Program-made: the position numbers and the translations under genes | Origin: a virus | Virus record (IMG/VR): IMGVR_UViG_3300017742_004322 | Span: 1-64,000 of that record | Strand: one strand, 5' to 3' | DNA length: 64,000 nucleotides | Shown: positions 1 to 64,000 of the stretch, one piece after another | Position numbering within the stretch: the first letter of the stretch is position 1 | Layout: the number at the start of each line of letters is the position of its first letter | Notes under the pieces: generated by a model | What the model saw: only the letters and a program-made list of their open reading frames with translations | What the model was told of the DNA's origin: nothing | The model's database searches: none

Positions 1-7
1 ATTTAAC

Positions 8-80
8 TTGCGAGGCCGGGAGGAATCGAACCTCTTTTATTGCATGCATCCGTATACCACCTTCTGTATCGGCCAGCCCC
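8..80 (-). ncRNA. tRNA-like RNA lacking an anticodon stem-loop
   Basis: Minus strand reads GGGGCTGG-CCGATAC-AGAAGGTG-GTATACGG-ATGCATGCAATAAAA-GAGG-TTCGATT-CCTC-CCGGCCTC-G-CAA. It has an acceptor-like stem, a D-like arm with GG and a canonical TTCGA T-loop, but no anticodon hairpin. A promoter lies 60 nt upstream. Confidence 0.6.
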
Positions 81-139
81 TATAAATGAGATATCACTAC
101 GTAATGATCAATTAATAGTGCTTCATCATCATTTACGTT

Positions 140-172
140 GTAAATATACGAACGGAGATTTGCGTCTCCAAA
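140..172 (-). promoter_or_regulatory. Bacteroidota-type promoter (class 1: TTTGG-N15-TTCGTATATTTAC) with a hairpin in the spacer
   Basis: Matches a motif repeated 14 times in the window at near-fixed spacing; resembles the -33 TTTG / -7 TAnnTTTG consensus. Confidence 0.75.
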
Positions 173-259
173 TTTTATTACCCATTTCTTATCAGTGCCT
201 TACCCCCTTCACCCGTGAGCGTTGTTCATATCCGAGTCACACCACCACATATTTGTGAA

Positions 260-591
260 TAGATGTGAAAAAAGTCGTGTTCATATATACTTTTGTAGTA
301 GGAGGGAATAGGTTGGCTCGCGCTGAATGAGGGTTAACGTCACTCAAAACCTAGACCACATAACACCACCATAGTTGTTCACCTACTATATATGAATCTA
401 CGCATCTACTTATCTAATTATATTTGTATATCACACGTGACATTGGTCGACCACACATTGCGTTAGGTAACGTACATATCTTGCGTTTAAAACGTGGTTA
501 TTAGTTGGTATTAACGCGTACCAAGTGTGAGTCGATACGTTGTTTGTTTCCCAGGTCACTAATGAATTTCCGCGTTAATCATTTCAAATAT
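260..591. ncRNA. Candidate structured ncRNA (two nested multi-helix domains, loop-loop pairing)
   Basis: No credible ORF; appears more GC-rich than the flanks; multiple co-linear complementary segments (detailed in findings). Confidence 0.55.
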
Positions 592-643
592 GTTGTCTAA
601 AGGTATATACGTAGGAAAGTGGGGTGTGCTATCTATAAAAAGA

Positions 644-1243
644 TTAATTTGCTTTTCTTGCATACAAATGAATTGGATCCCAAGCTTTATGTACGTGCTC
701 GAACTTAATCTCATATCCATTCACACTAAACATCTCTAATATCTTTAAAAAATCCCACAACTTATCTACCTTGAATTTATTATTATAGCCTTGATGAAAA
801 TAGTATGTATGAAACTCTATTGCCCACCTATCTATCTTTAACATATCCTCTACCTTCATATGAGTAAACATATCCCATTCTGCTCCCTCAATATCGATTT
901 TAGCAAAGTCAATCTTATCGATTTGGTGTTGTTCAAATATCTTAGTTAAATCATAATGACCGTGACCTACAAAACCCATAGTGCATTTAACTCTATCGTT
1001 CGTAATGTTTTCCTCGTAACATTTAAAGTGTGGTTCGTCGCATTCGTAAGATAATACTTGAGATGCTCCCATATCGAGTGCATACTGAGTAAATACACCT
1101 ACGTTACCACCACAATCCAATACCACATCACCTTCCTTAATCCCCATTCCAAACCTATTATATTCGTTTTCCGAATAGATTTCATGTTGGAAGTTTGTTG
1201 TTAATTCTTCTTGTCCTGGAGGACATTTAAATGTTTTGTCCAT
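644..1243 (-). CDS. FkbM-family SAM-dependent methyltransferase
   Basis: VLDCGGNVG and KIDIEGAE motifs. Confidence 0.85.
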   Translation of the reverse strand: MDKTFKCPPGQEELTTNFQHEIYSENEYNRFGMGIKEGDVVLDCGGNVGVFTQYALDMGASQVLSYECDEPHFKCYEENITNDRVKCTMGFVGHGHYDLTKIFEQHQIDKIDFAKIDIEGAEWDMFTHMKVEDMLKIDRWAIEFHTYYFHQGYNNKFKVDKLWDFLKILEMFSVNGYEIKFEHVHKAWDPIHLYARKAN

Positions 1244-1469
1244 TTATTTTTTACGTCGTTTATTCTCTTTATCTGATCTGTCTGCTGCTCTTAATAACGT
1301 AAATCCACCTGCAAAAACACCCATACAATATACTACATAGTAAAGAGTAGTTATGGATTCAATTTCATTCATCTTTATCTGTTATTTTAGCTATAAATAA
1401 CCCACTCATTGCTCCTAAAGCAAATACTATTGTAGTATACAATATTATAGCATCTCCACTTATATCCAT

Positions 1470-1898
1470 TTACTTATATTTACTAAGTACTTTACTCATC
1501 ATTACTCTATTGGTGGCGTTCATTTTAGGAACCCATTGCCCAAGCATTTCTTCTTGTATTTCATCTAAATTAAAATACTTTACCTCAACGTGTTCTTTAG
1601 CTATTGGTTCTTGGTTACCTGATGCTTCGTCTACATCTACTTCATAGAACCAAATATCAAACATACCATTTCTGGCATGTCCAAAACGATTATCATCCAT
1701 AGTAACATTTACACCTAATTCCTCCATCCATTCTCGCTCCATTGCTTGTGAATGTGATTCGGTGTTTTCAATTTTACCGCCTGGAAATTCCCAATGACCA
1801 TGCGTTTTTAAGCCAAGTAAAACATGAGGTATACCATCTATGTGTTTTACGTTTACACCTGCAACTACTTGAATTAAATGTTTGTTAGTCTCATCCAT
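1470..1898 (-). CDS. NUDIX hydrolase (MutT-like)
   Basis: WEFPGGKIE...REWMEELG Nudix box. Confidence 0.9.
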   Translation of the reverse strand: MDETNKHLIQVVAGVNVKHIDGIPHVLLGLKTHGHWEFPGGKIENTESHSQAMEREWMEELGVNVTMDDNRFGHARNGMFDIWFYEVDVDEASGNQEPIAKEHVEVKYFNLDEIQEEMLGQWVPKMNATNRVMMSKVLSKYK

Positions 1899-2440
1899 AA
1901 ATTATTCTGTTAATATATTAGTATAGACATAAAGGAAAATGGAAGCATAGACAATTATTAATCCTAACCATGACATCCATTGATCTTTATTTTTCATTAT
2001 GATTCATCTCCAATAGCTCCAAGACATGCGAACAGTAAGATAATGAAAAAGAAGAATATAAATATGTTACCTATCATGAGTGCCCCATTTGTAACCATTC
2101 ATCTTCTTCATATTCAATTTCTTCATTTGCCTTTCTTTCATACCATGTTGGGTTTGGAAGCCCGCTATAATAATCCCATTCGTCATCTGGGAGTTGATTG
2201 TTAATTATATTCATAACTAATTGATTATATATACATATTATTTTATTACAAACTGTCTATAAAGCTTTCTAAAATATTTTCTCACATGCTCCTATTAACA
2301 GTAAAGGTATTGCCCAACCCCCATTTACGATTATTAGTATTAATAGCCAAACCCAATCATTATTTGGTTTATTAGGATCTTGTCTTAACATCCAACCCTT
2401 TCCTCTTAGTGGTGGTGGCATTTCTATATTGTTTAACTAT

Positions 2441-2962
2441 TTAAATGAATTCTTCTTTTAATTGCTTAACCCACTCTTTAGTTCTTTCTTCTGTGAGTTC
2501 ATCTTGGTTATCTTCATCAATACACAAACCATAAAAAGTATCTTCATCAACTAGAGACTTAGGACTTTCATCTAATTCATACGAATCATCGTTTTCAGTA
2601 TAACCAATTACTTTACCTCCATTTTTAAGAACAACTTGAGCTAATATTCCTATCCCATCACAAAACCATTCTTCGTATCCTAATTGATCTCCTAAACCAA
2701 ATATAGCTACTGTTTTACCTGTGAAATCTATTTCTTTAAACATACTAAAGTAGTCTTCCCAACTGCTTTGTAATTCTCCATCATACCAAGTAGGTATACC
2801 TAAAATAAAATTATCATTATCTTTCCAGGTATCTTCAAATACTACATCCACTTGAATAGCTTCAATGTTAAATCCATTATCTTCTAGTAGTGGAGATAAT
2901 AATGTATCAACAAAGGTTTCAGTGTTACCTGTATCAGATCCGTAGATTAATTGTATATTCAT
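2441..2962 (-). CDS. fldA: Long-chain flavodoxin
   Basis: YGSDTGNTE, GIPTW, FGLGDQ and GLCIDEDNQ motifs. Confidence 0.95.
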   Translation of the reverse strand: MNIQLIYGSDTGNTETFVDTLLSPLLEDNGFNIEAIQVDVVFEDTWKDNDNFILGIPTWYDGELQSSWEDYFSMFKEIDFTGKTVAIFGLGDQLGYEEWFCDGIGILAQVVLKNGGKVIGYTENDDSYELDESPKSLVDEDTFYGLCIDEDNQDELTEERTKEWVKQLKEEFI

Positions 2963-3247
2963 TTATCGGTATTAAGATGTTCACTACTTAATATGTAATT
3001 CACTACTGAGGAGGAAGTACCTGCATTTATAAAGGGCTCTAGTCTGCTCATTGCATCAGTAATATCTTTAGCTATAATTTGAGTATCCTTTATTTTACCT
3101 CCATGCAAATAAATACAGTGGTAAATTAAATGCCCCTTTATCTTAGAGGTTTCTAATACTCTGAGTTCTAATACAGCAGTTGTTCTACCATTTTCCTCCA
3201 ATGTTTCTATTAATTCAGATTGTTCTCGTCTGTATTTTGATTTTAAT

Positions 3248-3502
3248 TTAGCCATTGATTTGTATTTGGTGAGACGAGTCTGAAGTTATAAATTCACCTC
3301 CAATTTTGTTTAGGATATTATGTATTTCTTCTTTTGTTTCTATTACATTAAGAGTATTTCCACTTGAAAACTGGATGGTGCTAAAATGATTTGGTCCATC
3401 ATTTGTATCATCTATTTTTTCAAATGAAAATGAAACTATAGCATTTATAGGAATTAAATGGAGTTTATGATTTCCATATCCTGTTAATTCAATATATTTC
3501 AT
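3248..3502 (-). CDS. FlbD-like small protein
   Basis: Pattern M.yIeLT...I...TI....G....V.ET.EEI resembles the FlbD family. Confidence 0.4.
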   Translation of the reverse strand: MKYIELTGYGNHKLHLIPINAIVSFSFEKIDDTNDGPNHFSTIQFSSGNTLNVIETKEEIHNILNKIGGEFITSDSSHQIQING

Positions 3503-4085
3503 GTGCGTGGGTTAGGTATTAATTTTCCGTTACTAAAATGTTCTATAGCACCACCTGCTATCATCTTACCATGCCTACCTTTCTTAATGCCAACAGCGTA
3601 AACCATATCATTTAATTTATGACATACACTATAAAGAATACCATCATAGATGAATTCCTCATTGTATTGGTTATCTAGCAAGAATGAATTCTTATTAGAT
3701 TGTCTTTTACGTCTGCGTTTTGACATCATTACTTTTTAGGGGTATCAGATGGGTTAGGTTGTTTATGTCTTTGGTAATAATCTTCTTCCATTTTTTTAGA
3801 ACCATTGTTAATGTTCCAAATAGTAAAATACATATACAGAACAAAAATTACAAAACCTACAAAATACATTGCAAAACTCATAACTATTATATTTTCGTGT
3901 TTTTAATTTTGTCTATTAGTAGATAGAATAAGATTAAAGTACCTGGCCAATGAGATGAATATTGTGCTTCTTCTATTTCACCTGTTAAACCCAATCCTAC
4001 TGAGTAAACTAATGCTACTAAAGCAATTAATACTGGTAGCCATTTTCTTACATTAAATTTTTTCATGTTTATTTATTTTTATTTA

Positions 4086-4622
4086 TTATTCTGTTGTATT
4101 AATTATACCTCCTATAATCTTAGTATCAGCTAAATGGTCAAACTCTCCATATGTTTCAATCAAGTATCCCGTATCAACTCTTTTGAATGAACTGATACAC
4201 AATCCCTTTAACTCTTCACTGTCAAAGCGTTCTCCTAAGTTTGTATGAGTACTGAGGTAAGGACCTCCGCTTGGATCAACCATATTAACAGTCTTAGTAT
4301 CTGAGTATACTAACTGTCCATATTGAGCTGTGATGGGTCCGGGACCTACATACTCATCATTCTCGTTGTATAACATCTCATGTACCTGCTCTTTAAAGCT
4401 TTCAATGTGCATTGGATGACCACCTTGAGAACCTACATCCTTACAGTACTGCTGGTAAGCATGTTTGTATACATTAGGCCATCCAAATCTGCAATGCTTG
4501 AATTCACCTTCCCACAATACATTACCATCCTCTTGTTTAGTGAATGTGTAAACGTCTCCGTATCTGTTTGATAATCTTATTGGGTTGTTAGGCATTTCTT
4601 TTGATTCTTGAGTTATATTCAT
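4086..4622 (-). CDS. Hypothetical phage protein
   Basis: 178-aa ORF in the operon orientation. Confidence 0.7.
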   Translation of the reverse strand: MNITQESKEMPNNPIRLSNRYGDVYTFTKQEDGNVLWEGEFKHCRFGWPNVYKHAYQQYCKDVGSQGGHPMHIESFKEQVHEMLYNENDEYVGPGPITAQYGQLVYSDTKTVNMVDPSGGPYLSTHTNLGERFDSEELKGLCISSFKRVDTGYLIETYGEFDHLADTKIIGGIINTTE

Positions 4623-4999
4623 ACTAAAGTTAATTGATTTACTTTTGCAAGCATTCTATATTTGGTATTTTGTATACCACAGGTATCATCACCTTCTTGG
4701 TACCAAACTAATTCCCATGTTCCTGGTTCTTTAGTACAGGTAACTTTATCACCTACTTTAAATTGACTTGGTTTCTTTTTCCTACCTCTTTTAGCCATAA
4801 CTTATTTATGTTTAGTAACTTTTCCAGTTTTACGATCATAAGTAATTTTATCATCACCAAATTTCATAGTGACTTTACTTTTACGTTTTGGGAAAATATC
4901 TTCCCAATCCCCAAATAAAAGGGAAAAAACAAAAACTGCAGCTACAACTAATATCATTGGAAGTATTTGTGGCATAACTTTAATTATTATTATTAATAT

Positions 5000-5032
5000 G
5001 TAAATATACGAAAAATATTTAGGGAATCCAAA
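5000..5032 (-). promoter_or_regulatory. Class 1 promoter
   Basis: TTTGG-N15-TTCGTATATTTAC. Confidence 0.75.
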
Positions 5033-5401
5033 TAAGTTTTACTTATTTTTTCCTCTTTTTGTTTTACGTCTATCCCAAGTTGAATATTCTTTATCACTCA
5101 TCATTATGAGTTGATTTCCTTTATTATTACGTGCTCTAGCTTCCATTACTGCCATAGCATCATCAAATGAACCCATTTTAAGGTGTTCATCATTATCAAT
5201 TACATACCAACTTTTAAATGCTGTTCTAATATCTAAACTCACGTATTTTCTATTCAATCAATTTATAAGAACGTTCAGCTAATTCACTACTAGGTAAATG
5301 AGGAAAAATTTCCCTCAGTTGAGCTTGAACGTTTTGCCACTCATTAAATTTACCTAAATCAGAAGCCTTAAAACCATAATATTCTATTGTTTCTCCTTCC
5401 C

Positions 5402-5755
5402 TCATTTCCAAAATACTTGAATTAATACAATTGCGAATGCTAATAATAAAGTAACTAAAGTTTTTGTTGTAACTGTTTCACCTAAATGTGCATAAGCCAA
5501 AAAGGTAAATGCTACCACCCCCATAGCAAATCCAAGTAGACGAGATGGCCATAATTCTCCATTAAAAGCTGATACTATATAGGTTGTACCTAAAATATAA
5601 GAATATCCTACTGGTATACCTCCTATTAATGCTACAAGGAGTGGATTTTCCTTAATCCAGGAAGAAATAAATTGCCCATTGGTTTGATACCAAGCTAATA
5701 TTTGTCCTATTAAAAATAAAACTAAACCAATACTTAATGACTTTAAATTAATCAT
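5402..5755 (-). CDS. Small 4-TM membrane protein (DMT/SMR-like)
   Basis: Four hydrophobic helices in 117 aa, with LGE before the last helix. Confidence 0.55.
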   Translation of the reverse strand: MINLKSLSIGLVLFLIGQILAWYQTNGQFISSWIKENPLLVALIGGIPVGYSYILGTTYIVSAFNGELWPSRLLGFAMGVVAFTFLAYAHLGETVTTKTLVTLLLAFAIVLIQVFWK

Positions 5756-6364
5756 TTTTTATATAACTTTTAATGAAGTGATACAGAAATATACTAACAA
5801 CAATTGGCCAAGCCAAGAGTGAAAATGTTCTTTCTGAAGTACTTAATTTATATTCAGTGTTAACTTTATCAACAATGTGATTATAAAGGATATCCCAAAT
5901 TATCCCTACTAATAAATATGCAGTAAGGGTTTCCATTAGGCTAATAATAAATTATTATTTTCTAAAATATCAACCCAGAAACGTTTTAACCATACTTTAA
6001 TAGTAACGTTATCTAATTTATCGTTTGCTGCAGCATCATTTTCCCAACGCTCCATTCCAATTACTGCTATACAATAATCAGCTGTATCACGGGCTTTATC
6101 TAATTCGCCTTCATCTATATATTGACGACACCTGTTAAAACCTTTTTCTAATAAACCTTCTTTATAAGTAAAATTCATGTTATTATTTTTATTATTAAAC
6201 TTTGCCTGTTTTAAACCCAATTTGGGGTTTGTAACCAACTAGATCAACTCTACGATATTCAATCATATTTCTAGTCATTGTTAATGTTTCAACATCAACT
6301 TCATTTTTTACCCAATCGGTAAATAAGTACGTTAATAATTTAGACTTTAATTTCTTTTTCATGA

Positions 6365-7111
6365 TTATTTATTTTGATTTGTAAAGAATTCCATTACTTG
6401 ATCACTCTTCATTGTAGCTAATGCAGCATCGTATTTTTTAGCAATTTTGTAATCACCATTACTATGAACATTAAGTATAATGTAACTACCATTATCAAAT
6501 TGACCTTTAACACGTTGAGTACTAACAAACTTTCTACTGTAACGATCATAATCAGTAAAGATATGAAATTTAGCTGTTGGGAATTTTTTACGTAAAGTTT
6601 TTAAAGCAATCTCAAAACCTCTATTACTTCTACGAGTTTCTTCCATGTCGTATTCAGCACGATCACGTTTAAAATTTAATTTAGCAAGTAAAGTAGCTGG
6701 TTTAACTTTACGGTAACTACCCATTAAGCTCTCACATTCAAATTTACCATTAGCAAAATCAAACCAATTAATTTCAATATCAACTATTTTATCATCTTCA
6801 CGGCTGTAACGCTTACTTAAAAAACTAATACCACCACGCTTACCTGTGTAGCTAACATCATTAACTAGGAAATTAGAATTATTAAAGCTGTAACCTAATT
6901 CAACATCTTCAACTACATTATATATTTCAAAATTATTGTTAAAATCAACACCTTTAACAAAACCTGCATCAATTAATGCAATTTCTGTTTCCTCATTTTT
7001 AATTTTAGCACTTTGTGCTCTAACTACTTGATTATTAATAAATTCTTCTAGTTGAGTTTGTTGTTTTGTATTTAAAACAACTCCTTGAAACAAATCTAAC
7101 TGCATTTCCAT
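6365..7111 (-). CDS. Hypothetical phage protein (probably early)
   Basis: 248-aa ORF directly downstream of a class 1 promoter. Confidence 0.7.
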   Translation of the reverse strand: MEMQLDLFQGVVLNTKQQTQLEEFINNQVVRAQSAKIKNEETEIALIDAGFVKGVDFNNNFEIYNVVEDVELGYSFNNSNFLVNDVSYTGKRGGISFLSKRYSREDDKIVDIEINWFDFANGKFECESLMGSYRKVKPATLLAKLNFKRDRAEYDMEETRRSNRGFEIALKTLRKKFPTAKFHIFTDYDRYSRKFVSTQRVKGQFDNGSYIILNVHSNGDYKIAKKYDAALATMKSDQVMEFFTNQNK

Positions 7112-7145
7112 AACCTTTATTTTATAATTTATCCTTATTTACCCT

Positions 7146-7178
7146 GTAAATATACGAACTATTCTTCAGGTAACCAAA
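7146..7178 (-). promoter_or_regulatory. Class 1 promoter
   Basis: TTTGG-N15-TTCGTATATTTAC. Confidence 0.75.
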
Positions 7179-7290
7179 TATTTCGCGCTTTTTCTTTGCG
7201 AGTATATTTCTTTTTATTACGGTAGATATTAGGACGGGTTGCCATCTTAATTTCTTCATGTGTTACTATGATTTTTTCTACCTTTTTCAT
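7159..7290 (-). CDS. 43-aa basic peptide (not in ORF track), ArfA-like C-terminal pattern
   Basis: MKKVEKIIVTHEEIKMATRPNIYRNKKKYTRKEKARNIWLPEE, with its own promoter at 7295-7327. Confidence 0.55.
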   Translation of the reverse strand: MKKVEKIIVTHEEIKMATRPNIYRNKKKYTRKEKARNIWLPEE

Positions 7291-7335
7291 ATACATAAAT
7301 ATACGAATAATTTTTACGATAACCACATGTCCCAT

Positions 7336-7363
7336 AAAAAAAAGCCCCGCTTTCGCGAGGCTT
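7336..7363 (-). terminator. Rho-independent terminator
   Basis: AAGCCTCGC-GAAA-GCGGGGCTT followed by a T-run. Confidence 0.9.
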
Positions 7364-7386
7364 CTTAATTTTTAATTAATCCTTAC

Positions 7387-7617
7387 TTACTTTTTCAGGA
7401 TATTAAATAATACAAACGCACCTACTAATCCAAGTAAGCCTGCTGCGTCTAAATTGCCTAAAATTCCCATGATATTATCTACAACAGATATATCTTTCCA
7501 GAAGGGAATATTGGCTCCGCCAAATAGTACTTCTAATACTATTCCTAAAGAGATTACTGAAATACCTATCTCAGTAAGTTTGTTGGCCCAAGAGCCAATT
7601 TTGCTTAAAATTTCCAT
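7387..7617 (-). CDS. Small hydrophobic Gly-rich membrane protein
   Basis: 76 aa with two hydrophobic segments; stand-alone unit between terminators. Confidence 0.75.
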   Translation of the reverse strand: MEILSKIGSWANKLTEIGISVISLGIVLEVLFGGANIPFWKDISVVDNIMGILGNLDAAGLLGLVGAFVLFNILKK

Positions 7618-7714
7618 TTAATAAAATTTAAGGTTAAACTTATATAACTACCGATCGAGTTTTGGTAACTATAGCAGTAGAGCAAGTACTGCGCGTTGTG
7701 TATTCATACATATA

Positions 7715-7740
7715 GAAAGGGGGTTGAAAAACAACCCCCT
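7715..7740 (-). terminator. Terminator after the TonB-dependent receptor gene
   Basis: AGGGGGTTG-TTTTT-CAACCCCCT-TTCT. Confidence 0.75.
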
Positions 7741-7761
7741 CCACTATATTTGTTGGTTAAC

Positions 7762-10326
7762 TTAGAAGTTATACTTCAAAGAAGCATTCCAAGTACGTCC
7801 AAATCCAAACCAAACTGAATTACGAACATCAACACCGTTCCAGGTAGTTGAAGTTTCATCAGCATGAATACTTGTATTTGATTCTGCAATATAAACAGCA
7901 TCTAACAAGTTATTTACGTTAAGACGTAATGTCCAGTTTTTAAAACGAGACGTTAAACCTAAATCAACTAAACCATAAGAAGGTAATTTAACAGCACCTC
8001 TATTATCAGGAGTGTAAAATTCTTCATCTACAATTGAATAGTCAGCATATAGACCATCTACTAAACGAAGACCTAAATCAATACTAGTAGATTTAATTAG
8101 CTTATAATCAGCAGTAAAATAAGCAGTAGTTTGAGCTGCATCACCTACCTTAGCACCTTTTAAGTACAATGTACCTTCACCAATTTGAACTTGATTATCA
8201 TCAAACAATGCTGCTGTGAAATCTTTAGTATATCTCCAGTCACCTAAAGAAATCATACCTTTCAATCTCAACTTACTAGTAGCAAAGTAATCTGCTTCAA
8301 GCTCTATACCATTATGACGAACATCAATATCTGTAAATTGAGCTGAACCATCAACACCTTGAGAATTACTCAATGATACTGTTTGGAAACGATTTCCCCA
8401 TATAGTAGAATAAGCATTAACATTAACAGTTAAATTCTTAGCATTATAACCATAACCTACTTCAAATGAAATAATTTCTTCATTTTCTAGATCTGGGTTA
8501 ATTGTGTTTCCATAATTAGGGAATACAGCACCAAATTGAGCTTGACGTGAAATGTATCCTGTATTTACAAATATATTATGTACATCAGAAACGTTGTAGT
8601 TAACACCACCTTTTGCATATCCACCTAATTGATTATGAACATCTGAGATAGGCATTTCTGGTTGGTCGAAATAATCTTTACGTTGGAAAGATTGATTTGA
8701 TAAACCACCTTGAATTACTGCATTGTACTTACCGTCTTTATTATACTCAACTAAACCATTCAAACCTTGCCATCCTACAACACCTACGTTATAATAGTCA
8801 ATTTTTGGACCGTTTAATCCTGTATTATTAAATGGACTTGCATTAACTGTAGTGTTAATAATTTGACCATTTGAATTCTTATTTCCTGTTGAATAATATC
8901 CATCAAGACCCATCAAGTTATTTACTACACGATAGTGATAACCTGTATAAGAACGTAAATCAACACCAATTGATGTTTTAAAATTACCAAATTGTCCTTC
9001 TAAATTAGATATAGCACCAACCCAGTCATGTGAATTCATAGAAGCTCTACGTATAAGTACAACTCTATTAACATTACTATCGCGGAAACCATTTGATCCT
9101 ATCATTTGACCATCAAATCCTGAAATATCACCAGTATAACCATCTGTTGAGCTTTGATTTGCTGCAACAATTGCATCGAAATCAATAGCACCAGTAATAG
9201 AATCACGTGCACCTTTACCATCTTCAAGGTAGTGCTCTGTTAAATCCTTTCTAAAAGGTAAAATGTCAGTTGCAGATCCTCTATAGTTATTACCTCTTGG
9301 ACCTGTTCCTCCACCTCTACCAGCTGAACCATACAATGAGGTAACTAGTTTAAGGTTGTCTGAAATTTCCCAATCCCAGTTGAATGTTGCTAATGGCTTA
9401 TTATAGAAATTTCTACGCATAGAAAACTCTTCACCATTTAACATACCACCATTTGAATTCCATCTACGATTAATATCGCCAGTTTCTAGATCATCTCTAT
9501 CTCCATGGAAATTTTGATAATCACGAATAGATACCCAAACGTCTCTTTGATGATGTTGTTGTCCTGCACCTAAAAAGGTAAAGTTTAAGCTATGATCTGA
9601 ACCTTCTGGAGCATAACCTACAGCAGCAAAGTAGTTATAACCTTCACCTGCAGTACTGTTAATGTATCCATTACCTAACCATCTACTTAGAAGGAAAGAT
9701 GTTGCCCATCCACTCTTATTTTTACCACTATTCCAAACAGCTGATGTTTTAAAGTAACCATCGTTACCTGCCATTTGAGTCAATGATCCACCTGCTTTTT
9801 TATCAGCAGCTTTTGTATAGATACTTACCGTACCACCTACAGAAGGGACTGCTAATTTAGAAGCACCAAGACCTCTCTGAATCTGGATACCAGAAGCAAC
9901 GTCTGTAAGACCTTGCCAGTTGGACCAGTACAATCTACCATTTTCCATATCATTAACAGGTTGCCCGTTAATAAGGAATGAAGTGTTGGTTTGATCAAAT
10001 CCTCTTAAAGAGATCCTTGAATCACCATACCCACCACCTTGCTTGGTAGCGTACACACCTGGAGTTGTGTTCATAATTTCTGGGAACTCTAAGTTACCAG
10101 TCTTTAAAGAAATCTCTGCCATAGAGATTGTTGATACTGCTATTGGAGTTTCTCTCACTTTAGCAAGATCAATGACTCCTGATGAAACTACTATCTCTTC
10201 GAGCATAGTTGCATTCATTACAGAATCAATGGCATTAATGTCAGCGTCTGTACTTGTTTGACCAAGAGCAACGTTAACAGAAAATAGCATACCAATTAAT
10301 AGGAATGCGAATTTACCTTTTTTCAT
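7762..10326 (-). CDS. TonB-dependent outer-membrane receptor
   Basis: Signal peptide MKKGKFAFLLIG..., TonB-box-like LEEIVVS, plug motifs (ISLRGF, LINGQPVND), C-terminal NVNNLLD...GRTWNASLKYNF. Start moved to the ATG at 10326. Confidence 0.92.
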   Translation of the reverse strand: MKKGKFAFLLIGMLFSVNVALGQTSTDADINAIDSVMNATMLEEIVVSSGVIDLAKVRETPIAVSTISMAEISLKTGNLEFPEIMNTTPGVYATKQGGGYGDSRISLRGFDQTNTSFLINGQPVNDMENGRLYWSNWQGLTDVASGIQIQRGLGASKLAVPSVGGTVSIYTKAADKKAGGSLTQMAGNDGYFKTSAVWNSGKNKSGWATSFLLSRWLGNGYINSTAGEGYNYFAAVGYAPEGSDHSLNFTFLGAGQQHHQRDVWVSIRDYQNFHGDRDDLETGDINRRWNSNGGMLNGEEFSMRRNFYNKPLATFNWDWEISDNLKLVTSLYGSAGRGGGTGPRGNNYRGSATDILPFRKDLTEHYLEDGKGARDSITGAIDFDAIVAANQSSTDGYTGDISGFDGQMIGSNGFRDSNVNRVVLIRRASMNSHDWVGAISNLEGQFGNFKTSIGVDLRSYTGYHYRVVNNLMGLDGYYSTGNKNSNGQIINTTVNASPFNNTGLNGPKIDYYNVGVVGWQGLNGLVEYNKDGKYNAVIQGGLSNQSFQRKDYFDQPEMPISDVHNQLGGYAKGGVNYNVSDVHNIFVNTGYISRQAQFGAVFPNYGNTINPDLENEEIISFEVGYGYNAKNLTVNVNAYSTIWGNRFQTVSLSNSQGVDGSAQFTDIDVRHNGIELEADYFATSKLRLKGMISLGDWRYTKDFTAALFDDNQVQIGEGTLYLKGAKVGDAAQTTAYFTADYKLIKSTSIDLGLRLVDGLYADYSIVDEEFYTPDNRGAVKLPSYGLVDLGLTSRFKNWTLRLNVNNLLDAVYIAESNTSIHADETSTTWNGVDVRNSVWFGFGRTWNASLKYNF

Positions 10327-10367
10327 TGTTTTGAATTTAGTTAATATTAATGAATTGTGAATATAAT

Positions 10368-10392
10368 AAAAAAAGGCGGCCAAGGCCACCTT
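10368..10392 (-). terminator. Terminator-like hairpin upstream of the receptor start codon
   Basis: AAGGTGGCC-TT-GGCCGCC followed by T7. Confidence 0.7.
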
Positions 10393-10513
10393 CAATTATT
10401 CTTTTTGAATAAAAAGTCAAATTATTATTTATATAAAAGTAAGTACTATTCATATTTTTTATAATTATCTTAACATACATATTATAAAACTTTTGTTAAT
10501 TAATTCTAATTTT

Positions 10514-11152
10514 TTATGATATATAAGAATTTAAAAACTTATCGAGTCCCATTATATGTTTAATATAACCCCCCATGTTATGATCTGCAGTATTAAAAGG
10601 AAGCATCTTTACGTTAGGCATATCTTTTATATGATCAAATTGATTTACATCAAAAGAATTAAGTACTGGGACACATACATCAATTTTAGTAGAATAATTA
10701 ATACTACTTAAATGATATTTTAAATCTACACAATACATATCACCTTTGTATAAATTATCTAATTCCTTCATCCAGGGGAAATCTTTTAGATCTTTACTTA
10801 ATAAAGTTTGGGGTGAAAAAGCAACTACTTGATTAACATTTAATAAAGTTCCAAATAAAATTGCAGCAAAGGCTCCAGCTGAGTTTCCTATGCATATTGT
10901 TGTTTGGTATTTAGAAGAATAGCTTTTAATTAATTCTACTGTACTTTCTACACTATTATGTTTTTGTGAAATCCCATTTTGATACCAAATTCTTTTAGGA
11001 TCTTTTACGAATAAAGAATCAACTTTAAGATTTTTTACTGATGAGTTAAATTCAAACATAGACATACCCATCTTTTGATGGAGCCCTCCAAAAGATACTA
11101 ATAAGGTTTTATTTCCTTTTGGATTATACTGTATATTTTCGTCTTCAATCAC
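10514..11152 (-). CDS. Alpha/beta hydrolase-fold protein
   Basis: GNSAG nucleophile elbow, AFSPQ, C-terminal His. Confidence 0.75.
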   Translation of the reverse strand: MIEDENIQYNPKGNKTLLVSFGGLHQKMGMSMFEFNSSVKNLKVDSLFVKDPKRIWYQNGISQKHNSVESTVELIKSYSSKYQTTICIGNSAGAFAAILFGTLLNVNQVVAFSPQTLLSKDLKDFPWMKELDNLYKGDMYCVDLKYHLSSINYSTKIDVCVPVLNSFDVNQFDHIKDMPNVKMLPFNTADHNMGGYIKHIMGLDKFLNSYIS

Positions 11153-11155
11153 AAT

Positions 11156-11749
11156 TTATGATATATTCCATGAGATAGCTATCCTAGATTCCGTACTATC
11201 ATTTGGTAATACTGCATGCCTCACATAAGGTGGGAAAACGGTGTAATAACCTGTAGCCGGGTAAAGATATGTGTTAGTCCAATTTAAAGGATTTGTACTA
11301 TCTTTTTTAGGGATTTGAGTTAATAAAGCTGGAAATACTGGAGTTTCAAATTCTAATGGAGAACTATTTTCTGGTACTTGAAGATACCAAACACCTGAAA
11401 GTAAACAATTATAATGAGTATGGGATTTATGAAAACTACCTTTTTCTAAAGCATTTGCAATTAAAAATATCTCACCCTTTAAGAAATCTGAATCATAACC
11501 CAATTGATCAAGATATTGTTTGCTTACATTAAAAACAAACTCTTTCATCAAGTCCATTTCTGGGTGTTCTGCTAATCTAAAGTCATCTTGGTTATGAGTT
11601 GTTTTACCTTTCCAAAAAAACTCAGTATCTGCTTGTTCTTCTAAAATTTTATTAATGATAGGTAAGTAATGATTTGCTAATTCTGTGTTCCATCCATAAC
11701 CCATTGATGTTGGGAAATATGATTCAATTTTTACGTCTGTCTCTACCAT
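11156..11749 (-). CDS. Putative 2OG-Fe(II) oxygenase (TIGR02466-like)
   Basis: HTH...SGVWY...FP..VRHAV.PN...RIAISWN. Confidence 0.85.
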   Translation of the reverse strand: MVETDVKIESYFPTSMGYGWNTELANHYLPIINKILEEQADTEFFWKGKTTHNQDDFRLAEHPEMDLMKEFVFNVSKQYLDQLGYDSDFLKGEIFLIANALEKGSFHKSHTHYNCLLSGVWYLQVPENSSPLEFETPVFPALLTQIPKKDSTNPLNWTNTYLYPATGYYTVFPPYVRHAVLPNDSTESRIAISWNIS

Positions 11750-11751
11750 AA

Positions 11752-12690
11752 TTACTTATACCAACCTGTATAGCTGATCCTTTTATTATTTATTCCTTGT
11801 GCTACTTCACTTACTAAATGTGGCGCACCTTCTTTATTTTCCCATTTTGTATCAAAAATAGATAAAGTATTAAATGGAGGTGATATTGTTTTGTTTATAG
11901 TTTTCCAATCCCAATCCATTCTCATAAACAAACCTCCCATTTCAGGTTTCCAACCTTTTGACATGTGAAAAACAAATGCAATTCTTCCATTTGAACCATC
12001 AGTATGAGGACCATTATAATGACCTGGACCATAATTAGAAATAAAGGTACTACCTTCACTGTATTCTAAATTTTCATATCCAGTAATGCTGGACAAGTAG
12101 TCTAGAAATCTTTTATCTTGAAATATTTTTAAATATGAATGTAGTTGAACACTTAAATCACTAGTTCTTCTATAAATGTAACTAAAAATACCTTGATTAT
12201 TTAAATCATGGCAATGGGCTATTCTTTGAGGTATACTAGGATCATTAGATTTAGCCCTATACATATGGTAATATGAAGGATTATCTATAGCAGATTGTTC
12301 ATAATCAAAATCAGGATCGGGGTATAAGATTAAATCCCACCAATCATCAGGTTGGTTAAAATAATAATTATGAAGTGTATTTATTTGAGTCTCAGGGAAT
12401 AAATTAGTAATATTTACTGCTTGATTTTTATTCCATTGTTGTTTATAATCCTCTAGATTATTTAACTGTAAATTAAAGTTACCAGTATCAGTATCAGGAT
12501 TCATTCCAAGGTCCATACGTTGCCTACTATCTGAAGGGATTTCAGGATGAATTTGGTTGGTTTGAGGGTGAAATTGAGATGTAGTTTTATCTATAGATTG
12601 AACAGGTGTTGATACTAAACCTGCTTGTTCATCTATTGTTTGTTGATAACCATTTTGGGAGAAATCACCTCCCTGTTGTCCTTTGATCAT
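11752..12690 (-). CDS. 2OG-Fe(II) oxygenase (prolyl-hydroxylase-like)
   Basis: HTD...WKPEMGG...H.V..V...RISYTGW. Confidence 0.85.
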   Translation of the reverse strand: MIKGQQGGDFSQNGYQQTIDEQAGLVSTPVQSIDKTTSQFHPQTNQIHPEIPSDSRQRMDLGMNPDTDTGNFNLQLNNLEDYKQQWNKNQAVNITNLFPETQINTLHNYYFNQPDDWWDLILYPDPDFDYEQSAIDNPSYYHMYRAKSNDPSIPQRIAHCHDLNNQGIFSYIYRRTSDLSVQLHSYLKIFQDKRFLDYLSSITGYENLEYSEGSTFISNYGPGHYNGPHTDGSNGRIAFVFHMSKGWKPEMGGLFMRMDWDWKTINKTISPPFNTLSIFDTKWENKEGAPHLVSEVAQGINNKRISYTGWYK

Positions 12691-12709
12691 AACTAATTAG
12701 TTTTTTTTA

Positions 12710-13378
12710 TCAAATATCTGTGTTGTCAAAAAATTCGAAAAATTCATTTTCCCAATTCGAAGAATTATCAACTGTCATTTCCATATCATCATCTCTTGAT
12801 GCATCTATAAATGAATCGCTTTTTAGATAAGTTTCAATTTCATCATCTGAGTATTTATCTCCTAATATAGTATTAAAGAAATTAAATTCAGTTTCATCAA
12901 CTACGTTTTCACTTAGGAAATTTTTCCATTTAGTTGTATACCCTTCTTCCATACTATCAATTGAATCCATATCTGCTAAATCGTCTTCATCTTGAAAATC
13001 TATACCTAAAGCAAAATTATCTACAAAATCTTCCATTTTCATAGAAGGTCTTGCATACATCCAATCTCCAGTTTGTGGAGCCCAAAGATAAGCATAATCA
13101 GTTCCATCCGCTGAATCTCTAAAATATTGTAAGGAAGAAACTAAATCACTATCACCAACTGTTCTTGGTGCTTCTTGATTATTAGCTTCTATATCTCCTG
13201 TTTCTGGGTCAACAAATGAAACATATCCCATATTAGCTATTTCTTTAGCTTTTTCATCTGTAGAATAGTGTTTATTTAATGCAACTCCTAAATTTTCAGG
13301 GTAACCATCATAATGGTTATATGTTGTAGTAATTGTATTGTCTGGATTTAGATAACCAATAAGTGCTCTTGTAGCCAT
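12710..13378 (-). CDS. Hypothetical phage protein with acidic C-terminus
   Basis: MATRALIG...YNHYDGYP..LG motif; promoter at 13401-13433. Confidence 0.7.
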   Translation of the reverse strand: MATRALIGYLNPDNTITTTYNHYDGYPENLGVALNKHYSTDEKAKEIANMGYVSFVDPETGDIEANNQEAPRTVGDSDLVSSLQYFRDSADGTDYAYLWAPQTGDWMYARPSMKMEDFVDNFALGIDFQDEDDLADMDSIDSMEEGYTTKWKNFLSENVVDETEFNFFNTILGDKYSDDEIETYLKSDSFIDASRDDDMEMTVDNSSNWENEFFEFFDNTDI

Positions 13379-13400
13379 AATCTAATTTTATTTATATGTT

Positions 13401-13433
13401 ATAAATATACGAAAAATAACTTAGGAAAACAAA
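13401..13433 (-). promoter_or_regulatory. Class 1 promoter
   Basis: TTTGT-N15-TTCGTATATTTAT. Confidence 0.7.
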
Positions 13434-13434
13434 T

Positions 13435-13977
13435 CTATTGCCATTTTTCTGCATTAAAATCTTTAGAAGATATTGTTAATTCTTCAGCTCTAAATCTAGG
13501 ATCTACTCTTTCTATTGTTTCCAAAATGTCTGGTATTGAGTTCCAAAATATAGAATTTTCAGATTCTTTATTATATTCATTATCTACAAAATATTGAATT
13601 ATAGTATTAGTATCTAAAGTAATAAAACCATGAGCATAACCAACAGGACAGTAAACTGCATTACCAGCTTCAATAGCATAATAATGCATTTTACCATACT
13701 CTTTACTTTCAGGTTTTATGTTAACCATAAAATCAATAATAGCCCCTTGTATTACTTGAATGAATTTTGATTGTTGGTATGGTTGTTTTTGGTAATGTAA
13801 ACCTCTTAAAGTCCATTTTTTTGGATTAATGCTAATATTAGATTGAATCCATTTTTTATTTAATACACCTTCACCTTCAGTTAATTGGGATGGATAAAAT
13901 ATACCTCTTTCATCTGTAAAAACATCTGTATAAAAATGTTGAGGGTTTTCCTTTTCTAAACAAGGTATACAAGCCAT
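13435..13977 (-). CDS. rmlC: dTDP-4-dehydrorhamnose 3,5-epimerase family
   Basis: FTDERG, TLRGLHYQ and GYAHGF motifs. Confidence 0.9.
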   Translation of the reverse strand: MACIPCLEKENPQHFYTDVFTDERGIFYPSQLTEGEGVLNKKWIQSNISINPKKWTLRGLHYQKQPYQQSKFIQVIQGAIIDFMVNIKPESKEYGKMHYYAIEAGNAVYCPVGYAHGFITLDTNTIIQYFVDNEYNKESENSIFWNSIPDILETIERVDPRFRAEELTISSKDFNAEKWQ

Positions 13978-14006
13978 AATAGTAGGTTTTTTATCTTAAA
14001 TAAATA

Positions 14007-14417
14007 TTATAAATTATACTTAGACTTATATTTTTCTATAAATGAAGATCCAACACTTAATTCTAATATTTCTGCAGTACTAGGAACTCCAGCAAGTTTA
14101 TCTTGAGTTATAATCCAGTCAATACTTTCGTTTCTCCAAACTTTCATTTTAGTTTTAGCATTTGAACGATTTGACGTTTTAAAGACCATTACTACTGGTT
14201 GTTTATTGTATGCTTTACCTTTTTCAGGTTTAACAACTGGGAATTTTTCACCTTTAGCTGGGAAATGGTCTACTCTATATGCACCATTAGGGTATTTATC
14301 AAGATCAAAATGATAAACTAATTTATAACCTAATTCTGGTTTGGTTGGTGTTTCATAACACGTTTGAACATATTTAGTTCTCCTTACTGCTTCTTCTGAT
14401 GGTCTACCTCTACTCAT
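14007..14417 (-). CDS. Hypothetical protein
   Basis: 136-aa ORF. Confidence 0.65.
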   Translation of the reverse strand: MSRGRPSEEAVRRTKYVQTCYETPTKPELGYKLVYHFDLDKYPNGAYRVDHFPAKGEKFPVVKPEKGKAYNKQPVVMVFKTSNRSNAKTKMKVWRNESIDWIITQDKLAGVPSTAEILELSVGSSFIEKYKSKYNL

Positions 14418-14589
14418 AGATCATTAATTAAATCGTTAATATCACTTACTGCTAACTCACATTCGTGATCTTCGCTTTCACCATCTTCAACTTCCATATT
14501 GGCTAAAGCGTAAAATTCCATAATTTCACTTCCTAATGAAGGGTGTTTTTCAACTACTTCTTGACAGTACTGGTATAAATCTCTTAGTG

Positions 14590-14760
14590 TCATAGCTTAC
14601 CTGTTTCAAATGGATCAAAATTAACATCTTCCTCAATTGCGATTTGAGTATCTAAGTACTCTGTAATTCGCTCTTGAGTTGACTCATTTAATACCTCAAA
14701 CTCATTTGATATTTCAGTAAGCCTTTTTAACATTTTTAGCACATCAATATTATCTAACAT
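14590..14760 (-). CDS. 56-aa hypothetical protein
   Basis: True start is probably the ATG at 14760, downstream of the promoter at 14798-14830. Confidence 0.6.
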   Translation of the reverse strand: MLDNIDVLKMLKRLTEISNEFEVLNESTQERITEYLDTQIAIEEDVNFDPFETGKL

Positions 14761-14797
14761 AACTCTTATTTTACGGCTTCTTGCCTTATTCAACACC

Positions 14798-14830
14798 GTG
14801 AATATACGAACCCTATCTTGGGTAACCAAG
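14798..14830 (-). promoter_or_regulatory. Class 1 promoter; its leader is duplicated at 52762-52814
   Basis: CTTGG-N15-TTCGTATATTCAC. Confidence 0.75.
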
Positions 14831-14841
14831 CATTTTATTGA

Positions 14842-15168
14842 TTATTTATATCTTTTATATTTAATAGATGAGCGTACAGGGTTTTTATCTATGTTATATA
14901 GTGGGGTTAATTCATTGATAAATGCTCCCTCAATTGTTTCAATTGTTTTTTTATCACAATTAAAAGGTTTTATAACCCACTTAAATGTCCAATTGCTACC
15001 TTCTTCTCTTAGGGTTTTTCTAAATACACTTTCGTATCCATTTTCATATTTGAAATAATTTCTATGATTGGATTCTAATCTATCTATAGTAACACCTGAT
15101 GAACCTATGTAGGCTATTTCTCCGTTTTCAGTAATACACTTGTAGATACCATTCATATTATACTGCAA
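14842..15168 (-). CDS. GIY-YIG nuclease-domain protein
   Basis: GIYKC...YIGSS...R...H...E...YN. Confidence 0.8.
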   Translation of the reverse strand: MQYNMNGIYKCITENGEIAYIGSSGVTIDRLESNHRNYFKYENGYESVFRKTLREEGSNWTFKWVIKPFNCDKKTIETIEGAFINELTPLYNIDKNPVRSSIKYKRYK

Positions 15169-15529
15169 ATATTTTATTTAAACGAGCACTACCTACAAAA
15201 CCATATGTTTGTAGTTTTTCATGTAAATCAAAATCAAGATATGAATTCCATTCATCTACCATCCGTTTGCTTAAATTGGCATTATTAATAGCATCAATAA
15301 CAGCACCTCTAATTTCAATTGGTAAGTGATGATTTTCACGTTCGTGTTCTGTTGAATTTAACCATTTAGCGTATTCTTCTTGACTCATACCACTATTTAA
15401 TATTTTAGCTAATACATCAATTTCATCAATATAATGATCTCCAGTAACTTCATCACCATCATCAAATGCTTGATTCATTAATACTCTTAAACGTTTGATT
15501 TCTATTTCTAATTCTAATCTATGCATAAT

Positions 15530-15994
15530 TTATTTAATATTTAATTCTTCCATCACTTCTTTCATGTGACGGCATTTACGGTCTTTTGCTCTATATTGAC
15601 CCATACAATTACAAGTTACTTTAAATTCACTAACCTGCTTTACTACATACCAGCTATCTGGATCTGATTTTGATTCAAATTTCCATTCTCTTGGATTTTC
15701 AATTTTAGTACTACCTTTTTTTCTCCCACGAGTTTCCTCTTCAGCTACCTTAATATCAGCAAGAGTAGTTTGTGGTAATACTTCAATCCAATCTGGTGTA
15801 AGATATGTTTTACCATCTGCTGGAGATGTCATTAAGCCATGATATGGGGTTCTTGATTCATAATGGAATCTACTTACACCTACAAATGAACCTAATCCTT
15901 TAGGCTTGTATGTAAATTGTGAATCTTCAGTGTACATAATACGGGTTCTAAGATGACCGTATTTATTTAAATTTTTAAATTTCCAAAGTGGCAT
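15530..15994 (-). CDS. SWIM zinc-finger protein
   Basis: CNC-x9-CRH near the C-terminus. Confidence 0.75.
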   Translation of the reverse strand: MPLWKFKNLNKYGHLRTRIMYTEDSQFTYKPKGLGSFVGVSRFHYESRTPYHGLMTSPADGKTYLTPDWIEVLPQTTLADIKVAEEETRGRKKGSTKIENPREWKFESKSDPDSWYVVKQVSEFKVTCNCMGQYRAKDRKCRHMKEVMEELNIK

Positions 15995-16016
15995 ATGTAT
16001 AACCTTTATTTATAAT

Positions 16017-16049
16017 GTAAATATACGAACAATTTTTGGAATAACCAAA
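16017..16049 (-). promoter_or_regulatory. Class 1 promoter
   Basis: TTTGG-N15-TTCGTATATTTAC. Confidence 0.75.
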
Positions 16050-16051
16050 TA

Positions 16052-17038
16052 TTATGGCATATTTCTTATTTTAAATACTCCCCAATATAAATCCGTAAAT
16101 TCAGGATCTAATACTTCATTAATAACCTCACCATTAATTTCAACTATTTCACATTTAGTAGGTTTATAATCTAAGTTAAATTCAAAGGTTGAAGCTTTAT
16201 CTAATATTATATGTTTATTATTTCCAAAATTAAATGTTATACTATAGATATGTTGTTTTAATTCCCAAATAAATACGTTAACATTATTATTATCTTCGTC
16301 CCAACCAATATTACAATATGTTATATATTGTAAAGTTTTTGGAAAATCTTTTGGTATATCACCATGTTTTCTTAACCCTGTTGATGTTAAGGTAGCTGGT
16401 AGGTTGGGTTTGGTTTTTAAGATATGATAGTTTAATTCACTTACTTTAAAACATTCTTGCATAAAATCTTCAGAAATAAAATTATCACGCCTAGTAATTA
16501 AGTCACGATAAAAAGTTTCTGTCATTACACCCTTTAATTTGGTAAAACTAGGATTAATTTTAAAACCTATAGAAGTTCCATCAAGCCCTTTTTCAGGTTG
16601 ATGTTTAACAGGAGTAAATTTATGACATATTACTTCGTGGTCAATTAATTTATCTAAACATACTTCTCTAAATGGTTGAAAATTAGTTAAATCTACATCA
16701 TAAACTAACCAATAAGCTATTTCATAACCTAAATTTCTAACAAAACCTAATGATTTTACTATTTGTTCTAAAGCAGCATACCCATAATCAGGAAACCAAT
16801 TTGAAATATATTTCCCTTCAGCTATTGACCAATGATTTAATGTTCGTTCTTGTATAATTGGGTTTGATTTATCATAAATCCAATAATCACACATTTTTTG
16901 TGTTGACTCTGGGATAGGATATCTACCAAATACTAAAACATCTAATCCTAATTTTTTTGCTTTTTTAATACTAGTTTCTAAAGCATTTAATTTAGCTTTT
17001 GTATTACAATATGAACCAAATATAACTATTTCTTTCAT
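16052..17038 (-). CDS. Hypothetical, possibly GT-A-fold glycosyltransferase-like; paralog of 27347-28279
   Basis: Shared N-terminal pattern (S..NT..K...L ... YP....TQK ... NP) and a YD motif. Confidence 0.45.
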   Translation of the reverse strand: MKEIVIFGSYCNTKAKLNALETSIKKAKKLGLDVLVFGRYPIPESTQKMCDYWIYDKSNPIIQERTLNHWSIAEGKYISNWFPDYGYAALEQIVKSLGFVRNLGYEIAYWLVYDVDLTNFQPFREVCLDKLIDHEVICHKFTPVKHQPEKGLDGTSIGFKINPSFTKLKGVMTETFYRDLITRRDNFISEDFMQECFKVSELNYHILKTKPNLPATLTSTGLRKHGDIPKDFPKTLQYITYCNIGWDEDNNNVNVFIWELKQHIYSITFNFGNNKHIILDKASTFEFNLDYKPTKCEIVEINGEVINEVLDPEFTDLYWGVFKIRNMP

Positions 17039-17778
17039 TCGAATTCTGGGGTTACTACACCTCTTTGTGAGACTACTTCTGAGGACTTACGATTAGCAAA
17101 TTTAATTGCTGCGCTTTCATCTTTTAATTGATAGTATTTTACTATAAAAGCAGCTGTAAATGTATCACCAGCACCTGAAACATCAATAGTATCTTGGGGG
17201 TTAGGTGATTCAAATAATATATTTTTATATTCAGCACCTTTTTTACCTAAAGTAGTAATAATATTATCTTTAGTTAAATTTGGGTTATTTAATTTTTCAG
17301 ATTCGTTTAATTTAACAAATGTAAAACCTTCAATAATATCATCAGTTAACTTACGTTTACTATCTAGAATAGATAAAGTTGATTTACGAGCAATTTCTTT
17401 TAAATCAGCGTTTGATAAAAACCCCTTATTATAATCACTAACTATTACAATATCAGCTTCAGCAATAGAAGAATCAATAAACATACTCCATTGGAGATGG
17501 TCATCAAATTTTTCACCCTTATCTACTCTAAGAAACATATGATTTGATTTTTCTTCTACGTAGCGTGTTTTAACAATTTTTTTCTTTTGAGTAATATTAG
17601 CCATTATAGCTTCAGGTGATAATGCTTTCACATTAGCAAATGTATTACCTGCCATTCCTGGGTTTTCAGTCGATTTAATTGGGTTTAAAACAGGTACTGG
17701 TGCCTCTGGTGATAATCGTTTAGCATCGCAGTAAACGAATTCATCAACACAAGTTTCTCCTATTACTAATACTTTCAT
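17035..17778 (-). CDS. hldA: PfkB-family kinase, heptose-7-phosphate kinase (RfaE domain I)-like
   Basis: RLSPEAPVPV, SDYNKG and DVSGAGDTF motifs. Confidence 0.85.
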   Translation of the reverse strand: MKVLVIGETCVDEFVYCDAKRLSPEAPVPVLNPIKSTENPGMAGNTFANVKALSPEAIMANITQKKKIVKTRYVEEKSNHMFLRVDKGEKFDDHLQWSMFIDSSIAEADIVIVSDYNKGFLSNADLKEIARKSTLSILDSKRKLTDDIIEGFTFVKLNESEKLNNPNLTKDNIITTLGKKGAEYKNILFESPNPQDTIDVSGAGDTFTAAFIVKYYQLKDESAAIKFANRKSSEVVSQRGVVTPEFE

Positions 17779-18039
17779 TTTCTTTTGATTCTTGAAGTTC
17801 AATACTTAAAGCATTACATAATGATATTATAGTACCAGGTTCATACTCCATCATATAAACAAAGTCATTATCTGACATAATCTGCATTACTTGTAGGACA
17901 GATAATTTACTTACCATAGTCACTAAAACGTGGCTGTGAGGGTTTTTTCTTTTTAACAGCATTTTTAAAGTTTGGATAGTTAGATTTAGCCCAACTATGC
18001 CATTCCATAAATGTTTCGTAACGTTGTTTTGCGCTTGTA

Positions 18040-18525
18040 TTACTCATTATTTAATTGTTTTTCTATTTTATTCCAATATTTTTCGGTTCTTTTTATTTTA
18101 TAACCTTTAGGACCACCATTCCAATTACGAGCAATAACTTCATTATTACTATCTTTATGATGGAAATTTTTCCAAACCATAAACATACGTATTGATTGTT
18201 GACGATCAAACCTATCTTTTAAATTGAATAGGTTTGTTTTACCTTGAATTTTTAAGATTCTATTAACTTCTCTAACCATTATAGGTCTAATTTGTAATAC
18301 ACCTATGGCTTCATTTCCTATAAGATGCCTGTCGCCAATAGCAGAATCATCACCATTAGACTCAACAAAAATAAGGGCATTGAGAAGGTCTCCATCTGTA
18401 ATAACAGGTTGAATGTTCTTAGGCTTAATTTCGATAATAGTTTCTTCATAACATACTTCTAATGTTTCTATATTACCACTATTAATAAATAATGGTAAGA
18501 GACTTAATAACATAACCTTTTTCAT
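18040..18525 (-). CDS. Lysozyme-like / lytic transglycosylase with N-terminal hydrophobic signal
   Basis: LIFVES, GVLQI and ARNWNGGP motifs. Confidence 0.8.
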   Translation of the reverse strand: MKKVMLLSLLPLFINSGNIETLEVCYEETIIEIKPKNIQPVITDGDLLNALIFVESNGDDSAIGDRHLIGNEAIGVLQIRPIMVREVNRILKIQGKTNLFNLKDRFDRQQSIRMFMVWKNFHHKDSNNEVIARNWNGGPKGYKIKRTEKYWNKIEKQLNNE

Positions 18526-18529
18526 ACAA

Positions 18530-18826
18530 TTATTTTTTTAATTCTTGTATTGCTTTAGCAATTCGAGCACAACCTTCATAATCTTCGTTACGCTCATGAA
18601 TTTCTAAATTCTGCTGTAATGTACTAAGAATATCTCGCCTATCCAAGGTTATATCAAAAATTTGTCCTTCTTCTTCAACATGAATTTCTAAAACAGGTAT
18701 AAAACGTTTTTTACTTTTTAAATTTTTTAATGCCACTTCAGTTATAGCTTTGGAAATTTTAAGATCTTGATCTTGAAGCATCATTTCAAATTCTTCTATA
18801 CTTTTTATTCTAATTCGTTTTACCAT
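18530..18826 (-). CDS. Protein with a UVR (UvrB/C)-like C-terminal motif
   Basis: EDYEGCARI. Confidence 0.5.
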   Translation of the reverse strand: MVKRIRIKSIEEFEMMLQDQDLKISKAITEVALKNLKSKKRFIPVLEIHVEEEGQIFDITLDRRDILSTLQQNLEIHERNEDYEGCARIAKAIQELKK

Positions 18827-19005
18827 TTAAAATAGGTCTAAAAATTTACCGTCTGATTTCTTATCCCGTAATTTACTAAGTTTTTCTTGGTCTTCCAACA
18901 TTTTATCAGCTAGTTTTTCTAAATGTTTAGACTTTTGATTGTCATAATCATTAACTAACTTATCATGTTTACGTTTTTTACGTGCTAATTTACTTTTACG
19001 TTTTT

Positions 19006-19644
19006 TCATCGTCTGGATACTAAGGAATAAGGGTCATCGCTTTCATCTTGATCGCTTAAACCTAGTTTTTCTAATTGTTGTTTTTGGTAATCATCTAATT
19101 CCCATTCTACCTCACTTTGATATGTTGGGACATGGTCTTCTATACCCTTAATCTGTTTGTCGCTAAATATATCTCCTACTTGTAGGAAATAATGATTGTA
19201 ACAAAGTAATTCTATGTTTTCTTTTCGATAATTATTTTTATTATTATCTTTAAAATTAAGTAATAATGGTATCTTATAATCGTTTACTCTACGTTCATGA
19301 AAACCACATACTGAACATTCTTCTTTTAAATATCCCTCAGTTATTAATCTATATTTTAATTTATCAGGACTAAATGATGAAGCATCTATTCTGCCTTCAA
19401 TAATATCTAATAAAGCAGGTTCGGGTCCATCTGCTCTTAAAAATTTAGGTATACCTTTACCTGCCTGATTTAAATGTTGGTCAAATAAATTACTGTAACC
19501 CTTTTCCGTTGCATCATATGTTTTAGCCCATTTTTTATAGTGTGTATAAGAAACATGCAAATAGCGAGCAGCAGCTTTATTACTCAATGTTTGAGACATA
19601 GCTGCCAATATTAATTCTTTATTAAGTGGTTTCGCGCTTGGCAT
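19006..19644 (-). CDS. HTH plus degenerate HNH-domain protein
   Basis: AAARYLHVSY HTH; CSVCG...LLLNFKDNNKNNYRKENIELLCYNH. Confidence 0.65.
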   Translation of the reverse strand: MPSAKPLNKELILAAMSQTLSNKAAARYLHVSYTHYKKWAKTYDATEKGYSNLFDQHLNQAGKGIPKFLRADGPEPALLDIIEGRIDASSFSPDKLKYRLITEGYLKEECSVCGFHERRVNDYKIPLLLNFKDNNKNNYRKENIELLCYNHYFLQVGDIFSDKQIKGIEDHVPTYQSEVEWELDDYQKQQLEKLGLSDQDESDDPYSLVSRR

Positions 19645-19826
19645 TAATCTTCAATAAATACTATTTCATTAAATGTGTGATCACCTTCTCCAAATTGAGC
19701 ATTAATTGCTTTTTTAGGTTTAGTTTCACTACAGTTAACACAAAAACTATAATTAAACTTAGTTAGTCTAAGTTCAGGCATTGGTTCTTGACAAACCGAA
19801 CAATTTATATATTTTATGTCTTTCAT
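19644..19826 (-). CDS. DksA/TraR-type C4 zinc-finger protein
   Basis: CSVCQEPMPELRL...CVNC. Confidence 0.6.
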   Translation of the reverse strand: MKDIKYINCSVCQEPMPELRLTKFNYSFCVNCSETKPKKAINAQFGEGDHTFNEIVFIED

Positions 19827-20220
19827 ATCGAGTTTTATTGGTTACTCAATACATATCACAATTTTTGTAAAAACTTCCACAAATCTAGAGGGGTTTTTAA
19901 TGTATAAACTTTTCCATTTTTATCTTCTACTCCTAATAACTTACCATCTTCAGCAAATCTGTCTAAAACCCACCACCAAATTATATCAGCTTTATTATAA
20001 CCATATTTAGCTATAATTAAATTTTCTATTGCATGATAATAATATTGACTAAAACTAATTAAATCAACTCCATAATCATTATTCAATTCATGCTCAGCAT
20101 GCCAAATATGTTCTAACGTTTCTATTGTGTCAATAAATAATGTTATTTCACGTTCAGCTTCGGTTTTAGGTGATTCTTTTATATTTAAACCATTTCCATA
20201 TTTATTTTGAAGGATTTTTT

Positions 20221-20994
20221 TCATTTAAATTTAGTTAATAATTTAGAATTGGTTTGTGGATCATGTTCTATTGTTTGACCCCATTTATTTGAAAAAAAGT
20301 AATGTGCTTGTTTTTCTTTTTCACTACTAATTTGATTCATTAAAGGATCTCTTCTAGTTGCTATACTACCAAAATGATATAAATGTAAATCATAAACTCT
20401 AACCATTTCAAAACCTACATATTCACACTTTAACATAAAATCCCAATCAACAACATGAGGTGAAGGATAATAAACATCTAACCCCCCAACAGCCATATAA
20501 TCAGGTTTATACATTAAGAAAGGCCATTGTGATCCTGATTTTTCATGAGGTGGGATAGGAAGTGATGCTTCGTATTCCCAGAAAGTTTTTAAATTGAAAG
20601 ATTCTGGAGTCCCTAAATTTTTAATATGGGTTTGTTTAAACATTGAAGGTTGAGCTTCAATCTGGTTGATTGTAATTACTTTACCTTTTTGACAATATGG
20701 TTTTAATTTTGTATCCCAATGTTCAGGAAAAACATTATCATCATTTACTATTAAAATAAAATCATTAGATGCATTATAAACTCCCCAATTTGTGGATGTA
20801 ATAGCACCCTTATTATCATTAAAATTTACTATTTTAGTTTTAGGGTATTTATCTAATACTTGTTGGTTTAAATCTTTAAATCCATCAACTACCACAATAA
20901 TTTCATTATCACCATCTTGACCCTTAAATATTGAATTTAAACAAATATCAAGTACATCTGGTTCTTTATATGTTGGGATTATAACTGAAATCAT
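20221..20994 (-). CDS. Glycosyltransferase family 2
   Basis: ISVIIPTY, VVVDG, NDD and VGGLD motifs. Confidence 0.9.
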   Translation of the reverse strand: MISVIIPTYKEPDVLDICLNSIFKGQDGDNEIIVVVDGFKDLNQQVLDKYPKTKIVNFNDNKGAITSTNWGVYNASNDFILIVNDDNVFPEHWDTKLKPYCQKGKVITINQIEAQPSMFKQTHIKNLGTPESFNLKTFWEYEASLPIPPHEKSGSQWPFLMYKPDYMAVGGLDVYYPSPHVVDWDFMLKCEYVGFEMVRVYDLHLYHFGSIATRRDPLMNQISSEKEKQAHYFFSNKWGQTIEHDPQTNSKLLTKFK

Positions 20995-21617
20995 AAAGTA
21001 TCGTAGTAAGCATTTTGTTTTTCTTGGCGTTCGATTGTTTTATTATGAATTAAAGCAAAATCTTCTTTTATAGGTAAAACAGCATGTGTAGCATGCCCAA
21101 TAATTTTTTCATGTACCTCACCATGCCATCTAATACGTGGATCATTTCTATATAATCTCCACTGCATATCAGGCCAATTTACTCTACCTTTTTCATCAAC
21201 TTTCCAACCCCATTTTTGAATATGGGCCTCAGTCAATCCTTCTACTTTATTAATACGTGGAACTCTCATTAAATCTACCCCTTGATTAATCTCTAACACT
21301 TGAGGGATTATCTTTATCATGTATTCATTAAGCATTTCGTCAGCATCAATCTGGAATATGTAATCGCCTTCACACATTCCATTTAAACGATTTTTCATGT
21401 CTGAAAAATTGCCATTGAATTTAAAAGGTTTCCATCTAAATAAGGTCCTTTCAACATTCATTTTACGTAAATAAGTTTCTACTCCAGGATCTCCATTTTT
21501 TGAATCATATAATACTACAATTTCATCTTCGGGGCGTTTGTTATCTAGTAAAAATTTAATTAAATGTTGAATTTCTACTAATTCATTACAAACAGGGATT
21601 GCATAACTTAATTTCAT
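20991..21617 (-). CDS. Glycosyltransferase family 2 (beta-1,4-glucosyltransferase-like)
   Basis: IDADE and W.G.VHE motifs. Confidence 0.9.
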   Translation of the reverse strand: MKLSYAIPVCNELVEIQHLIKFLLDNKRPEDEIVVLYDSKNGDPGVETYLRKMNVERTLFRWKPFKFNGNFSDMKNRLNGMCEGDYIFQIDADEMLNEYMIKIIPQVLEINQGVDLMRVPRINKVEGLTEAHIQKWGWKVDEKGRVNWPDMQWRLYRNDPRIRWHGEVHEKIIGHATHAVLPIKEDFALIHNKTIERQEKQNAYYDTL

Positions 21618-21620
21618 ATT

Positions 21621-22076
21621 TTAATTTTCAAAAACACCAATATATTCTAAAGCATCCATAAAATCACTTTCAGGATAATATTTTATAGTAGTCATATCCA
21701 TTTTAAATTCATAATCTTTACCTTTAGCTTTAAATGATTCTTTCTCTTCTTTAGGCATAGGAACTGCTTTTACAGCGGACCACATCCACTTTTCAGCACT
21801 TTGACCCTCAGCAAATACCATTCCCTTATTTGGGATATTTACAGTATTGGGCATCCAAATTAAACCTGTTTTTTCATCTTCACCTGATATTTCTTTATAA
21901 AGTTTAGGTAAAAGAGCAAATTGTTCTTCAAAAAATTGTTCATCTTTTTTCATTAATGAATTTGTAATGAAACCACAACCATAACACATATAGTTTTTAA
22001 TCTCATTATTTACTTCTTGTACATAGCATGCGTCACTTCCACATCTATCACATATTGTTAAATTATCTACACTCAT
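21621..22076 (-). CDS. Zinc-ribbon hypothetical protein
   Basis: CDRC and CYGC pairs. Confidence 0.6.
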   Translation of the reverse strand: MSVDNLTICDRCGSDACYVQEVNNEIKNYMCYGCGFITNSLMKKDEQFFEEQFALLPKLYKEISGEDEKTGLIWMPNTVNIPNKGMVFAEGQSAEKWMWSAVKAVPMPKEEKESFKAKGKDYEFKMDMTTIKYYPESDFMDALEYIGVFEN

Positions 22077-23332
22077 AATGTTGGTAAGGTTAATTCTGGG
22101 ATTGCTAATTCGATTTGTTTTGGGAATTCTGGGGCAAAAGCAGTAAGAAGATTATCTAATTTATCTTTCATACTTTCCCAATCAAAATTTGTTTTACTAT
22201 AATGGGCCTGACGTTTTGCTAGTTCAGAATATTTTTTATAATTTTCAAATACAGATTTTAATGATTTTGAAATATCCTTGTGGTCTGGGGAGAACCATTG
22301 GCTTTCTTTTAATAACATTGGGTTAGCAGCACTAGGATGGACATTTTCTAGTTTACCATTAATTAATGTAGTAAATTTAGGATTAAGAAAATCCATATGA
22401 CCACTCCATTTTGTTGCAATTAATGGTTTTTTAGTTAAAGTAAATTCTAATAAAGGTCTACCGAATCCCTCACCTTTAGTTAAACTAACCATAGCTTTAA
22501 CTTTAGAATGATTATAAAGAGAATTCATTTCTTTATCTGTAAAATCACCGTGAAGTAAATATATGTTAGGAAGATTTCCCTTACAACTCTGTTTAATTAC
22601 ATGAATTTTTCTAAGAATCTCATTTTTATCCATGTAAGAACTATTAGCACCCGATGTTTTAAGAATTAATGCTGGTTGTTTAGATTTATTTTTAAAAGTC
22701 TCTAAAAAGGCCTTAACTAATAACCCAACATTTTTTCTATCTTGGCCTATTTCCCCTTGTAACCAATGACCTACAAATAAGAAAGCAAATGATTCCTTAA
22801 TATCAAAATCAATCATACATGGTTTATTATCTGGGAAGTAGGTGTCTAAATTAACTCCTTCAAATAACACTTCAATAGGTTTTTCAAGGCGAATAGAACT
22901 TATAGTTTTACCTGCTTTATCTTTCTTTTCCCAAACGGCATTCTTAAATGAGGTTTTAGAGTGTTCTGATGATACCAAATTTAAATTCATTCTGTTCATA
23001 CCTTCAACCCATGCTCCATTTGCTAATGTAGTTTCAATACCTGCTGTAATTCCAATATTAAATTTTCCCATAGGTTGAAATTCATTAGGTACGGTTATCT
23101 GAGCCCAAAATTCAGGTTTATCGATTAATTCTTCATTTAAAATATGGTTATTTAAAAATTCCCATTCTGGATGATCATCGCAAAATCCAAATCTAGTGTT
23201 TCCCCAAGGTTGGGAAATTAATTTAACTTTATATTTATCTGTTTTAATAATAGCTTTAACAACATCTCTACTACGAGCTCCATAACCAGAGTAAGTATCA
23301 AAAGGACAACTAATTAAAAATAAGGGTTTCAT
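22073..23332 (-). CDS. Glycosyltransferase family 4 (GT-B)
   Basis: SGYG, RKN and GEGFGRPLLE motifs. Confidence 0.9.
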   Translation of the reverse strand: MKPLFLISCPFDTYSGYGARSRDVVKAIIKTDKYKVKLISQPWGNTRFGFCDDHPEWEFLNNHILNEELIDKPEFWAQITVPNEFQPMGKFNIGITAGIETTLANGAWVEGMNRMNLNLVSSEHSKTSFKNAVWEKKDKAGKTISSIRLEKPIEVLFEGVNLDTYFPDNKPCMIDFDIKESFAFLFVGHWLQGEIGQDRKNVGLLVKAFLETFKNKSKQPALILKTSGANSSYMDKNEILRKIHVIKQSCKGNLPNIYLLHGDFTDKEMNSLYNHSKVKAMVSLTKGEGFGRPLLEFTLTKKPLIATKWSGHMDFLNPKFTTLINGKLENVHPSAANPMLLKESQWFSPDHKDISKSLKSVFENYKKYSELAKRQAHYSKTNFDWESMKDKLDNLLTAFAPEFPKQIELAIPELTLPTL

Positions 23333-24759
23333 TAATATAATAATTTATGTGGAACAGTTTCTATTTTATACTCATTAGTATTAATAAATTCAAATTTTTC
23401 TCTTGGTTGGAAATCTTCAAATGTTTTATCAATACTTTTGATTACACGTTGAGCTTGATGTTTAGCAGTAAAACCTGCTTCATCTCCTATTGCCCATTTA
23501 TAACCTTTCATCCCTGATTTTTTTCGTTGTTCAGGGGACATTTTATAAAGCTTCATAATTTGTTTAGAAGCATCTTCGGGATCACAAGTATCATCCCAAA
23601 TATAAGGAGTTTTAGGAGAACCTTTTAAAGAACGTGATGAGGGGTAAACAGGATAAGCCCATTTACCATGTTTTTTATAAGTACCTCTATGATTAGAAGG
23701 AAAATTAGAATCAAAGTCAATCCAATTTCCATTTTTATCTTCAAATCTCATTTGATCTTGCATACCACCTGTTACATTAGCAATTATAGGAGTGCCTGTT
23801 AGTAAGGCTTCAGTAAGAGATAAACCCCAACCTTCGTTTGAGGTTAATAAAATCTGAGCATCTGCTAAATTATATAGGTAATTTAGATGTTGAGCTGATA
23901 ATTTATTAGTAGAAAATCTAATATGAGGGCTATTCTCTCCAAAAATTAAGTTAGCTATTGCAGAAAGATCTGTACCATGATCACTAACTAATTCTGTATG
24001 AAGTATGAATACACATTTATCTGCTTTTTCTTTAGGTAATTCATCTAAAAAATACTTCCAAGATAACATTGTATCTGGGATGTTTTTACGTCTGATGTTT
24101 CTAGAATTAAAGAATAAAATAAAATCTTTATCTTCAACATTTAATTGTTTTTTAAATGTAGTAAATTCTAAATCTTCTACTATAATAGGATGAAAAACTT
24201 CGGTATTCATACCATGAGGTACATAATCAATAATTTTAGTTTTAGCTTTATCCCCCAAAACCATTTTATTGATGTTAACTGTTTGCTTAGAAATACCTAA
24301 TAGTGTATCAACGGATTCATAAAATCCCTTATTATACATAGGAGCAGGTAAATCATCCCAAATATTTAAATAGATAATAGGAATTTCATTTCTAACCTCA
24401 TTTTCAATTTGGAACAACCACTCAAAGTAACGTGGATCTGTAATTAAAAATATAGCATCAATTTTATGTTGCTTTCTTAAGTTACGTAAAATTTTAGGAT
24501 CCCCATAACCATCATTTGGTTGAATTTTAACACTAGCATCTTTAATTCCTGCTAATTTATTAGTTTCTTCCGAAATATCAATTATTTTACCTTTATCAGG
24601 GTGATTCATTGCTGCCCCTAAGTTAAACCAATTATAACGGTGGGATGTATGTAAAACTATTTCTTTACCTACATTGCCTACACCTGATGGGAATCTGATA
24701 TCATCAGTAAGCAACAAAATATTTTTCCGTTGCTCTTTAGGAATATAACCTTCTTTCAT
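23332..24759 (-). CDS. Glycosyltransferase family 4 (GT-B)
   Basis: RNIRRK and EGWGLSLTEA motifs. Confidence 0.9.
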   Translation of the reverse strand: MKEGYIPKEQRKNILLLTDDIRFPSGVGNVGKEIVLHTSHRYNWFNLGAAMNHPDKGKIIDISEETNKLAGIKDASVKIQPNDGYGDPKILRNLRKQHKIDAIFLITDPRYFEWLFQIENEVRNEIPIIYLNIWDDLPAPMYNKGFYESVDTLLGISKQTVNINKMVLGDKAKTKIIDYVPHGMNTEVFHPIIVEDLEFTTFKKQLNVEDKDFILFFNSRNIRRKNIPDTMLSWKYFLDELPKEKADKCVFILHTELVSDHGTDLSAIANLIFGENSPHIRFSTNKLSAQHLNYLYNLADAQILLTSNEGWGLSLTEALLTGTPIIANVTGGMQDQMRFEDKNGNWIDFDSNFPSNHRGTYKKHGKWAYPVYPSSRSLKGSPKTPYIWDDTCDPEDASKQIMKLYKMSPEQRKKSGMKGYKWAIGDEAGFTAKHQAQRVIKSIDKTFEDFQPREKFEFINTNEYKIETVPHKLLY

Positions 24760-24763
24760 TTAC

Positions 24764-24952
24764 TTAAAGTTCTAAGTTGTTGTGATTATTTATTTTTTTT
24801 CTAAAATCTTCATTTGTAAGATATAAATGAATAGCGCGGTCGGCAAGTTTCTGGAAAGAGAACTTACGTTTTACACACTCAATTTTAAATTCGTTGAATA
24901 AATCACTTTTGATTTTAACACTTGTAAGTGTTTTTTTATCTGTACTAGCCAT
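24764..24952 (-). CDS. Ribbon-helix-helix DNA-binding protein
   Basis: TSVKI..DLF..FK....K..SF..L..RAI..YL. Confidence 0.65.
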   Translation of the reverse strand: MASTDKKTLTSVKIKSDLFNEFKIECVKRKFSFQKLADRAIHLYLTNEDFRKKINNHNNLEL

Positions 24953-24987
24953 AACGTTATTTATTATATTTTTATATACGTATATTA

Positions 24988-25932
24988 TTATCCTTCAAAA
25001 GTCGCAGAACATAAATGTGTTTTGAAGTAAGAACACCATTTACAATTATTATTAATTAGAGCAGGCATATTCTTCTCATTATACCCCTCAGATGTAAAAC
25101 AATTATCTAAAAATTCATTTAGTGATTTTGTTGCTCTATTAATTGAAGTTTTACCTGAGGGGGGTCTGAATTGTTGGATACGTTTTATTACAAAATCTTG
25201 TGATTCATATAACTTACGTTTTACAATAAAGAACTCAATATCAATATCATCTATTGGGATATTATATTGTTGAGAAAAGAATTTTTTATATAGAACTAAC
25301 TGATGTTGCTTTGATTTGTCTTTTTTAGCTTTATCATTCCACCCTCGTGTCGAGGTTTTTATATCGATTATAATGAATTTATTTGTATTTTCATTATACA
25401 TCACGACATCAAGGAAGCCCATGTATTTAACGCGTGGTAAATGCGGATTTGGCGCCAATACAATTGGTATTTCACAACCTACTAACCACCAACCACGTTT
25501 AGAAAAATAATTTCTTCTATTTTTTCTAATATAATTTATAATTTCAACACCGTCGGAATAGAATTCTCGAAGTGTTTGGGCGTCAGTAAAATGCTCTCCT
25601 TTATTTTGTTTATAAGCTTCTGCATAACAATCTCTTAATCGGGTTTCAAAATCTGTTTCTAAATCTAACTCATCAGCTTTTACTGCACTTTGATTATACA
25701 TAACATCAAGGTACATTTGCAATGTCTCATGTAATGCAGTCCCAAAAGTCATATGAATGCTTTGTTCCTTTATTTTATGACCATCTCTATATTGTAGAGC
25801 CCATTTTTTAGGACACTGTGTATACATTGATAGCTGGGAGTATGAGATATTTTTCTCATAAGCAAAATCAACCGGTTTAGGTGGATTATTTTTTATATTC
25901 CTAACTATTTGAGGAGCTTTTTTCTTAGCCAT
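24988..25932 (-). CDS. PD-(D/E)XK nuclease, Cas4/AddB-like with Fe-S cysteines
   Basis: SYSQ...CP, G...H, GFLD, DIKT, QL.LY and C.WC...C motifs. Confidence 0.85.
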   Translation of the reverse strand: MAKKKAPQIVRNIKNNPPKPVDFAYEKNISYSQLSMYTQCPKKWALQYRDGHKIKEQSIHMTFGTALHETLQMYLDVMYNQSAVKADELDLETDFETRLRDCYAEAYKQNKGEHFTDAQTLREFYSDGVEIINYIRKNRRNYFSKRGWWLVGCEIPIVLAPNPHLPRVKYMGFLDVVMYNENTNKFIIIDIKTSTRGWNDKAKKDKSKQHQLVLYKKFFSQQYNIPIDDIDIEFFIVKRKLYESQDFVIKRIQQFRPPSGKTSINRATKSLNEFLDNCFTSEGYNEKNMPALINNNCKWCSYFKTHLCSATFEG

Positions 25933-26761
25933 TATCTTTAATTACTAAATAAGACACTGGGTCTTCGTTATAAAGAGTATAATTTAGATCAGTAAAATAT
26001 TTTTCTATACTTGTTTTATCTTTATTAGATAAGTTGTTATGTTCAAATATAATAAAATTAGGTAATAACTCCACGTTTATTGCTTTAAGTATTTCAGCAT
26101 CATACCCTTCAATATCTAAATGTAGCCAATCTAATTTTTTATTTGGGGTAATTTGATTTATTAAATCATTAATTGAAATAGAGTCACGTAAATTGGAATT
26201 AATTTCTTCTTTTTCCCAACTTCTAATTACATTTTCTTTAACAGAATTAGTATAACCCTTACCTCCTTCAAAAAATTCTACTTTAGAACCATCTGTAGTA
26301 ACTAGATTTTGAATCAAATTTACGTTAGAGAGATTTTGGTAATTTTTTTTAAGTTTTTTAAATTGAGGGGTTGATGCTTCTACTAAAGTTGTTTTAGTAA
26401 AATTACCTAAAGTAGGTAAAACCCATTCTCCAAACTCACCATCATGAGAGCCTATTGCTAAACCTTGGGGGTTATTTAAGTTTTGGCAGTACATCTGTAG
26501 TGCTTTGTCTAAATAACTTCCATCTTCTAAAATATTAAATTCCCTATTAATAACAATTTTACCTTTAGAATCCTTTATTTCAATATCAAAAATAGAATCA
26601 TTAGAAAAAGTTGCCCAGCTGTAGTCCCCCAATTGACAGTTCCATGTAGTTTCTTTACTAACATGAGATTTAACATTTAAAGTTAAAGGTAAATTATGTA
26701 GCATAGAAACTTGTTTAGTTTCTACTCTTATATTTGGGTGATTATATTGAATATTAATCAT
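25925..26761 (-). CDS. FkbM-family methyltransferase with N-terminal extension
   Basis: IGSHDG, LVEA and HLDIEGYD motifs. Confidence 0.75.
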   Translation of the reverse strand: MINIQYNHPNIRVETKQVSMLHNLPLTLNVKSHVSKETTWNCQLGDYSWATFSNDSIFDIEIKDSKGKIVINREFNILEDGSYLDKALQMYCQNLNNPQGLAIGSHDGEFGEWVLPTLGNFTKTTLVEASTPQFKKLKKNYQNLSNVNLIQNLVTTDGSKVEFFEGGKGYTNSVKENVIRSWEKEEINSNLRDSISINDLINQITPNKKLDWLHLDIEGYDAEILKAINVELLPNFIIFEHNNLSNKDKTSIEKYFTDLNYTLYNEDPVSYLVIKDNG

Positions 26762-26776
26762 TAAATTATTTAATCG

Positions 26777-26809
26777 GTAAATATACGAAAGGATTCTCGG
26801 GTAACCAAA
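26777..26809 (-). promoter_or_regulatory. Class 1 promoter
   Basis: TTTGG-N15-TTCGTATATTTAC. Confidence 0.75.
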
Positions 26810-26810
26810 T

Positions 26811-27350
26811 TTATAATTGTATTTGTTTTACTCCAAAATCTTTTCTTTGAGTTTTTGAAATAAAACCTTTTGTTTCTTTTAAAATAGAGTATGGAATATC
26901 TAAATAATCTGTTTTTAAATTTTGTTTTTGAATATTCCAATAATGTTTTTTCATTAATGAATTTCTTTCAAATTTATCAACTTCATCACCATATATAGTT
27001 CTGTATTTGTTTTTTTCAACATTAAACCAATGAGGATGCCAATCAATTCTATCTTCACTTTTAGCAATATCTTTATTATCTCTATCCATCCACAAAATGA
27101 TAGTATTTTGGGATTGGATTTGGTCTAAAACATGGGATACAGCAGGACATTGTACTACAATATTTTCTTGAGAAAGAACATTTAAAAATCCTTCTGCAGT
27201 ATGAGTACCAAATTCTTGTTCATCAATATGTTTATATTCTAAATCTTGAGATAAAGTAAAAGCTGCATAAGTAGTACCTGATCTTTGAGGTCCTGAGACT
27301 ATTATTCTTGAGTAGGAATGTAATTTGGATATTAAGTCATTATAGGTCAT
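26811..27350 (-). CDS. P-loop sulfotransferase-like protein
   Basis: GPQRSGTT 5'-PSB-like motif; R.......S 3'-PB-like motif. Confidence 0.7.
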   Translation of the reverse strand: MTYNDLISKLHSYSRIIVSGPQRSGTTYAAFTLSQDLEYKHIDEQEFGTHTAEGFLNVLSQENIVVQCPAVSHVLDQIQSQNTIILWMDRDNKDIAKSEDRIDWHPHWFNVEKNKYRTIYGDEVDKFERNSLMKKHYWNIQKQNLKTDYLDIPYSILKETKGFISKTQRKDFGVKQIQL

Positions 27351-28279
27351 AGGTCTTCAAAATAATTTAAATTTCTCCATTCAGGAGTATTAATAAATAA
27401 AAGTTCATCATCTACATAATATTTTTCATCTTCTATAGATTCAAGTTTATATGCAGTTAATTCTTTAGGAAAATATTCTGATTTAAGATTAGAACTTAAA
27501 AAATTATGTGGAATTATATTTGAATTTTTATCTTGAATACTTAAGGTTAAGTTATCTGTGATTATTAGAATATTATTAGAAGATTTATCAAACCCTAAAT
27601 AGTAGTTTCCAGATTTAAATTTATAGTTAGAACTAGCACTATCAAATGTAGTAGGGATTGCATCAGATTTAGGGAGGATTTGGACTTGCTTTAAATATAG
27701 AGATAAAGATGAGTACCAATACTGTTCACATAGTGTAGGAAGTTCTCTTTTTAAATATAATTCTAAACTATTTTCAAATACTTCTATAAAGAAGTCTATT
27801 TCACTAGCACAATTAGTACTACTTAAAGAATCTTCCCACCCTAACTCATACTCAGTAAATGTAGCTTTTTTATCTTTTAATATTGATAAACTTTTATCTA
27901 TATAATTTTTAATAAGATCATAATCTGGGAGAGAATCATATCCTAAATAGATAAAATGGGTATAACCTAAATTTTTTAAGTTTTTAACACCGTTTAATAA
28001 TAATAACATAAAGGAATAAGTCCAATTTGGGATAATTTGATGATGTGTCTTTCTAATTGGGGGAAAGGTTAGCCATACGTTACCTAAAAAAGGACCAGGT
28101 GGATTATTATTATAAAAAAATGAACCTTTAAACTTTTTTTGAGTATCTGATTTAGGAGGATAGTTAGTAACTAAGTAATGGTCTATTTTATACTGAGAAA
28201 TAAAGTTTCCAAAATTTTGTAAAATTTGTTCTTTTTCATCTGTATTAGGATGAGATGTAATTAAAATTGCTGGTTTCAT
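27347..28279 (-). CDS. Hypothetical, possibly GT-A-like; paralog of 16052-17038
   Basis: N-terminal similarity to the 16052-17038 product. Confidence 0.45.
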   Translation of the reverse strand: MKPAILITSHPNTDEKEQILQNFGNFISQYKIDHYLVTNYPPKSDTQKKFKGSFFYNNNPPGPFLGNVWLTFPPIRKTHHQIIPNWTYSFMLLLLNGVKNLKNLGYTHFIYLGYDSLPDYDLIKNYIDKSLSILKDKKATFTEYELGWEDSLSSTNCASEIDFFIEVFENSLELYLKRELPTLCEQYWYSSLSLYLKQVQILPKSDAIPTTFDSASSNYKFKSGNYYLGFDKSSNNILIITDNLTLSIQDKNSNIIPHNFLSSNLKSEYFPKELTAYKLESIEDEKYYVDDELLFINTPEWRNLNYFEDL

Positions 28280-29061
28280 TATGTGTTAGTTTTACTATAC
28301 CCTTCATCTATATTAGCACACGTAATATGGTCTATAAATAAAGCAGGTTTATATTTACCTTCTATCATTTCTTCTCTAATTCTTAACCACCAATCAGCAT
28401 CTCCCACAGAACTTTTTCCAGTTTCTTCTAAACAATCTCTCATTCTTAACTTAATTAACCTACAATCTAAACAAACTGAGGTTTTAAGGAAAATACATTC
28501 ATAAGGAAAGCAAGCATACCCGTTAAAACCATAATTTAATTTAATAGGATTATCTACATTAACACGTAATTGTTCGAATTTTTCAGATTCATACCCATGG
28601 TAAGGTATACCTACACTTATTCCATTAGAAACTTCATAAAATCCTCTAGTAAAGATAAATGGGGATTTAGTTTTTTTAATTCCTTCATTTATTAATTGTA
28701 AATGGTCAGGATACCAAAGATCATCATGATCTAATAGAGCTATATAATCAAAACCTTCTTCTAAAGCACGTTCTATACCTATGTTTACAGGGGTAATTCC
28801 ACTAACATGCCATCTATCAGTGCCTGGAGGGTATTTTTCACGTTCTATACTTACTGGGAGGTTTTCTGTATAAATTTTATTAGAAGGTAGAAGATTAGAA
28901 AAAGAATTAAATTCATTTTGATCTGCATAAGCATCTCCTATAAGGAAAAACTTCCAATCAGTGTGGGCTTGTTTTTTTAAAGATTCAATAGCTCGAGTTA
29001 ATACTAATGGGGTATTACCGTCACCTCGTTGATAAGTAGCTGTTACAACTGCTATTTTCAT
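28279..29061 (-). CDS. Glycosyltransferase family 2
   Basis: VVTATYQR and LDHDDLW motifs. Confidence 0.85.
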   Translation of the reverse strand: MKIAVVTATYQRGDGNTPLVLTRAIESLKKQAHTDWKFFLIGDAYADQNEFNSFSNLLPSNKIYTENLPVSIEREKYPPGTDRWHVSGITPVNIGIERALEEGFDYIALLDHDDLWYPDHLQLINEGIKKTKSPFIFTRGFYEVSNGISVGIPYHGYESEKFEQLRVNVDNPIKLNYGFNGYACFPYECIFLKTSVCLDCRLIKLRMRDCLEETGKSSVGDADWWLRIREEMIEGKYKPALFIDHITCANIDEGYSKTNT

Positions 29062-29669
29062 ATCATATCGTAATTAAACCTTTTAAAATCTTCTTCATAT
29101 AACGTATTAATTAGATTAATATTTTTCGAAGATAAATTATTTAAAATTTGGTTACTATTAGTTTTATTATCATGTTGGCCTTTATATTTTATAGCAATAT
29201 TATATTTAGTTAGAAAGTTAGTAAAATCTTCTTTAAAGTTTTCTACTTTACCTATAAAGTCATAATCACAATCAAAATAAAAACTTTGAGGTAATTTATG
29301 TGATGAGTCTAGTTTTGAGATAAAACTTACTAAAAAATTTTCAAATTCTCTATTAGTAAATTTATTATCAAATTTAGGTTTATAATAATTCTGTTTTAAA
29401 TTCCAATTAAATAAAGAAATAGTTCTAGAATAAGGATTTCTAACAAAGGTAAACTTAATCATTTTAGAAAAGTCTATATTAGTATAATACTTATTAAGTA
29501 AACTATAATTTAAATGTTGGGGGGCAAAATTACCCTCATCTAAAACTAATTCACTTCCTGACCATAAGCTGCTAGGATTACTATACATAGAGAAAATATT
29601 TTCAATAGTTGTACCAGCATTTTTAGGAATATGGATAAATAGTAAATTATATTTTTGGTTTATAGGCAT
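29058..29669 (-). CDS. Sulfotransferase family 2
   Basis: FIHIPKNAGTT, FVRNPYSR..S and Y..DF..F.Y motifs. Confidence 0.9.
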   Translation of the reverse strand: MPINQKYNLLFIHIPKNAGTTIENIFSMYSNPSSLWSGSELVLDEGNFAPQHLNYSLLNKYYTNIDFSKMIKFTFVRNPYSRTISLFNWNLKQNYYKPKFDNKFTNREFENFLVSFISKLDSSHKLPQSFYFDCDYDFIGKVENFKEDFTNFLTKYNIAIKYKGQHDNKTNSNQILNNLSSKNINLINTLYEEDFKRFNYDMI

Positions 29670-30109
29670 TATTTATAGTTTACTACATAATCGCTACAAA
29701 CCCCAAATGTTTTTTCATTTGGTTCTTGATTAAAGGTTTCAGGCATTACTAAAACCGCTCGTTCACATTGGTTTGTTGACCAAATATACCCTTTTGAAGT
29801 TAAAACTCCAAGGTCACCTTCATGAAAAAAATAATTTAATTTAGAGCCATTACTATCTAAGTTATTTAATTGAGAAAGAGATTCTAAGTTTTTACAATGA
29901 ATCCAGAGTTTAGTATAAAAATTACTAAATAAATCAAAAGGAAAATCATATTGAGGTTCATCATGACCCAATTTAAATTTCCCATCTACAAACCAAATAT
30001 CAATTTCTACGTCATACCCAGCTTGGATAGCTTCATAAATATAATCTGGGTGGTTTTCTCTTTCTGGATTAGGACCTTCTAGGTTTCCTCTATGTGATAT
30101 TAATTTCAT
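29669..30109 (-). CDS. GDPD/PLC-like phosphodiesterase-fold protein
   Basis: ISHRGN, VEID, LGHD and WIHCKN motifs. Confidence 0.75.
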   Translation of the reverse strand: MKLISHRGNLEGPNPERENHPDYIYEAIQAGYDVEIDIWFVDGKFKLGHDEPQYDFPFDLFSNFYTKLWIHCKNLESLSQLNNLDSNGSKLNYFFHEGDLGVLTSKGYIWSTNQCERAVLVMPETFNQEPNEKTFGVCSDYVVNYK

Positions 30110-31191
30110 AATTCTATATTTTTAAAACCTTCGTTGGTTATAACGTTGATTCCTATTGCTCTATCAGTATGTGCTACATTTAATTTATCGTTAATTAAAA
30201 CGCGTTGTCCACTAGTAACTCCCATAATTAATATGTCCCAACATAACCCTAACATTTGTAAATGGGATTCAGTCATTTCACGAGCAGATTCTTTACGAGC
30301 AGTACACAAAATAATTTTATGGCCTTGAGAATCCCATTGATTAAATTTCTCTCTAACATCTGGAAGTAATACAGGTTTAGTATCTTTTAAATCACTAAAT
30401 CTATGAGCGTGTTTTACTAAGGTACCATCTATATCACAGAATATAGTTTTAGGTTTTTCAGTATGGAATTCTTTTACTTTACCCTCATAAATTTTTAGAT
30501 CATAGGGAGTACCTAATGGAATATATTCATTAGCTGAGATATGATAGTTTTTAATATTAGCTCCTTTATAAAGTAAGTAGTTATATGTTTCTGATATATA
30601 ACATTCAGGTCTGCCTTCTTCTTCAAAATCCCCTAAGAGCATTTCAGCTGTTTCTACAAACATATACCCTTCTCTCCAATAGTGGACTCCAATTAAAGCT
30701 ATATCTGATACTGCTTTCTTTTCAACTAGTTTTACAACTTGATCATCTTCTACTATAGCAAAACTATTTTTAGGATTAGTAGAAGGGTAGGTAACTATTA
30801 CTCCTTCAATAGTAGGGTTAGAAATAAATTCATTAAATTTAGAAGCATCCCAATCTGTAATTTGGTCACAATTAGTAATAATAAGAGGTTCATTATTATT
30901 AATATATTGTTTAGCTGCTAAAGCAGTTTCAGTAGCACCCTTAGTAGGTTCGTTTAATTGGATTTCAATACTATTAGGTTGAATTTCATTTAAACGTTTA
31001 GTTAAAAGTACATTATGCTCAGGGTTATCATATTTACGAGTTATAAAAATATATTTTCCTTGAACCCCTAATGTTGAAATTGAATGTTCAATAAGTGTTT
31101 TACCATTAGTTTCAATTAATGGTTTAGGTAATGTAAAACCTTCATTAAAAAATCGAGTTCCTAAACCCGCCATTGGTATAACTATATTCAT
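30106..31191 (-). CDS. Sugar-phosphate nucleotidyltransferase fused to a C-terminal HAD phosphatase
   Basis: IPMAGLGTRF..PKPLI, NCDQ and LGTP; then DIDGTL, TAR and NDK. Confidence 0.85.
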   Translation of the reverse strand: MNIVIPMAGLGTRFFNEGFTLPKPLIETNGKTLIEHSISTLGVQGKYIFITRKYDNPEHNVLLTKRLNEIQPNSIEIQLNEPTKGATETALAAKQYINNNEPLIITNCDQITDWDASKFNEFISNPTIEGVIVTYPSTNPKNSFAIVEDDQVVKLVEKKAVSDIALIGVHYWREGYMFVETAEMLLGDFEEEGRPECYISETYNYLLYKGANIKNYHISANEYIPLGTPYDLKIYEGKVKEFHTEKPKTIFCDIDGTLVKHAHRFSDLKDTKPVLLPDVREKFNQWDSQGHKIILCTARKESAREMTESHLQMLGLCWDILIMGVTSGQRVLINDKLNVAHTDRAIGINVITNEGFKNIEL

Positions 31192-31511
31192 TCTACTATA
31201 TATTTATCTCCTTTTACACTTGCTGTTTTAACACAGACTATTTCACAATCTGTTAAGAATTCAGGAACAGCTATTTCCTCTGGGTGTAGTATGAATATAT
31301 CACCTTCTTTTAGGTGAGTCCCACTTAGATTCATATTACCGCGAACTAGATAGTTAATTTCTGTAGCTATTTTATGATAATGATTATCCCATACTTCTCC
31401 TTTAGGGTGGGTTTTATAACTTACTTCAAAATCTTTAGTTTTATAAGCTGTAGGTTCAAAATCACCTACAAACCAACCACCAACCATATCTTTTAGTTTT
31501 AAAATATCCAT
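31188..31511 (-). CDS. Small cupin-domain protein
   Basis: GWFVGDF and HYHK..TE motifs. Confidence 0.7.
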   Translation of the reverse strand: MDILKLKDMVGGWFVGDFEPTAYKTKDFEVSYKTHPKGEVWDNHYHKIATEINYLVRGNMNLSGTHLKEGDIFILHPEEIAVPEFLTDCEIVCVKTASVKGDKYIVE

Positions 31512-32878
31512 TATTTATAATTTTCTAAAAAATACTTTAAATCTTCAGGAGTACCTAATCCCCGCATTTTGGGAATATTAAAGGTTATAATTTTTTTGTT
31601 GTCTTGAATAGCTTCATTATATACGGGGCAAACGTAAAATTCACCATTTACTCTAATATTATTATTAATCATTTGTTCAGCATATTTAACAAAATCAGAA
31701 CCATGTTTCCAATAATAAAAACCTACTGTTGCTAAATCAGATATAGGGTTTTTTTCTGCAACTTCTGTTACAAATCCTTGATCATCAGTTTTGGCAAATG
31801 ACCATTTTGGATGAGTTGATTTAAATGTAACAATTCCCCCATCAACTTCAGTTTCATTCATTTTATAAAAAAATTCATTTGAATCCCATTCTACAAATTG
31901 ATCTGAGTTAGCAAAGAATAAGGGTGAATTGTTATCAATAAAATTTTTAGCTAATAATGCGGTACACGCTGCTCCCTCAGTTAATTCATCAACTTCTACA
32001 ACTTTACAATTTGGTGTAACTAAATTAAGTAAAGTATCTAAATTATATTTTAATCTATGTTCTTTTTGTACTATGTAAATAAAGTTAGCTTTAATATTTA
32101 AATTTTCAGCTACTACTTGGATCATTGGTTTTCCTTGAACATCAATAAGAGGTTTTGGGAAGGTATACCCTGCTTGCGTAAATCTAGAACCAGCACCCGC
32201 CATTGGAATTAATACATTTAGTTTATTATCTCTCCATGCTGGGGATTTCATAATTTGGCCTTTTTCTATTTCTGTTAATTTATTAAAAATATTATCATAA
32301 GTAACATCCTGAGGTTTAGTAACTCTTAATACATGAGATTTAGAACGAGATGCTGCTAACAAACCATAAGGTGAATCTTCTACGATTAATGTCTCCTCAG
32401 GTAAACAACTCATCATTGATATTGCTTTCCAGTACATTTCAGGGTGAGGTTTGGAATTTTTTACATCTTCATTAGATATAACTAAATCCATAAACTCCAT
32501 TATCCCTAATTTAGATAGAACTGTTAATACAGTTTTTCGTATTGAATTAGAACATACAGCAATTTTATAACCACACTCAACTAGAGAATTCATTACAGAT
32601 TGTAATGTTTCATCCGGCTGAAGTTCTTTAAGCATTTGAAGTGTATATTTTTGTTTACTTTCCCAAATTTTAGAATGTAATTCTGTAGGTAAACCCTTAC
32701 GTTCAGTAAGCATTTCTAATTTTTGGTTAGTCTTTAACCCATCATAAACTGATAGATGTTCATTCCAACTAATAGTATAGTCTTTACCTAACGCCTGGTT
32801 TAGAGCATCATAATGGATGGTTTTAGCTTCAACTAAAACACCATCTAAATCAAATATAACTAATTTTATTTTTTCCAT
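31511..32878 (-). CDS. HAD phosphatase fused to a C-terminal sugar-phosphate nucleotidyltransferase
   Basis: FDLDGVL, KPHP and EDS; then IPMAGAGSRF..PKPLI, NSDQ and LGTPEDL. Confidence 0.88.
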   Translation of the reverse strand: MEKIKLVIFDLDGVLVEAKTIHYDALNQALGKDYTISWNEHLSVYDGLKTNQKLEMLTERKGLPTELHSKIWESKQKYTLQMLKELQPDETLQSVMNSLVECGYKIAVCSNSIRKTVLTVLSKLGIMEFMDLVISNEDVKNSKPHPEMYWKAISMMSCLPEETLIVEDSPYGLLAASRSKSHVLRVTKPQDVTYDNIFNKLTEIEKGQIMKSPAWRDNKLNVLIPMAGAGSRFTQAGYTFPKPLIDVQGKPMIQVVAENLNIKANFIYIVQKEHRLKYNLDTLLNLVTPNCKVVEVDELTEGAACTALLAKNFIDNNSPLFFANSDQFVEWDSNEFFYKMNETEVDGGIVTFKSTHPKWSFAKTDDQGFVTEVAEKNPISDLATVGFYYWKHGSDFVKYAEQMINNNIRVNGEFYVCPVYNEAIQDNKKIITFNIPKMRGLGTPEDLKYFLENYK

Positions 32879-33201
32879 AAACCACGCTCAACTAATTGAG
32901 CAATGATACCATAATTTACAATATCTTGGTAAGTATCTGTTAGAGGTTCGTTATTAATAACTTTATTAGTAATTAATAAATTTTTCCATCTACTAATTTT
33001 ATCACTTATTCTATACCAAAGTCCTGTAAGAGCAAAAGCCCTTTCTTCTTTAGTAGAAAGTAAAGTCCCAGCACTGATATTAGCCATACCATAGTCCAGA
33101 TGTTTTTTACTGAATAACTCCAGCTGCTCTTCCATGATATCCATATAACCATTGTAAATATGAGGATATTCTTTTTTAATAATTTCACTTGATTTCATCA
33201 T
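32866..33201 (-). CDS. Nucleotide-modification-associated domain 1 (DUF1599-like)
   Basis: K..DYG...R..DK..R..NL...E...DT..D..NY.II. Confidence 0.75.
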   Translation of the reverse strand: MMKSSEIIKKEYPHIYNGYMDIMEEQLELFSKKHLDYGMANISAGTLLSTKEERAFALTGLWYRISDKISRWKNLLITNKVINNEPLTDTYQDIVNYGIIAQLVERGLWKK

Positions 33202-33875
33202 TATCTATTATCTATATAAATTATTACTTCGTTATAATATTCAATAAAATGTTCATTCCATAAATCCCATTTAATGTCTACACCATTAACCGAATTAACC
33301 TCATGATTAGGAAATAATCTTAAATATGTATCTCTAAAAATCCTAAATTTTGATTTTAATTCTGGTGTTGATAGATGCCATTCACCTACTATTTTTTTTA
33401 TATTTTCTTTTACCCAAAAAATATTTTCAGGTTTAAAAATTTCATATTCTCCTCCTTCACAATCAGTTTTTACAAAATCAATTTTATTTAAATGATTAGA
33501 TTTTAAAAAAGTATCCCAAGTAATATTATTTTTATTATCAATACTAGACATAAATTTTTCAATAATAAAACAATTTGGAATTTGAGATGTATTCTCTTTT
33601 AAGAGAGGAAGAGATTTTTGAGAATCTGCACCGGGTTCAAAACAGTATATAGCTTGGGGTTTATTATTTCTAATACTCCAAGTAAAATCACCAATACCAG
33701 CACCTAAATCAATAACAATATCTCCTTCTTCAACCTCAAATATTTTTTCATATAATTTATTTACCCAAACTTCTTGGTATACCTGACGTCTAGCGTTAAT
33801 ATTTTCTATAGAGCCCCAATTAAAGCCTTCTTCTTTAACTATTTCCCATCCATTGGGGGTATTTAAATAATTCAT
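33201..33875 (-). CDS. FkbM-family methyltransferase
   Basis: IDLGAGIG, FEP and KTDCEGGE motifs. Confidence 0.85.
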   Translation of the reverse strand: MNYLNTPNGWEIVKEEGFNWGSIENINARRQVYQEVWVNKLYEKIFEVEEGDIVIDLGAGIGDFTWSIRNNKPQAIYCFEPGADSQKSLPLLKENTSQIPNCFIIEKFMSSIDNKNNITWDTFLKSNHLNKIDFVKTDCEGGEYEIFKPENIFWVKENIKKIVGEWHLSTPELKSKFRIFRDTYLRLFPNHEVNSVNGVDIKWDLWNEHFIEYYNEVIIYIDNR

Positions 33876-33884
33876 ATAACTTGT

Positions 33885-34316
33885 TTATAATAATGCTTTT
33901 TTTATTAATTTTTCAGTTTCATCCTCTTCTACTCCCATTTTCCATAAAATACTTCTAACACTAATGCCTAAAATATCAATATAATAATCAGCTTCACCTA
34001 AGGAGCATTCATAATAATCAGCAACATATTCAGCTAGTTCTTGGTAATTTTTTTTATTTTGGTTTTTTACATATTTGAGGTAAACTTTCTTCTTTGGTAA
34101 CATTTCGCGATAGATGGAATAAATTTGTTTTTTGTTTTGTGGATTAATCTTTTGAACATAATTTACTATATCAATGTAGCCTATGTTCATAGATACATAT
34201 CTATGTATCATGTAAGAATTCCATTTATCCCACGATTCTTGCGAAATTTCTTCAGGAGCTGTTTTATAGAGAGTTATCTCATTCAACCACTCGAAGAGGG
34301 TTGTCACCTGTTTCAT
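33885..34316 (-). CDS. Clamp loader small subunit (T4 gp62-like)
   Basis: LF.WLN.I...K, YMI.RY.S and LPKKK..LKY patterns; near the AAA+ subunit. Confidence 0.7.
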   Translation of the reverse strand: MKQVTTLFEWLNEITLYKTAPEEISQESWDKWNSYMIHRYVSMNIGYIDIVNYVQKINPQNKKQIYSIYREMLPKKKVYLKYVKNQNKKNYQELAEYVADYYECSLGEADYYIDILGISVRSILWKMGVEEDETEKLIKKALL

Positions 34317-34711
34317 CTCTTAATTCTTTTGGTAGGGTTTCTTGAAAAATTTCACCATCAGCTGGGTTATAAAAGACTGGGATAGGCATAAAAGCGTCTT
34401 CAGGAGTACCTGCTACGAATTTAGAGATTTTCCTAATAACGAACCCTTGAGCCCATACTTTTCCATTTTTGTGTTCTACTGACTCTGTATTTTTAAGGTC
34501 AATATTTGGCATTTGTTGTTGATCCATGACTATTTGTTTTGTTTATAATCTAAATAAAATCCAATCGCTACTAAAATATTCATCCCTACACTAGCGATTA
34601 TCTCGTGTAAGTCTTGATATATATTTAAACTTAAATGAACGTGTCCTATCATCCAAAAAGGTATAGCCATATTTTGACTAATCCAAATTATAAGAAATTT
34701 TAGGAATTTTT

Positions 34712-35632
34712 TCATTTTAATTCAACTAATTTTTGTATGAGTGCCATACAGTTGATTTCTTTATCAATACGGAAGTTGGATTGGTAACTATATTCGTTGA
34801 TATAAATTGCAACCATTCCTTCACGACCACTTGCATATACATTAGCGTTATCATAAAGATAACGATAAAGCTCTTCAAAATCACTAACGTTTGCGTTAGC
34901 AATGATTTGACGAATTTCACGCCATTTTGGTTTTGCATTACTTAATTCTTTAAGTATTGATGTCATGTAATTAGATGACACTAATACTGATTTATCTATA
35001 ACTAATTTTTGGTTTTGGGTCGATAACTGTATTGTGTTAAGACATTTACGTAGATCTGGGTAGTATTGGTTTACAATGGTTTTTAGATCTTCCATTTCAT
35101 ACGCTGTATCTTCAGTTGTCATTACACTAGCGAGGTGTACTGCTACCTCTTTTTTACTAGGAGGGATAACTTTAAGTACTTGACAACGTGATTGAAGTGG
35201 ATCAATAATACGCTCAACATAATTACACGTCATAATAAAACGTGTAGTACGTGAAAATGTCTCAATTACATTTCGAAGTGAAGCTTGTGCCTGTATCGTA
35301 AGAAAATCTGCCTCATCCAAAATAACCACTTTGAGTGGTTTAAATGAAGCTGTTGAAGCAAACCCGGAAACCTTGTCTCTAATAGTTTCGATACCCCTTT
35401 CATCACTTGCGTTGATATAAAGGTAATCACAATCAAGGTTATTAACAATAAGCTTAGCCAGAGTCGTTTTACCTGTACCAGCGGGACCGTAGAAAATAAG
35501 GTTTTGGATATCATTTTGACCGAGATATTGTTTAATGGTCTTTTTGATGTGTTCATTTCCAACATAACTATCTAAATCTTTAGAACGATACTTTTCAACT
35601 AATAAAGTGTGATCTTTAGTCGCGGTCACCAT
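34712..35632 (-). CDS. Clamp loader AAA+ subunit (RFC/gp44-like)
   Basis: VEKYR, GPAGTGKT, NASDERG, DEAD and SRC motifs. Confidence 0.95.
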   Translation of the reverse strand: MVTATKDHTLLVEKYRSKDLDSYVGNEHIKKTIKQYLGQNDIQNLIFYGPAGTGKTTLAKLIVNNLDCDYLYINASDERGIETIRDKVSGFASTASFKPLKVVILDEADFLTIQAQASLRNVIETFSRTTRFIMTCNYVERIIDPLQSRCQVLKVIPPSKKEVAVHLASVMTTEDTAYEMEDLKTIVNQYYPDLRKCLNTIQLSTQNQKLVIDKSVLVSSNYMTSILKELSNAKPKWREIRQIIANANVSDFEELYRYLYDNANVYASGREGMVAIYINEYSYQSNFRIDKEINCMALIQKLVELK

Positions 35633-35872
35633 ATAGGTTATATTTTTTAACTGGAGGTGGTTTAATTTCTACCTCTTTATTACGTATAACATACAACTTA
35701 CTTTCTAGAGGAGCAAGTCTAAACTCAGCTTTTTCACCAGTTTTAGCAAACCAAGCTTCTAAAGCATCTGTAATTGTTTTATGGACTGTTGAATCATCAA
35801 CTAGAGACCACCTGTCACCAGGTGGAACTCTAATTGCGATTAGCTCATTATGTTCTTTGATTTCTTTTTTCA

Positions 35873-37785
<1,913 letters not shown>

Positions 37786-38086
37786 AATTTAATAATATTT
37801 TTAAGTTCGTGTGATTTTGCCTCAAAACGTTCTATAAATTCTCTTAATGAATCATAACTTTTGGATTTAACACTATCACGAGCAATTGCTTCAAGACATG
37901 CTCCTAATCTACCATAATGGCCAATAGTGTTTTGATATTCCTTACCTGACTCAGAAAATGAGGATTTTTGAGCAATGTAACAATGATCATCTAATTGAAT
38001 ATAATAAGGAGCTAATGCTGGATCCTTAATAAAACGTAAATTTGATTTGCTGGGTTTAGCCATAACTATTTTTTTATTTATTTAAT

Positions 38087-38119
38087 GTAAATATACGAAT
38101 AAAATTGCGCTAGGACACG
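38087..38119 (-). promoter_or_regulatory. Class 1 promoter (degenerate -33 box)
   Basis: TTCGTATATTTAC upstream of the ORF93-groES-groEL run. Confidence 0.6.
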
Positions 38120-38136
38120 CTTATTTTATATAACTT

Positions 38137-38553
38137 TTATTTGATTTTTATTGCTTTTGGTTTTGATTCTTCTGAAATTGGGATTAAAAGGTTTAATAAC
38201 CCATTCTCCATTTCCGCACTTATTTTAGTTAAGTTGTATTTTGGAGAGATTTTATATCCTAAATCAAATGATTTTTTTGATAAACCATGATAAATATAAC
38301 CTGAAAGATCTATATCTTCTTTTGGTTTTTCATAACTAATTTTAAGTAAATCTCCTTCAACACTAATATCAAGATCTTCTTTAGTAAGTCCTGTACAAGC
38401 GACTTCAAAGTGTAAACCTTCGTCGTTGTAATAAATGTTTAAAGGATGTGGTTGTTTTGAATTTAACGCCGGAGCGAATTGATCTTCAGAATTGAAGAAA
38501 TTCCTAAATAGGATGTCGAACGGTGAACGTTCTAAGTGTTCTAATGTACTCAT
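38137..38553 (-). CDS. Small heat-shock protein (Hsp20/IbpA family)
   Basis: P.NIY, YIYHGLS and AEMENGLL motifs. Confidence 0.92.
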   Translation of the reverse strand: MSTLEHLERSPFDILFRNFFNSEDQFAPALNSKQPHPLNIYYNDEGLHFEVACTGLTKEDLDISVEGDLLKISYEKPKEDIDLSGYIYHGLSKKSFDLGYKISPKYNLTKISAEMENGLLNLLIPISEESKPKAIKIK

Positions 38554-38642
38554 ATCATTTATTTTGTGAGTGCCTAAGCTACTCGATTAATTAAAAATAT
38601 AACAGCGCGCCCTAGCTACAATGTTATTTTAGTATACATATA

Positions 38643-39383
38643 TTAAATATCTGCCTTCCGCACAACATAATAATAACTGCTCCAATTTTCACCTTCAAAT
38701 TCAAATTTTACATACCCTTTAGTATTAACTTTCATAGTTGCTTTGGTAGCATCTTTATTATTATTAAGGATAGTTTTAAACATTGATGAATTGAAGGGTA
38801 ATTCAGTTCCATAAGGAACATCTTTTAATGTTGTATTAGGTACTTGATAATCGATTTTATTTGTGTGATTAGAGACATCACCAAATGATAAAACTAACAC
38901 ATCTTGTAAATCTAAATCTTTATCAATATTAATTATTACATTATCGCTTTCAAGTGCGTTATGGGCTTTAATAATAGCATTAATACTTTCTGAGTCTAAT
39001 TCACTAATAATTTCATATTCACCTGATTCTGTAATTTCACCTACACTTGAGATAAGTAATAAATCTGTTAGTGAAAAATTCAGAGTATAATTCATATCTG
39101 AGATGATGAGTTTAGTAAACACTTTTTGTGTTTTTTCTAACTCTAAAAATAATTCACCACTAGTAACCCCTAATAATTTATTTAATTTTGAGGTATCATA
39201 TACCGCCATTTCGCCATTTTCTAACGGGAAATTTGCGTGATTAACGCGTCCAATCATATCCTTATTAGGTGATTGGAAATCAATATTTAATGCGTTATTT
39301 TCAATAGTCCATTTAACAGATTCTACTAATCCATTTAAATGATATTTTCCAATAACTGATTGTAAGTCGTGTTTATTTATCAT
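38643..39383 (-). CDS. DNA sliding clamp (gp45/PCNA-like)
   Basis: 246 aa, alternating beta pattern, AVYD..KL..LL; located directly after the polymerase. Confidence 0.7.
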   Translation of the reverse strand: MINKHDLQSVIGKYHLNGLVESVKWTIENNALNIDFQSPNKDMIGRVNHANFPLENGEMAVYDTSKLNKLLGVTSGELFLELEKTQKVFTKLIISDMNYTLNFSLTDLLLISSVGEITESGEYEIISELDSESINAIIKAHNALESDNVIINIDKDLDLQDVLVLSFGDVSNHTNKIDYQVPNTTLKDVPYGTELPFNSSMFKTILNNNKDATKATMKVNTKGYVKFEFEGENWSSYYYVVRKADI

Positions 39384-39384
39384 A

Positions 39385-40311
39385 TTAAAAACTAAAAATT
39401 AGATTTCGGTAGGGGTTCATATTTAATTCCCATTCTAAATCGTTATAAAACCCTTGTAATTTACTTTCTAAAATAGACTCAAATGCTCTATTTTTATCAG
39501 CATATTTATCCAGTAATGTAATAATTTTTTCTGGGAGATCAAAATCTAAAAATGCAAGTGCATCAATTTTGTATGGATTTTCTTTAAAATAAATCCATTT
39601 AACTTTATCACCTTGAGTAATTTTAGAATGTTGTTTATCTAACTTCCAAAATGTAAGTAAATCATTATATTTAATTGCTGCTTTTACAGGAGCAGGAGCA
39701 CCTTGGTTGATTGAAGAAAACATTTCTCCGGGACGAGGAGATGATGCTAAATATTTATCTAATGTTTTTACACGAGTAGGGTTACCTAATATAGTAATAT
39801 TAGTATCTATAAGGATTTTAGTCCTAAAGTTTTTTAGTAGGGTATCTATTTCGTTTTGGGGAGCTCCTTTAATAACTCTTTGCAACACATCTTTAAAAAA
39901 GTCTCCAAATATTTTAGGATAATTGGATTTCATAAATTCTAATCCTTTAATATCTAAATCATCTGTTGGTACACCTTCTTTTTTAGTAATCCATTGAGCA
40001 TACCTACGGGTAGCTCTAAAATACCCAGCACGAATCATACACTCTGTTTTCATCTCAAGTCTATGTTTAGGGACATTAAATGCTTCTAATGCTAACGTAT
40101 CGTAAGACTTAGTAATTAAATCCTGATATTTAAGAGCAATATCCTCTAACTTTTCATCTCTTTCTTCCTCTGACATATTATCAAAGTTGGGATAGAGTTT
40201 TCTAAGCATAGGTTCTGCATTGTAATAATTAGAATCTGTATCTACATAAACGCAGTAATTTTCATCTTCTTTATCACAGATAAACCAAGGTGTACTTTCT
40301 AATTGCTTCAT
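39385..40311 (-). CDS. Family B DNA polymerase, C-terminal subunit
   Basis: Motif C YVDTDS, RRYA and KGLE. Confidence 0.9.
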   Translation of the reverse strand: MKQLESTPWFICDKEDENYCVYVDTDSNYYNAEPMLRKLYPNFDNMSEEERDEKLEDIALKYQDLITKSYDTLALEAFNVPKHRLEMKTECMIRAGYFRATRRYAQWITKKEGVPTDDLDIKGLEFMKSNYPKIFGDFFKDVLQRVIKGAPQNEIDTLLKNFRTKILIDTNITILGNPTRVKTLDKYLASSPRPGEMFSSINQGAPAPVKAAIKYNDLLTFWKLDKQHSKITQGDKVKWIYFKENPYKIDALAFLDFDLPEKIITLLDKYADKNRAFESILESKLQGFYNDLEWELNMNPYRNLIFSF

Positions 40312-40679
40312 ACTTTAATCCACTTTTGTTCACTATTTAATTTAAATGAACCAATATGTTCTTTATTCCATTCATTTGGTGCTATTAAAGATAAGAAAGG
40401 ATTTCCATCCTTCCCAAGGTAAAGGTGATAAGTTTCACCTATTATAGGTTCATAACTAAATTTAGATTGATATACAAGTTCATTCCATTGATATTCTTTT
40501 AAAAGTTGTTTGAATTCTTCTTTTAATTCATCAAACTTAGTTTTAAATTGTTTGTTTACTTTATCAACTCCTCTAAGTTTCCAATCATCTATATTTTCAG
40601 GACGAATTACAGGAGCAGCAACACTATCCCCATAAGGAAGTAATGCTTTATTTTCTGCAAAATTGTCCGGTTTTTTCAT
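40308..40679 (-). CDS. DUF2452-like protein
   Basis: LLPYG..V.AP.I, F..EPIIG..YHLY and FLSLI.P.EW patterns. Confidence 0.7.
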   Translation of the reverse strand: MKKPDNFAENKALLPYGDSVAAPVIRPENIDDWKLRGVDKVNKQFKTKFDELKEEFKQLLKEYQWNELVYQSKFSYEPIIGETYHLYLGKDGNPFLSLIAPNEWNKEHIGSFKLNSEQKWIKV

Positions 40680-40891
40680 TCGCTTACTTGTATTTCACCT
40701 AAATTATGGGATGGTATAAAATAATTATATTCATATTTATTGAGCCATTCAAATACTATACCTTTCATTTTAGTAGAATTTCCAGTAATAATAGTATATT
40801 GTTTATGTCCTGGTTGTTCCCAGAAAAAATAACTAGTTAATTTTTCTTCTACCTCAGCATGTTTGACCCCATGTAAATCTAAAGTGCTCAT
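40676..40891 (-). CDS. Small Smr-domain protein
   Basis: LDLHG...IITG. Confidence 0.75.
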   Translation of the reverse strand: MSTLDLHGVKHAEVEEKLTSYFFWEQPGHKQYTIITGNSTKMKGIVFEWLNKYEYNYFIPSHNLGEIQVSE

Positions 40892-41136
40892 TCTTCATCA
40901 TTAGTAGATAAGGTGGTTTCAATTTCTCCTTTATTATTATAAATTAAGTCTGGAGTGGTGATATGAAAATTTTGTTTTTTTAAAGTAAATCTTCCACCTT
41001 GTTTTAGCATTTTTCTAAAAAACATTTCTTGGTTTTCATTCCAATTTTCACTTAATGCTATAATTTCTTCTTTAGATAGTAGTTCACCTTCACATTTAAT
41101 TACTACTCCCCTTCTTAGTGTTTGTTTTTTTATCAT
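40888..41136 (-). CDS. Hypothetical protein between the polymerase halves
   Basis: 82-aa ORF with ATGA overlaps on both sides. Confidence 0.65.
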   Translation of the reverse strand: MIKKQTLRRGVVIKCEGELLSKEEIIALSENWNENQEMFFRKMLKQGGRFTLKKQNFHITTPDLIYNNKGEIETTLSTNDEE

Positions 41137-42923
41137 AATTCTATTTCTCCTCTCATTACTTGGTTCATATGTTTGTTGGCAAAAGCCGCTGATTCTTGGA
41201 TAATACGTTGACCTGTAAGGGTAATACTTTCACTTAGGATTACATTACCATACCTAAATGAACCTAATGCTGTAGCACCGTAAAGTGAATTAAGAAGGAT
41301 CTTCATTGTATGTTGTTTTAAATGCATTAATTCTCCTAATTCCTTATTACCAGCTTTATAAGCTTCTTTCATTTTATTTTTAAATACAAGCCTTTCTTGA
41401 AACCATTTATTCAAAATAGTAGATAGTACTGAATCAAAATCAGTTCTATACATTACACCATTAGCTGAAATTGCTAGATTTTCACTTTCAATTAGCTCAA
41501 TTAAATCTTTAATTTTAATTTCAGTAGTTTGACGTTTAGCATTTTGAACCGAAACTGGTAGGTTTTGATCCATTTTTTTTAGATCATTTAAAGCATATCT
41601 ACAATTAAATATTTCTTTTCCTTCAACATTTATTTTTTCATCCGAAAATAGTATTTTTCCTACTAAAGTTTCTTTACCAATATTAAGAGACATAATAATT
41701 GATGGGTAGAGTGATGTTAAATCTTCATCAAACATATAATTAAAAATACCTGCTGTAGGACAAAATAAATATCCCCCAGCATAATTTTTCTTATTAATTG
41801 GGTTGGGGTCACGAGCAGGAGGAGCAATTCCTTGACTTAATAAATAAGCTGAGATAGCACCATCTTGGGTTTTAGTATTAGCATATACTTCACTGTAGTT
41901 ATGTTTACCTTTATGTGATAAGTTTTTAGTAAGAGCTAAATAGTCTAGTTTTTCATCTAATAATTTAAGAATTTCGACATCACGAAAATTATATTGAATA
42001 AATTTATGAATATCATCTTCAAACAATCGATCTAAATTACCATCATATTCAATCTTTGCTAACCCCGTATATTTTTCACCAATAACATCTAGTTTATATG
42101 AAGGTTCATCTCTAAAGCTAAACTTTTTATGTAAGCGCATATAATCTAAAGATTCTACACCTATAATATCTACATACATATCTTGTTTATACCATCTAGC
42201 TTTTACTTCACCTGTAACTTGATCTTTATATTTAGCAGATTTACGTGTTTTAACAATCCCAAGAGGAGATAAACTAGTAGCAATTTTTTTAGATAATACT
42301 CTTTCAATTCTGTAGTAAAGATAAGGAATATCGAAATAATCACTATTCCACCCAACTATAATATCAGGATTTAATTCTTTAAAACGTTTTACAAAAGTTT
42401 GTAATAATTCTACTTCAGTTTTAACAGGAATTATTTCTTTGTTTTTAGCTTTAGTATGATTTAATTGACCTTTTTTATCTAAAATAATGATTGCCCAGAG
42501 ATCTGTTTGTTTATCCCACCAAGCAATAGAAGTTATTGGTTTAGGAGCATCTTCAATATATTCTTCAGTAAGTGCACCTCCCATTTCACACTCTATATCA
42601 AAAAATATTTCCTTATGTCCTGTAGAGGGGTCATCATTAATTCCATATCTTTCAATAAGAAATTTTTGATAAGGGGGCATATCGTGAAAATGGAGACCTA
42701 AAGTATTTTTATATTTATATTCAGCATTCTTAGTAAAATACCAATTTGTAATAGGTTTTACAAATTCACCATTTAGACCTTTTAAAGTGTGTTCTTTTTT
42801 GGGGCAGTTAACATAAGCTGTGTTTTTATATTCTGCAACTTGATGTTTACCATCGCTTTCCCATAAATGCATTTCAAAATGGTTTGGGCCTAATTTTTCA
42901 CCTTGATAACATTTTTTATACAT
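41133..42923 (-). CDS. Family B DNA polymerase, N-terminal subunit (3'-5' exonuclease plus motifs A and B)
   Basis: FDIE, WN..YFDIPY, YN..D, DLTSLYPS and KILLNSLYG; lacks motif C. Confidence 0.93.
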   Translation of the reverse strand: MYKKCYQGEKLGPNHFEMHLWESDGKHQVAEYKNTAYVNCPKKEHTLKGLNGEFVKPITNWYFTKNAEYKYKNTLGLHFHDMPPYQKFLIERYGINDDPSTGHKEIFFDIECEMGGALTEEYIEDAPKPITSIAWWDKQTDLWAIIILDKKGQLNHTKAKNKEIIPVKTEVELLQTFVKRFKELNPDIIVGWNSDYFDIPYLYYRIERVLSKKIATSLSPLGIVKTRKSAKYKDQVTGEVKARWYKQDMYVDIIGVESLDYMRLHKKFSFRDEPSYKLDVIGEKYTGLAKIEYDGNLDRLFEDDIHKFIQYNFRDVEILKLLDEKLDYLALTKNLSHKGKHNYSEVYANTKTQDGAISAYLLSQGIAPPARDPNPINKKNYAGGYLFCPTAGIFNYMFDEDLTSLYPSIIMSLNIGKETLVGKILFSDEKINVEGKEIFNCRYALNDLKKMDQNLPVSVQNAKRQTTEIKIKDLIELIESENLAISANGVMYRTDFDSVLSTILNKWFQERLVFKNKMKEAYKAGNKELGELMHLKQHTMKILLNSLYGATALGSFRYGNVILSESITLTGQRIIQESAAFANKHMNQVMRGEIEL

Positions 42924-43537
42924 TAAAAGAATTGTTTTAGATCAGGTCTGAAATAATTAATATTCTTCATTACTTTTTTGTCACGACTTCTATAGACAAT
43001 ATAATAGTCTCCAACCTTTTCGTAGTGACATGGTTCATTTTGCTCTTTGGAACGAACTTTAACCGTTTCTTGTGCTTCTTCTTCACTTGAGCAAGCTTTA
43101 GACATATTCGACGCTTGTACTTCTTGATAGGCATCCCATAATTTATCCTTAAGACCATGAAGCATAGTTCCGTTACCAATCGAGACGTAGGCAATGTCAC
43201 ATAAAGCATCAAGTACCTCAACAATATCACCTGCTTCGCAGGCAGCTTTGTATTCTTCAAGTTCTTCGAGAATGAAGTCATAAACAAACATCCATTCAGC
43301 TTTGTTTTCAGGTATATTAGGCTCATAATTATTAGGTTTTCCCATTGTTGCATTAAATTCTTCTACTTCGCTTACAAAAGGAACGTACCTACCCTTAAAT
43401 TTATCAGCTATACGCTGTGCTGTTAACTCAGCCCATTCATGTTCTGGGGTCATTGATAATTGGTCTCGGTCTCTAAGTGAATTTAGCAAACCTAAACTAT
43501 TACGTAGTTCTAATTCTACTTCTTCTTTAAAATTCAT
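42923..43537 (-). CDS. MazG-like NTP pyrophosphohydrolase (DR2231/dUTPase-like)
   Basis: EELEE...EVLDALCD...EV..SNMSK. Confidence 0.85.
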   Translation of the reverse strand: MNFKEEVELELRNSLGLLNSLRDRDQLSMTPEHEWAELTAQRIADKFKGRYVPFVSEVEEFNATMGKPNNYEPNIPENKAEWMFVYDFILEELEEYKAACEAGDIVEVLDALCDIAYVSIGNGTMLHGLKDKLWDAYQEVQASNMSKACSSEEEAQETVKVRSKEQNEPCHYEKVGDYYIVYRSRDKKVMKNINYFRPDLKQFF

Positions 43538-43540
43538 AAA

Positions 43541-44236
43541 TTAAATGTTATGTCCTCCGTTATTAATTTTTAAACTATCAAAAAACTCTTTACGAGCATT
43601 ATTTTGATCATCTCTAAATGCTCCTGATGCTTTAGTGGTAACCATTGCTGCTCCTTGATGTTTTACTCCGCGACACGAAACACAATTATGAGTTCCGACA
43701 ATAGTAACAATTACACCTAAATTACCTTCTGTAATTTTAGATACAGCATTGTGTATTGCTGATGTTAATTGTTCTTGGATAGCACCTCTACGTCCAAATA
43801 ATTCTACAATTCTATTTAGTTTTGATAAACCAATTACTTGACCATCTTCTCCAGCAATATAACCAATATGAACAACTCCTCCAATTGTTTGGTGGTGGTG
43901 AGAACACATTGATGTTAGAGGAATATTTCTTTCAATAACTACTCCATCATAACCATCTGAGGGGAATGAAGTAATAGGAGACATTGCTGTATAACGACCT
44001 GACCATAAATCATTTACATATGCTTTAGATACTCGACGAGGAGTTTCCATTGAATTTGGATCATTTCTCCAATCACATTTTAAAGCATCTAAAAACTTAC
44101 CATAAGCTTCAGTAGCTTCATCTATCATTTCTTGTTTTTGATCTATATTAAGAGGGAAACCAGGAGCTACTCCATTAGCAAACCCTTCTTGTACCACTTC
44201 TAGTTCTTCGTGGATTTTTCTACGTTTGTTTTCCAT
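43541..44236 (-). CDS. folE: GTP cyclohydrolase I
   Basis: TP.RV, SMCSHH, GLSKL.R, QE.LT and H.C...RG motifs. Confidence 0.95.
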   Translation of the reverse strand: MENKRRKIHEELEVVQEGFANGVAPGFPLNIDQKQEMIDEATEAYGKFLDALKCDWRNDPNSMETPRRVSKAYVNDLWSGRYTAMSPITSFPSDGYDGVVIERNIPLTSMCSHHHQTIGGVVHIGYIAGEDGQVIGLSKLNRIVELFGRRGAIQEQLTSAIHNAVSKITEGNLGVIVTIVGTHNCVSCRGVKHQGAAMVTTKASGAFRDDQNNARKEFFDSLKINNGGHNI

Positions 44237-44255
44237 GTATTATAACTTATTTTAT

Positions 44256-44289
44256 GTGAATATACAAAACTAATTTTACAAAGCCCAAA
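44256..44289 (-). promoter_or_regulatory. Class 1 promoter variant upstream of folE-mazG-polB
   Basis: TTTGG-N16-TTTGTATATTCAC. Confidence 0.6.
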
Positions 44290-44779
44290 TTGAATTTAAA
44301 TTTCTCATATGACCTTTTTCATTATCCATTCCCATTCCAACTACCCATTCATCATCAATAGTAAATGCATGATATGATTTTTGTTTTGGGATTGGGGATG
44401 TTGCTCTAGTAACTAAAGACACAATTGAAATTGAAGCTGGTTTTTTGACTTCTAAATATTCAATAACTGCTTTCATAGTATTTCCAGTATCGTAAATATC
44501 ATCTACAATATAAACATGTTTTCCTTTAACACGTGTTTCTAAGTCCTTAGTGATTTGTATATCACCTTGTTTACGGTTTACATACGATTTAACGCGCATA
44601 AAATCACATTCCACGTCAATTGGCATAGATCGTACTAGATCGCTGTAGAACGCAAAAGCACCATTTAATAAACCAACCATTACAATTGGAGTTTTATCTC
44701 CTCTATGGTCATCAGTAATTTGTTTACCAATTATTTTTGTTTGAAATTGGATATCTTTAGCTGAAATTAGTTCTTTCAT
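44276..44779 (-). CDS. hpt: Hypoxanthine/guanine phosphoribosyltransferase
   Basis: LLNGA..F..DL, KSY, VDDIYDTGNT, VVG.G.D and RNL motifs. Confidence 0.9.
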   Translation of the reverse strand: MKELISAKDIQFQTKIIGKQITDDHRGDKTPIVMVGLLNGAFAFYSDLVRSMPIDVECDFMRVKSYVNRKQGDIQITKDLETRVKGKHVYIVDDIYDTGNTMKAVIEYLEVKKPASISIVSLVTRATSPIPKQKSYHAFTIDDEWVVGMGMDNEKGHMRNLNSIWAL

Positions 44780-45153
44780 CGTTTTCCTCCGTAATATTCT
44801 TTAGCATGACCTTCATTAATCAAAATTCGATTAACACTAATTTCTGGGGTGTTTGGGTTATTAGAGTGTAGAGTATTTTCAACATATATTTCCCCTAAAC
44901 AACGACCATATTTTCCTACTCCATGAGACACTAAAATAAATTTATTTTCGTTTTCTTCTAGAATTTCTATTAAACGAGCTTTAGCAGCTAATCCTTTTTT
45001 CTTTTCTTCTTTATTTCGAGTTCTGGATTCCCAAGCATCCATCCCCATCATTCGGATTCTTACTTTTTTTAAAGTATTAAATCCTAAATCAATTAGAGCA
45101 TCTATTGTGTCTCCGTCTACTACTCTATCTAATGTTGCGTGATAAGTATACAT
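44776..45153 (-). CDS. Thermonuclease (SNase-like)
   Basis: VVDGDT, R..G.D..E and KYGR.L motifs. Confidence 0.9.
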   Translation of the reverse strand: MYTYHATLDRVVDGDTIDALIDLGFNTLKKVRIRMMGMDAWESRTRNKEEKKKGLAAKARLIEILEENENKFILVSHGVGKYGRCLGEIYVENTLHSNNPNTPEISVNRILINEGHAKEYYGGKR

Positions 45154-45548
45154 TATTTGTTTTTGAATTTATAATAAATTTGTTTTTCCCATCCTAGCTT
45201 TTCAAATACCTTTTGAGAAGCTATATTATCGGTTTTTACATAAGCATCAACCTCAGCCCAACGAGGAGTATATTCTTGAATCATAAATGTTCCTATACCT
45301 TTACCATGGAATTTAGATGATACACAATAGGTTATTTCATGCCCTTTTAATAAACCTATATAACCTGCAGGTTCTCCATCTACTAAACAAATTTTATAAT
45401 CCCATTGATGTTCTGACATAAAGTCTTTTTGTTGTTCAGGAGTGATGTTAACTTGAGTAAAGAAACCTCCTTGATTATCGGGGTTAGTTCTTAATTGACG
45501 GACAAATTCCCAATATTGTTCTAGACAATTTACTAGTTCCATTTTCAT
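45153..45548 (-). CDS. GNAT N-acetyltransferase (PseH-like)
   Basis: FHGKGIGT and N.ASQKVFEKLG motifs. Confidence 0.85.
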   Translation of the reverse strand: MKMELVNCLEQYWEFVRQLRTNPDNQGGFFTQVNITPEQQKDFMSEHQWDYKICLVDGEPAGYIGLLKGHEITYCVSSKFHGKGIGTFMIQEYTPRWAEVDAYVKTDNIASQKVFEKLGWEKQIYYKFKNK

Positions 45549-46702
45549 CGTTTTATAGCTTTAATAACAGTTTTAACTACTTTTTTAGCATCTTCTTCTG
45601 TTAAAAACATATGAAGAGGGAGTGAAATTATTTCTTCACTTAGCTTATGAGCATTGGGACAAGTACCTTTTGCTTCTGAATATAAATCATATTGTGTATT
45701 GTCTTTGTAATGTACTCCAGGGAATATATCATTAGCGTTTAAATATTCCATTACTTCGTTTCTATTAGAAACTTTAATTTGATATAAATGACGAGAAGAT
45801 TCACATTTACTATTATGAAGAATAGGTTGAATTAATTTTTCATTTTTAAATCCTTCATCATATAATTTACAAATTTCTCTCCTACGACTATTATCTTCAT
45901 CTAAATAACGTAATGCTACTAATCCCATTGCAGCCATAATAGAGTTACCATGAGCTTTAAATCCTAAATCAATTACATCATAATCCCATTTATAACTGCC
46001 TTTAGAATTGGTACGATTAAAAGTATCTTTACTGATACCTAACCACGAAAGTTTACGAGCTAAAGCATCATAATCTTTATTTTGAAAACAAATCATACCT
46101 CCATCAGCAGTAGGCATATTTTTAACTGATTGGAAGCTAAAGATGGAAACATCAGCGTCCCATCCTACATGAGATTTAGAAACTGCCACTCCATGAAATA
46201 CTCTATCTACCTTAGTTCCTGCCATATGAGCAGCATCTAAAATAAGTTTTAAACCATGTTTATCACATAATTTTTTAACTTCATTATATTGTCCAATATT
46301 ACCTCCAATACCAACAAACATTACTGCTTTGGTTTTACGTGTAATTTTAGATTCAATACTTTTAACGTCTAAACAAAGTTGATCATCGACATCAGCAAAT
46401 ATTGGTTTTAAATCATTATATAAAATAGCGTGATTTGAAGAAACAAAAGTAAGAGGGGTAGTAATTACTTCATCTCCATCTTTCCATTTATTAACATCTT
46501 TAAGGACTTTAAGAGCAATTTGAAGCCCAACTGTATTAGAAGCTATAAAATGTGCATGGTTAAAATTAGTATATTTTTTCCATTCTTCTTCTAATTTTTC
46601 AGTCTTAAAACCCATTCCTGTCCATCCAATTTCTAGACATTCTGTAATTTCTTTTAAGATTTCTTCTGTACGATACTTTGGTTTAAAAACTTGAATTGAC
46701 AT
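45545..46702 (-). CDS. DegT/DnrJ/EryC1/StrS PLP-dependent aminotransferase
   Basis: DAAH, FSFQSVKNMPT.DGG, HY and SLPLH motifs; start probably MSIQVF. Confidence 0.93.
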   Translation of the reverse strand: MSIQVFKPKYRTEEILKEITECLEIGWTGMGFKTEKLEEEWKKYTNFNHAHFIASNTVGLQIALKVLKDVNKWKDGDEVITTPLTFVSSNHAILYNDLKPIFADVDDQLCLDVKSIESKITRKTKAVMFVGIGGNIGQYNEVKKLCDKHGLKLILDAAHMAGTKVDRVFHGVAVSKSHVGWDADVSIFSFQSVKNMPTADGGMICFQNKDYDALARKLSWLGISKDTFNRTNSKGSYKWDYDVIDLGFKAHGNSIMAAMGLVALRYLDEDNSRRREICKLYDEGFKNEKLIQPILHNSKCESSRHLYQIKVSNRNEVMEYLNANDIFPGVHYKDNTQYDLYSEAKGTCPNAHKLSEEIISLPLHMFLTEEDAKKVVKTVIKAIKR

Positions 46703-46727
46703 TTTTTTTTTATTTAAACAATTTTTA

Positions 46728-47564
46728 TTATACTCCTCTTTTAGTGTCAAACGCTATAATATGATCTCTACCAGTCATGTTATATCCTTTTTCGGCACAC
46801 ATTTCAAATACTAAAGGATACATTTCAACTAAAGTTTCTCGAGTATCACCCGCAGGCATTATAAATGTTTTATCTTTAGGAACATTAATTTCTAGTCTAT
46901 AAGCTTCAATTTCAGCAAGACCTTCATCTGTACCATCCCAAACAGGTTTAAAGTGGTAATCATTATGATAACTAAGAGTTTTCTTAATTGCTTCAGTATT
47001 AAGACGAAGACGATTATGAGTTTTAACCATTTTTTCATTTGTAACTGACCCATTAGGGGTAGCAGCTCCAACAACAGGAACACTATTACTAAATTTTGGA
47101 GAAAGAGAAATAAGACCTAGTGGATAATCTGTTTCGAGAAAATGAGAACCTTCAGTTTCAATTGTAATTAAGATACCTCTTTCATTTGCAAAATGTGTTA
47201 TTTCATTTACTAAAGCAGGGTGCATAGTAGGACTACCACCTGTTAACATCATTTCTTTAACATGAGGATTTTCATCATAAATTTTAATAATGTCGTTAAA
47301 TGTAAAGGTACCTTTTTCAGGGTGGACTGAAGTATACCAAGAATCGCACCACCCACCTTCACCAAAATAACATCGATGAGTACAGCCAGTAGTACGAACA
47401 GCAATAGTAGGTCTTCCAAATCTAGACCCTTCAGATTGGACACACCTATAGATCTCAAGAATAGGTAATACTTTGTCATAATCTTTAATACGACCTAAAG
47501 GGGCCGTTTTATTCCATAATTTAGGATTCAACATAGTAGGCTGCATTTTTACCATGTTCAGCAA
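46728..47564 (-). CDS. queE: 7-carboxy-7-deazaguanine synthase (radical SAM)
   Basis: Q.EG...G.P...VR..GC...C......WCD, TGG.P, IET.G and SPK motifs. Confidence 0.92.
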   Translation of the reverse strand: MLNMVKMQPTMLNPKLWNKTAPLGRIKDYDKVLPILEIYRCVQSEGSRFGRPTIAVRTTGCTHRCYFGEGGWCDSWYTSVHPEKGTFTFNDIIKIYDENPHVKEMMLTGGSPTMHPALVNEITHFANERGILITIETEGSHFLETDYPLGLISLSPKFSNSVPVVGAATPNGSVTNEKMVKTHNRLRLNTEAIKKTLSYHNDYHFKPVWDGTDEGLAEIEAYRLEINVPKDKTFIMPAGDTRETLVEMYPLVFEMCAEKGYNMTGRDHIIAFDTKRGV

Positions 47565-47988
47565 ATTTAACTTTAGTAACTTTTACTCTACCTTCAGTTT
47601 CTTCGAGAACAAAATTATTAATTTTATTAAAAATATACTCAGCAAATTTTTCGGCTCCTGTAGCTTCAACAACTCTTAATTGAATTATACCTTCCTTATC
47701 TAGTCTTTCCCATTCTGGTAGGGCAGGATCGTCTTCAGCACAAACTAAAGTATGGTCAAACATATAATCCATCCATGCTTTAGGGGACATACCATCAATT
47801 TGAGTTTTAGCACGTTTCATACCACCAAAATCCCAAACCCAATTTCTATGATCTAAATCACCTTCAAAATAAACTTTAAACGAAACTCCATAACCATGAA
47901 GAAATCGACAATGAGTTGTATTTGCCTTCCACTGACGGAACACAGTTGAGAATCCATCAAATACTTTACTTGACTGAAATTTACCCAT
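47521..47988 (-). CDS. queD: 6-carboxytetrahydropterin synthase
   Basis: C..LHG, W.WDFG, FDH and AE motifs. Confidence 0.88.
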   Translation of the reverse strand: MGKFQSSKVFDGFSTVFRQWKANTTHCRFLHGYGVSFKVYFEGDLDHRNWVWDFGGMKRAKTQIDGMSPKAWMDYMFDHTLVCAEDDPALPEWERLDKEGIIQLRVVEATGAEKFAEYIFNKINNFVLEETEGRVKVTKVKFAEHGKNAAYYVES

Positions 47989-48229
47989 TATAGAATTGTT
48001 TTACAAAGTTAATATCTTTTACACCTACAAACATATCTATTTTATTCCCACTATCATCTACTTTAATAACCGAAGGGACACTTCTAATTCCATATTGAGC
48101 TGTGATTTCGTTTTCAACATCAATATTAATTTTTTGAATGTTCATACCTTCAGATGATAATCGATCCATCAAGGGTCCAAACATTTTACACGGTCCACAC
48201 CAAGGTGCAGAAAAATATAATAATTTCAT
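47981..48229 (-). CDS. trxA: Thioredoxin
   Basis: WCGPC and cis-Pro SVP. Confidence 0.92.
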   Translation of the reverse strand: MKLLYFSAPWCGPCKMFGPLMDRLSSEGMNIQKINIDVENEITAQYGIRSVPSVIKVDDSGNKIDMFVGVKDINFVKQFYNG

Positions 48230-48454
48230 ATCTTTATAATTTAAACTAATTCTTCTATAATTCCTATTATTTCACTAAATATAAGAACCCCTACTGCAAG
48301 TGGCAAATTTACAATCAAAAGTCCATATCCTAAAATACGAAATCCTGATTTAATAAATGAAATTATTTGATGTTTACGAGCATCAGGTAATTCTTGTTTT
48401 TTAGGTTCAGGTATATGAACTCTACCAAACCCTTTTGCGTCCATTATTTCTCTA

Positions 48455-49342
48455 TCACTCATGTTCTGCTAAGATTTTGGATACGTGCTCTTTAACTTTT
48501 TCCCAAGAAGCCAATCCTTCATCATCTTCATATTGTATTGGATCAGGCCTCCCAAGATTAATAAAGGCCTCAACACGCTCCACACTACTTGCAGACTTAT
48601 AATCGCTATTACCACTAGGATAAGGCTTATAGCTTGTATTAGTTCTTTTATAAACTTCATCAAAGTCAATATTTAATTTTTGACAGAGACTTTCTCCATC
48701 TTGTAAAATTGTAAACTTATCTCCTTCAAGATAAGGCGTCCAATAATCTACTAATTCACTATCCCAATTACCTAATCTAAAAGCAGCATCATCTGCATCT
48801 CTAAATTCTTGACGACAGTCAGGATAAATTGCATGGTCACCTGCATGGATTCCTAAAGCAATATTAGTAATTTCTTTTTTAGTAGTTGCTATTGATAAAG
48901 CAACTGCCTGAGTTATTGAAGCAAATATTTTGTTTCTATTAGGAACAACAGTTGCTTTCATATTATCTTCAGCATAATGCCCTTCAGGCACTTCATCTCC
49001 ACCTTCAACTAAGGCTGAGTTGAGTAAATCAACTAAGCCATCAAGTTTAATAACTCGATAATTAATAGGGGAATATTTACCAAAATCATCTCCCCTATGA
49101 TTAGTTTCATAAAAGTTATCATTTAAATAATCTACTAGTGATTGAGCTCTTTCTAACTCTACTCTATGTTTTTGACCATAGTCAAAAGATAAAGCTGTTA
49201 CTGTTTCATACTCATCTAAAGCTTTAAGCAATAGTGTTGAGCTGTCCATACCACCTGAAAGTGATACTACTACGTGTTTTCCTTGTTCAAAAATCATTTT
49301 TAATTGCATTTTATAAGCCAGGTATTTTAAGCGTATAGGCAA
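48455..49342 (-). CDS. queC: 7-cyano-7-deazaguanine synthase
   Basis: SGGMDS, FDYGQKH, VVPNRN and YPDCR motifs. The distal CxxCxxC is replaced by SDYKSASS. Confidence 0.92.
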   Translation of the reverse strand: MPIRLKYLAYKMQLKMIFEQGKHVVVSLSGGMDSSTLLLKALDEYETVTALSFDYGQKHRVELERAQSLVDYLNDNFYETNHRGDDFGKYSPINYRVIKLDGLVDLLNSALVEGGDEVPEGHYAEDNMKATVVPNRNKIFASITQAVALSIATTKKEITNIALGIHAGDHAIYPDCRQEFRDADDAAFRLGNWDSELVDYWTPYLEGDKFTILQDGESLCQKLNIDFDEVYKRTNTSYKPYPSGNSDYKSASSVERVEAFINLGRPDPIQYEDDEGLASWEKVKEHVSKILAEHE

Positions 49343-49743
49343 ACGCTGTATTCTTTTATTTAACTTAGTCTTCTACAAATTCTACATCTCCGTAATCATC
49401 AATTGGTTTATCTCTTACTAGATCCCAATCGGCATCATCTATGATTTCTTGTTGAATATCTTCATCACCTGTTTTCCACTGTGCTAATTCTTCTTCTGTT
49501 AGCACATATTCTTCCCATCTGAAGTCTGAGTAATTTACTGTTCTTGTTAATTTTGCCATTTTACATTAATTTTGGTATTCTAAATTTTAAAATAGGACTT
49601 CCATTTACTGTAGGTTGTCCTAAATCATCTATTTCTACTGTTTTGACTTTAATAGGCTTATTTCTAAACCTTCCAGTTAACATAATATCTCCCTTTTCTA
49701 TAGGAATAATTAATTTCCCATTTTTATATTCAGTTTTCATAAT

Positions 49744-50532
49744 TTATAAATCATTAATTTCACCAAATTTAGAAACATTATGTATTAAACAATCATAATC
49801 TACCTCATTGCTCAACATAAAAAAATAATCATTTATATTTGCTTTTGGTTTTTTATCTAAACCAGAATTAGTATACCTAATACCTTCTAAAGCAGCCATT
49901 ACAGGATTTGAAGTATCAATTGATTCAATACAATCAAATCCTTTATACCAACCAAATTCTTGTGGTACAGCACACCCTAATAAATGAATCCTATCATTTT
50001 GAGAGATAACTTTAGTTTTGTATAAAGCTGAAATTACTGAAAGGCGTCCTAAAGCTTTACCGATATCTTTATTTGGATGAGGGACTACATCGTTATAATA
50101 AGAAGCACCATATGAAAATGCTATTTTCCTGTATCCTAAATCTTTATATGTTTGATAACAAGTTGCAGCTTCATGAATAGTTTGTGCTTGAACTACTGCT
50201 ACTTTAGTAGTATTTTCAGGAAGTATAGTTTGAGACCATTTACGAGCATTTACTACAGAAGCATCTCGTTGTTCCCATACATCAGGAACAATAAACTCAT
50301 CTGGTTTTAATTCATTAACCCAGTGTAATAAACGATCAGTATTGTATGCTTTACCTAATTCATGGAGTGAATTATCCATAATAATATATCTTTCTTGAGC
50401 TTTTGCATCAAGGAAATATTCTAGATAACCTTCTTCTTGATCTAGTAAGTGAGGAAGACAATAATCATAATCATTAAAGTGACGACTATCTTCTAATAAA
50501 CACAAGGGGGTTTCATGGCTAACCTTTATCAT
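49744..50532 (-). CDS. TGT-fold transglycosylase (DpdA-like candidate)
   Basis: IMDNS, PD, VVQ, IHLLG and SIDTS match the TGT/DpdA catalytic layout; lies at the head of the que cluster. Confidence 0.7.
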   Translation of the reverse strand: MIKVSHETPLCLLEDSRHFNDYDYCLPHLLDQEEGYLEYFLDAKAQERYIIMDNSLHELGKAYNTDRLLHWVNELKPDEFIVPDVWEQRDASVVNARKWSQTILPENTTKVAVVQAQTIHEAATCYQTYKDLGYRKIAFSYGASYYNDVVPHPNKDIGKALGRLSVISALYKTKVISQNDRIHLLGCAVPQEFGWYKGFDCIESIDTSNPVMAALEGIRYTNSGLDKKPKANINDYFFMLSNEVDYDCLIHNVSKFGEINDL

Positions 50533-50551
50533 TGTAACTTTTTACTTTATA

Positions 50552-50584
50552 ATAAATATAATTAAAAGCAGGTGTTACTCCAAG
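50552..50584 (-). promoter_or_regulatory. Class 1 promoter heading the deazaguanine cluster
   Basis: CTTG-N20-TATATTTA. Confidence 0.6.
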
Positions 50585-50668
50585 TCCACCTAAAATAACT
50601 GTAAAAATATTTGGGTGCCAATGCTCTCCACAAAAGCCTAATGCATGTTTTAAAAATTCAATCATAAT

Positions 50669-51463
50669 TTAATTACTTAATGGTGCTTTAATTGTGGGTT
50701 GATATTTGTAGCCTTTAATCTCATAATCCCATTCTCCATTTAAGATATCTACATTAGATAACTTAATAGTAGGTAAATCAAACCCATCTCTACTAATTTG
50801 TTCTTTTGCTTGTTCAATATGATTTAAATATAAGTGGGTATCACCTAAATTCCCAATTAAATTTCCTGGTTTGTAACCAGTTTCTTCACATAATAACATT
50901 AACAATAATCCATAACTGGCAATGTTAAAAGGTAAACCTAAAAATGTATCTACTGAACGTTGGTTCCACATTAAAGATAGTTCATCATCAGCTACATAAC
51001 ACTGAAATCCATAATGACAAGGGGGTAAGGTCATTTGATTTAATTCATCTACATTCCATGCTGATACCATTAATCTTCTGCTGTTTGGATTAGATTTAAG
51101 TTCAGTAATTAGATTAGCTATTTGATCATTACCACTCCAATTTCTCCATTGTTTACCATAAATAGGACCTAATTCACCATCTGTTCTACCAGATTTTTTA
51201 TAATCACCATCCCATATCTTACAATTATTATCTTGAAGATATTTTATGTTAGTATCTCCCTTTAAAAACCACTTTAACTCAGTCACCATTGTTTTGACTG
51301 CCATTTTTTTAGTAGTAAGTAATGGAAAACCATCTGACATTTTATGTCTAATTTGCATTCCAAATTTAGATAGAGTTCCAGTGCCTGTTCTATCACCTTT
51401 TTCTTTACCATTATGCAGGAGTTCAGCTAAAATGCCTCTATACTGTTCATCTAATTTATTCAT
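50669..51463 (-). CDS. thyA: Thymidylate synthase
   Basis: DRTGTGT, LPPCH and QRSVD.FLGLPFN motifs. Confidence 0.97.
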   Translation of the reverse strand: MNKLDEQYRGILAELLHNGKEKGDRTGTGTLSKFGMQIRHKMSDGFPLLTTKKMAVKTMVTELKWFLKGDTNIKYLQDNNCKIWDGDYKKSGRTDGELGPIYGKQWRNWSGNDQIANLITELKSNPNSRRLMVSAWNVDELNQMTLPPCHYGFQCYVADDELSLMWNQRSVDTFLGLPFNIASYGLLLMLLCEETGYKPGNLIGNLGDTHLYLNHIEQAKEQISRDGFDLPTIKLSNVDILNGEWDYEIKGYKYQPTIKAPLSN

Positions 51464-51467
51464 ATTA

Positions 51468-51998
51468 TTATTTCACTTTTTTAGGTCTTCCTCGTTTTGA
51501 TTTTTTAACTGAGTATGGGGTTTCGTATTTAAATTCCATACAATATTTGTAATAAGATAATAACTCTCCAGGCCAATTGCAAAGTTCTTCTTCAAGCTCT
51601 AAACGGGTTATGTTGAATGTTGTTGTAAATGCATCATATAATGCCTCTAAACGAGTGGTTTCTTCTTTCCAATAATCCTCCATTAGACGTTTATAGCGAG
51701 CAAGATCAACAGCTAATATCTCTAATTGGTCTGAATGATTGTGTTTATTAAGGTTAACTTTGTCCTTAGCATTATGTAATGATAGTTGGGCTTGCATAAA
51801 ATATGATGATTCATTAAAATCACCATTAACAATACGCTCTTTTAAAGTCGCGCGTTTACCCAATGGCTTAATTCCATCCGTATGACTGCGCCACCACATA
51901 AAGCGATTGTAATTTAGCGGTTGATATCGCGCTAAATTCTTATAGACTACATCGAGTGGTTGGGTTAAAGCTTCTTCTCTAATAAATCTAAAAGGCAT
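51468..51998 (-). CDS. Hypothetical phage protein
   Basis: 176-aa ORF with an AT-hook-like KRGRPKK tail. Confidence 0.65.
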   Translation of the reverse strand: MPFRFIREEALTQPLDVVYKNLARYQPLNYNRFMWWRSHTDGIKPLGKRATLKERIVNGDFNESSYFMQAQLSLHNAKDKVNLNKHNHSDQLEILAVDLARYKRLMEDYWKEETTRLEALYDAFTTTFNITRLELEEELCNWPGELLSYYKYCMEFKYETPYSVKKSKRGRPKKVK

Positions 51999-52215
51999 CT
52001 TCTGGTTTTCCTGGGTTGCGTAATAATGTCTGTTGTAAATCCTTTAATGAACGAAAATCGGTAATTTCATCTAGGTATCCAAATTCATCTTTTGGGGGAG
52101 TTGATTTAGGGATAAGATTAGGAGCATTTTGTCTAGCCCATCTTATATAGCCTGGATCGTTTAATTCAACATCAGCTAAAGTATAACCTTTATATTTTCC
52201 GAATTTAAACGTCAT
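51988..52215 (-). CDS. DUF3820/ExoX-C-terminal-like small protein
   Basis: F.FGKYKG..L..V...D.GY..W. Confidence 0.65.
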   Translation of the reverse strand: MTFKFGKYKGYTLADVELNDPGYIRWARQNAPNLIPKSTPPKDEFGYLDEITDFRSLKDLQQTLLRNPGKPEDAF

Positions 52216-52413
52216 TTCGATAAATCTAGTCTACTTAAAATCATTTCATCCGAAGCACCTTCCATATAAAATACAAAACGATGACATTGTGCTTTAGTCC
52301 CAGTATGTACTACTTTATCTTGAAAGATTACTACGTGTTTAGGAACTACTTTATCCTTTAATTGGATTGATTCAGTTGGAATTTTAACTATTTTCATTTA
52401 TCTAATGTATTAC

Positions 52414-52446
52414 TTAAATATACGAAATTACTATTGGGCATCCAAA
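52414..52446 (-). promoter_or_regulatory. Class 1 promoter
   Basis: TTTGG-N15-TTCGTATATTTAA. Confidence 0.7.
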
Positions 52447-52538
52447 TCATACATACAGTAATGTTGAAAGTCGGGACCTTCAACTATCATTAACTTGTCT
52501 CCTGTTAACTCACACGTAAATCTTCTAACTACATTCAT
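52431..52538 (-). CDS. 35-aa peptide (not in ORF track), paralog of 52597-52764
   Basis: MNVVRRFTCELTGDKLMIVEGPDFQHYCMYDLDAQ. Confidence 0.7.
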   Translation of the reverse strand: MNVVRRFTCELTGDKLMIVEGPDFQHYCMYDLDAQ

Positions 52539-52559
52539 AACTTTTATTTTTATTAACAC

Positions 52560-52592
52560 GTAAATATACGAAGACCCTTTCGGGTCTCCAAA
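52560..52592 (-). promoter_or_regulatory. Class 1 promoter with a GAAA-tetraloop hairpin in the spacer
   Basis: TTTGG-AGACCC-GAAA-GGGTCT-TCGTATATTTAC. Confidence 0.8.
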
Positions 52593-52596
52593 TAAA

Positions 52597-52764
52597 TTAA
52601 TACATTTCGCTTACTAAATGATGGCGATCATATTCAGCCATTGATAAAGCATATACATCCCATCCTTCACCTTCGGTAACACACTTTTCAACACCATTCT
52701 CTCTAATGACTGCTAATTTATCACCTGTTAACTCACAATCGAAAAATCTAACTAACTGCTTCAT
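52597..52764 (-). CDS. 55-aa protein with CELTGDKL motif
   Basis: True start MKQLVRFFDCELTGDKL, downstream of the promoter at 52802-52834. Confidence 0.7.
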   Translation of the reverse strand: MKQLVRFFDCELTGDKLAVIRENGVEKCVTEGEGWDVYALSMAEYDRHHLVSEMY

Positions 52765-52801
52765 AACCTTTATTTTGTGGCTTCTTGCCTTATTTAACAC
52801 C

Positions 52802-52834
52802 GTGAATATACGAAGGGGCTTTCGCCCCTCCAAA
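52802..52834 (-). promoter_or_regulatory. Class 1 promoter with a GAAA-tetraloop hairpin in the spacer (may also terminate the lysis operon)
   Basis: TTTGG-AGGGGC-GAAA-GCCCCT-TCGTATATTCAC. Confidence 0.8.
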
Positions 52835-52837
52835 TAT

Positions 52838-53950
52838 TTAATATGTTATAGTTAAATCTTCATCTTCTAGATTTTTATAATCATCATGGAATTTTTTTTC
52901 TATTCGTCTTCTCCTAAATTCACCTAAAGCAATTTTATTTTCTAAGTTATCCATTTTAGTTTTAACATATTCTTCTTCAGTAAGGGTAGGTAGGGTATGT
53001 TTTTTTAATAAACCATCCCATCCAGGGATTAAAGCAGGGTTTATAGGAAAGGAAAGAATTTTTTCTTTTAGGGTTGGTTTTTTAATTATTTCTTCATCAT
53101 TATCTTCATCTGTAAGTTTTTCCCCATAAATATTTTCTTTTGGATTTAATTTTTCAAAAGCAAAATTAGCAGCAATTACAAGAGCAATGGCTAAAGGATC
53201 AAATACAAATATAATAGTTAAAAGTAACCAATTAATAATTTTATCCATTGGTATACCCGTTAATCCTGAGAGATATTTTAAGGGGCCTAATTCACCTGCT
53301 ATGTCATTATTAGTTTTTACTTCTACTATCTCAGTTTCATATTTAAATAATTGTTCATTTAAATTATCTACTTTAGTATTAATTTCAGTTTGACGAGCTA
53401 TAGCTTGGTCTAATTGTCTTTCTAATGCCCTACGAGTTGAACTAGAAGTTGTGTTGATAATCTGACCAGTTTCCTTGTCTTTATACTGGATTTTATTGTT
53501 AGATAAGCCAGACCTCAAATCAGATACTGCCCCGTTAATGGTGCTTTTTTCCGCGTTGTATACCGCTAATTGTTCCCTAATATTATCTCGTTTAGTTTCA
53601 ATTAAAGCAATTTGAGAATCTATACTTCCTGCTTTAGCTGCTGTTTCTTGATAGGCAGCTGAAAGGAAACCATAAATACCCATACTAGTAATTAATACTA
53701 GAACAAAAGCAGCTATTGTTAAATAGTATTTTAATAATTTAGGGATTGATTTACGATACTGGTAGAGTAGGGATGCAATGACTAATTTAGCTACTTCTAA
53801 TGAAGTAGCCATAATTATTACAGCTAAAGTAGCCCCAGCAAAAAGTTTGCTAAGACCGCTAACTGAATAGAAAGCGGCCGAAGCAGAAACTGACAGGGCA
53901 GAGGATGCGATTATAAAAGGAAATATCCTTTTTTGGATTTTTTTCCACAT
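52838..53950 (-). CDS. Membrane protein: 3 TM, long coiled coil, 1 TM (DUF4407-like)
   Basis: Hydropathy pattern; GPL.Y and IIFVFDPLA motifs. Confidence 0.65.
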   Translation of the reverse strand: MWKKIQKRIFPFIIASSALSVSASAAFYSVSGLSKLFAGATLAVIIMATSLEVAKLVIASLLYQYRKSIPKLLKYYLTIAAFVLVLITSMGIYGFLSAAYQETAAKAGSIDSQIALIETKRDNIREQLAVYNAEKSTINGAVSDLRSGLSNNKIQYKDKETGQIINTTSSSTRRALERQLDQAIARQTEINTKVDNLNEQLFKYETEIVEVKTNNDIAGELGPLKYLSGLTGIPMDKIINWLLLTIIFVFDPLAIALVIAANFAFEKLNPKENIYGEKLTDEDNDEEIIKKPTLKEKILSFPINPALIPGWDGLLKKHTLPTLTEEEYVKTKMDNLENKIALGEFRRRRIEKKFHDDYKNLEDEDLTITY

Positions 53951-53956
53951 GGGGGT

Positions 53957-54376
53957 TTACTTTCTAAAGCCCTTGTGGTTATCTATGCGATCTAATAATT
54001 TATTTAATTCTTCAGCTTTTATAAATCCAGCCATAGATGCATTTTTAAGGGCACTGATTATTTGTAATATAATGAACGGTATGATAACTGCTTCGCTAAG
54101 CCAAGCTGTTCCTGTAAAACCTTTTTCTACCATTAATACTACTGTTAAAAACATAACCCAACCTATAGCACGTTGTAATACACGAACTGCTTTTCTTGTT
54201 TGAAAACCTTCACGTTTAATTCCAGCTACTATACCAAAAAAACCATCTATAAAGACAACAGCTATTAAGCCAAGATATTGTTCAGCGTTACTCATAGTAA
54301 GCTCCATAAAATAAGAGCATAAAAAAGATAGTGTCAAAATAGGGACGGTTAAGAAAGTTATAGTGGAAGTTTTCAT
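53957..54376 (-). CDS. Phage holin (Hol44/TcdE-like)
   Basis: Several TM segments; ID...G and ...S.L.N...G pattern; adjacent to the endolysin. Confidence 0.7.
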   Translation of the reverse strand: MKTSTITFLTVPILTLSFLCSYFMELTMSNAEQYLGLIAVVFIDGFFGIVAGIKREGFQTRKAVRVLQRAIGWVMFLTVVLMVEKGFTGTAWLSEAVIIPFIILQIISALKNASMAGFIKAEELNKLLDRIDNHKGFRK

Positions 54377-54843
54377 ATTGACCAGTTTTCGTAATAAGTC
54401 TTTCCTTTGGAATTTCTTTTAGCTGATAGGATTTGGCCTCTTTGTTCTCCATCACTATTATATGAAACATGAACCCAATCAGGTCTTTCGTTAGTTCCAA
54501 ATTCCCAGATTAATTGGTCAAATGGTAAATTTTCTCTAATATAATGAAATATTTCTTCATTTTCTGGGCCATTTCGATAATCCATATCAATATCAATAGC
54601 TTCACCTTTTGAATGTTGTGAAGTCTTGGAGCCACCAATTGCTTCATTTAAAGCTTGGCTTCTATATCCTGAAGAAATGAAAATAGGTTTAGCGAAGTGT
54701 TCTCTAATTGGTTGAAATATTTTTTCAGCTAATAATTTAGCTGCCTCTAGATGTTTGCCTTTAGGAGTATTATCTAAACCTCTACGTTTTGCAGTTGAAG
54801 ATCTAGTAAATTCACCTAAAGATAAGTTTTTAGATAATTTCAT
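54373..54843 (-). CDS. Zn-dependent peptidase M15 (endolysin candidate)
   Basis: SSGYRS..LN..IGG...SQH..G.A.D and WVHVS motifs; true start MKLSKNLSL at 54843. Confidence 0.9.
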   Translation of the reverse strand: MKLSKNLSLGEFTRSSTAKRRGLDNTPKGKHLEAAKLLAEKIFQPIREHFAKPIFISSGYRSQALNEAIGGSKTSQHSKGEAIDIDMDYRNGPENEEIFHYIRENLPFDQLIWEFGTNERPDWVHVSYNSDGEQRGQILSAKRNSKGKTYYENWSI

Positions 54844-54850
54844 AAGTTTA

Positions 54851-54925
54851 CTAATTACAATTACAGCATGAACATCCACAGGTAAAGTGACAATTACATA
54901 CTATACAATTACAGCTATTTTTCAT
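54851..54925 (-). CDS. 24-aa Cys-rich metallothionein-like peptide (not in ORF track)
   Basis: MKNSCNCIVCNCHFTCGCSCCNCN. Its ATG overlaps the upstream TGA (ATGA) and it fills the gap before the endolysin. Confidence 0.7.
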   Translation of the reverse strand: MKNSCNCIVCNCHFTCGCSCCNCN

Positions 54926-55143
54926 TTTTTAGCAAATTTTTCTAATCCTGCGATACCAAATGAACCTAATGTGATAAATACAAATGAGTTATAAATGAAT
55001 TCTTGAATTACTAAGTCTTTACCAAAGTAACCTGTTACTAAGTCTACTATAGCAAATATTACCATTACAGCAAACGCCATAAATCCAATAACATTCTTTT
55101 CATTTACGTTATTATCATCTTTAAAAATATCTTTAAAGGCCAT
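54922..55143 (-). CDS. Small 2-TM holin-like protein
   Basis: Two TM helices and a charged C-terminus; first gene of the lysis cassette. Confidence 0.55.
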   Translation of the reverse strand: MAFKDIFKDDNNVNEKNVIGFMAFAVMVIFAIVDLVTGYFGKDLVIQEFIYNSFVFITLGSFGIAGLEKFAKK

Positions 55144-55211
55144 GATTTTATTTTTTATATTATTAGGCATATAAAAACCATTAAGTATAACAAATTATAT
55201 GCTTATACATA

Positions 55212-55751
55212 TTATTTATTTTTATAGAAAAACTCTAAAATTTCTTTTTCTAACACAGTATCCATAACAAAATTATCGCCATATTGAATACTTGTAAAAG
55301 TTCCATCATTTTCATTAACAATTTCAATAATATAATCTATTTCATCATATATTAAACTATAACTTTCACTTTTTTTAACTAAATTAATGCTTTTGTTTTT
55401 ATCTTCTTGAATCCCAGTAAATGTAATTTCTTTATTACTTAAATCCGGAACATTAGTAAGCTTAGTTACACACTGGGCATAATTTGAGTGAAGAGTATCA
55501 ATTAGATATGTATTATCTAATTCACTCATTAAATATAATCTTTGTTTTGAGTCTAATCCACCAGCTTTGAAATCACCAGTATATTGCACCATTGGTAATG
55601 ATAATAAAACTAATTTTAATTCCGGGGCAAGCTTATTAAAATTTACTACAGAAGTTATTTGATTACTATTATTAATATCTCTATTAAAAGGTAAAGATAG
55701 AAGATCATAAAAAGTCTTTGTGCTAAGATTATCTAATATCTGAGGGCTCAT
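55212..55751 (-). CDS. Hypothetical soluble protein, last gene of the kinase operon
   Basis: 179-aa ORF starting 1 nt after the upstream stop. Confidence 0.65.
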   Translation of the reverse strand: MSPQILDNLSTKTFYDLLSLPFNRDINNSNQITSVVNFNKLAPELKLVLLSLPMVQYTGDFKAGGLDSKQRLYLMSELDNTYLIDTLHSNYAQCVTKLTNVPDLSNKEITFTGIQEDKNKSINLVKKSESYSLIYDEIDYIIEIVNENDGTFTSIQYGDNFVMDTVLEKEILEFFYKNK

Positions 55752-55752
55752 T

Positions 55753-56325
55753 TTATTCTTTTTCTGTTGCGTATTTAACTCCCATAATTGTGCCTACAAT
55801 AGAAAATGCATTTGTAAGTAAAATACCAAACATATTACTCCAGGTTGATCCTATAATTTGAGTATCTGCTCCTGAAGTTAGTGCGATAGCATACATAATT
55901 GTAGTAATTATACCCACACCAACTATTACTACTAAAGCAACTTTCACAATTGTACTAATTAGTTCAAATTGGGTTTTCTTTTGCATTACTTCTAAATCTT
56001 CTAATGCTTTATCCTTACCCTTTTCTGCTTTTTCTCTTAATTGATTTGATGATTCTAATGCTACTTGAAGCTCCTTCATTAGAGTATCATTTTCTTTTTG
56101 TTTTTCAACAAGTTCTCCATTTTGTTTTTGAACTTGTTTCGTAACCTCTAAACGTTTTTTACGTCTAGTAGTATCTTTTTCTTTACAGAGTTCAAGATAT
56201 TTCTCAAATTCATTATCACCTTTTGGGGCTTTAAGAAGTTTAAGGAAATTTCCTTCTACATAGATTTTTCTTTTTTTAGCAACCTCTAGTAGAACATTTC
56301 TTACATGCTCTGTTATTTCTATCAT
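55753..56325 (-). CDS. Coiled-coil plus 2-TM membrane protein, coupled to the response regulator
   Basis: Helical N-terminal domain, heptad region, two C-terminal TM helices; TAATG overlap with the receiver gene. Confidence 0.75.
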   Translation of the reverse strand: MIEITEHVRNVLLEVAKKRKIYVEGNFLKLLKAPKGDNEFEKYLELCKEKDTTRRKKRLEVTKQVQKQNGELVEKQKENDTLMKELQVALESSNQLREKAEKGKDKALEDLEVMQKKTQFELISTIVKVALVVIVGVGIITTIMYAIALTSGADTQIIGSTWSNMFGILLTNAFSIVGTIMGVKYATEKE

Positions 56326-56762
56326 TACCTATAAACTTTAAATTCAGCTGATCTATCTTTATAAGCATCATAATCTGTCATAAATTCTTCTAATCGAGGT
56401 TCAATATCATCTGATTTAATAATCCAAAATTGAGCTCCAGCGGCTTTTGCTTTTTCAATTTCTTGATTGTCATCTGATGATGATATAATTCCTATTACAC
56501 ATCCATTACCATACTCAAAATTAATTTTACGAATTAACTCAATTCCATCAAAAGATGAACCAAGTATATTTAAATCAACAAATACACATTCGGGGCGTTC
56601 TTCATTAGGGTCATCGGGCCACCATTCTTTAAATTTAAGATTAGCTTCATCTGAAGAATTAAGGGCTTCTAGAGATAAAGTTATATCTAAGATGCTACAG
56701 GCATCTTCAAATACCAAGTGGAATAGATCCTCATCGTCTATAAGTAATATAGAATTTATCAT
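56325..56762 (-). CDS. Stand-alone response regulator (receiver domain)
   Basis: ILLIDDE, phospho-acceptor FVDLN, DGIEL, ISSS and AGA..WIIK motifs; no output domain. Confidence 0.92.
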   Translation of the reverse strand: MINSILLIDDEDLFHLVFEDACSILDITLSLEALNSSDEANLKFKEWWPDDPNEERPECVFVDLNILGSSFDGIELIRKINFEYGNGCVIGIISSSDDNQEIEKAKAAGAQFWIIKSDDIEPRLEEFMTDYDAYKDRSAEFKVYR

Positions 56763-57997
56763 GTTGTTTTAATTTTTATTTTTAATATAGTTCCTGTTTT
56801 TGTTTTTTCAGAGGTTATAGCAAAACCATGTTCTTTTAATATTGCGATACATATATTTAATCCTAACCCTGATCCTCCTTCTTTTTGCCCTGCTTTTCTA
56901 GTATATGGTTTTGATAATTGAAGGAATTCTTCATTAGTCATTCCTCTTCCATTATCTTCTATACATAAAGTAGAATCATTACCCATATAAATAGATACTA
57001 ATTTAGTAGAACTATCATTATATTTTAACCCATTTCTAATTAAATTGTCTATTGCTGTACAAAATAAAGGTTCATTTACATTTACTACAGGTAAACTTTT
57101 AATTTTAACTTGCTTAATATAAGATGTAGCAGATAAATAATTATTTAGTATAACTGCTAAATTATGATCTTCCATATCTAATTGAGCATCTTCTTTTACT
57201 AAGTTAGTAAATTCTTTAACTCCAGCATAAACTCTTTGTGTATGTTTTAAACCTTCTTCTAACATTTTTAAAGGAGCTTCTATTTTTAATTCTTTAATTT
57301 TTTCAGCAGAAACTCTTCTTTTTAAAGAAGTTAACCCCCTAGGCATATATGTGTTAATTCCACTATGCATATCGTGTCTTAAAATTTTAGCAGCATGTTC
57401 TAAATAAGAATTTTTCTGGTTGACTTCAATTTCAGCATTGTGTTGTATAGTTGTATCTGTTGCTATTTTTAAAACTTTATTATACCCACCCTTAGGATCT
57501 TTTATTGGAGTATAATTACCAAATAACCAACGAGAAGTACCATCCCTAGCAATTCTTTCAAATTCACCACTAATAGTTTCACCTCTTTGTAGTCTTTTCC
57601 AAAATTCATGATAGTCTAAACTATTGCTATACTCTTTAGGAACCATATATCTATGGTTTTTGTTTTTTAATTCTTTTTCTGTATAACCCATAGTAGTACA
57701 AAAGTTGCTATTATGAGATAAAATTTTCCCTTCCATATTAAGTACTACTACTATATTTGATTTATCAATTGCATTTAATTGTAAATCAATATTTGCTTCT
57801 TTTAATTTAGAAGTACGATTAAAATCCCAAATAATATAAGAAAAGAAAGGAATTAGGGCAATTATACATCCATACCCAAATTCAGCTAAAAAATAACTAA
57901 ACTCAAATACTCTAAATACAAGAAAAGTTTCTAATATAAAGAATATAAGTATAATTCCAACTGATATGCCTAAACATATTTTTGTAGCTTTATTCAT
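56759..57997 (-). CDS. Membrane PAS/PAC sensor histidine kinase
   Basis: Two N-terminal TMs; PAS/PAC (N..F...GY..EL, FW..L..G, RDG..RW, PI.D, D.T); H-box RHD; N-box NLIRNGLKY; G1 DNGRG; G2 GSGLGL. Confidence 0.93.
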   Translation of the reverse strand: MNKATKICLGISVGIILIFFILETFLVFRVFEFSYFLAEFGYGCIIALIPFFSYIIWDFNRTSKLKEANIDLQLNAIDKSNIVVVLNMEGKILSHNSNFCTTMGYTEKELKNKNHRYMVPKEYSNSLDYHEFWKRLQRGETISGEFERIARDGTSRWLFGNYTPIKDPKGGYNKVLKIATDTTIQHNAEIEVNQKNSYLEHAAKILRHDMHSGINTYMPRGLTSLKRRVSAEKIKELKIEAPLKMLEEGLKHTQRVYAGVKEFTNLVKEDAQLDMEDHNLAVILNNYLSATSYIKQVKIKSLPVVNVNEPLFCTAIDNLIRNGLKYNDSSTKLVSIYMGNDSTLCIEDNGRGMTNEEFLQLSKPYTRKAGQKEGGSGLGLNICIAILKEHGFAITSEKTKTGTILKIKIKTT

Positions 57998-58009
57998 AGT
58001 TATAAATAT

Positions 58010-58038
58010 AAAAAAAGGAACGCTAAATTGCGTTCCTT
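58010..58038 (-). terminator. Terminator insulating the kinase operon
   Basis: AAGGAACGC-AATTTA-GCGTTCC followed by T7. Confidence 0.85.
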
Positions 58039-58061
58039 CTTGGCATTTTAAATAAAGTAAT

Positions 58062-58274
58062 TTACTTTTTTATTAGCTTAGATACCTTTAATTTTACAAT
58101 ATCCCAATTACGAGTTGCAAATACACCAAAAGCAAACCCAGCATAAATTTTGTAGCCAAAAGCCCATAAGATAAGACCGGCAATTAAACCTACTACACCT
58201 TCAATTCCGTTAGCTATAACCCAATCTTTAATAGTTATAAAGATTTTTTTGATAAAGTTTAATACTTTTTTCAT
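58062..58274 (-). CDS. Small membrane protein
   Basis: 70 aa with a Gly-rich hydrophobic hairpin and basic ends. Confidence 0.65.
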   Translation of the reverse strand: MKKVLNFIKKIFITIKDWVIANGIEGVVGLIAGLILWAFGYKIYAGFAFGVFATRNWDIVKLKVSKLIKK

Positions 58275-58309
58275 AATTAATTATTTTAAAATTACATTAA
58301 TAAATATTA

Positions 58310-60022
58310 CTACCCATCACAGCTTAAACAATCTTCTGTAGTACGAGAACCTAAATCACCTTTAATAACTGAATCTGTACGAAGATAATATAGAGTTTTA
58401 ACACCTAATTTCCAAGCTTCCATATGGACTTGGTTAATCCATTTGGGGGAATCTGTTGGGTCAAACGCTAAATTTAATGATTGTGTTTGATCAATGTATT
58501 TTTGACGAGTTGCTGCTTGTTGAACTAGAGAAAATTGGTTGATTTCTGGGAATGTCATGAAGATTTCCTTTTCATCTTCGGTAAGGATATCATTAGATAA
58601 ACCCATTACAGAACCATTATCACCCATAATTTGATCCCAAACACGAGTTGTATTATGTTTTTTTTCCTTTAGTAATTTTTCTAATTCAGGGTTTTTAACT
58701 ATAAAAGTTCCTTTAGCACCATTAAATACATAAATGTTTGCAGGTTGAGGTTCAATACCTGCTGAACAACTGTTGATTCGAGAATTAGATACTGTAGGGG
58801 CAATAGCTAATAAATGAGTATTTCTCATACCTGTACCTCTACACCAAACAGGTTCTCCATATTCTAAGGCCATTTGACGGGAAGCAGCCTCAGCTTTAGT
58901 TTTAATATCACTAAAAATAGTATGAGTCCAAGCTGTGGCTCCAATTGAGTTAAAAGGTAAATTCTTTTGTTGTAAAAAAGTATGCCACCCCATTACTCCT
59001 AAACCTAATGCTCTACCTTTTTTAGCACTTCTATGGGTACGAACCATAGAATCTTTACCATTAGTTTTTTGGATGAATTCTTCCATTACACCATCTAAGA
59101 AGTAAGTAGCAACTTCAACTACATCTGTGTTTTTCCATTCATCATATTTAGCTAAATTAAGAGAAGATAAACAACAAATAAAGCTATGTTCCTCATCTGT
59201 ATGGAGTGTAATCTCAGTACAAATATTAGTCATAGAAACATCTAAATTATTCATGCGGTATGCTAAAGGATTATCTTTATTAACATTATCCTTAAACATT
59301 ATGTATGGTTCACCCGTTTCTACACGTGATTTAAGTATTTCTAACCACAACGACATAGCCTCGCTGTCTCGATCCTGTAAGCGCTTCATAAACGCATCAT
59401 CCACCATTACAGCTTGATGTAAGTTTAAACATTGTCTGTTAGGATCACCTTTAGGTCTGCGAATCTGTAAGAATTCTTTAATATCTTTATGATTAATATC
59501 TAAATTTACAGAAGAAGCTCCACGTCTTACTGAACCTTGATTAGTTGCAATAATAGTTGAATCATAAATTTTAGCCCAAGGGACAATTCCTTCTGAGACT
59601 CCATTTCCTGTTATACCTTCTCCTCTTCCTCTAATTCTACTAAGGGATATTCCCACGCCTCCCCCATAGGAAGTAAGTCGCATAAGTTCTGCGTTAGTGA
59701 GACCAATACCACGTATCGAATCCGGAGTATCAACACCAAAACAACTAATAGGCAAACCCCGATCAGTACCGGTATTGCTGAGAACAGGGCTAGCGAGACC
59801 AATCCATCCATTCCAAATATATTTAAAAAATTTACTAGCTAAATCAGGGCGATTTAATCTTTCTGCTACTGCATTAGCTACGCGCCTATACGCTTTACGA
59901 GGAGTTTCCCCAGGCATTAAATACCCTTTTGATATTGTAGATAAAGCTACATCATCAAAAAATTCAGGGTAGTCTTTACCTCTTTCCCATTGGGAGTAAT
60001 CGGCTATTATATTGTTATCCAT
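58310..60022 (-). CDS. nrdA: Ribonucleotide reductase class I alpha subunit (no ATP cone)
   Basis: ISCF, TNICTE, APT.S, KTLYY and C-terminal CLSC motifs. Confidence 0.96.
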   Translation of the reverse strand: MDNNIIADYSQWERGKDYPEFFDDVALSTISKGYLMPGETPRKAYRRVANAVAERLNRPDLASKFFKYIWNGWIGLASPVLSNTGTDRGLPISCFGVDTPDSIRGIGLTNAELMRLTSYGGGVGISLSRIRGRGEGITGNGVSEGIVPWAKIYDSTIIATNQGSVRRGASSVNLDINHKDIKEFLQIRRPKGDPNRQCLNLHQAVMVDDAFMKRLQDRDSEAMSLWLEILKSRVETGEPYIMFKDNVNKDNPLAYRMNNLDVSMTNICTEITLHTDEEHSFICCLSSLNLAKYDEWKNTDVVEVATYFLDGVMEEFIQKTNGKDSMVRTHRSAKKGRALGLGVMGWHTFLQQKNLPFNSIGATAWTHTIFSDIKTKAEAASRQMALEYGEPVWCRGTGMRNTHLLAIAPTVSNSRINSCSAGIEPQPANIYVFNGAKGTFIVKNPELEKLLKEKKHNTTRVWDQIMGDNGSVMGLSNDILTEDEKEIFMTFPEINQFSLVQQAATRQKYIDQTQSLNLAFDPTDSPKWINQVHMEAWKLGVKTLYYLRTDSVIKGDLGSRTTEDCLSCDG

Positions 60023-60028
60023 AATTAA

Positions 60029-61012
60029 TTAAAATATACTTTCATCCCACTCCATGTGGCCTTTTGAGTAATTAGTTACTCGGTTTGCAAAAAAGTCAGT
60101 ATGTTGTTTACCTCCAGAAAGAGCACCAAACCAACTCATTCTTTCTACGGCTGTTAAATCAACACCTTCAATAATAGGATCATATCCTAAATCACCTAAT
60201 TTTACATTAACTCTATTTTTAATAAAGTTTATTAAATCTTGTTTTGGACAACCCTCTAAATCACCTAATTCATAAACCTTATTTATAAAATCTAATTCAA
60301 GTTGTAAAGATAATAAAGCTGCTTCATTTATAGCTGCTTGTAGTTCTGGGGTTTTGATTTCTGGGTTTTCATTAATAAGTGTTCTGAATAACCAGCATCC
60401 GGCTTCTGAGTGAAGGGATTCGTCTCTAATAGACCATTCAACAATTTGACCCACTCCTTTAAGCTTATTTCGCATCTTAAAAGATAAGAGTATGGCAAAG
60501 GAAGAGAATAAGTTAACTCCTTCGGTAAATGCGGAGAATACAGCGAGTGATTTAGCAATTTCGTGGAGATCTTTTTTACCATTAAAACTATCCCTAACAG
60601 TAGTAAGATTTTCAATTTTAGCCATCGTAGCCTCATCTTCCAAAAATTCATCGAAGTTTTCAAGTCCAAGTGTTTCATTTAATAGTGAATATGCTTCAGC
60701 ATGTATTGTTTCAAACGCACCGAAGGTTGTAGCCATCATTATAACCTCTGGTTTTCTAAACCATTTAGTTACTAATCCTGACCAATAATCATTTACAACT
60801 GTTTCTGTTTGAGCAAAACCCTTAAGGATAGATCCTATAATGTTTTTTTCTGTTTCATTTAAATTTGAGCTCCAATCTGTAATATCACTCATCATGGGAA
60901 CTTCTGTATGTAACCAGTGGGCTTGTTGTTGTTTTAACCAATAATCGGCTGCTTCTTGATATTCAAAAGGTTTGTAAACGATGCGTTCTTGCAAAAGATC
61001 TTTTTTTGCCAT
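60029..61012 (-). CDS. nrdB: Ribonucleotide reductase class I beta subunit (class Id-like)
   Basis: FAQTE, ETIHAEAY, EG and DESLH motifs. Confidence 0.95.
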   Translation of the reverse strand: MAKKDLLQERIVYKPFEYQEAADYWLKQQQAHWLHTEVPMMSDITDWSSNLNETEKNIIGSILKGFAQTETVVNDYWSGLVTKWFRKPEVIMMATTFGAFETIHAEAYSLLNETLGLENFDEFLEDEATMAKIENLTTVRDSFNGKKDLHEIAKSLAVFSAFTEGVNLFSSFAILLSFKMRNKLKGVGQIVEWSIRDESLHSEAGCWLFRTLINENPEIKTPELQAAINEAALLSLQLELDFINKVYELGDLEGCPKQDLINFIKNRVNVKLGDLGYDPIIEGVDLTAVERMSWFGALSGGKQHTDFFANRVTNYSKGHMEWDESIF

Positions 61013-61033
61013 TGTAATTTGTTAATTAAAAAG

Positions 61034-62401
61034 TTATGAATTGAGAAAATTACGTAACTGATCTTTTTCAGATAAACTGAAATTATCTTTTATAGTAGAA
61101 CTTTCATTTGAATTTAATTCAGGGGAACCAGATAATTCTTCAAACTCTGCATCACTAATGATTCTATAATCACCAATAGCAATATTAATAGCAGCGTTAT
61201 AAGTAAGTCCATCCATTCCGTATCTATTCTTCATTATATGGAGTTTACCAACTCCGGTTTGTTTATCTTTTGCACGACGACTAATAGAAGCAGCAAAATC
61301 TGTTATCATCATTTTGTCATAAGAGCCCGCTGCTTTATGTCCTTCAATTACTTCATCTAAAGCTCCTTGTCTGTTAACTTGAGAAGCTGACCAAATTGGG
61401 ATATTAAGCTCGCGGGCTAATCCTTTCGTGCTTATATAAATATCATCAATTTCTTCCTTCCGCTCCTTACTTATTTTCTTTGATCGAAGAAGGTCAACAT
61501 AATCAATAACTACTAAATCTATCTTAGTACCTAAATCTTCACATTTCTGGATGTGTGACTCAATTGTTGACATAGATGCCTTATTTGGGGGGAATTCTTT
61601 AATAATAAGTTTACCAGGTAACTTAGACATTATATCTACAACTTTATCTTTATGCATTGCAATTTCATTAGAAGGAATACCTGTAAAATGAGCATCAAAT
61701 CTCCTACCTACATATTCTTCACCTAACTCTAATGTATAATATACTACATTAAATCCTTTTTTAACAGCACCACCTGCTATAGCAACTAATGACCAAGATT
61801 TACCAGCACCAGGACCACCAAATATCAAACCAAAATCACCATTACCTAAACCACCTTGTAAAATATCATTAAATTGAGGCCAAGGAGTTGGTATAGTAAT
61901 TCTTTGTTCTACTCTAAAACGTGATTCAATATCTTTCATGTACTCATGTCCAATATTTTTATCCATACCTGCTTTAAGAGCATTATCAATTAATCCTCTA
62001 ATTGAGTCATAATCTTCCGCTTTAAGTAAATCAACACTGCCTAATAGTGCTTTTTTAAGTTGTTGGTTTTTACAAAATGCTGAAAATTCAGATTCAATAT
62101 ATTCTGAATCTGTAGCTCCTATTTTATATGCATCTCTAAGCTGTTCTCTAATAGATACTTTTAAAACATCATTAGTAACTTTTTCATATTCAGATTTTAG
62201 TACCTCAGGTGTAGGTGTTGTATGATAATCATTATAATATTTAAGAATATTATCAATTATCCATTTATGAGCTTGGTTATCAAAATAAGATGAATCTAGT
62301 ATATCATGAATATTAGTTAAAAACTCTTTACGACTAAGTAAGGAATGAATAACCTTAATTTGAAATGCTGAACCATACTTATTTAAATCACTTAGAGTCA
62401 T
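61034..62401 (-). CDS. DnaB/gp41-like replicative helicase
   Basis: GGPGAGKS, IDYVD, SQVNR and KNRYG motifs. Confidence 0.92.
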   Translation of the reverse strand: MTLSDLNKYGSAFQIKVIHSLLSRKEFLTNIHDILDSSYFDNQAHKWIIDNILKYYNDYHTTPTPEVLKSEYEKVTNDVLKVSIREQLRDAYKIGATDSEYIESEFSAFCKNQQLKKALLGSVDLLKAEDYDSIRGLIDNALKAGMDKNIGHEYMKDIESRFRVEQRITIPTPWPQFNDILQGGLGNGDFGLIFGGPGAGKSWSLVAIAGGAVKKGFNVVYYTLELGEEYVGRRFDAHFTGIPSNEIAMHKDKVVDIMSKLPGKLIIKEFPPNKASMSTIESHIQKCEDLGTKIDLVVIDYVDLLRSKKISKERKEEIDDIYISTKGLARELNIPIWSASQVNRQGALDEVIEGHKAAGSYDKMMITDFAASISRRAKDKQTGVGKLHIMKNRYGMDGLTYNAAINIAIGDYRIISDAEFEELSGSPELNSNESSTIKDNFSLSEKDQLRNFLNS

Positions 62402-63437
62402 CTATAAAACTATTTAATGTTTGAAACTGGTTATTTACCCAAAATTCAGGATTTTTAATTAAATGGCGTAACCCATCTTCTTGGTAAAATCTAAGAAAGG
62501 CTTTTGCATTTAGCACGGGTGGATTAACATCTATTTGTTCTTCTAAATACGTTTTTTCTAATTCATCTACCATCGGATTATGTAAATCCATGATTTTGTA
62601 ATTTTTACGAAGGTTATCTTCTTCAAATACAATACGAGAATATATAAGATGTTCCTTATGCTTTTCTCCGGCTATTTCAATAATATCATCTAAAGTTAAT
62701 TTACGTTCATTTAATTCAGGGAATAATTTACGTAACTTTTTCTCTCCTAAACCTTTTATACCAGGAACCTTATCTGAAGCATCACCCATAAGTACTTTAT
62801 ATAAAATAAAATTCTCAGGTAAAACATTAAATTTATTTACTACAGTTTCAGGGGTATAAAAATCTTTTTCAATAGGACGGTACACACAAATTTTATTACT
62901 TGTTAATTGAATAAAATCTTTATCACTTGAAACAATAAACGCACGGGAGTTGTTATTATTATTGGTGATAGTTGTTGCTAAATGTGCGATAATATCATCG
63001 GCCTCTACTTTATCGAGCGCTATGGTTTTTACAGGGAGACACTTTAAATAATCGATTAATCTTACAATTTGATCTAGTTTAGCATCATGTTCATCCCCCA
63101 CATTTTCAAATATCTCCCAGTTTGTAATACGAGACTGATGACGGCCTGCCTTGTATTCTGAAAGAACATTTTTACGATTCATTGATGAATTTTCTCCATC
63201 AAATATAATATACATAGATGTGGGTTGAATGGCATTTATTAGAGTCCCCAATGATCGAACAAATCCGCCTAGTCCACCTACATGAACACCATGCTCATTT
63301 ACAATATTAAGCATTGCGAAGTTTCTAAAAAATAGATTTAGACCGTCAATAAATAAAACTCTTTCATGTGGTGAGGAGGGTGTCTCCGGCTCCTTATCCA
63401 TGTTATTGAGGAGCTCTAATAAATCCTTATTTGCCAT
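62388..63437 (-). CDS. 5'-3' exonuclease / flap endonuclease (T4 RNase H-like)
   Basis: IDG.N, YKAGR, EADD, SSDKD and GD.SD.VPGI.G.G motifs. Confidence 0.92.
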   Translation of the reverse strand: MANKDLLELLNNMDKEPETPSSPHERVLFIDGLNLFFRNFAMLNIVNEHGVHVGGLGGFVRSLGTLINAIQPTSMYIIFDGENSSMNRKNVLSEYKAGRHQSRITNWEIFENVGDEHDAKLDQIVRLIDYLKCLPVKTIALDKVEADDIIAHLATTITNNNNNSRAFIVSSDKDFIQLTSNKICVYRPIEKDFYTPETVVNKFNVLPENFILYKVLMGDASDKVPGIKGLGEKKLRKLFPELNERKLTLDDIIEIAGEKHKEHLIYSRIVFEEDNLRKNYKIMDLHNPMVDELEKTYLEEQIDVNPPVLNAKAFLRFYQEDGLRHLIKNPEFWVNNQFQTLNSFIDDSK

Positions 63438-63440
63438 AAT

Positions 63441-64000
63441 TTAACTTGGTTCTTGTTCTGTGAATACCTGTGGTGTAGGTTCTTCATAAACTTCCTCAAT
63501 AATATCAAAATCACCTCCACCTAGGATTTTACTCCATTCTTTAGTATGGTCATCTTTATATTTCTTAAGATCCTTATCTGAGTCATTAATAAAACCATGT
63601 GGGGTCATAATAATTTTACCTCTAGTAGTAAGACCATTAATATGGTTTTTATCAATTTGAAGATTAGTACGTTTAGCAAATTCAACTTGCTTTTTATCTT
63701 TAATTGCTTTAATCTTAGATGTTCCAGCATTAGCAATATTACCAAATGTTACTACAAATGTAGCGTCAAACCACATAGCAAACCCACCTTTATTCATCAA
63801 CTTTGGTTTACCCATAGGTGATTCAGGTTTTGCTGTCCATACTTTATTAATACAAACTAATGTATTAGTATATGCTGAACTTTCCTTACGTGATAATGTA
63901 ATTCTTTGGTTAACACTATTACCAAATTGGGTTGACATAGCACCCGCATTCCATTCGTTATTATTCTTATTAGAACGTACTGATAACTCACAAGGTACTG
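63441..64000 (-). CDS. RecA/UvsX-like recombinase, C-terminal part (truncated by the window edge)
   Basis: The frame stays open to the window edge (VPCELSVRS...); IN..W, KGG.A and KNH resemble RecA core motifs; sits upstream of the exonuclease and helicase. Confidence 0.7.
   Translation of the reverse strand, partial: VPCELSVRSNKNNNEWNAGAMSTQFGNSVNQRITLSRKESSAYTNTLVCINKVWTAKPESPMGKPKLMNKGGFAMWFDATFVVTFGNIANAGTSKIKAIKDKKQVEFAKRTNLQIDKNHINGLTTRGKIIMTPHGFINDSDKDLKKYKDDHTKEWSKILGGGDFDIIEEVYEEPTPQVFTEQEPS

Follow-up and report, generated by a model that had tools for sequence, protein, structure and literature searches.

The DpdA3 family of guanine transglycosylases has been defined in phages bearing the modified base in their DNA, with complete replacement of G in all three DpdA3 phages measured, and is assigned by its authors to post-replicative insertion; attempts with DpdA3 in an E. 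coli DNA-insertion assay failed, whereas the same assay worked for DpdA1 and DpdA2 (PMC10516641). Campylobacter phage CP220 (dADG) and Cellulophaga phage phiST (dDG; PMC10516641) combine their DpdA3 homologues with FolE, QueD and QueE, CP220 possessing QueC* in addition and phiST encoding DpdL and no QueC. In Escherichia phage CAjan and Pseudomonas phage iggy, a FolE/QueD/QueE/QueC set without QueF is associated with a transglycosylase of another subfamily, DpdA1, and 16–32% of G is replaced, in some cases at a sequence motif (PMC10516641, PMC10484667). In the 64,000-nucleotide stretch of viral DNA analysed here (hereafter, the window; positions 1 to 64,000 of the 74.9-kb IMG/VR record IMGVR_UViG_3300017742_004322), a comparable gene set is present, for which the closest sequences of all pathway enzymes are found in Flavobacterium phage immuto (QueC 70%, MazG-like protein 78%, QueD 68%, QueE 65% and FolE 62% identity).

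Gene content and order of the cluster

An earlier note, made from the letters of the window, had proposed a phage 7-deazaguanine DNA-modification cluster at positions 42,923–50,532, with a DpdA-type transglycosylase at its head and a connection to polymerase genes. This proposal is supported, each of the named genes being a real ORF on the minus strand located where it had been placed (Table 1). A thioredoxin gene and three small ORFs of the cluster had not been listed.

Table 1. Genes of the cluster and its surroundings (positions in the window).
Gene product	Position	Strand	Evidence
Conserved basic protein, 176 aa, pI 9.2, C-terminal RGRPKK	51468..51998	-	usual upstream neighbour of DpdA3
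Thymidylate synthase ThyA	50669..51463	-	PF00303 E 3e-95
DpdA3-family guanine transglycosylase, 262 aa	49744..50532	-	tblastn, phrog_19058, AF2, Foldseek
QueC (7-cyano-7-deazaguanine synthase type), variant without zinc site	48455..49342	-	PF06508 E 2e-37
Thioredoxin	47981..48229	-	PF00085 E 1e-13; synteny
QueD/PTPS (6-carboxytetrahydropterin synthase type)	47521..47988	-	PF01242 E 1e-13
QueE-like radical SAM enzyme (7-carboxy-7-deazaguanine synthase type)	46728..47564	-	TIGR03365 QueE E 2e-14; weak Radical_SAM match
DegT/PseC/WecE-type sugar aminotransferase	45545..46750	-	PF01041 E 6e-81
GNAT N-acetyltransferase	45153..45548	-	PF13302, PF00583
Staphylococcal-nuclease-type endonuclease (SNase)	44776..45153	-	PF00565 E 2e-9; phrog_452 E 3e-33
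HGPRT-type purine phosphoribosyltransferase	44276..44779	-	TIGR01203 147.6 bits; PDB Hpt matches
GTP cyclohydrolase I (FolE)	43541..44236	-	PF01227 E 1e-41
MazG-like (MazG/PRA-PH-like) all-alpha NTP pyrophosphohydrolase, conserved C-terminal domain	42923..43537	-	PF01503 E 5e-9
Family B DNA polymerase (PolB), N-terminal part (exonuclease and part of polymerase domain)	41133..42923	-	PF00136, PF03104
Family B DNA polymerase, C-terminal part	39385..40311	-	weak divDNApol match

Independent Illumina-derived contigs from two other studies span the PRT/SNase/GNAT/DegT/QueE junctions with 0–1 mismatches; hence, the gene order is no assembly artefact. Moreover, a core of DpdA3-QueC-Trx-QueD-QueE-[variable slot]-HGPRT-FolE-MazG-PolB is common to 80 related viral contigs. 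Within this core, the gap between QueE and the phosphoribosyltransferase (PRTase) gene ranges from 164 to 6971 bp and holds differing cargo, and the thioredoxin gene between QueC and QueD is kept in 47 of the 80 loci. SNase is encoded in only 18 of these, either in the variable slot or upstream of DpdA3, while the gene for the basic protein, which did not give any match in Pfam, NCBIfam, PHROG or Atlas, is present in 63. ThyA is mobile within the region and occupies the QueE-PRT slot in one relative (L013). Toward the polymerase, spacing is tight: HGPRT lies 4–71 bp upstream of FolE (29 of 30 loci) and MazG is 3–40 bp away from PolB (15 of 19 loci), with the stop codon of the former and the start codon of the latter sharing one base in the window (TAATG). 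The two PolB parts are separated by three small genes, the intervening ORFs including Smr and DUF2452.

The local order QueE-PRTase-FolE-MazG-like is also found in immuto, where, however, PolA instead of a split PolB adjoins the cluster. Likewise, phiST shows a MazG-like gene beside FolE and polymerase genes nearby. In both CP220 and phiST, a P-loop kinase gene adjoins DpdA3, which is not the case in the window.

The transglycosylase and the predicted DNA base

For classifying the TGT-like protein among the DpdA types, as the earlier note had suggested, the founding DpdA3 members (phiST CGPG_00065, the CP220 homologue and immuto gp206) were used as comparison. In tblastn, the product is 38% identical to the 'DNA guanine transglycosylase' of immuto (E 4e-52), 34% to the homologue of the Campylobacter CP220 group (E 9e-38) and 20% to that of phiST (E 6e-4), and it matches phrog_19058 (E 1e-41). 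Its AF2 model (pLDDT 94.6, pTM 0.91) reaches a Foldseek probability of 1.0 against bacterial, archaeal and human TGT as well as bacterial DpdA (7UI4), representing a minimal 262-aa barrel devoid of the TGT Zn subdomain. On the basis of this homology, the gene is a member of the DpdA3 family as published, with a predicted activity on DNA. Residues D53, N54, D84, Q115, HLLG183–186 and D206-T-S-x-P210 show no variation among 29 relatives. As candidates for the catalytic aspartates of the TGT superfamily, D84 and, within the D-T-S-x-P motif, D206 are positioned at strand ends, in a region where the profile match to 7UI4 is weak (E 0.41). The canonical TGT profile PF01702 did not give a match in the 74.9-kb record or in four larger relatives, among which is a genome rated 100% complete. 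In the tree, the DpdA3 of the window falls into a sister clade of 63 rows separate from that of immuto, with the closest relatives (L004, L005 and L006) showing 90–95% identity. Due to the identity of only 38%, substrate and extent of replacement may not be safely transferred from immuto.

DpdA3 is encoded together with FolE, QueD and QueE, and QueC shows the PP-loop SGGMDS but no amidotransferase domain. QueF (PF14489) and the ArcS core (PF17884) were not matched in the record or in the four larger relatives, confirming the lack of QueF, Gat-QueC and ArcS noticed before. In addition, DpdN and DpdL were found neither in the record nor in a complete 170-kb relative, and homologues of QueF, DpdN or DpdL were not detected in any of the 80 related loci. 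In contrast to immuto, the pathway should therefore stop at preQ0, and with a QueC closely resembling the immuto enzyme, the predicted DNA base is dPreQ0, the same end product as in the dPreQ0 phages CAjan and iggy, whereas dADG appears less likely. All four C-terminal Zn-binding cysteines of canonical QueC are replaced in the window's enzyme, likewise in immuto, whereas Rosebush QueC and CP220 QueC* keep them, and the score against TIGR00364 (127) is below the cut-off of 150; because of the missing cysteines, the product of this QueC is not certain.

Nucleotide enzymes and the timing of base exchange

The PRTase appears to be of the ordinary HGPRT type and is nearly an equivalog, its TIGR01203 score being just short of the cut-off of 150, and retrieves 56 HGPRT sequences from the PDB at E <= 1e-5 (best 1e-29). 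All 29 HGPRT orthologues retain the PRPP motif VDDIYDTGNT with its catalytic Asp. At the O6-binding position, the basic residue aligned with the Hpt lysine is Arg in the window clade and Lys in the distant clade, and the purine-stacking Phe is changed to Trp. In contrast, immuto and phiST possess a PRTase of a small type. Judged from position and sequence, the HGPRT most likely recycles the expelled guanine.

In the MazG-like enzyme, residues E91, E92, E95 and D110 of the EExxE...ExxD metal motif are invariant and E107 is nearly so. For the model of moderate quality (pLDDT 70), the nearest structures are those of dUTP-specific DR2231 with dUMP or dUMPNPP, albeit at weak Foldseek E-values of 0.05–0.2, and a trimeric dUTPase (PF00692) was not found in the record, the complete relative, immuto or phiST. 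These results favour the caveat raised earlier, of a possible dUTPase function, and a DR2231-like dUTP or house-cleaning pyrophosphatase appears most likely.

Both enzymes bear on the question of whether the base is exchanged before replication. DpdA3 might act on free nucleotides, replacing guanine by preQ0 on dGMP or dGTP, with kinases providing the modified dNTP, the pyrophosphatase depleting dGTP, PolB incorporating the product and HGPRT recycling guanine. The minimal barrel without Zn subdomain and the translational joining of the cluster to PolB would be in line with such a scheme, as would the P-loop small-molecule kinase gene located one to two genes from DpdA3 in CP220, immuto and phiST. 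Also the full replacement in all measured DpdA3 phages, the failed E. coli insertion assay and the ADG nucleoside reported in CP220-infected cells (PMC10516641) could be explained in this way. However, a dedicated kinase for the modified nucleotide is not encoded in the cluster; the AAA_28 kinase of the relatives is located elsewhere (in the complete relative G001, at a distance of about 67 kb) and was not found in the window's own 74.9-kb record. Moreover, the MazG-like enzyme resembles a dUTPase and not a dGTPase, the family has been assigned by its authors to post-replicative insertion, and TGT-family enzymes are not known to use mononucleotides as substrate. Overall, exchange at the level of free nucleotides is unlikely.

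Even less probable is the route proposed earlier in analogy to Z-genome (2-aminoadenine) phages, which employ PurZ, MazZ and DatZ and synthesize the modified dNTP prior to replication by a dedicated synthetase. These phages share with the window a MazG-type pyrophosphatase and nucleotide enzymes beside the polymerase, but the window encodes a transglycosylase and a MazG-like enzyme with resemblance to a dUTPase. In the proposed route, the PRTase would join preQ0 to PRPP, as ToyH and TubE do in toyocamycin and tubercidin synthesis, ribonucleotide reductase (RNR) and kinases would yield the dNTP, MazG would remove dGTP and the nuclease unmodified DNA. The location of a PRTase gene between QueE and FolE, shared by 29 of 30 relatives and taken in immuto by a non-orthologous PRTase type, and the presence of RNR genes (58,310–61,012) are compatible with this. 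Nevertheless, the near-equivalog HGPRT keeps the Asp contacting purine N7, an atom not present in 7-deazaguanines, and the route would make the invariably present DpdA3 redundant. Besides, the PRTase is absent from the slot of one relative (L050), the nuclease is restricted to a minority of loci, and CP220 replaces 100% of G (PMC10516641) with no detectable PRTase. A pre-replicative route appears unlikely and is not supported by the present data.

The further caveat that the transglycosylase acts on tRNA, or that the cluster merely boosts host queuosine synthesis, would fit the TGT fold and the frequent occurrence of Que genes in phages but is very unlikely, because all three characterised DpdA3 phages bear the base in DNA; in addition, the protein lacks the Zn subdomain and a PF01702 match, and replication genes are co-located.

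Sugar genes in the variable slot and the proposed mechanism

The earlier note had also considered unusual tailoring, which would fall to the aminotransferase and GNAT. The DegT protein shows best matches to PseC, ArnB and WecE types, PseC being the best NCBIfam match, and its homologues are named dTDP-4-amino-4,6-dideoxygalactose transaminase in their source records. As these homologues are 385 aa long, the true start is probably at position 46,702. Sugar aminotransferases paired with a GNAT acetyltransferase are known as WecE/WecD and PseC/PseH, and also here the GNAT gene directly follows the DegT gene and accompanies it at every locus carrying GNAT. However, all equivalog scores are far under the respective cut-offs (219.8 versus 423.5 for PseC), and the exact sugar is not assignable.

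In eight related contigs, DegT orthologues with 65–88% identity reside between the gene for a PD-(D/E)XK nuclease and those for GT1 glycosyltransferases, whereas at the counterpart of this glycan-island site the window has only a 62-aa ORF. Only three genomes, including that of the window, carry the pair in the variable slot of the Que cluster; in L012/L107, it is joined there by a sulfotransferase-like sugar gene, and the clusters of the closest relatives (L004, L005 and L006) do not contain it. Because the orthologous pair is found among glycosyltransferase genes in eight other relatives, DegT and GNAT are best read from synteny as a displaced sugar-pathway cassette, that is, slot cargo and part of neither the deazaguanine pathway nor a new base chemistry. 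Tailoring of the deazaguanine or of modified DNA to a new hypermodified base is very unlikely, although the arrangement inside the Que cluster is real, as DegT-family substrates are keto-sugar nucleotides and the pathway intermediates do not offer such a group.

In the mechanism proposed for the window's phage, FolE, QueD, QueE and QueC, assigned by homology to the established pathway, would convert GTP to preQ0, which DpdA3 would then exchange for guanine in phage DNA after replication. By analogy with the three measured DpdA3 phages, replacement would probably be near-complete, and with the pathway ending at preQ0 the DNA base should be dPreQ0 rather than dADG. The HGPRT would most likely convert the expelled guanine and purines of degraded host DNA via GMP to GTP, closing a loop in which one guanine is released for one GTP consumed. 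The MazG-like pyrophosphatase would most likely serve ThyA and the adjoining PolB, and SNase would be an optional scavenger. DegT and GNAT would make an N-acetylated amino-deoxy-sugar as a cassette of the large glycan gene island of the phage. The cluster is an already described DpdA3-type gene set carried by an abundant uncultured marine phage, in which it probably constitutes a 7-deazaguanine DNA-modification module operating by this post-replicative mechanism.

Gene order and its conservation

All gene families that the earlier note had named at 42923–50532 are found there, and all genes of this region lie on the minus strand of a window with about 30% G+C. The stop codon of the MazG-like gene and the start codon of the polymerase have one base in common (TAATG). 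The junctions linking phosphoribosyltransferase (PRTase), nuclease, GNAT, DegT and QueE are spanned by contigs of two other studies with 0–1 mismatches, hence the unusual gene arrangement did not arise by chimeric assembly. No phage record matched the cluster by megablast, a sigma-70 promoter scan did not result in any excess over shuffled controls, and one terminator-like site was found on the coding strand, within the MazG-like gene.

Features of the cluster region in order of transcription
Feature	Coordinates	Strand	Position
Conserved protein, 176 aa, no function assigned	51468–51998	-	first in transcription order
ThyA	50669–51463	-	3' of 176-aa gene
Hydrophobic ORF, 48 aa	50519–50665	-	occupies ThyA-DpdA3 gap, overlaps DpdA3 start
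TGT-like protein (DpdA3), 262 aa	49744–50532	-	followed by two small ORFs
QueC	48455–49342	-	followed by 73-aa ORF
Thioredoxin	47981–48229	-	between 73-aa ORF and QueD
QueD	47521–47988	-	between thioredoxin and QueE
QueE-like radical SAM enzyme	46728–47564	-	between QueD and DegT
DegT-family aminotransferase	45545–46750	-	in QueE-to-PRTase slot
GNAT	45153–45548	-	directly after DegT
Staphylococcal-nuclease homologue	44776–45153	-	between GNAT and PRTase
PRTase	44276–44779	-	between nuclease and FolE
FolE	43541–44236	-	between PRTase and MazG-like
MazG/PRA-PH-like pyrophosphohydrolase	42923–43537	-	between FolE and PolB N-terminal part
Family B polymerase (PolB), N-terminal part	41133–42923	-	follows MazG-like

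When the window proteins were mapped onto 80 IMG/VR contigs encoding a DpdA3 with 42–98% identity, a core order emerged: 176-aa protein, DpdA3, QueC, (73-aa ORF), thioredoxin, QueD, QueE, a variable slot, PRTase, FolE, MazG-like protein and PolB. In 29 of 30 loci, a gap of 4–71 bp separates the PRTase gene from folE downstream of it, and the MazG-PolB distance amounts to 3–40 bp in 15 of 19. The slot between QueE and PRTase varies from 164 to 6971 bp among relatives and is filled differently, with short ORFs lacking assignment, a nuclease, ThyA (contig L013) or several kb of genes with no assigned function, while in L050 the PRTase is missing and QueE directly adjoins FolE. Staphylococcal-nuclease homologues occur in 18 of the 80 loci, in some of them upstream of DpdA3 rather than in the slot. 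Also repeatedly seen in relatives is the split of the polymerase into two ORFs (39385–42923 in the window) by three small genes, one Smr-like and one DUF2452. Elsewhere, the window encodes a NUDIX hydrolase (1470–1898) and a flavodoxin (2441–2962), a protein of the type that physiologically reduces radical SAM enzymes, QueE among them. Further unusual cargo comprises a TonB-dependent receptor (7762–10395), a GroEL-type chaperonin (35873–37498) and a PAS histidine kinase (56759–57997).

The transglycosylase and the predicted end product

Pfam returned nothing for the TGT-like protein beyond a sub-threshold DUF6610 match. By tblastn, its identity amounts to 38% with a protein of the Flavobacterium phage immuto annotated as 'DNA guanine transglycosylase' (E 4e-52), to 34% with the CP220 group (Campylobacter) and to 20% with Cellulophaga phage phiST; on these three the DpdA3 subfamily was founded. 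Its AlphaFold model, based on 29 relatives (pLDDT 94.6), retrieves bacterial, archaeal and human TGTs as well as DpdA (7UI4), the bacterial enzyme inserting preQ0 into DNA, at a probability of 1.0, corroborating the previously suggested TGT fold of DpdA type; the profile gave a weak match to 7UI4 among PDB sequences (E 0.41). Residues D53, N54, D84, Q115, HLLG183-186 and D206-T-S-x-P210 are invariant among the 29 relatives, and a CxCxxC zinc motif is absent. Searching 1.84 billion representatives with the DpdA3 family profile yielded 4050 relatives at E ≤ 0.001, of which 412 (clusters at 50% identity) reached E ≤ 1e-30, and in the tree the window protein belongs to a clade of 63 rows (63 distinct sequences) apart from the CP220-immuto pair and phiST. 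All three founding phages show complete replacement of G, by fdPreQ1 in immuto, dADG in CP220 and dDG in phiST (PMC10516641).

In two metagenomic homologues from the profile search (P0328 and P0345, 447 aa), a DpdA3 domain is naturally fused to a DpdN-like formyltransferase (PF00551) at the C-terminus, and other long homologues carry GIY-YIG/NUMOD homing-endonuclease modules. As clues to the substrate these partners were discarded, since none separates DNA from nucleotide, and the median pI of 5.4 of the DpdA3 family was likewise dropped as an uninformative test of DNA binding. The 176-aa protein is basic (pI 9.2), ends in RGRPKKVK and is the usual upstream neighbor of DpdA3 (63 of 80 loci); neither the family libraries searched nor the Atlas gave a match, and it may act as a DNA-binding partner or in regulation.

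The lack of QueF and ArcS noted earlier for the window extends to the whole 74,938-base IMG/VR record (rated about 51% complete), whose bases 1–64000 make up the window, and to four larger relatives, one of them a 170-kb record with a completeness rating of 100%, where QueF, the ArcS core and a canonical TGT gave no match. Moreover, homologues of immuto QueF or DpdN and of phiST DpdL were found in none of the 80 loci. From these missing genes, the pathway should end at preQ0. The window QueC is 70% identical to the immuto enzyme, which must supply QueF with preQ0. Both QueC proteins (immuto, 1498–2379 on contig L119) bear an extra insert after residue 70 or thereabouts, and QueC of the window phage family, like that of immuto, has lost all four C-terminal zinc-binding cysteines; these cysteines are kept in Rosebush QueC and CP220 QueC*. 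Consequently, the window and immuto enzymes represent a QueC variant devoid of the zinc site, whose product is a predicted one, and with the zinc ligands lost the amide (ADG) is a less likely alternative end product to preQ0.

Nucleotide enzymes and the timing of replacement

The defining study did not succeed in making DpdA3 work in E. coli, while its DNA-insertion assay worked for DpdA1 and DpdA2 (PMC10516641). This failure and the minimal barrel of DpdA3 would fit a scenario in which these phages, including the window lineage, fully replace G on dGMP/dGTP before replication, with HGPRT, pyrophosphatase and the coupled PolB as supply line. Also in favor, each of the three characterized phages encodes a P-loop small-molecule kinase no more than two genes away from DpdA3: CP220 gp055 (HD + AAA_33) and gp057 (AAA_28) at 10862–11893 and 12813–13355 of L002, immuto gp203 (AAA_28) at 13481–14005 of L001, and phiST CGPG_00066 (AAA_18) at 7484–7963 of L084, the latter given merely as a protein of unknown function in the defining paper (PMC10516641). 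However, the AAA_28 kinase is encoded far from the cluster in relatives of the window and was not found in the window record, and we consider replacement at the nucleotide level unlikely. If true, this would overthrow the literature view of phage 7-deazaguanines, all of which are taken to be introduced after replication.

For the MazG-like enzyme, which is 78% identical to an NTP pyrophosphohydrolase of immuto and keeps the EExxE...ExxD motif, no PDB match was obtained by sequence. The only consistent structural neighbors of its model, itself of moderate confidence (pLDDT 70), are Deinococcus DR2231 structures with dUMP or dUMPNPP (E 0.05–0.2, probability about 1). As a trimeric dUTPase (PF00692) was not found in the record, in two large relatives (one of them complete) or in immuto and phiST, and as ThyA is encoded in the window, a predicted dUTPase serving ThyA, already considered in the earlier note, is the better-supported reading.

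With 147.6 bits, the PRTase falls just short of the HGPRT equivalog cut-off of 150, and it matches 56 solved HGPRT sequences (best E 1e-29). Its PRPP motif with the catalytic Asp is kept in 29 of 29 orthologues, at the position of the O6-binding lysine the window clade has Arg and a distant clade Lys, and the stacking Phe is replaced by Trp. In HGPRT, the catalytic Asp contacts purine N7, an atom missing from 7-deazaguanines. Judged by sequence, the window PRTase looks like an ordinary guanine/hypoxanthine enzyme. Different from this, immuto and phiST encode a small PRTase of another type (30% identical to each other), and the whole CP220 genome gave no PF00156 match, yet all G is replaced in this phage. 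Hence, considering also the PRTase-free slot of L050, a PRTase is frequent but not required for DpdA3-type replacement. The homologues listed for the window enzyme comprised more than 1000 phage orthologues, with no cellular donor named among them. A route driven by PRTase activity on preQ0, as once envisaged, is very improbable for an HGPRT this close to the cut-off and retaining the catalytic Asp. The fixed place before FolE would fit a guanine-recycling loop, in which each exchange would free one guanine and each new preQ0 would cost one GTP.

Slot cargo and significance for the DpdA3 family

Among the 80 DpdA3 loci, a DegT-GNAT pair in the slot is found in L012 only. A separate aminotransferase search of viral loci found 15, eight of which harbor an orthologous pair (56–88% identity) amid glycosyltransferase genes, in five cases between an orthologue of the window PD-(D/E)XK nuclease gene (24988–25932) and GT1 genes (23332–24759 and 22073–23332). 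Altogether, its location in the Que slot is limited to three genomes (those of the window, of L116 and of L107/L012), the last with a sulfotransferase-like gene beside it. The loci closest to the window by DpdA3 (L004, L005 and L006) have the cluster without the pair, and L012 belongs to another subclade. Best matches of the aminotransferase are PseC, ArnB and WecE-type sugar transaminases, with homologues named dTDP-4-amino-4,6-dideoxygalactose transaminase. The glycan island of the window (10500–33900) encodes an RmlC-like epimerase, a PfkB kinase, three GT2 and two GT1 glycosyltransferases, a sulfotransferase, three FkbM methyltransferases and two nucleotidyltransferase-HAD fusions, and at the matching site holds nothing but a 62-aa ORF. 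In view of the pair's surroundings in relatives, the sugar-transaminase matches and this gene set, the proposed unusual tailoring by aminotransferase and GNAT is not supported; the pair is a displaced sugar cassette that has moved out of the glycan island in the window genome. What made the window stand out is thus cargo unrelated to the deazaguanine pathway, a finding useful mainly as corrected annotation.

Near-identical DNA is present in marine, seawater and viral metagenomes of many studies, with 14 DNA runs sharing at least 0.92 of the sampled words. Contigs from metatranscriptome libraries (X15 and X16) contain identical cluster pieces, which as contigs cannot prove transcription. The cluster adds to the DpdA3 family a large, environmentally abundant clade of uncharacterized members, and this clade predicts an unreported pairing of DpdA3 with a pathway stopping at preQ0. 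If DpdA3 acts here as elsewhere, dPreQ0 would take the place of all G, and the guanine recycling suggested by the tight HGPRT-FolE pairing would help account for the maintenance of complete replacement.

Follow-up and report, generated by a model that had tools for sequence, protein, structure and literature searches.

A putative two-component system joined to a lysis cassette

The window analysed here, a 64,000-nucleotide stretch of DNA from an uncultured marine phage, carries between positions 52838 and 58038 a run of genes that, like every feature described below, lie on the minus strand. It begins with a histidine kinase with two transmembrane (TM) helices and PAS, DHp and CA domains, continues with a stand-alone receiver, a coiled-coil 2-TM protein that we call cc2TM and a 179-aa protein, and passes into a lysis cassette; genes for the large and small subunits of RNR and for ThyA flank the locus. 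An earlier note on this DNA had described a kinase, a receiver and a 2-TM protein beside a lysis cassette, and gene calls, domain assignments and flanking genes all confirm that layout.

The relay genes are tightly packed: kinase and receiver overlap by 4 nt, receiver and cc2TM overlap by 1 nt, and a 1-nt gap separates cc2TM from the 179-aa gene. A terminator-like hairpin with a 12-bp stem and a T run (58012..58041) lies between the kinase start and the gene for a 70-aa small membrane protein, tm70 (58062..58274), a position that most relatives fill with a different small membrane protein, c5 or c15, whose gene is translationally coupled to that of the kinase. The next terminator-like hairpin downstream (52569..52590) ends the joint unit. 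As our search of the window found no terminator-like site from the 179-aa gene to the lysis genes, relay and lysis cassette form a single terminator-bounded unit. The 'terminator-insulated operon' of the earlier note is therefore right about the hairpin just before the kinase and the tight junctions, but no such insulation divides the relay from the lysis genes. Exact matches to the kinase, to the junction of receiver and cc2TM, to the 179-aa gene and to the lysis genes occur among metatranscriptome contigs of seawater from four studies. This is a weak hint of expression, as contigs from RNA libraries may come from DNA.

The 179-aa protein (55212..55751) is soluble and follows cc2TM in 43 of 109 loci; neither it nor cc2TM falls into a family in Pfam, PHROG, NCBIfam or PADLOC. 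The lysis cassette opens with an 82-aa 2-TM holin-like protein (54922..55170). Between this gene and the endolysin lies a 24-aa ORF with nine cysteines (54851..54925), kept with amino-acid changes in four close relatives. The endolysin is a peptidase of the M15_3 family (54373..54879, E = 8e-22; probable start ATG at 54843) and is followed by a holin of the Phage_holin_4_1 family (53957..54376, E = 2e-8). At the cassette end is a 370-aa multi-TM coiled-coil protein (52838..53950) with a conserved counterpart, gp185, in Flavobacterium phage immuto, a phage that has no kinase-receiver-cc2TM triad.

The kinase and receiver look intact

Pfam, conserved residues, AlphaFold2 and Foldseek together identify the 412-aa protein (56759..57997) as a histidine kinase, with a PAS domain at residues 82-182 (57452..57754), a DHp helical hairpin at 183-268 (57194..57451) and a catalytic ATP-binding (CA) domain at 269-412 (56762..57193). 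It matches PAS_3 (E = 9e-12) and HATPase_c (E = 3e-13) in Pfam. The HisKA family (PF00512) was not matched at E ≤ 0.1, and PDB and NCBIfam profile alignments begin only at DHp helix 2. The AlphaFold2 model (pLDDT 84.8) has TM helices at 3-27 and 35-58, joined by a 7-residue loop, a PAS domain at 82-181, DHp helix 1 at 183-228, including H208, helix 2 at 240-266 and a CA domain at 276-408; its Foldseek matches are PAS/LOV histidine kinases, including YF1 (4gcz, E = 5e-18) and VicK (4i5s).

Among 34 kinase sequences with 46-82% overall identity, the H-box RHDMHSGIN with H208-D209, the N box (N318/N322), the G1 box (DNGRG, 348-352) and the G2 box (GxGLGLN, 375-381) are all invariant. The divergent H-box and intact N, G1 and G2 boxes first read from the window are shared by these sequences. 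As the earlier note conjectured, such an H-box might shield the system from host kinases. The candidate phospho-acceptor H208 (codon 57374-57376) lies in the middle of DHp helix 1, about 110 residues ahead of the N box, and H208-D209...S212 matches the pattern H-[E/D]-x-x-[T/N/S]. Two features of class I kinases are thus present, a DHp hairpin with a conserved histidine and acidic residue in helix 1 and an ATP-binding domain of the GHKL type that has its N, G1 and G2 boxes, whereas the HisKA profile match is absent.

The 145-aa receiver (56325..56762), the start of which overlaps the kinase stop, comes from a divergent and very small family whose members carry an extension at the C terminus. 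It scores 31.2 bits against Pfam Response_reg (PF00072), a margin of only 1 bit over the cut-off of 30.2, and has only 130 matches at E ≤ 1e-3 among 1.84 billion representative proteins. Its closest solved relative is the stand-alone receiver 3ilh (E = 3e-5), which we take to be of Bacteroidota origin. The acidic pair (D9, D10), the phospho-acceptor aspartate (D63, codon 56574-56576), the Ser/Thr residue (S94), the aromatic switch residue (W113) and the lysine (K116) are all present and invariant in 29 sequences, which upholds the earlier reading that DD, D, S and K are retained; D63 and K116 are invariant also in the wider family, at 27-68% identity.

Constraint peaks on the phosphotransfer core and the output, not on the sensor parts: mean pairwise identity is 0.91 in the DHp core (195-228), 0.83 in the receiver and 0.91 in TM2 of cc2TM, compared with about 0.48 in the kinase TM and PAS regions (0.48 for the variable PAS domain). 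Kinase and receiver look intact.

The closest solved relatives of the PAS domain are MmoS PAS-A (3ewk, 6e-18) and the Aer aerotaxis receptor (8dik, 3e-13), which fits its description as a chemoreceptor-type PAS; Foldseek places it on 3ewk with an rmsd of 2.0 over 114 columns. Of the FAD-contact residues of Aer, H53 and W70 are kept in the alignment (as H115 and W133), and R57, H58, D60 and N85 align to V, K, Y and R. Redox or energy state as the kinase signal is only a lead, suggested by these closest relatives.

The triad is a fixed unit restricted to viruses

Kinase, receiver and cc2TM occur together in 109 non-redundant viral loci. The kinase directly precedes the receiver in 96 of 96 loci, and cc2TM lies within 1.8 kb after the receiver in at least 81 of 85, with tblastn recovering it in the remaining four. 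Gene co-inheritance spans 63-100% identity in the receiver and 44-99% in the kinase: the triad is a fixed unit, and its three genes are strictly co-inherited. The proposal of a complete two-component system, and of a conserved triad built on it, is borne out across these viral loci, with catalytic residues intact.

None of 50,697 GenBank phage records contains a homologue of the triad. It is present in only six of 185,579 species genomes, all six on discordant MAG contigs and scattered over five phyla. When the kinase profile was run against 300 Bacteroidota genomes, even the best cellular match was confined to the PAS domain, at no more than 131 bits, compared with 495 bits for a mis-binned phage contig. 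The triad family is restricted to viruses. The supposed rarity of such systems in lytic phages holds for GenBank records but not for metagenomes, in which the family has thousands of variants.

The cc2TM hairpin recurs in lysis cassettes with other sensors

Two parts of cc2TM (55753-56325) differ in their distribution. The N-terminal cytoplasmic domain, residues 1-70 (56116..56325), is found only in the receiver-linked form and is the putative docking site of the receiver. The predicted output module, residues 105-190 (55756..56013), comprises a juxtamembrane helix and the 2-TM hairpin containing the highly conserved TM2; the hairpin matched no described holin or antiholin family in Pfam, PHROG, NCBIfam or PADLOC. 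At 70-79% identity, 808 longer proteins carry these last 86 residues joined directly to PAS-PAS or GAF domains, and the PAS domains of the fused proteins are 36-38% identical to that of the kinase. A receiver is present in none of 83 loci of fused sensor-hairpin genes. The two-component form swaps its sensors too: its receiver and cc2TM are also found alongside TM-GAF-PAS kinases of 592-707 aa.

Of 62 loci with a fused gene, 54 have an endolysin or holin no more than 1 kb away from it and 56 no more than 2 kb, although the sampled loci, at 82-91% identity to one query, represent few independent lineages with differing neighbours. The closest lysis gene within 2 kb may be M15, Amidase_2, the unassigned c28 family or a holin, and the side on which it lies also varies; related cassettes carry Phage_lysozyme and GH19 enzymes as well. 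In 46 of 75 loci the gene directly beside the fused one belongs to the 82-aa family that is also present in the window, more often than to any other family. Two loci (L227 and L202) have the order RNR, fused gene, 82-aa protein and M15, then the 370-aa protein or ThyA, so that the fused gene occupies the slot held by the triad in the window (RNR, triad, 82-aa protein, M15). As a small inner-membrane protein, cc2TM is itself encoded in the lysis cassette of the window, where 583 nt separate its end from the 82-aa holin-like gene. In L249, among the loci with a TM-GAF-PAS kinase, a GH19 endolysin begins 14 nt past cc2TM.

Because the hairpin is fused to PAS or GAF in loci without a receiver, beside lysis genes and in the same slot, it would be a lysis-cassette output module with swappable inputs. 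The domain fusions point to the cc2TM hairpin as the predicted output, and the receiver has no output domain, in agreement with the earlier proposal of a post-translational, membrane-bound output.

In the two-component form, a recognisable holin or endolysin lies within 3-6 kb in only 14-16 of the 39 informative loci (those with at least 3 kb on both sides), and one large clade has its triad in front of baseplate genes. Conservation of the lysis linkage is thus seen in the fused form but only in a minority of two-component loci. The earlier note had based the link only on adjacency and a shared candidate promoter box; it is now much strengthened by the hairpin fused to PAS or GAF in lysis cassettes of other phages, and by the fused gene taking the place of the triad in relatives.

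Discussion

We consider it reasonably likely, from sequence and genomic context, that the locus encodes a phage-lineage-specific phosphorelay, the output of which is a membrane hairpin belonging to the lysis machinery, and that the phage probably sets the time of host lysis by a signal that it senses. The PAS domain of the membrane-anchored kinase would detect a signal in the cytoplasm or close to the membrane, after which the kinase would autophosphorylate at H208 and pass the phosphate to D63 of the receiver. The phospho-receiver would then dock on the N-terminal cytoplasmic domain of cc2TM, and the resulting change would pass along the coiled coil into the juxtamembrane helix and 2-TM hairpin, both conserved. 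The hairpin, in the manner of an antiholin or co-holin, may shift the timing of membrane permeabilisation by the neighbouring holin or holins. Phosphotransfer, docking of the receiver on cc2TM, the direction in which lysis would shift and the nature of the signal are inferences.

Relay and hairpin could instead act at the membrane in superinfection exclusion, host energisation or respiration, or a light response, with the lysis genes nearby only because they share a neighbourhood of membrane-protein or late genes. We regard this as unlikely, although several observations suit it: most of the informative two-component loci lack a recognisable lysis gene in the vicinity, the triad of one clade precedes baseplate genes, a complete microbial rhodopsin is encoded between receiver and cc2TM in four related loci, the closest solved PAS domains belong to redox and energy sensors, and the hairpin has no holin-family match. 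It accommodates poorly two features of the fused genes: in 54 of 62 loci an endolysin or holin is no more than 1 kb away, even though endolysin type and side change, and they take the slot of the triad before the endolysin. As holin triggering depends on membrane energisation, energy-sensing and lysis roles are in any case compatible.

Kinase operons commonly encode accessory membrane regulators, and cc2TM might be one, comparable to LiaF with LiaS or MgrB with PhoQ, leaving the receiver to act on an unlinked phage or host protein such as a late sigma factor or a host motor. The small membrane proteins tm70, c5, c15 and c7 that also accompany the kinase, and a sigma-like gene just upstream of the module in one clade, are consistent with this idea, but we find it improbable: the PAS/GAF-fused hairpin occurs in loci without kinase and receiver, where it would be an output with no kinase to regulate, and the N-terminal domain of cc2TM exists only where the receiver does. 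Recent capture of a host two-component system, now a passenger or decaying and with no phage-specific role, is highly improbable. Its PAS type is common among Bacteroidota kinases, and the nearest solved receiver, 3ilh, also stands alone and is presumably from that phylum. However, hundreds of viral loci keep the triad with catalytic residues intact at kinase identities down to 44%, no sampled cellular genome has a full-length relative, which answers the concern in the earlier note about capture of host orthologues, and the closest cultured relative phage lacks the triad entirely.

The proposed lysis-timing relay has partial parallels. In T4, lysis inhibition acts through holin T and the antiholins RI (periplasmic) and RIII (cytoplasmic) (PMC11413866, PMC8385771), and ICP1 also shows lysis inhibition (PMC7182436). 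As proposed here, a phage regulator in or beside the lysis cassette tunes holin triggering at the protein level in the inner membrane, and does so on a signal perceived in the course of infection. The systems share no sequence or family relation, however, and whereas T4 detects superinfection by means of a small soluble periplasmic protein, the input here would be a cytoplasmic PAS/GAF sensor, either fused to the hairpin or linked to it by a predicted His-Asp phosphorelay. Staphylococci and streptococci likewise tie a two-component system, LytSR, to the holin- and antiholin-like membrane proteins CidAB/LrgAB and to membrane energisation (PMC2996381, PMC5717393). LytS is another, multi-TM type of kinase, and LytR binds DNA and acts on lrgAB transcription; the viral receiver has no output domain, which suggests control by protein contact. 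We rejected assignment to the LytSR-LrgAB type, given the PAS domain of the kinase and a receiver that lacks LytTR or any other output domain.

In its class I kinase core and CheY-like receiver with partner binding as the output, the system resembles CheA-CheY, KinA-Spo0F and phytochrome-Rcp1-type pairs, but differs in its divergent H-box, its small receiver family and a putative membrane partner of no known family. The fused forms, in which PAS is coupled through helices to a membrane hairpin, recall Aer, which with the MmoS/NifL FAD-PAS sensors provides the closest solved PAS relatives; the phage proteins have no HAMP or MCP signalling domain. Phage-borne histidine-kinase signalling genes have a precedent in Clostridioides difficile phage phiCDHM1, which carries agr genes (PMC3901668), but these are host-like quorum-sensing genes in a temperate phage, with no cognate stand-alone receiver and membrane effector and no tie to lysis genes.

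More tentatively, the one conserved hairpin may define a family of phage lysis regulators that is very widespread yet undescribed, gated by interchangeable cytoplasmic inputs: PAS, GAF or a phospho-receiver served by a kinase of the phage itself. If so, lytic phages of marine and fresh waters would derive the time of lysis from the physiology of the infected cell, for example its redox, energy or light state, and the system described here would be the first known His-Asp phosphorelay to govern a lysis clock through protein contact.

A virus-specific putative relay upstream of the lysis genes

The window covers 64 kb of an IMG/VR virus record 74.9 kb long, rated 51% complete by CheckV, with a GC content of about 30% and no tRNA genes, and all genes of the region considered here lie on its minus strand. 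In transcription order, the genes for the small and large subunits of ribonucleotide reductase (RNR) and a 70-aa membrane protein are followed by a strong terminator-like hairpin (58041-58012), and then by a histidine kinase (412 aa; 56759-57997), a stand-alone receiver (145 aa; 56325-56762) that overlaps the kinase by 4 nt, a 190-aa coiled-coil protein with two transmembrane (TM) helices, here cc2TM (55753-56325; 1-nt overlap), and a 179-aa soluble protein that starts after a 1-nt gap (55212-55751). An 82-aa 2-TM protein follows 41 nt later (54922-55170), and after it come a 24-aa ORF with nine cysteines (54851-54925), an M15_3 endolysin (54373-54879), a Phage_holin_4_1 holin (53957-54376) and a 370-aa TM/coiled-coil protein (52838-53950). 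Another terminator-like site comes only at 52590-52569, with ThyA farther downstream. The gene content that the earlier note had ascribed to this operon is correct, but the terminators enclose the relay and lysis genes jointly rather than the relay alone. The candidate promoter box that it saw as shared by the two found no backing: a simple sigma-70 scan returned no more sites than shuffled sequence, and the kinase and the 82-aa gene are preceded by no more than near matches to the Bacteroidota TAnnTTTG motif.

Two of the small genes merit comment. The nine-cysteine ORF is kept in four close relatives (L002:4178-4252, L003:3796-3870, L004:6030-6104 and L082:2887-2961), and its amino-acid changes leave every cysteine intact (MKNNCNCITCTCQATCACLCCNCN versus MKNSCNCIVCNCHFTCGCSCCNCN), which favours a real micro-gene. 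The 370-aa multi-TM protein, last in the cassette (52838-53950; L001:8659-9804), has a counterpart with 50% identity, gp185, in Flavobacterium phage immuto, where four other small genes lie between it and the holin.

Kinase, receiver and cc2TM form a conserved triad. IMG/VR scans returned at least 578 kinase loci and at least 303 receiver loci, and variants of the module number in the thousands in seawater and lake metagenomes. We analysed 109 non-redundant loci, reconstructing gene context from ORF calls, clusters and HMMs of our own. The receiver directly follows the kinase in 96 of 96 loci, and cc2TM lies within 1.8 kb downstream in 81 of 85, the remaining four being recovered by tblastn. 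Around this core the operon varies: a small membrane protein usually stands upstream of the kinase (cluster c5 in 41 loci, c15 in 15, the 70-aa type of the window in 7), receiver and cc2TM are separated by a 165-aa membrane protein in 25 loci and by a rhodopsin in 4, and the 179-aa protein is found downstream of cc2TM in 43 loci. The window holds no homologue of c5, c7, c22 or the rhodopsin.

Some of these accessory genes have distinctive features. In 41 loci (L074:7771-7968, L098:6565-6750 and 39 others) the start of the kinase is translationally coupled to a membrane protein of 62-80 aa that bears a GxCPS motif, looks DUF2892-like and has no Pfam match; at this position the window has its unrelated 70-aa protein, separated from the kinase by the terminator-like hairpin. 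The compact rhodopsin (192-193 aa; Pfam Bac_rhodopsin, E 1e-13) sits inside the relay operon of four related viral loci (L044:10170-10748, L047:10165-10743, L117:6529-7104 and L116:7547-8122), after the receiver and a 167-aa membrane protein and before cc2TM. A D-T-Q motif lies in its helix C (RYxDWxxTxPILxYQ), WMFYP in helix F and the Schiff-base lysine (DxxAK) in helix G. The 179-aa protein was modelled by AlphaFold2 at pLDDT 78; Foldseek found nothing like the model in the PDB at E≤0.001, the top Z in a wide VIA search was 4.6, and a protein atlas yielded nothing of use for it.

The earlier note had listed a recent, sporadic capture from a host among the outcomes that would count against its reading. 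We did not see this. Among 50,697 GenBank phage records there is no relative of the receiver or cc2TM, and the sole kinase match covers the PAS domain alone; immuto, the nearest cultured phage, has only lysis-cassette genes in common with the window and lacks the triad. Among 185,579 species genomes in GTDB, the receiver appears in six MAG contigs only (L139-L144), from bins assigned to Bdellovibrionota, Verrucomicrobia, Gemmatimonadota, Alphaproteobacteria and Bacteroidetes, and on every contig of sufficient length the receiver adjoins kinase- and cc2TM-like matches, some partial or split. Discordant bins combined with triad-like neighbours are the pattern of mis-binned phage DNA, and most likely all six are phage contigs that were assigned to bacterial genomes in error. 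The kinase profile, run against 300 Bacteroidota genomes, gave a best cellular match to PAS only, at no more than 131 bits, whereas a mis-binned contig reached 495 bits. With the triad co-inherited and no full-length relative in the cellular genomes sampled, sporadic host capture is not the pattern observed; we judge the module to be real, conserved and specific to viruses. PADLOC found no defence family.

Some distant loci have two kinase genes or kinase fragments in tandem before the receiver (L140:3923-7495; L144:~7000-8000). At L144 the matches to receiver and cc2TM are spread over different frames, suggesting either frameshifts or errors of assembly.

A conserved putative transfer core with a variable sensor

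Constraint along the triad, measured as mean pairwise identity per part, is uneven: about 0.48 in the sensor parts (TM and PAS) of the kinase, 0.56 in the N-domain of cc2TM, 0.66 in the kinase CA domain, 0.83 in the receiver, and 0.91 in both the kinase DHp core and the second TM helix of cc2TM. By this measure the predicted transfer core and membrane output are fixed and the input is variable.

Pfam recognizes PAS and HATPase_c in the kinase and gives no match to HisKA. The AlphaFold2 model (pLDDT 84.8) has two TM helices with a 7-residue loop between them, a PAS domain followed by a long helix (183-228) bearing H208, a turn, a second helix (240-266) and a CA domain, and Foldseek ranks PAS/LOV histidine kinases at the top, with YF1 at E 5e-18. 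HisKA kinases carry the pattern H-[E/D]-x-x-[T/N/S]; H208, with D209 next to it and S212 four residues on, fits this pattern and lies about 110 residues upstream of the N box. Across 34 relatives, which share 46-82% identity with the kinase of the window, YLEHAAKILRHDMHSGINTY, the N box, DNGRG and GxGLGLN are invariant. We rejected another candidate H-box, IKELKIEAPL, suggested by a weak CpxA alignment (3 bits), because the model places this stretch at the hairpin turn and the start of the second helix. The nearest solved PAS domains are those of the FAD sensors MmoS (PAS-A) and Aer. R57, H58, D60 and N85 of Aer, which we take to be flavin contacts, are changed in the kinase PAS alignment, and from this presumed contact list H53 and W70 alone are kept.

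The receiver passes its Pfam cut-off narrowly (31.2 versus 30.2 bits), and D9, D10, D63, S94, W113 and K116 are kept without exception. Its family is very small and divergent, with a C-terminal extension; only 130 matches at E≤1e-3 emerged from 1.84 billion representative proteins, and D63 and K116 are invariant in relatives down to 27% identity. Two distant relatives, P0245 and P0267, were not found in IMG/VR by pattern scan, and the alignment of diverse receivers offered no stretch on which such a scan could be based. Kinase and receiver look functional, and the putative phospho-switch would run from H208 of the kinase to D63 of the receiver. Co-folding the receiver with cc2TM residues 1-122 scored 0.23, where the mark was 0.32, and speaks neither for nor against binding.

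A membrane hairpin shared with one-component sensors

A clue to what the relay may act on comes from the hairpin of cc2TM (residues 105-190), a juxtamembrane helix followed by the two TM helices. We found 808 longer proteins bearing this module, the best of them 70-79% identical across the juxtamembrane helix and both TM helices. In these fused proteins the hairpin is attached either to a tandem pair of PAS domains (366-372 aa) or to GAF (341-363 aa), and the PAS domains are of the same subtype as that of the kinase, with 36-38% identity. The fused genes sit on viral contigs, and a receiver was found at none of 83 loci. An endolysin or holin lies within 1 kb of the fused gene in 54, and within 2 kb in 56, of the 62 loci (out of 83) whose flanks each extend for at least 1.5 kb, in a sample drawn from few lineages. 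The nearest lysis gene is an Amidase_2 (24 loci), an M15 (21), a member of the unassigned c28 family (6) or a holin (5), on a variable side. A relative of the 82-aa 2-TM protein adjoins the fused gene in 46 of 75 loci, and phage lysozyme and spanin-like genes round off several cassettes. Immediately upstream of one fused gene (L167:1719-2446), a lipoprotein-like ORF whose signal sequence ends in Cys accompanies an 85-aa coiled-coil protein that has a TM helix at its N terminus; the arrangement resembles a spanin pair.

Gene order connects the two forms. At L227 the two RNR genes, small then large, lead into the fused gene, and the 82-aa protein, M15 and the 370-aa protein come next; L202 has RNR large, then the fused gene followed by the 82-aa protein, a lysozyme and M15, with ThyA farther on. 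In the window this frame is filled by kinase, receiver, cc2TM and the 179-aa gene, which argues that one-component and two-component forms swap at a single slot before the endolysin. Sensors change within the two-component form too: TM-GAF-PAS kinases (592-707 aa) accompany the same receiver and a cc2TM of 225 aa, and at L249 a GH19 endolysin begins 14 nt past cc2TM.

The lysis linkage proposed in the earlier note fared less well for the two-component form. The kinase-receiver-cc2TM unit proved conserved across IMG/VR, but it adjoins recognizable lysis genes in only 14-16 of the 39 loci with at least 3 kb on both sides, a lower bound, since the lysis HMMs are limited to families met here. In one large clade the triad instead lies between a sigma-like gene upstream and baseplate genes downstream. 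That sigma-like gene, two genes upstream of the kinase at L098:5685-6401 and 11 other loci, encodes a 240-aa protein with a sigma-factor-like region and no Pfam or PHROG match.

The hairpin could be an accessory of the kinase or an output in its own right. The fusions, their lysis cassettes and the shared slot together point to a lysis-linked output rather than a kinase accessory, with the lysis genes as its predicted functional home; the N-domain of cc2TM, which occurs only with the receiver present, is then a likely docking site for it. The hairpin has no match among described holin or antiholin families. The JGI label on cc2TM, 'Fe2+ transport system protein B', was treated as an automatic mislabel, and a protein atlas returned only cc2TM's own viral cluster, under a meaningless automatic name.

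Occurrence and significance

Between 93 and 98% of the stretch is present in seawater and viral metagenomes from more than 10 studies. Exact matches to the kinase, the junction of receiver and cc2TM, the 179-aa gene and the lysis genes occur among short contigs of four metatranscriptome studies of seawater. With DNA carry-over possible, these matches are a weak hint that the module is expressed, and gaps in contig cover carry no interpretation.

Lysis timing determines burst size and phage fitness. To our knowledge, signal-responsive lysis control is known only as lysis inhibition, in T-even phages and ICP1. The closest systems in function include lysis inhibition in T4 (PMC11413866, PMC8385771) and ICP1 (PMC7182436) and the bacterial LytSR-Cid/Lrg circuit, all unrelated to the module in sequence and wiring. 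Phage phiCDHM1 (PMC3901668) provides a precedent for kinase genes carried by phage, and a full-text literature search found no description of a phage kinase-receiver pair or of a sensor-fused holin-like protein. We regard a sensor relay gating a lysis-cassette membrane hairpin as the best explanation of these patterns, and a reasonably probable one; the module is a novel assembly of known part types.

The module lends itself to experiment, as the sensor, the putative phospho-switch and the 86-residue membrane output are all delimited, and the natural one-component versions could be assayed without a phosphorelay. If it does tune lysis to host state, it would also be a compact sensor-to-membrane switch, and models of burst timing would change for abundant aquatic phages, probably those of Bacteroidota.

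Follow-up and report, generated by a model that had tools for sequence, protein, structure and literature searches.

The DNA analysed here (the window, 64,000 nucleotides) is a portion of an IMG/VR record of 74.9 kb, with an estimated completeness of 51%, and the nearest isolate to the phage that it represents is Flavobacterium phage immuto. In the region considered below, every gene is carried on the minus strand, and the following features are found:

54922..55170, minus strand: two-TM (2-TM) protein of 82 aa that heads lysis cassettes; no family match, present on hundreds of viral contigs
54851..54925, minus strand: nine-Cys micro-gene of 24 codons with the stop codon TAG, encoding MKNSCNCIVCNCHFTCGCSCCNCN; member of the CxCxxCxCxxxCxCxCCxC family
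54844..54925, minus strand: 82-nt segment made up of the micro-gene and a 7-nt spacer; missing in sister phages, a probable insertion
54373..54843, minus strand: M15 endolysin (Peptidase_M15_3) of 156 aa; PF08291 at 6e-22, phrog_894 endolysin
53957..54376, minus strand: holin (Phage_holin_4_1) of 139 aa; Pfam match, located downstream of the endolysin

Read from 54925 to 54851, the micro-gene encodes 24 amino acids, including nine Cys and one His, and lies between the 2-TM gene and the M15 peptidase gene, as the preliminary description of this DNA had claimed. The arrangement described there is also borne out in detail: the TGA of the 2-TM gene overlaps the ATG of the micro-gene (ATGA at 54922..54925), and the TAG is followed after 7 nt by the endolysin ATG at 54843. 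The holin ATG, in turn, overlaps the endolysin stop codon in another ATGA. A mechanical list of open reading frames places the peptidase start at the GTG at 54879 and runs the peptidase across the micro-gene, which is how, as had been pointed out, the latter came to be hidden. Since ATG is the start codon in 80 of 80 peptidase homologues, the true start of the endolysin is the ATG at 54843. The annotation of the locus is thereby corrected in two respects, the endolysin start and an additional gene inside the cassette. One label did not survive: the upstream 2-TM gene had been termed holin-like, whereas its product has no holin family match and the Pfam holin is encoded downstream of the endolysin. 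The endolysin carries the zinc motif H..D..H (SQHSKGEAID ... WVHVS) and contains no Cys. Further upstream, positions 55212-57997 of the window form the part of the operon that the lysis genes continue, including genes for proteins of 412 and 145 aa; this operon starts past a terminator-like hairpin at 58041-58012. At the junction itself, RNA folding revealed no unusual structure (z=-0.40), and scans for promoters and terminators and for tRNAs returned nothing relevant.

Besides the micro-gene, the window contains no Cys-rich ATG-initiated reading frame with 15 or more aa, and the highest count among 60 first-order Markov simulations was six Cys, nine being reached in none. Close relatives were retrieved through the flanking genes only, which yields a sample without cysteine bias. 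In five such contigs (L002/L083, L082, L084, L085, and L086), a 24-codon frame occupies the same place and reads MK[NT]NCNCITCTCQATCAC[LS]CCNCN. Conservation of the Cys residues in syntenic lysis cassettes had been proposed as a check on the gene, and the outcome is favourable: all nine are kept in all five contigs, even where the Cys codons differ synonymously from those of the window (TGT/TGC, at two to four codons) and where 6-7 of the 14 residues other than Cys and Met are replaced. In particular, His13 is replaced by Gln and Phe14 by Ala in the closest relatives; the His is thus not conserved. Over its 75 nt, the frame shares 77-80% DNA identity with these relatives, compared with 92-97% for the flanking 2-TM and peptidase genes, a difference that is significant by Fisher's exact test (p=3e-5 for L082, p=9e-4 for L085).

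In sister phages, the two flanking genes are joined without the peptide. The 2-TM stop codon overlaps the M15 start directly in L005/L144, L146, L148, L138, L095, L101, and L009, and the junction reads ...GCTAAAAAATGAAATTA... in L005, L144, L146, and L148. Compared with these phages, the window contains 82 extra nucleotides with a direct repeat of ATGAAA at both edges. The insert is confined to contigs with a 2-TM identity of 96% or more, which indicates a recent insertion. The 2-TM gene has 548 relatives in IMG/VR, and the type of endolysin encoded behind it varies between lineages; M15 peptidases, GH19/chitinase-like enzymes (as in immuto), and several others were observed, and in some lineages (among loci L082-L161) the holin gene directly follows the 2-TM gene. 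Immuto itself possesses the 2-TM gene and the holin together with a different endolysin, and a genome-wide search of this phage found no nine-Cys reading frame.

At least 14 marine DNA runs contain the window phage, as do six RNA libraries. In two metatranscriptome runs from different studies, contigs corresponding to positions 54568-55064 and 54749-55090 match the window with no differences and span the stretch from the 2-TM gene through the micro-gene into the endolysin gene; uncovered stretches of the 1-kb region carry no meaning in these libraries. The bridging contigs are compatible with a single transcript, and DNA carry-over may also explain them.

The micro-gene belongs to a large family. 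IMG/VR was scanned with a DNA pattern for the Cys spacing alone, start and stop codons not being required. Apart from poly-Cys noise, the matches comprised 15 unrelated contigs with a frame of 20-22 codons, in each of which an ATG lies no more than three codons upstream and a stop codon immediately follows the last Cys; the exception among the non-poly-Cys matches outside the window clade is L172, where the pattern lies in a larger frame without an ATG. A second scan used a tighter pattern. Together, the two scans recovered at least 96 distinct peptides of 20-24 aa with the spacing CxCxxCxCxxxCxCxCCxC, from at least 125 viral loci on more than 120 viral contigs, the search pattern itself partly forcing the invariance of the Cys residues. 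The skeleton of the family is M-x0-3-CxCxxCxCxxxCxCxCCxC-stop, and the consensus of the phage peptides from these pattern scans is MKC[ND]C[KQ]xC[NK]CG[TK]SC[DE]C[TS]CC[ND]C. Positions left free by the search pattern also show strong preferences, among them a Gly that follows the fourth Cys and a Ser that precedes the fifth; G9, T10, and S11 recur. The window copy fits the family in its spacing, in having no more than three residues before the first Cys, and in its length within the range of 20-24 codons. It differs from the rest in starting three residues ahead of the first Cys, in lacking the Gly that usually follows the fourth Cys, and in having an extra Asn at the C-terminus. An apparent longer member is the 36-codon frame MRNRQNCNCENCKCQKACNCMKCNCSKSCDCACCDC with 15 Cys on the minus strand of L285; part of the nine-Cys unit seems to have been duplicated within it.

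The carriers include T4-like myophages with genes for the Gp23 capsid protein, the gp44 clamp loader, and primase. Among the 124 viral loci listed, the most common neighbour is an FAD/NAD dehydrogenase gene (36 loci). When this gene was used as an anchor to draw an unbiased sample, the peptide was present at 4 of 65 loci, indicating a sporadic accessory gene. Searching for isolates by way of the neighbouring dehydrogenase yielded only distant Campylobacter phages. A tblastn comparison of one family member with the isolate-phage collection was negative, an outcome that low-complexity filtering probably explains. Most of the 65 marine T4-like phage loci share a conserved intergenic element upstream of the dehydrogenase gene (located in L458-L537, e.g., L503:520-700). 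This element opens with a hairpin that has the loop GATTCATAGC and compensatory changes in its stem (CCGATTCATAGCCGG, GCTCGATTCATAGCCGAGC, CTAGATTCATAGCCTAG), followed by an A-rich spacer, a second GC hairpin with a T-run, and TCGTATATTTAA about 25 nt before the ATG; a search of Rfam with the element gave no match.

The same Cys spacing is also found at about 35 chromosomal loci in metagenome-assembled and single-cell genomes (MAGs and SAGs) of marine Bacteroidota. The carriers belong to the Cryomorphaceae, the Flavobacteriaceae, and Marinoscillum/Cytophagales, have a GC content of 26-31%, and are represented by contigs of up to 1.1 Mb. Housekeeping genes flank these copies, including those for a Na/Ca exchanger, glutamine synthetase, a purM-like protein, pirin, and MsrA. 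A synteny test free of search bias was based on an adjacent gene for a 119-aa protein, used as the anchor at 22 loci from the 0.6-1.4 Mb genomes of a single flavobacterial genus. A 21-codon frame lies 23-31 nt past the anchor gene at 15 of the 22 loci, and its 13 distinct sequences share nine invariant Cys residues while the anchor protein falls to as little as 64% identity. In many marine Flavobacteriales (L388, L391, L394, L399, L403, L410, L415, and others), a conserved motif, AAAGTTATTAACAATTT, with the inverted half-sites GTTA-T-TAAC, occurs 40-50 nt past the chromosomal nine-Cys frame; judging from its form, it may be an operator or promoter element. Outside the Bacteroidota, the high-GC actinobacterial frames L405, L428, and L457 (Streptomyces, Streptacidiphilus, and Amycolatopsis) have Cys/Asp-rich C-termini, e.g., ...CDCGCDCCDCSC-stop, that fit the spacing pattern within longer frames and are either relatives or compositional artefacts.

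The composition of the peptides resembles that of metallothioneins. Cys accounts for 9 of the 24 residues (37.5%) in the window copy and for 42% across the family, in CxC, CC, and CxxC arrays, and the remainder of the family peptides consists of Asn, Lys, Ser, Thr, Asp, and Gly. Aromatic residues are lacking in the phage copies (0%, with 0.05% His) and nearly so in the bacterial set (0.15%); the window copy has Phe14 and His13. The low molecular weight expected of metallothioneins is likewise found, at 24 aa here and 20-24 aa family-wide. The closest likeness is to the C-terminal domain of plant type-2 metallothioneins (PF01439, Metallothio_2), as encoded in L451, where the frame 186-425 on the minus strand specifies an 80-aa plant-type metallothionein (PF01439 at 2.9e-15) with the C-terminal domain SCGCNTCKCGTSCGCSCCNCN-stop. 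This domain shows the identical nine-Cys spacing, CxCxxCxCxxxCxCxCCxC; it has Gly-Thr-Ser before the fifth Cys, as do most phage copies; and it ends in CCNCN-stop, as does the window peptide. The plant protein differs in being 80 aa long and in having an additional Cys domain at its N-terminus as well as an extended spacer. A BLASTP comparison of the peptide with the plant metallothionein gave E=58, so homology is without statistical support, and the resemblance could be due to convergence. As to the source of the plant-type sequence, L451 (566 bp) and L427 (331 bp) are tiny contigs in the assemblies of Ectobacillus ponti and Isoptericola croceus; the 27 C-terminal residues encoded by L427 are identical to those of L451, the metallothionein sequence of L451 is mRNA-like, and both contigs probably represent contamination of the assemblies.

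Other metallothioneins offer partial parallels. Animal β domains (M(II)3Cys9) and wheat Ec-1 also place nine thiolates within about 20-30 residues, in CxC and CC arrays, and lack aromatic residues, as does the family consensus; however, they are parts of larger proteins, whereas the peptide described here is a free-standing product of 20-24 aa. Fungal copper metallothioneins of the Neurospora crassa type have about 25 aa and seven Cys. As far as their description goes, the peptide resembles them in its minimal size, single domain, and CxC motifs and differs in having nine Cys rather than seven and another spacing. No Pfam or NCBIfam model matched the window peptide, or up to five other members per library, at E<=10; a profile search of the PDB gave wheat Ec-1 metallothionein (2KAK) as its sole match, at a non-significant E=8; and no description of the family was found in the literature on phage metallothioneins, Bacteroidota metallothioneins, Cys-rich micropeptides, and sequence motifs. 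The term metallothionein-like, used in the preliminary description, therefore holds as a description, given the nine-Cys arrays, the composition, and the plant metallothionein spacing, but not as a match to a curated family. Judged by its sequence, the peptide appears to behave like a metallothionein domain without being assigned to a curated metallothionein family.

Taken together, we favour, with moderate confidence, the view that the micro-gene is a real mini-metallothionein-like gene from a large unannotated family that was recently inserted at this locus and is not dedicated to the endolysin. Once translated, the peptide would most likely be folded by its nine thiolates around metal ions, making it a mini-metallothionein of one domain. 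If nine-Cys metallothionein domains are taken as a guide, about three Zn or Cd ions or several Cu(I) ions would be bound, and the peptide may buffer metals or thiol redox inside the infected cell, presumably to the benefit of the phage. The micro-gene would be of host origin or common to phage and host, and the segment bounded by ATGAAA would have been dropped into a permissive junction of the lysis operon, that at which the 2-TM and M15 genes are translationally coupled; insertion at such a point would cause the micro-gene to be expressed with the lysis genes. Several observations weigh against this proposal. Neither the curated metallothionein models nor the BLASTP comparison with the plant protein lends it a match, the contigs from RNA libraries can carry DNA, the Phe and His of the window copy are atypical for metallothioneins, and a comparison of neighbouring genes found none for metal handling beside the phage or bacterial copies.

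Among the alternatives, the one that fares best is that the peptide is real and has a main role other than metal storage, as an inhibitor or mimic of host proteins, an anti-defence factor, or a sacrificial thiol/redox buffer. Host-takeover genes typically show the kind of patchy, moron-like distribution in variable phage slots that is seen here (4 of the 65 loci anchored on the dehydrogenase), and genes for the redox-linked proteins pirin and MsrA recur beside the bacterial copies. However, it is the Cys skeleton alone that is invariant while surface residues drift, a pattern more in keeping with a metal cluster than with a specific interface to a protein, and the links to neighbouring genes are weak. 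Such a role is thus possible, but we consider it rather unlikely.

It has also been considered that the frame is a regulatory upstream ORF or leader in which the passage of ribosomes over nine Cys codons would adjust how often translation restarts at the endolysin ATG, with Cys-tRNA supply as one possible signal, the peptide itself being functionless. The overlap with the upstream gene, the 7-nt gap downstream, and the high share of Cys codons (9 of 24) would suit such a device. Yet the alternative RNA structures and the fixed position upstream of a regulated gene that characterize attenuator leaders and uORFs were not found: the junction is not unusually structured, and in most phages and in bacteria the frame is solitary, in many cases with a terminator-like hairpin or at least 100 nt of intervening sequence behind it. 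Moreover, the 2-TM and endolysin genes of sister phages are coupled in the absence of the micro-gene, and the conserved preferences outside the Cys positions suggest that the peptide itself is under selection. A leader function is accordingly judged improbable.

The preliminary description had proposed that the peptide is a co-translated Zn buffer, or a redox-sensitive Zn-release switch, dedicated to the M15 endolysin, supplying or withholding its metal and thereby gating lysis. The proposal draws on the tight coupling of the micro-gene to the 2-TM gene on one side and to the gene of a Zn-dependent peptidase on the other, and on the peptide diverging faster than its flanks. Comparison with the rest of the family lends it no support. 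M15 peptidase genes adjoin the micro-gene at 6 of the 124 viral loci listed; five of these represent the window clade, the only clade found within a lysis cassette among the family loci listed, and the sixth is L169, in which an M15-like peptidase gene lies upstream of the micro-gene and which provides a second, independent adjacency in favour of the proposal. In five large records of carrier phages, including one with 96% completeness, no match to PF08291, PF13539, or PF02557 was obtained by a search that did detect the window's own peptidase as a positive control. Consistent adjacency across carriers, as expected of a dedicated endolysin accessory or lysis regulator, is thus not seen (6 of 124 listed loci; none of five large carriers). 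In addition, sister phages (L005, L144, L138, L095, L101, and L009) join the 2-TM gene straight to the endolysin, the cellular copies lie amid housekeeping genes with no peptidase beside them, His13 is not conserved, and neither the endolysin nor the 2-TM protein offers a Cys for thiol exchange. The 24-aa sequence also contains no hydrophobic stretch and no lipobox, the features sought in a test for a holin, antiholin, or spanin. A different Cys motif, CLCxDxxxYSRxCCxG, ends shortly ahead of the M15 peptidase start, or overlaps it, in L080 (1214-1504), L064, and L071; the frames with this four-Cys motif (CLCxD...CCxG) are unrelated to the nine-Cys family, and in L080 the motif forms the C-terminal end of a frame that is 96 aa or longer.

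It is accordingly quite improbable that the peptide serves as the dedicated metal switch of the endolysin. The same low standing applies to a mini-metallothionein co-opted in the window lineage as a metal/redox checkpoint of the lysis operon, which, translated immediately before the M15 enzyme, would govern the amount of Zn reaching it and release the metal upon oxidation. To our knowledge, no such checkpoint on lysis has been described for any phage; were it real, competence for lysis would be set by metal and redox conditions in the dying host. Position alone is insufficient to make the peptide a lysis regulator.

The two remaining alternatives have little in their favour. Some sactipeptide and ranthipeptide precursors are likewise very small and Cys-rich, but a RiPP precursor is highly improbable here: the peptides have no leader/core layout, only 0-3 residues preceding the first Cys, and no radical-SAM enzyme or other maturase recurs beside the frame at the 124 listed viral or 35 bacterial loci. 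Finally, a chance frame or a non-coding TGTAAT-type DNA repeat, suggested by the occurrence of TGTAATTGT three times in the frame and six times in the window against 1.7 expected, is already refuted by the comparative data, since in the relatives the repeats decay (TGT to TGC, AAT to ACT) without loss of the frame or of the Cys codons, the opposite of what is expected of a repeat conserved at the DNA level, nine Cys were reached in none of the 60 simulations, and the family is kept as a reading frame at more than 150 loci.

Micro-genes of this kind are missed by gene callers because their lengths fall under the usual cut-offs. The family is common to abundant ocean phages and to streamlined flavobacteria, which are probably their hosts. 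Provided that the peptides bind metal, no smaller free-standing gene product of the metallothionein type would be known, and the family would be a first example of such a gene widely carried by phages. The handling of trace metals and thiols (Zn, Cu, Cd) would then join the host functions carried by marine viruses, and the 21-24-residue peptides would provide a tractable model for metal-thiolate clusters.
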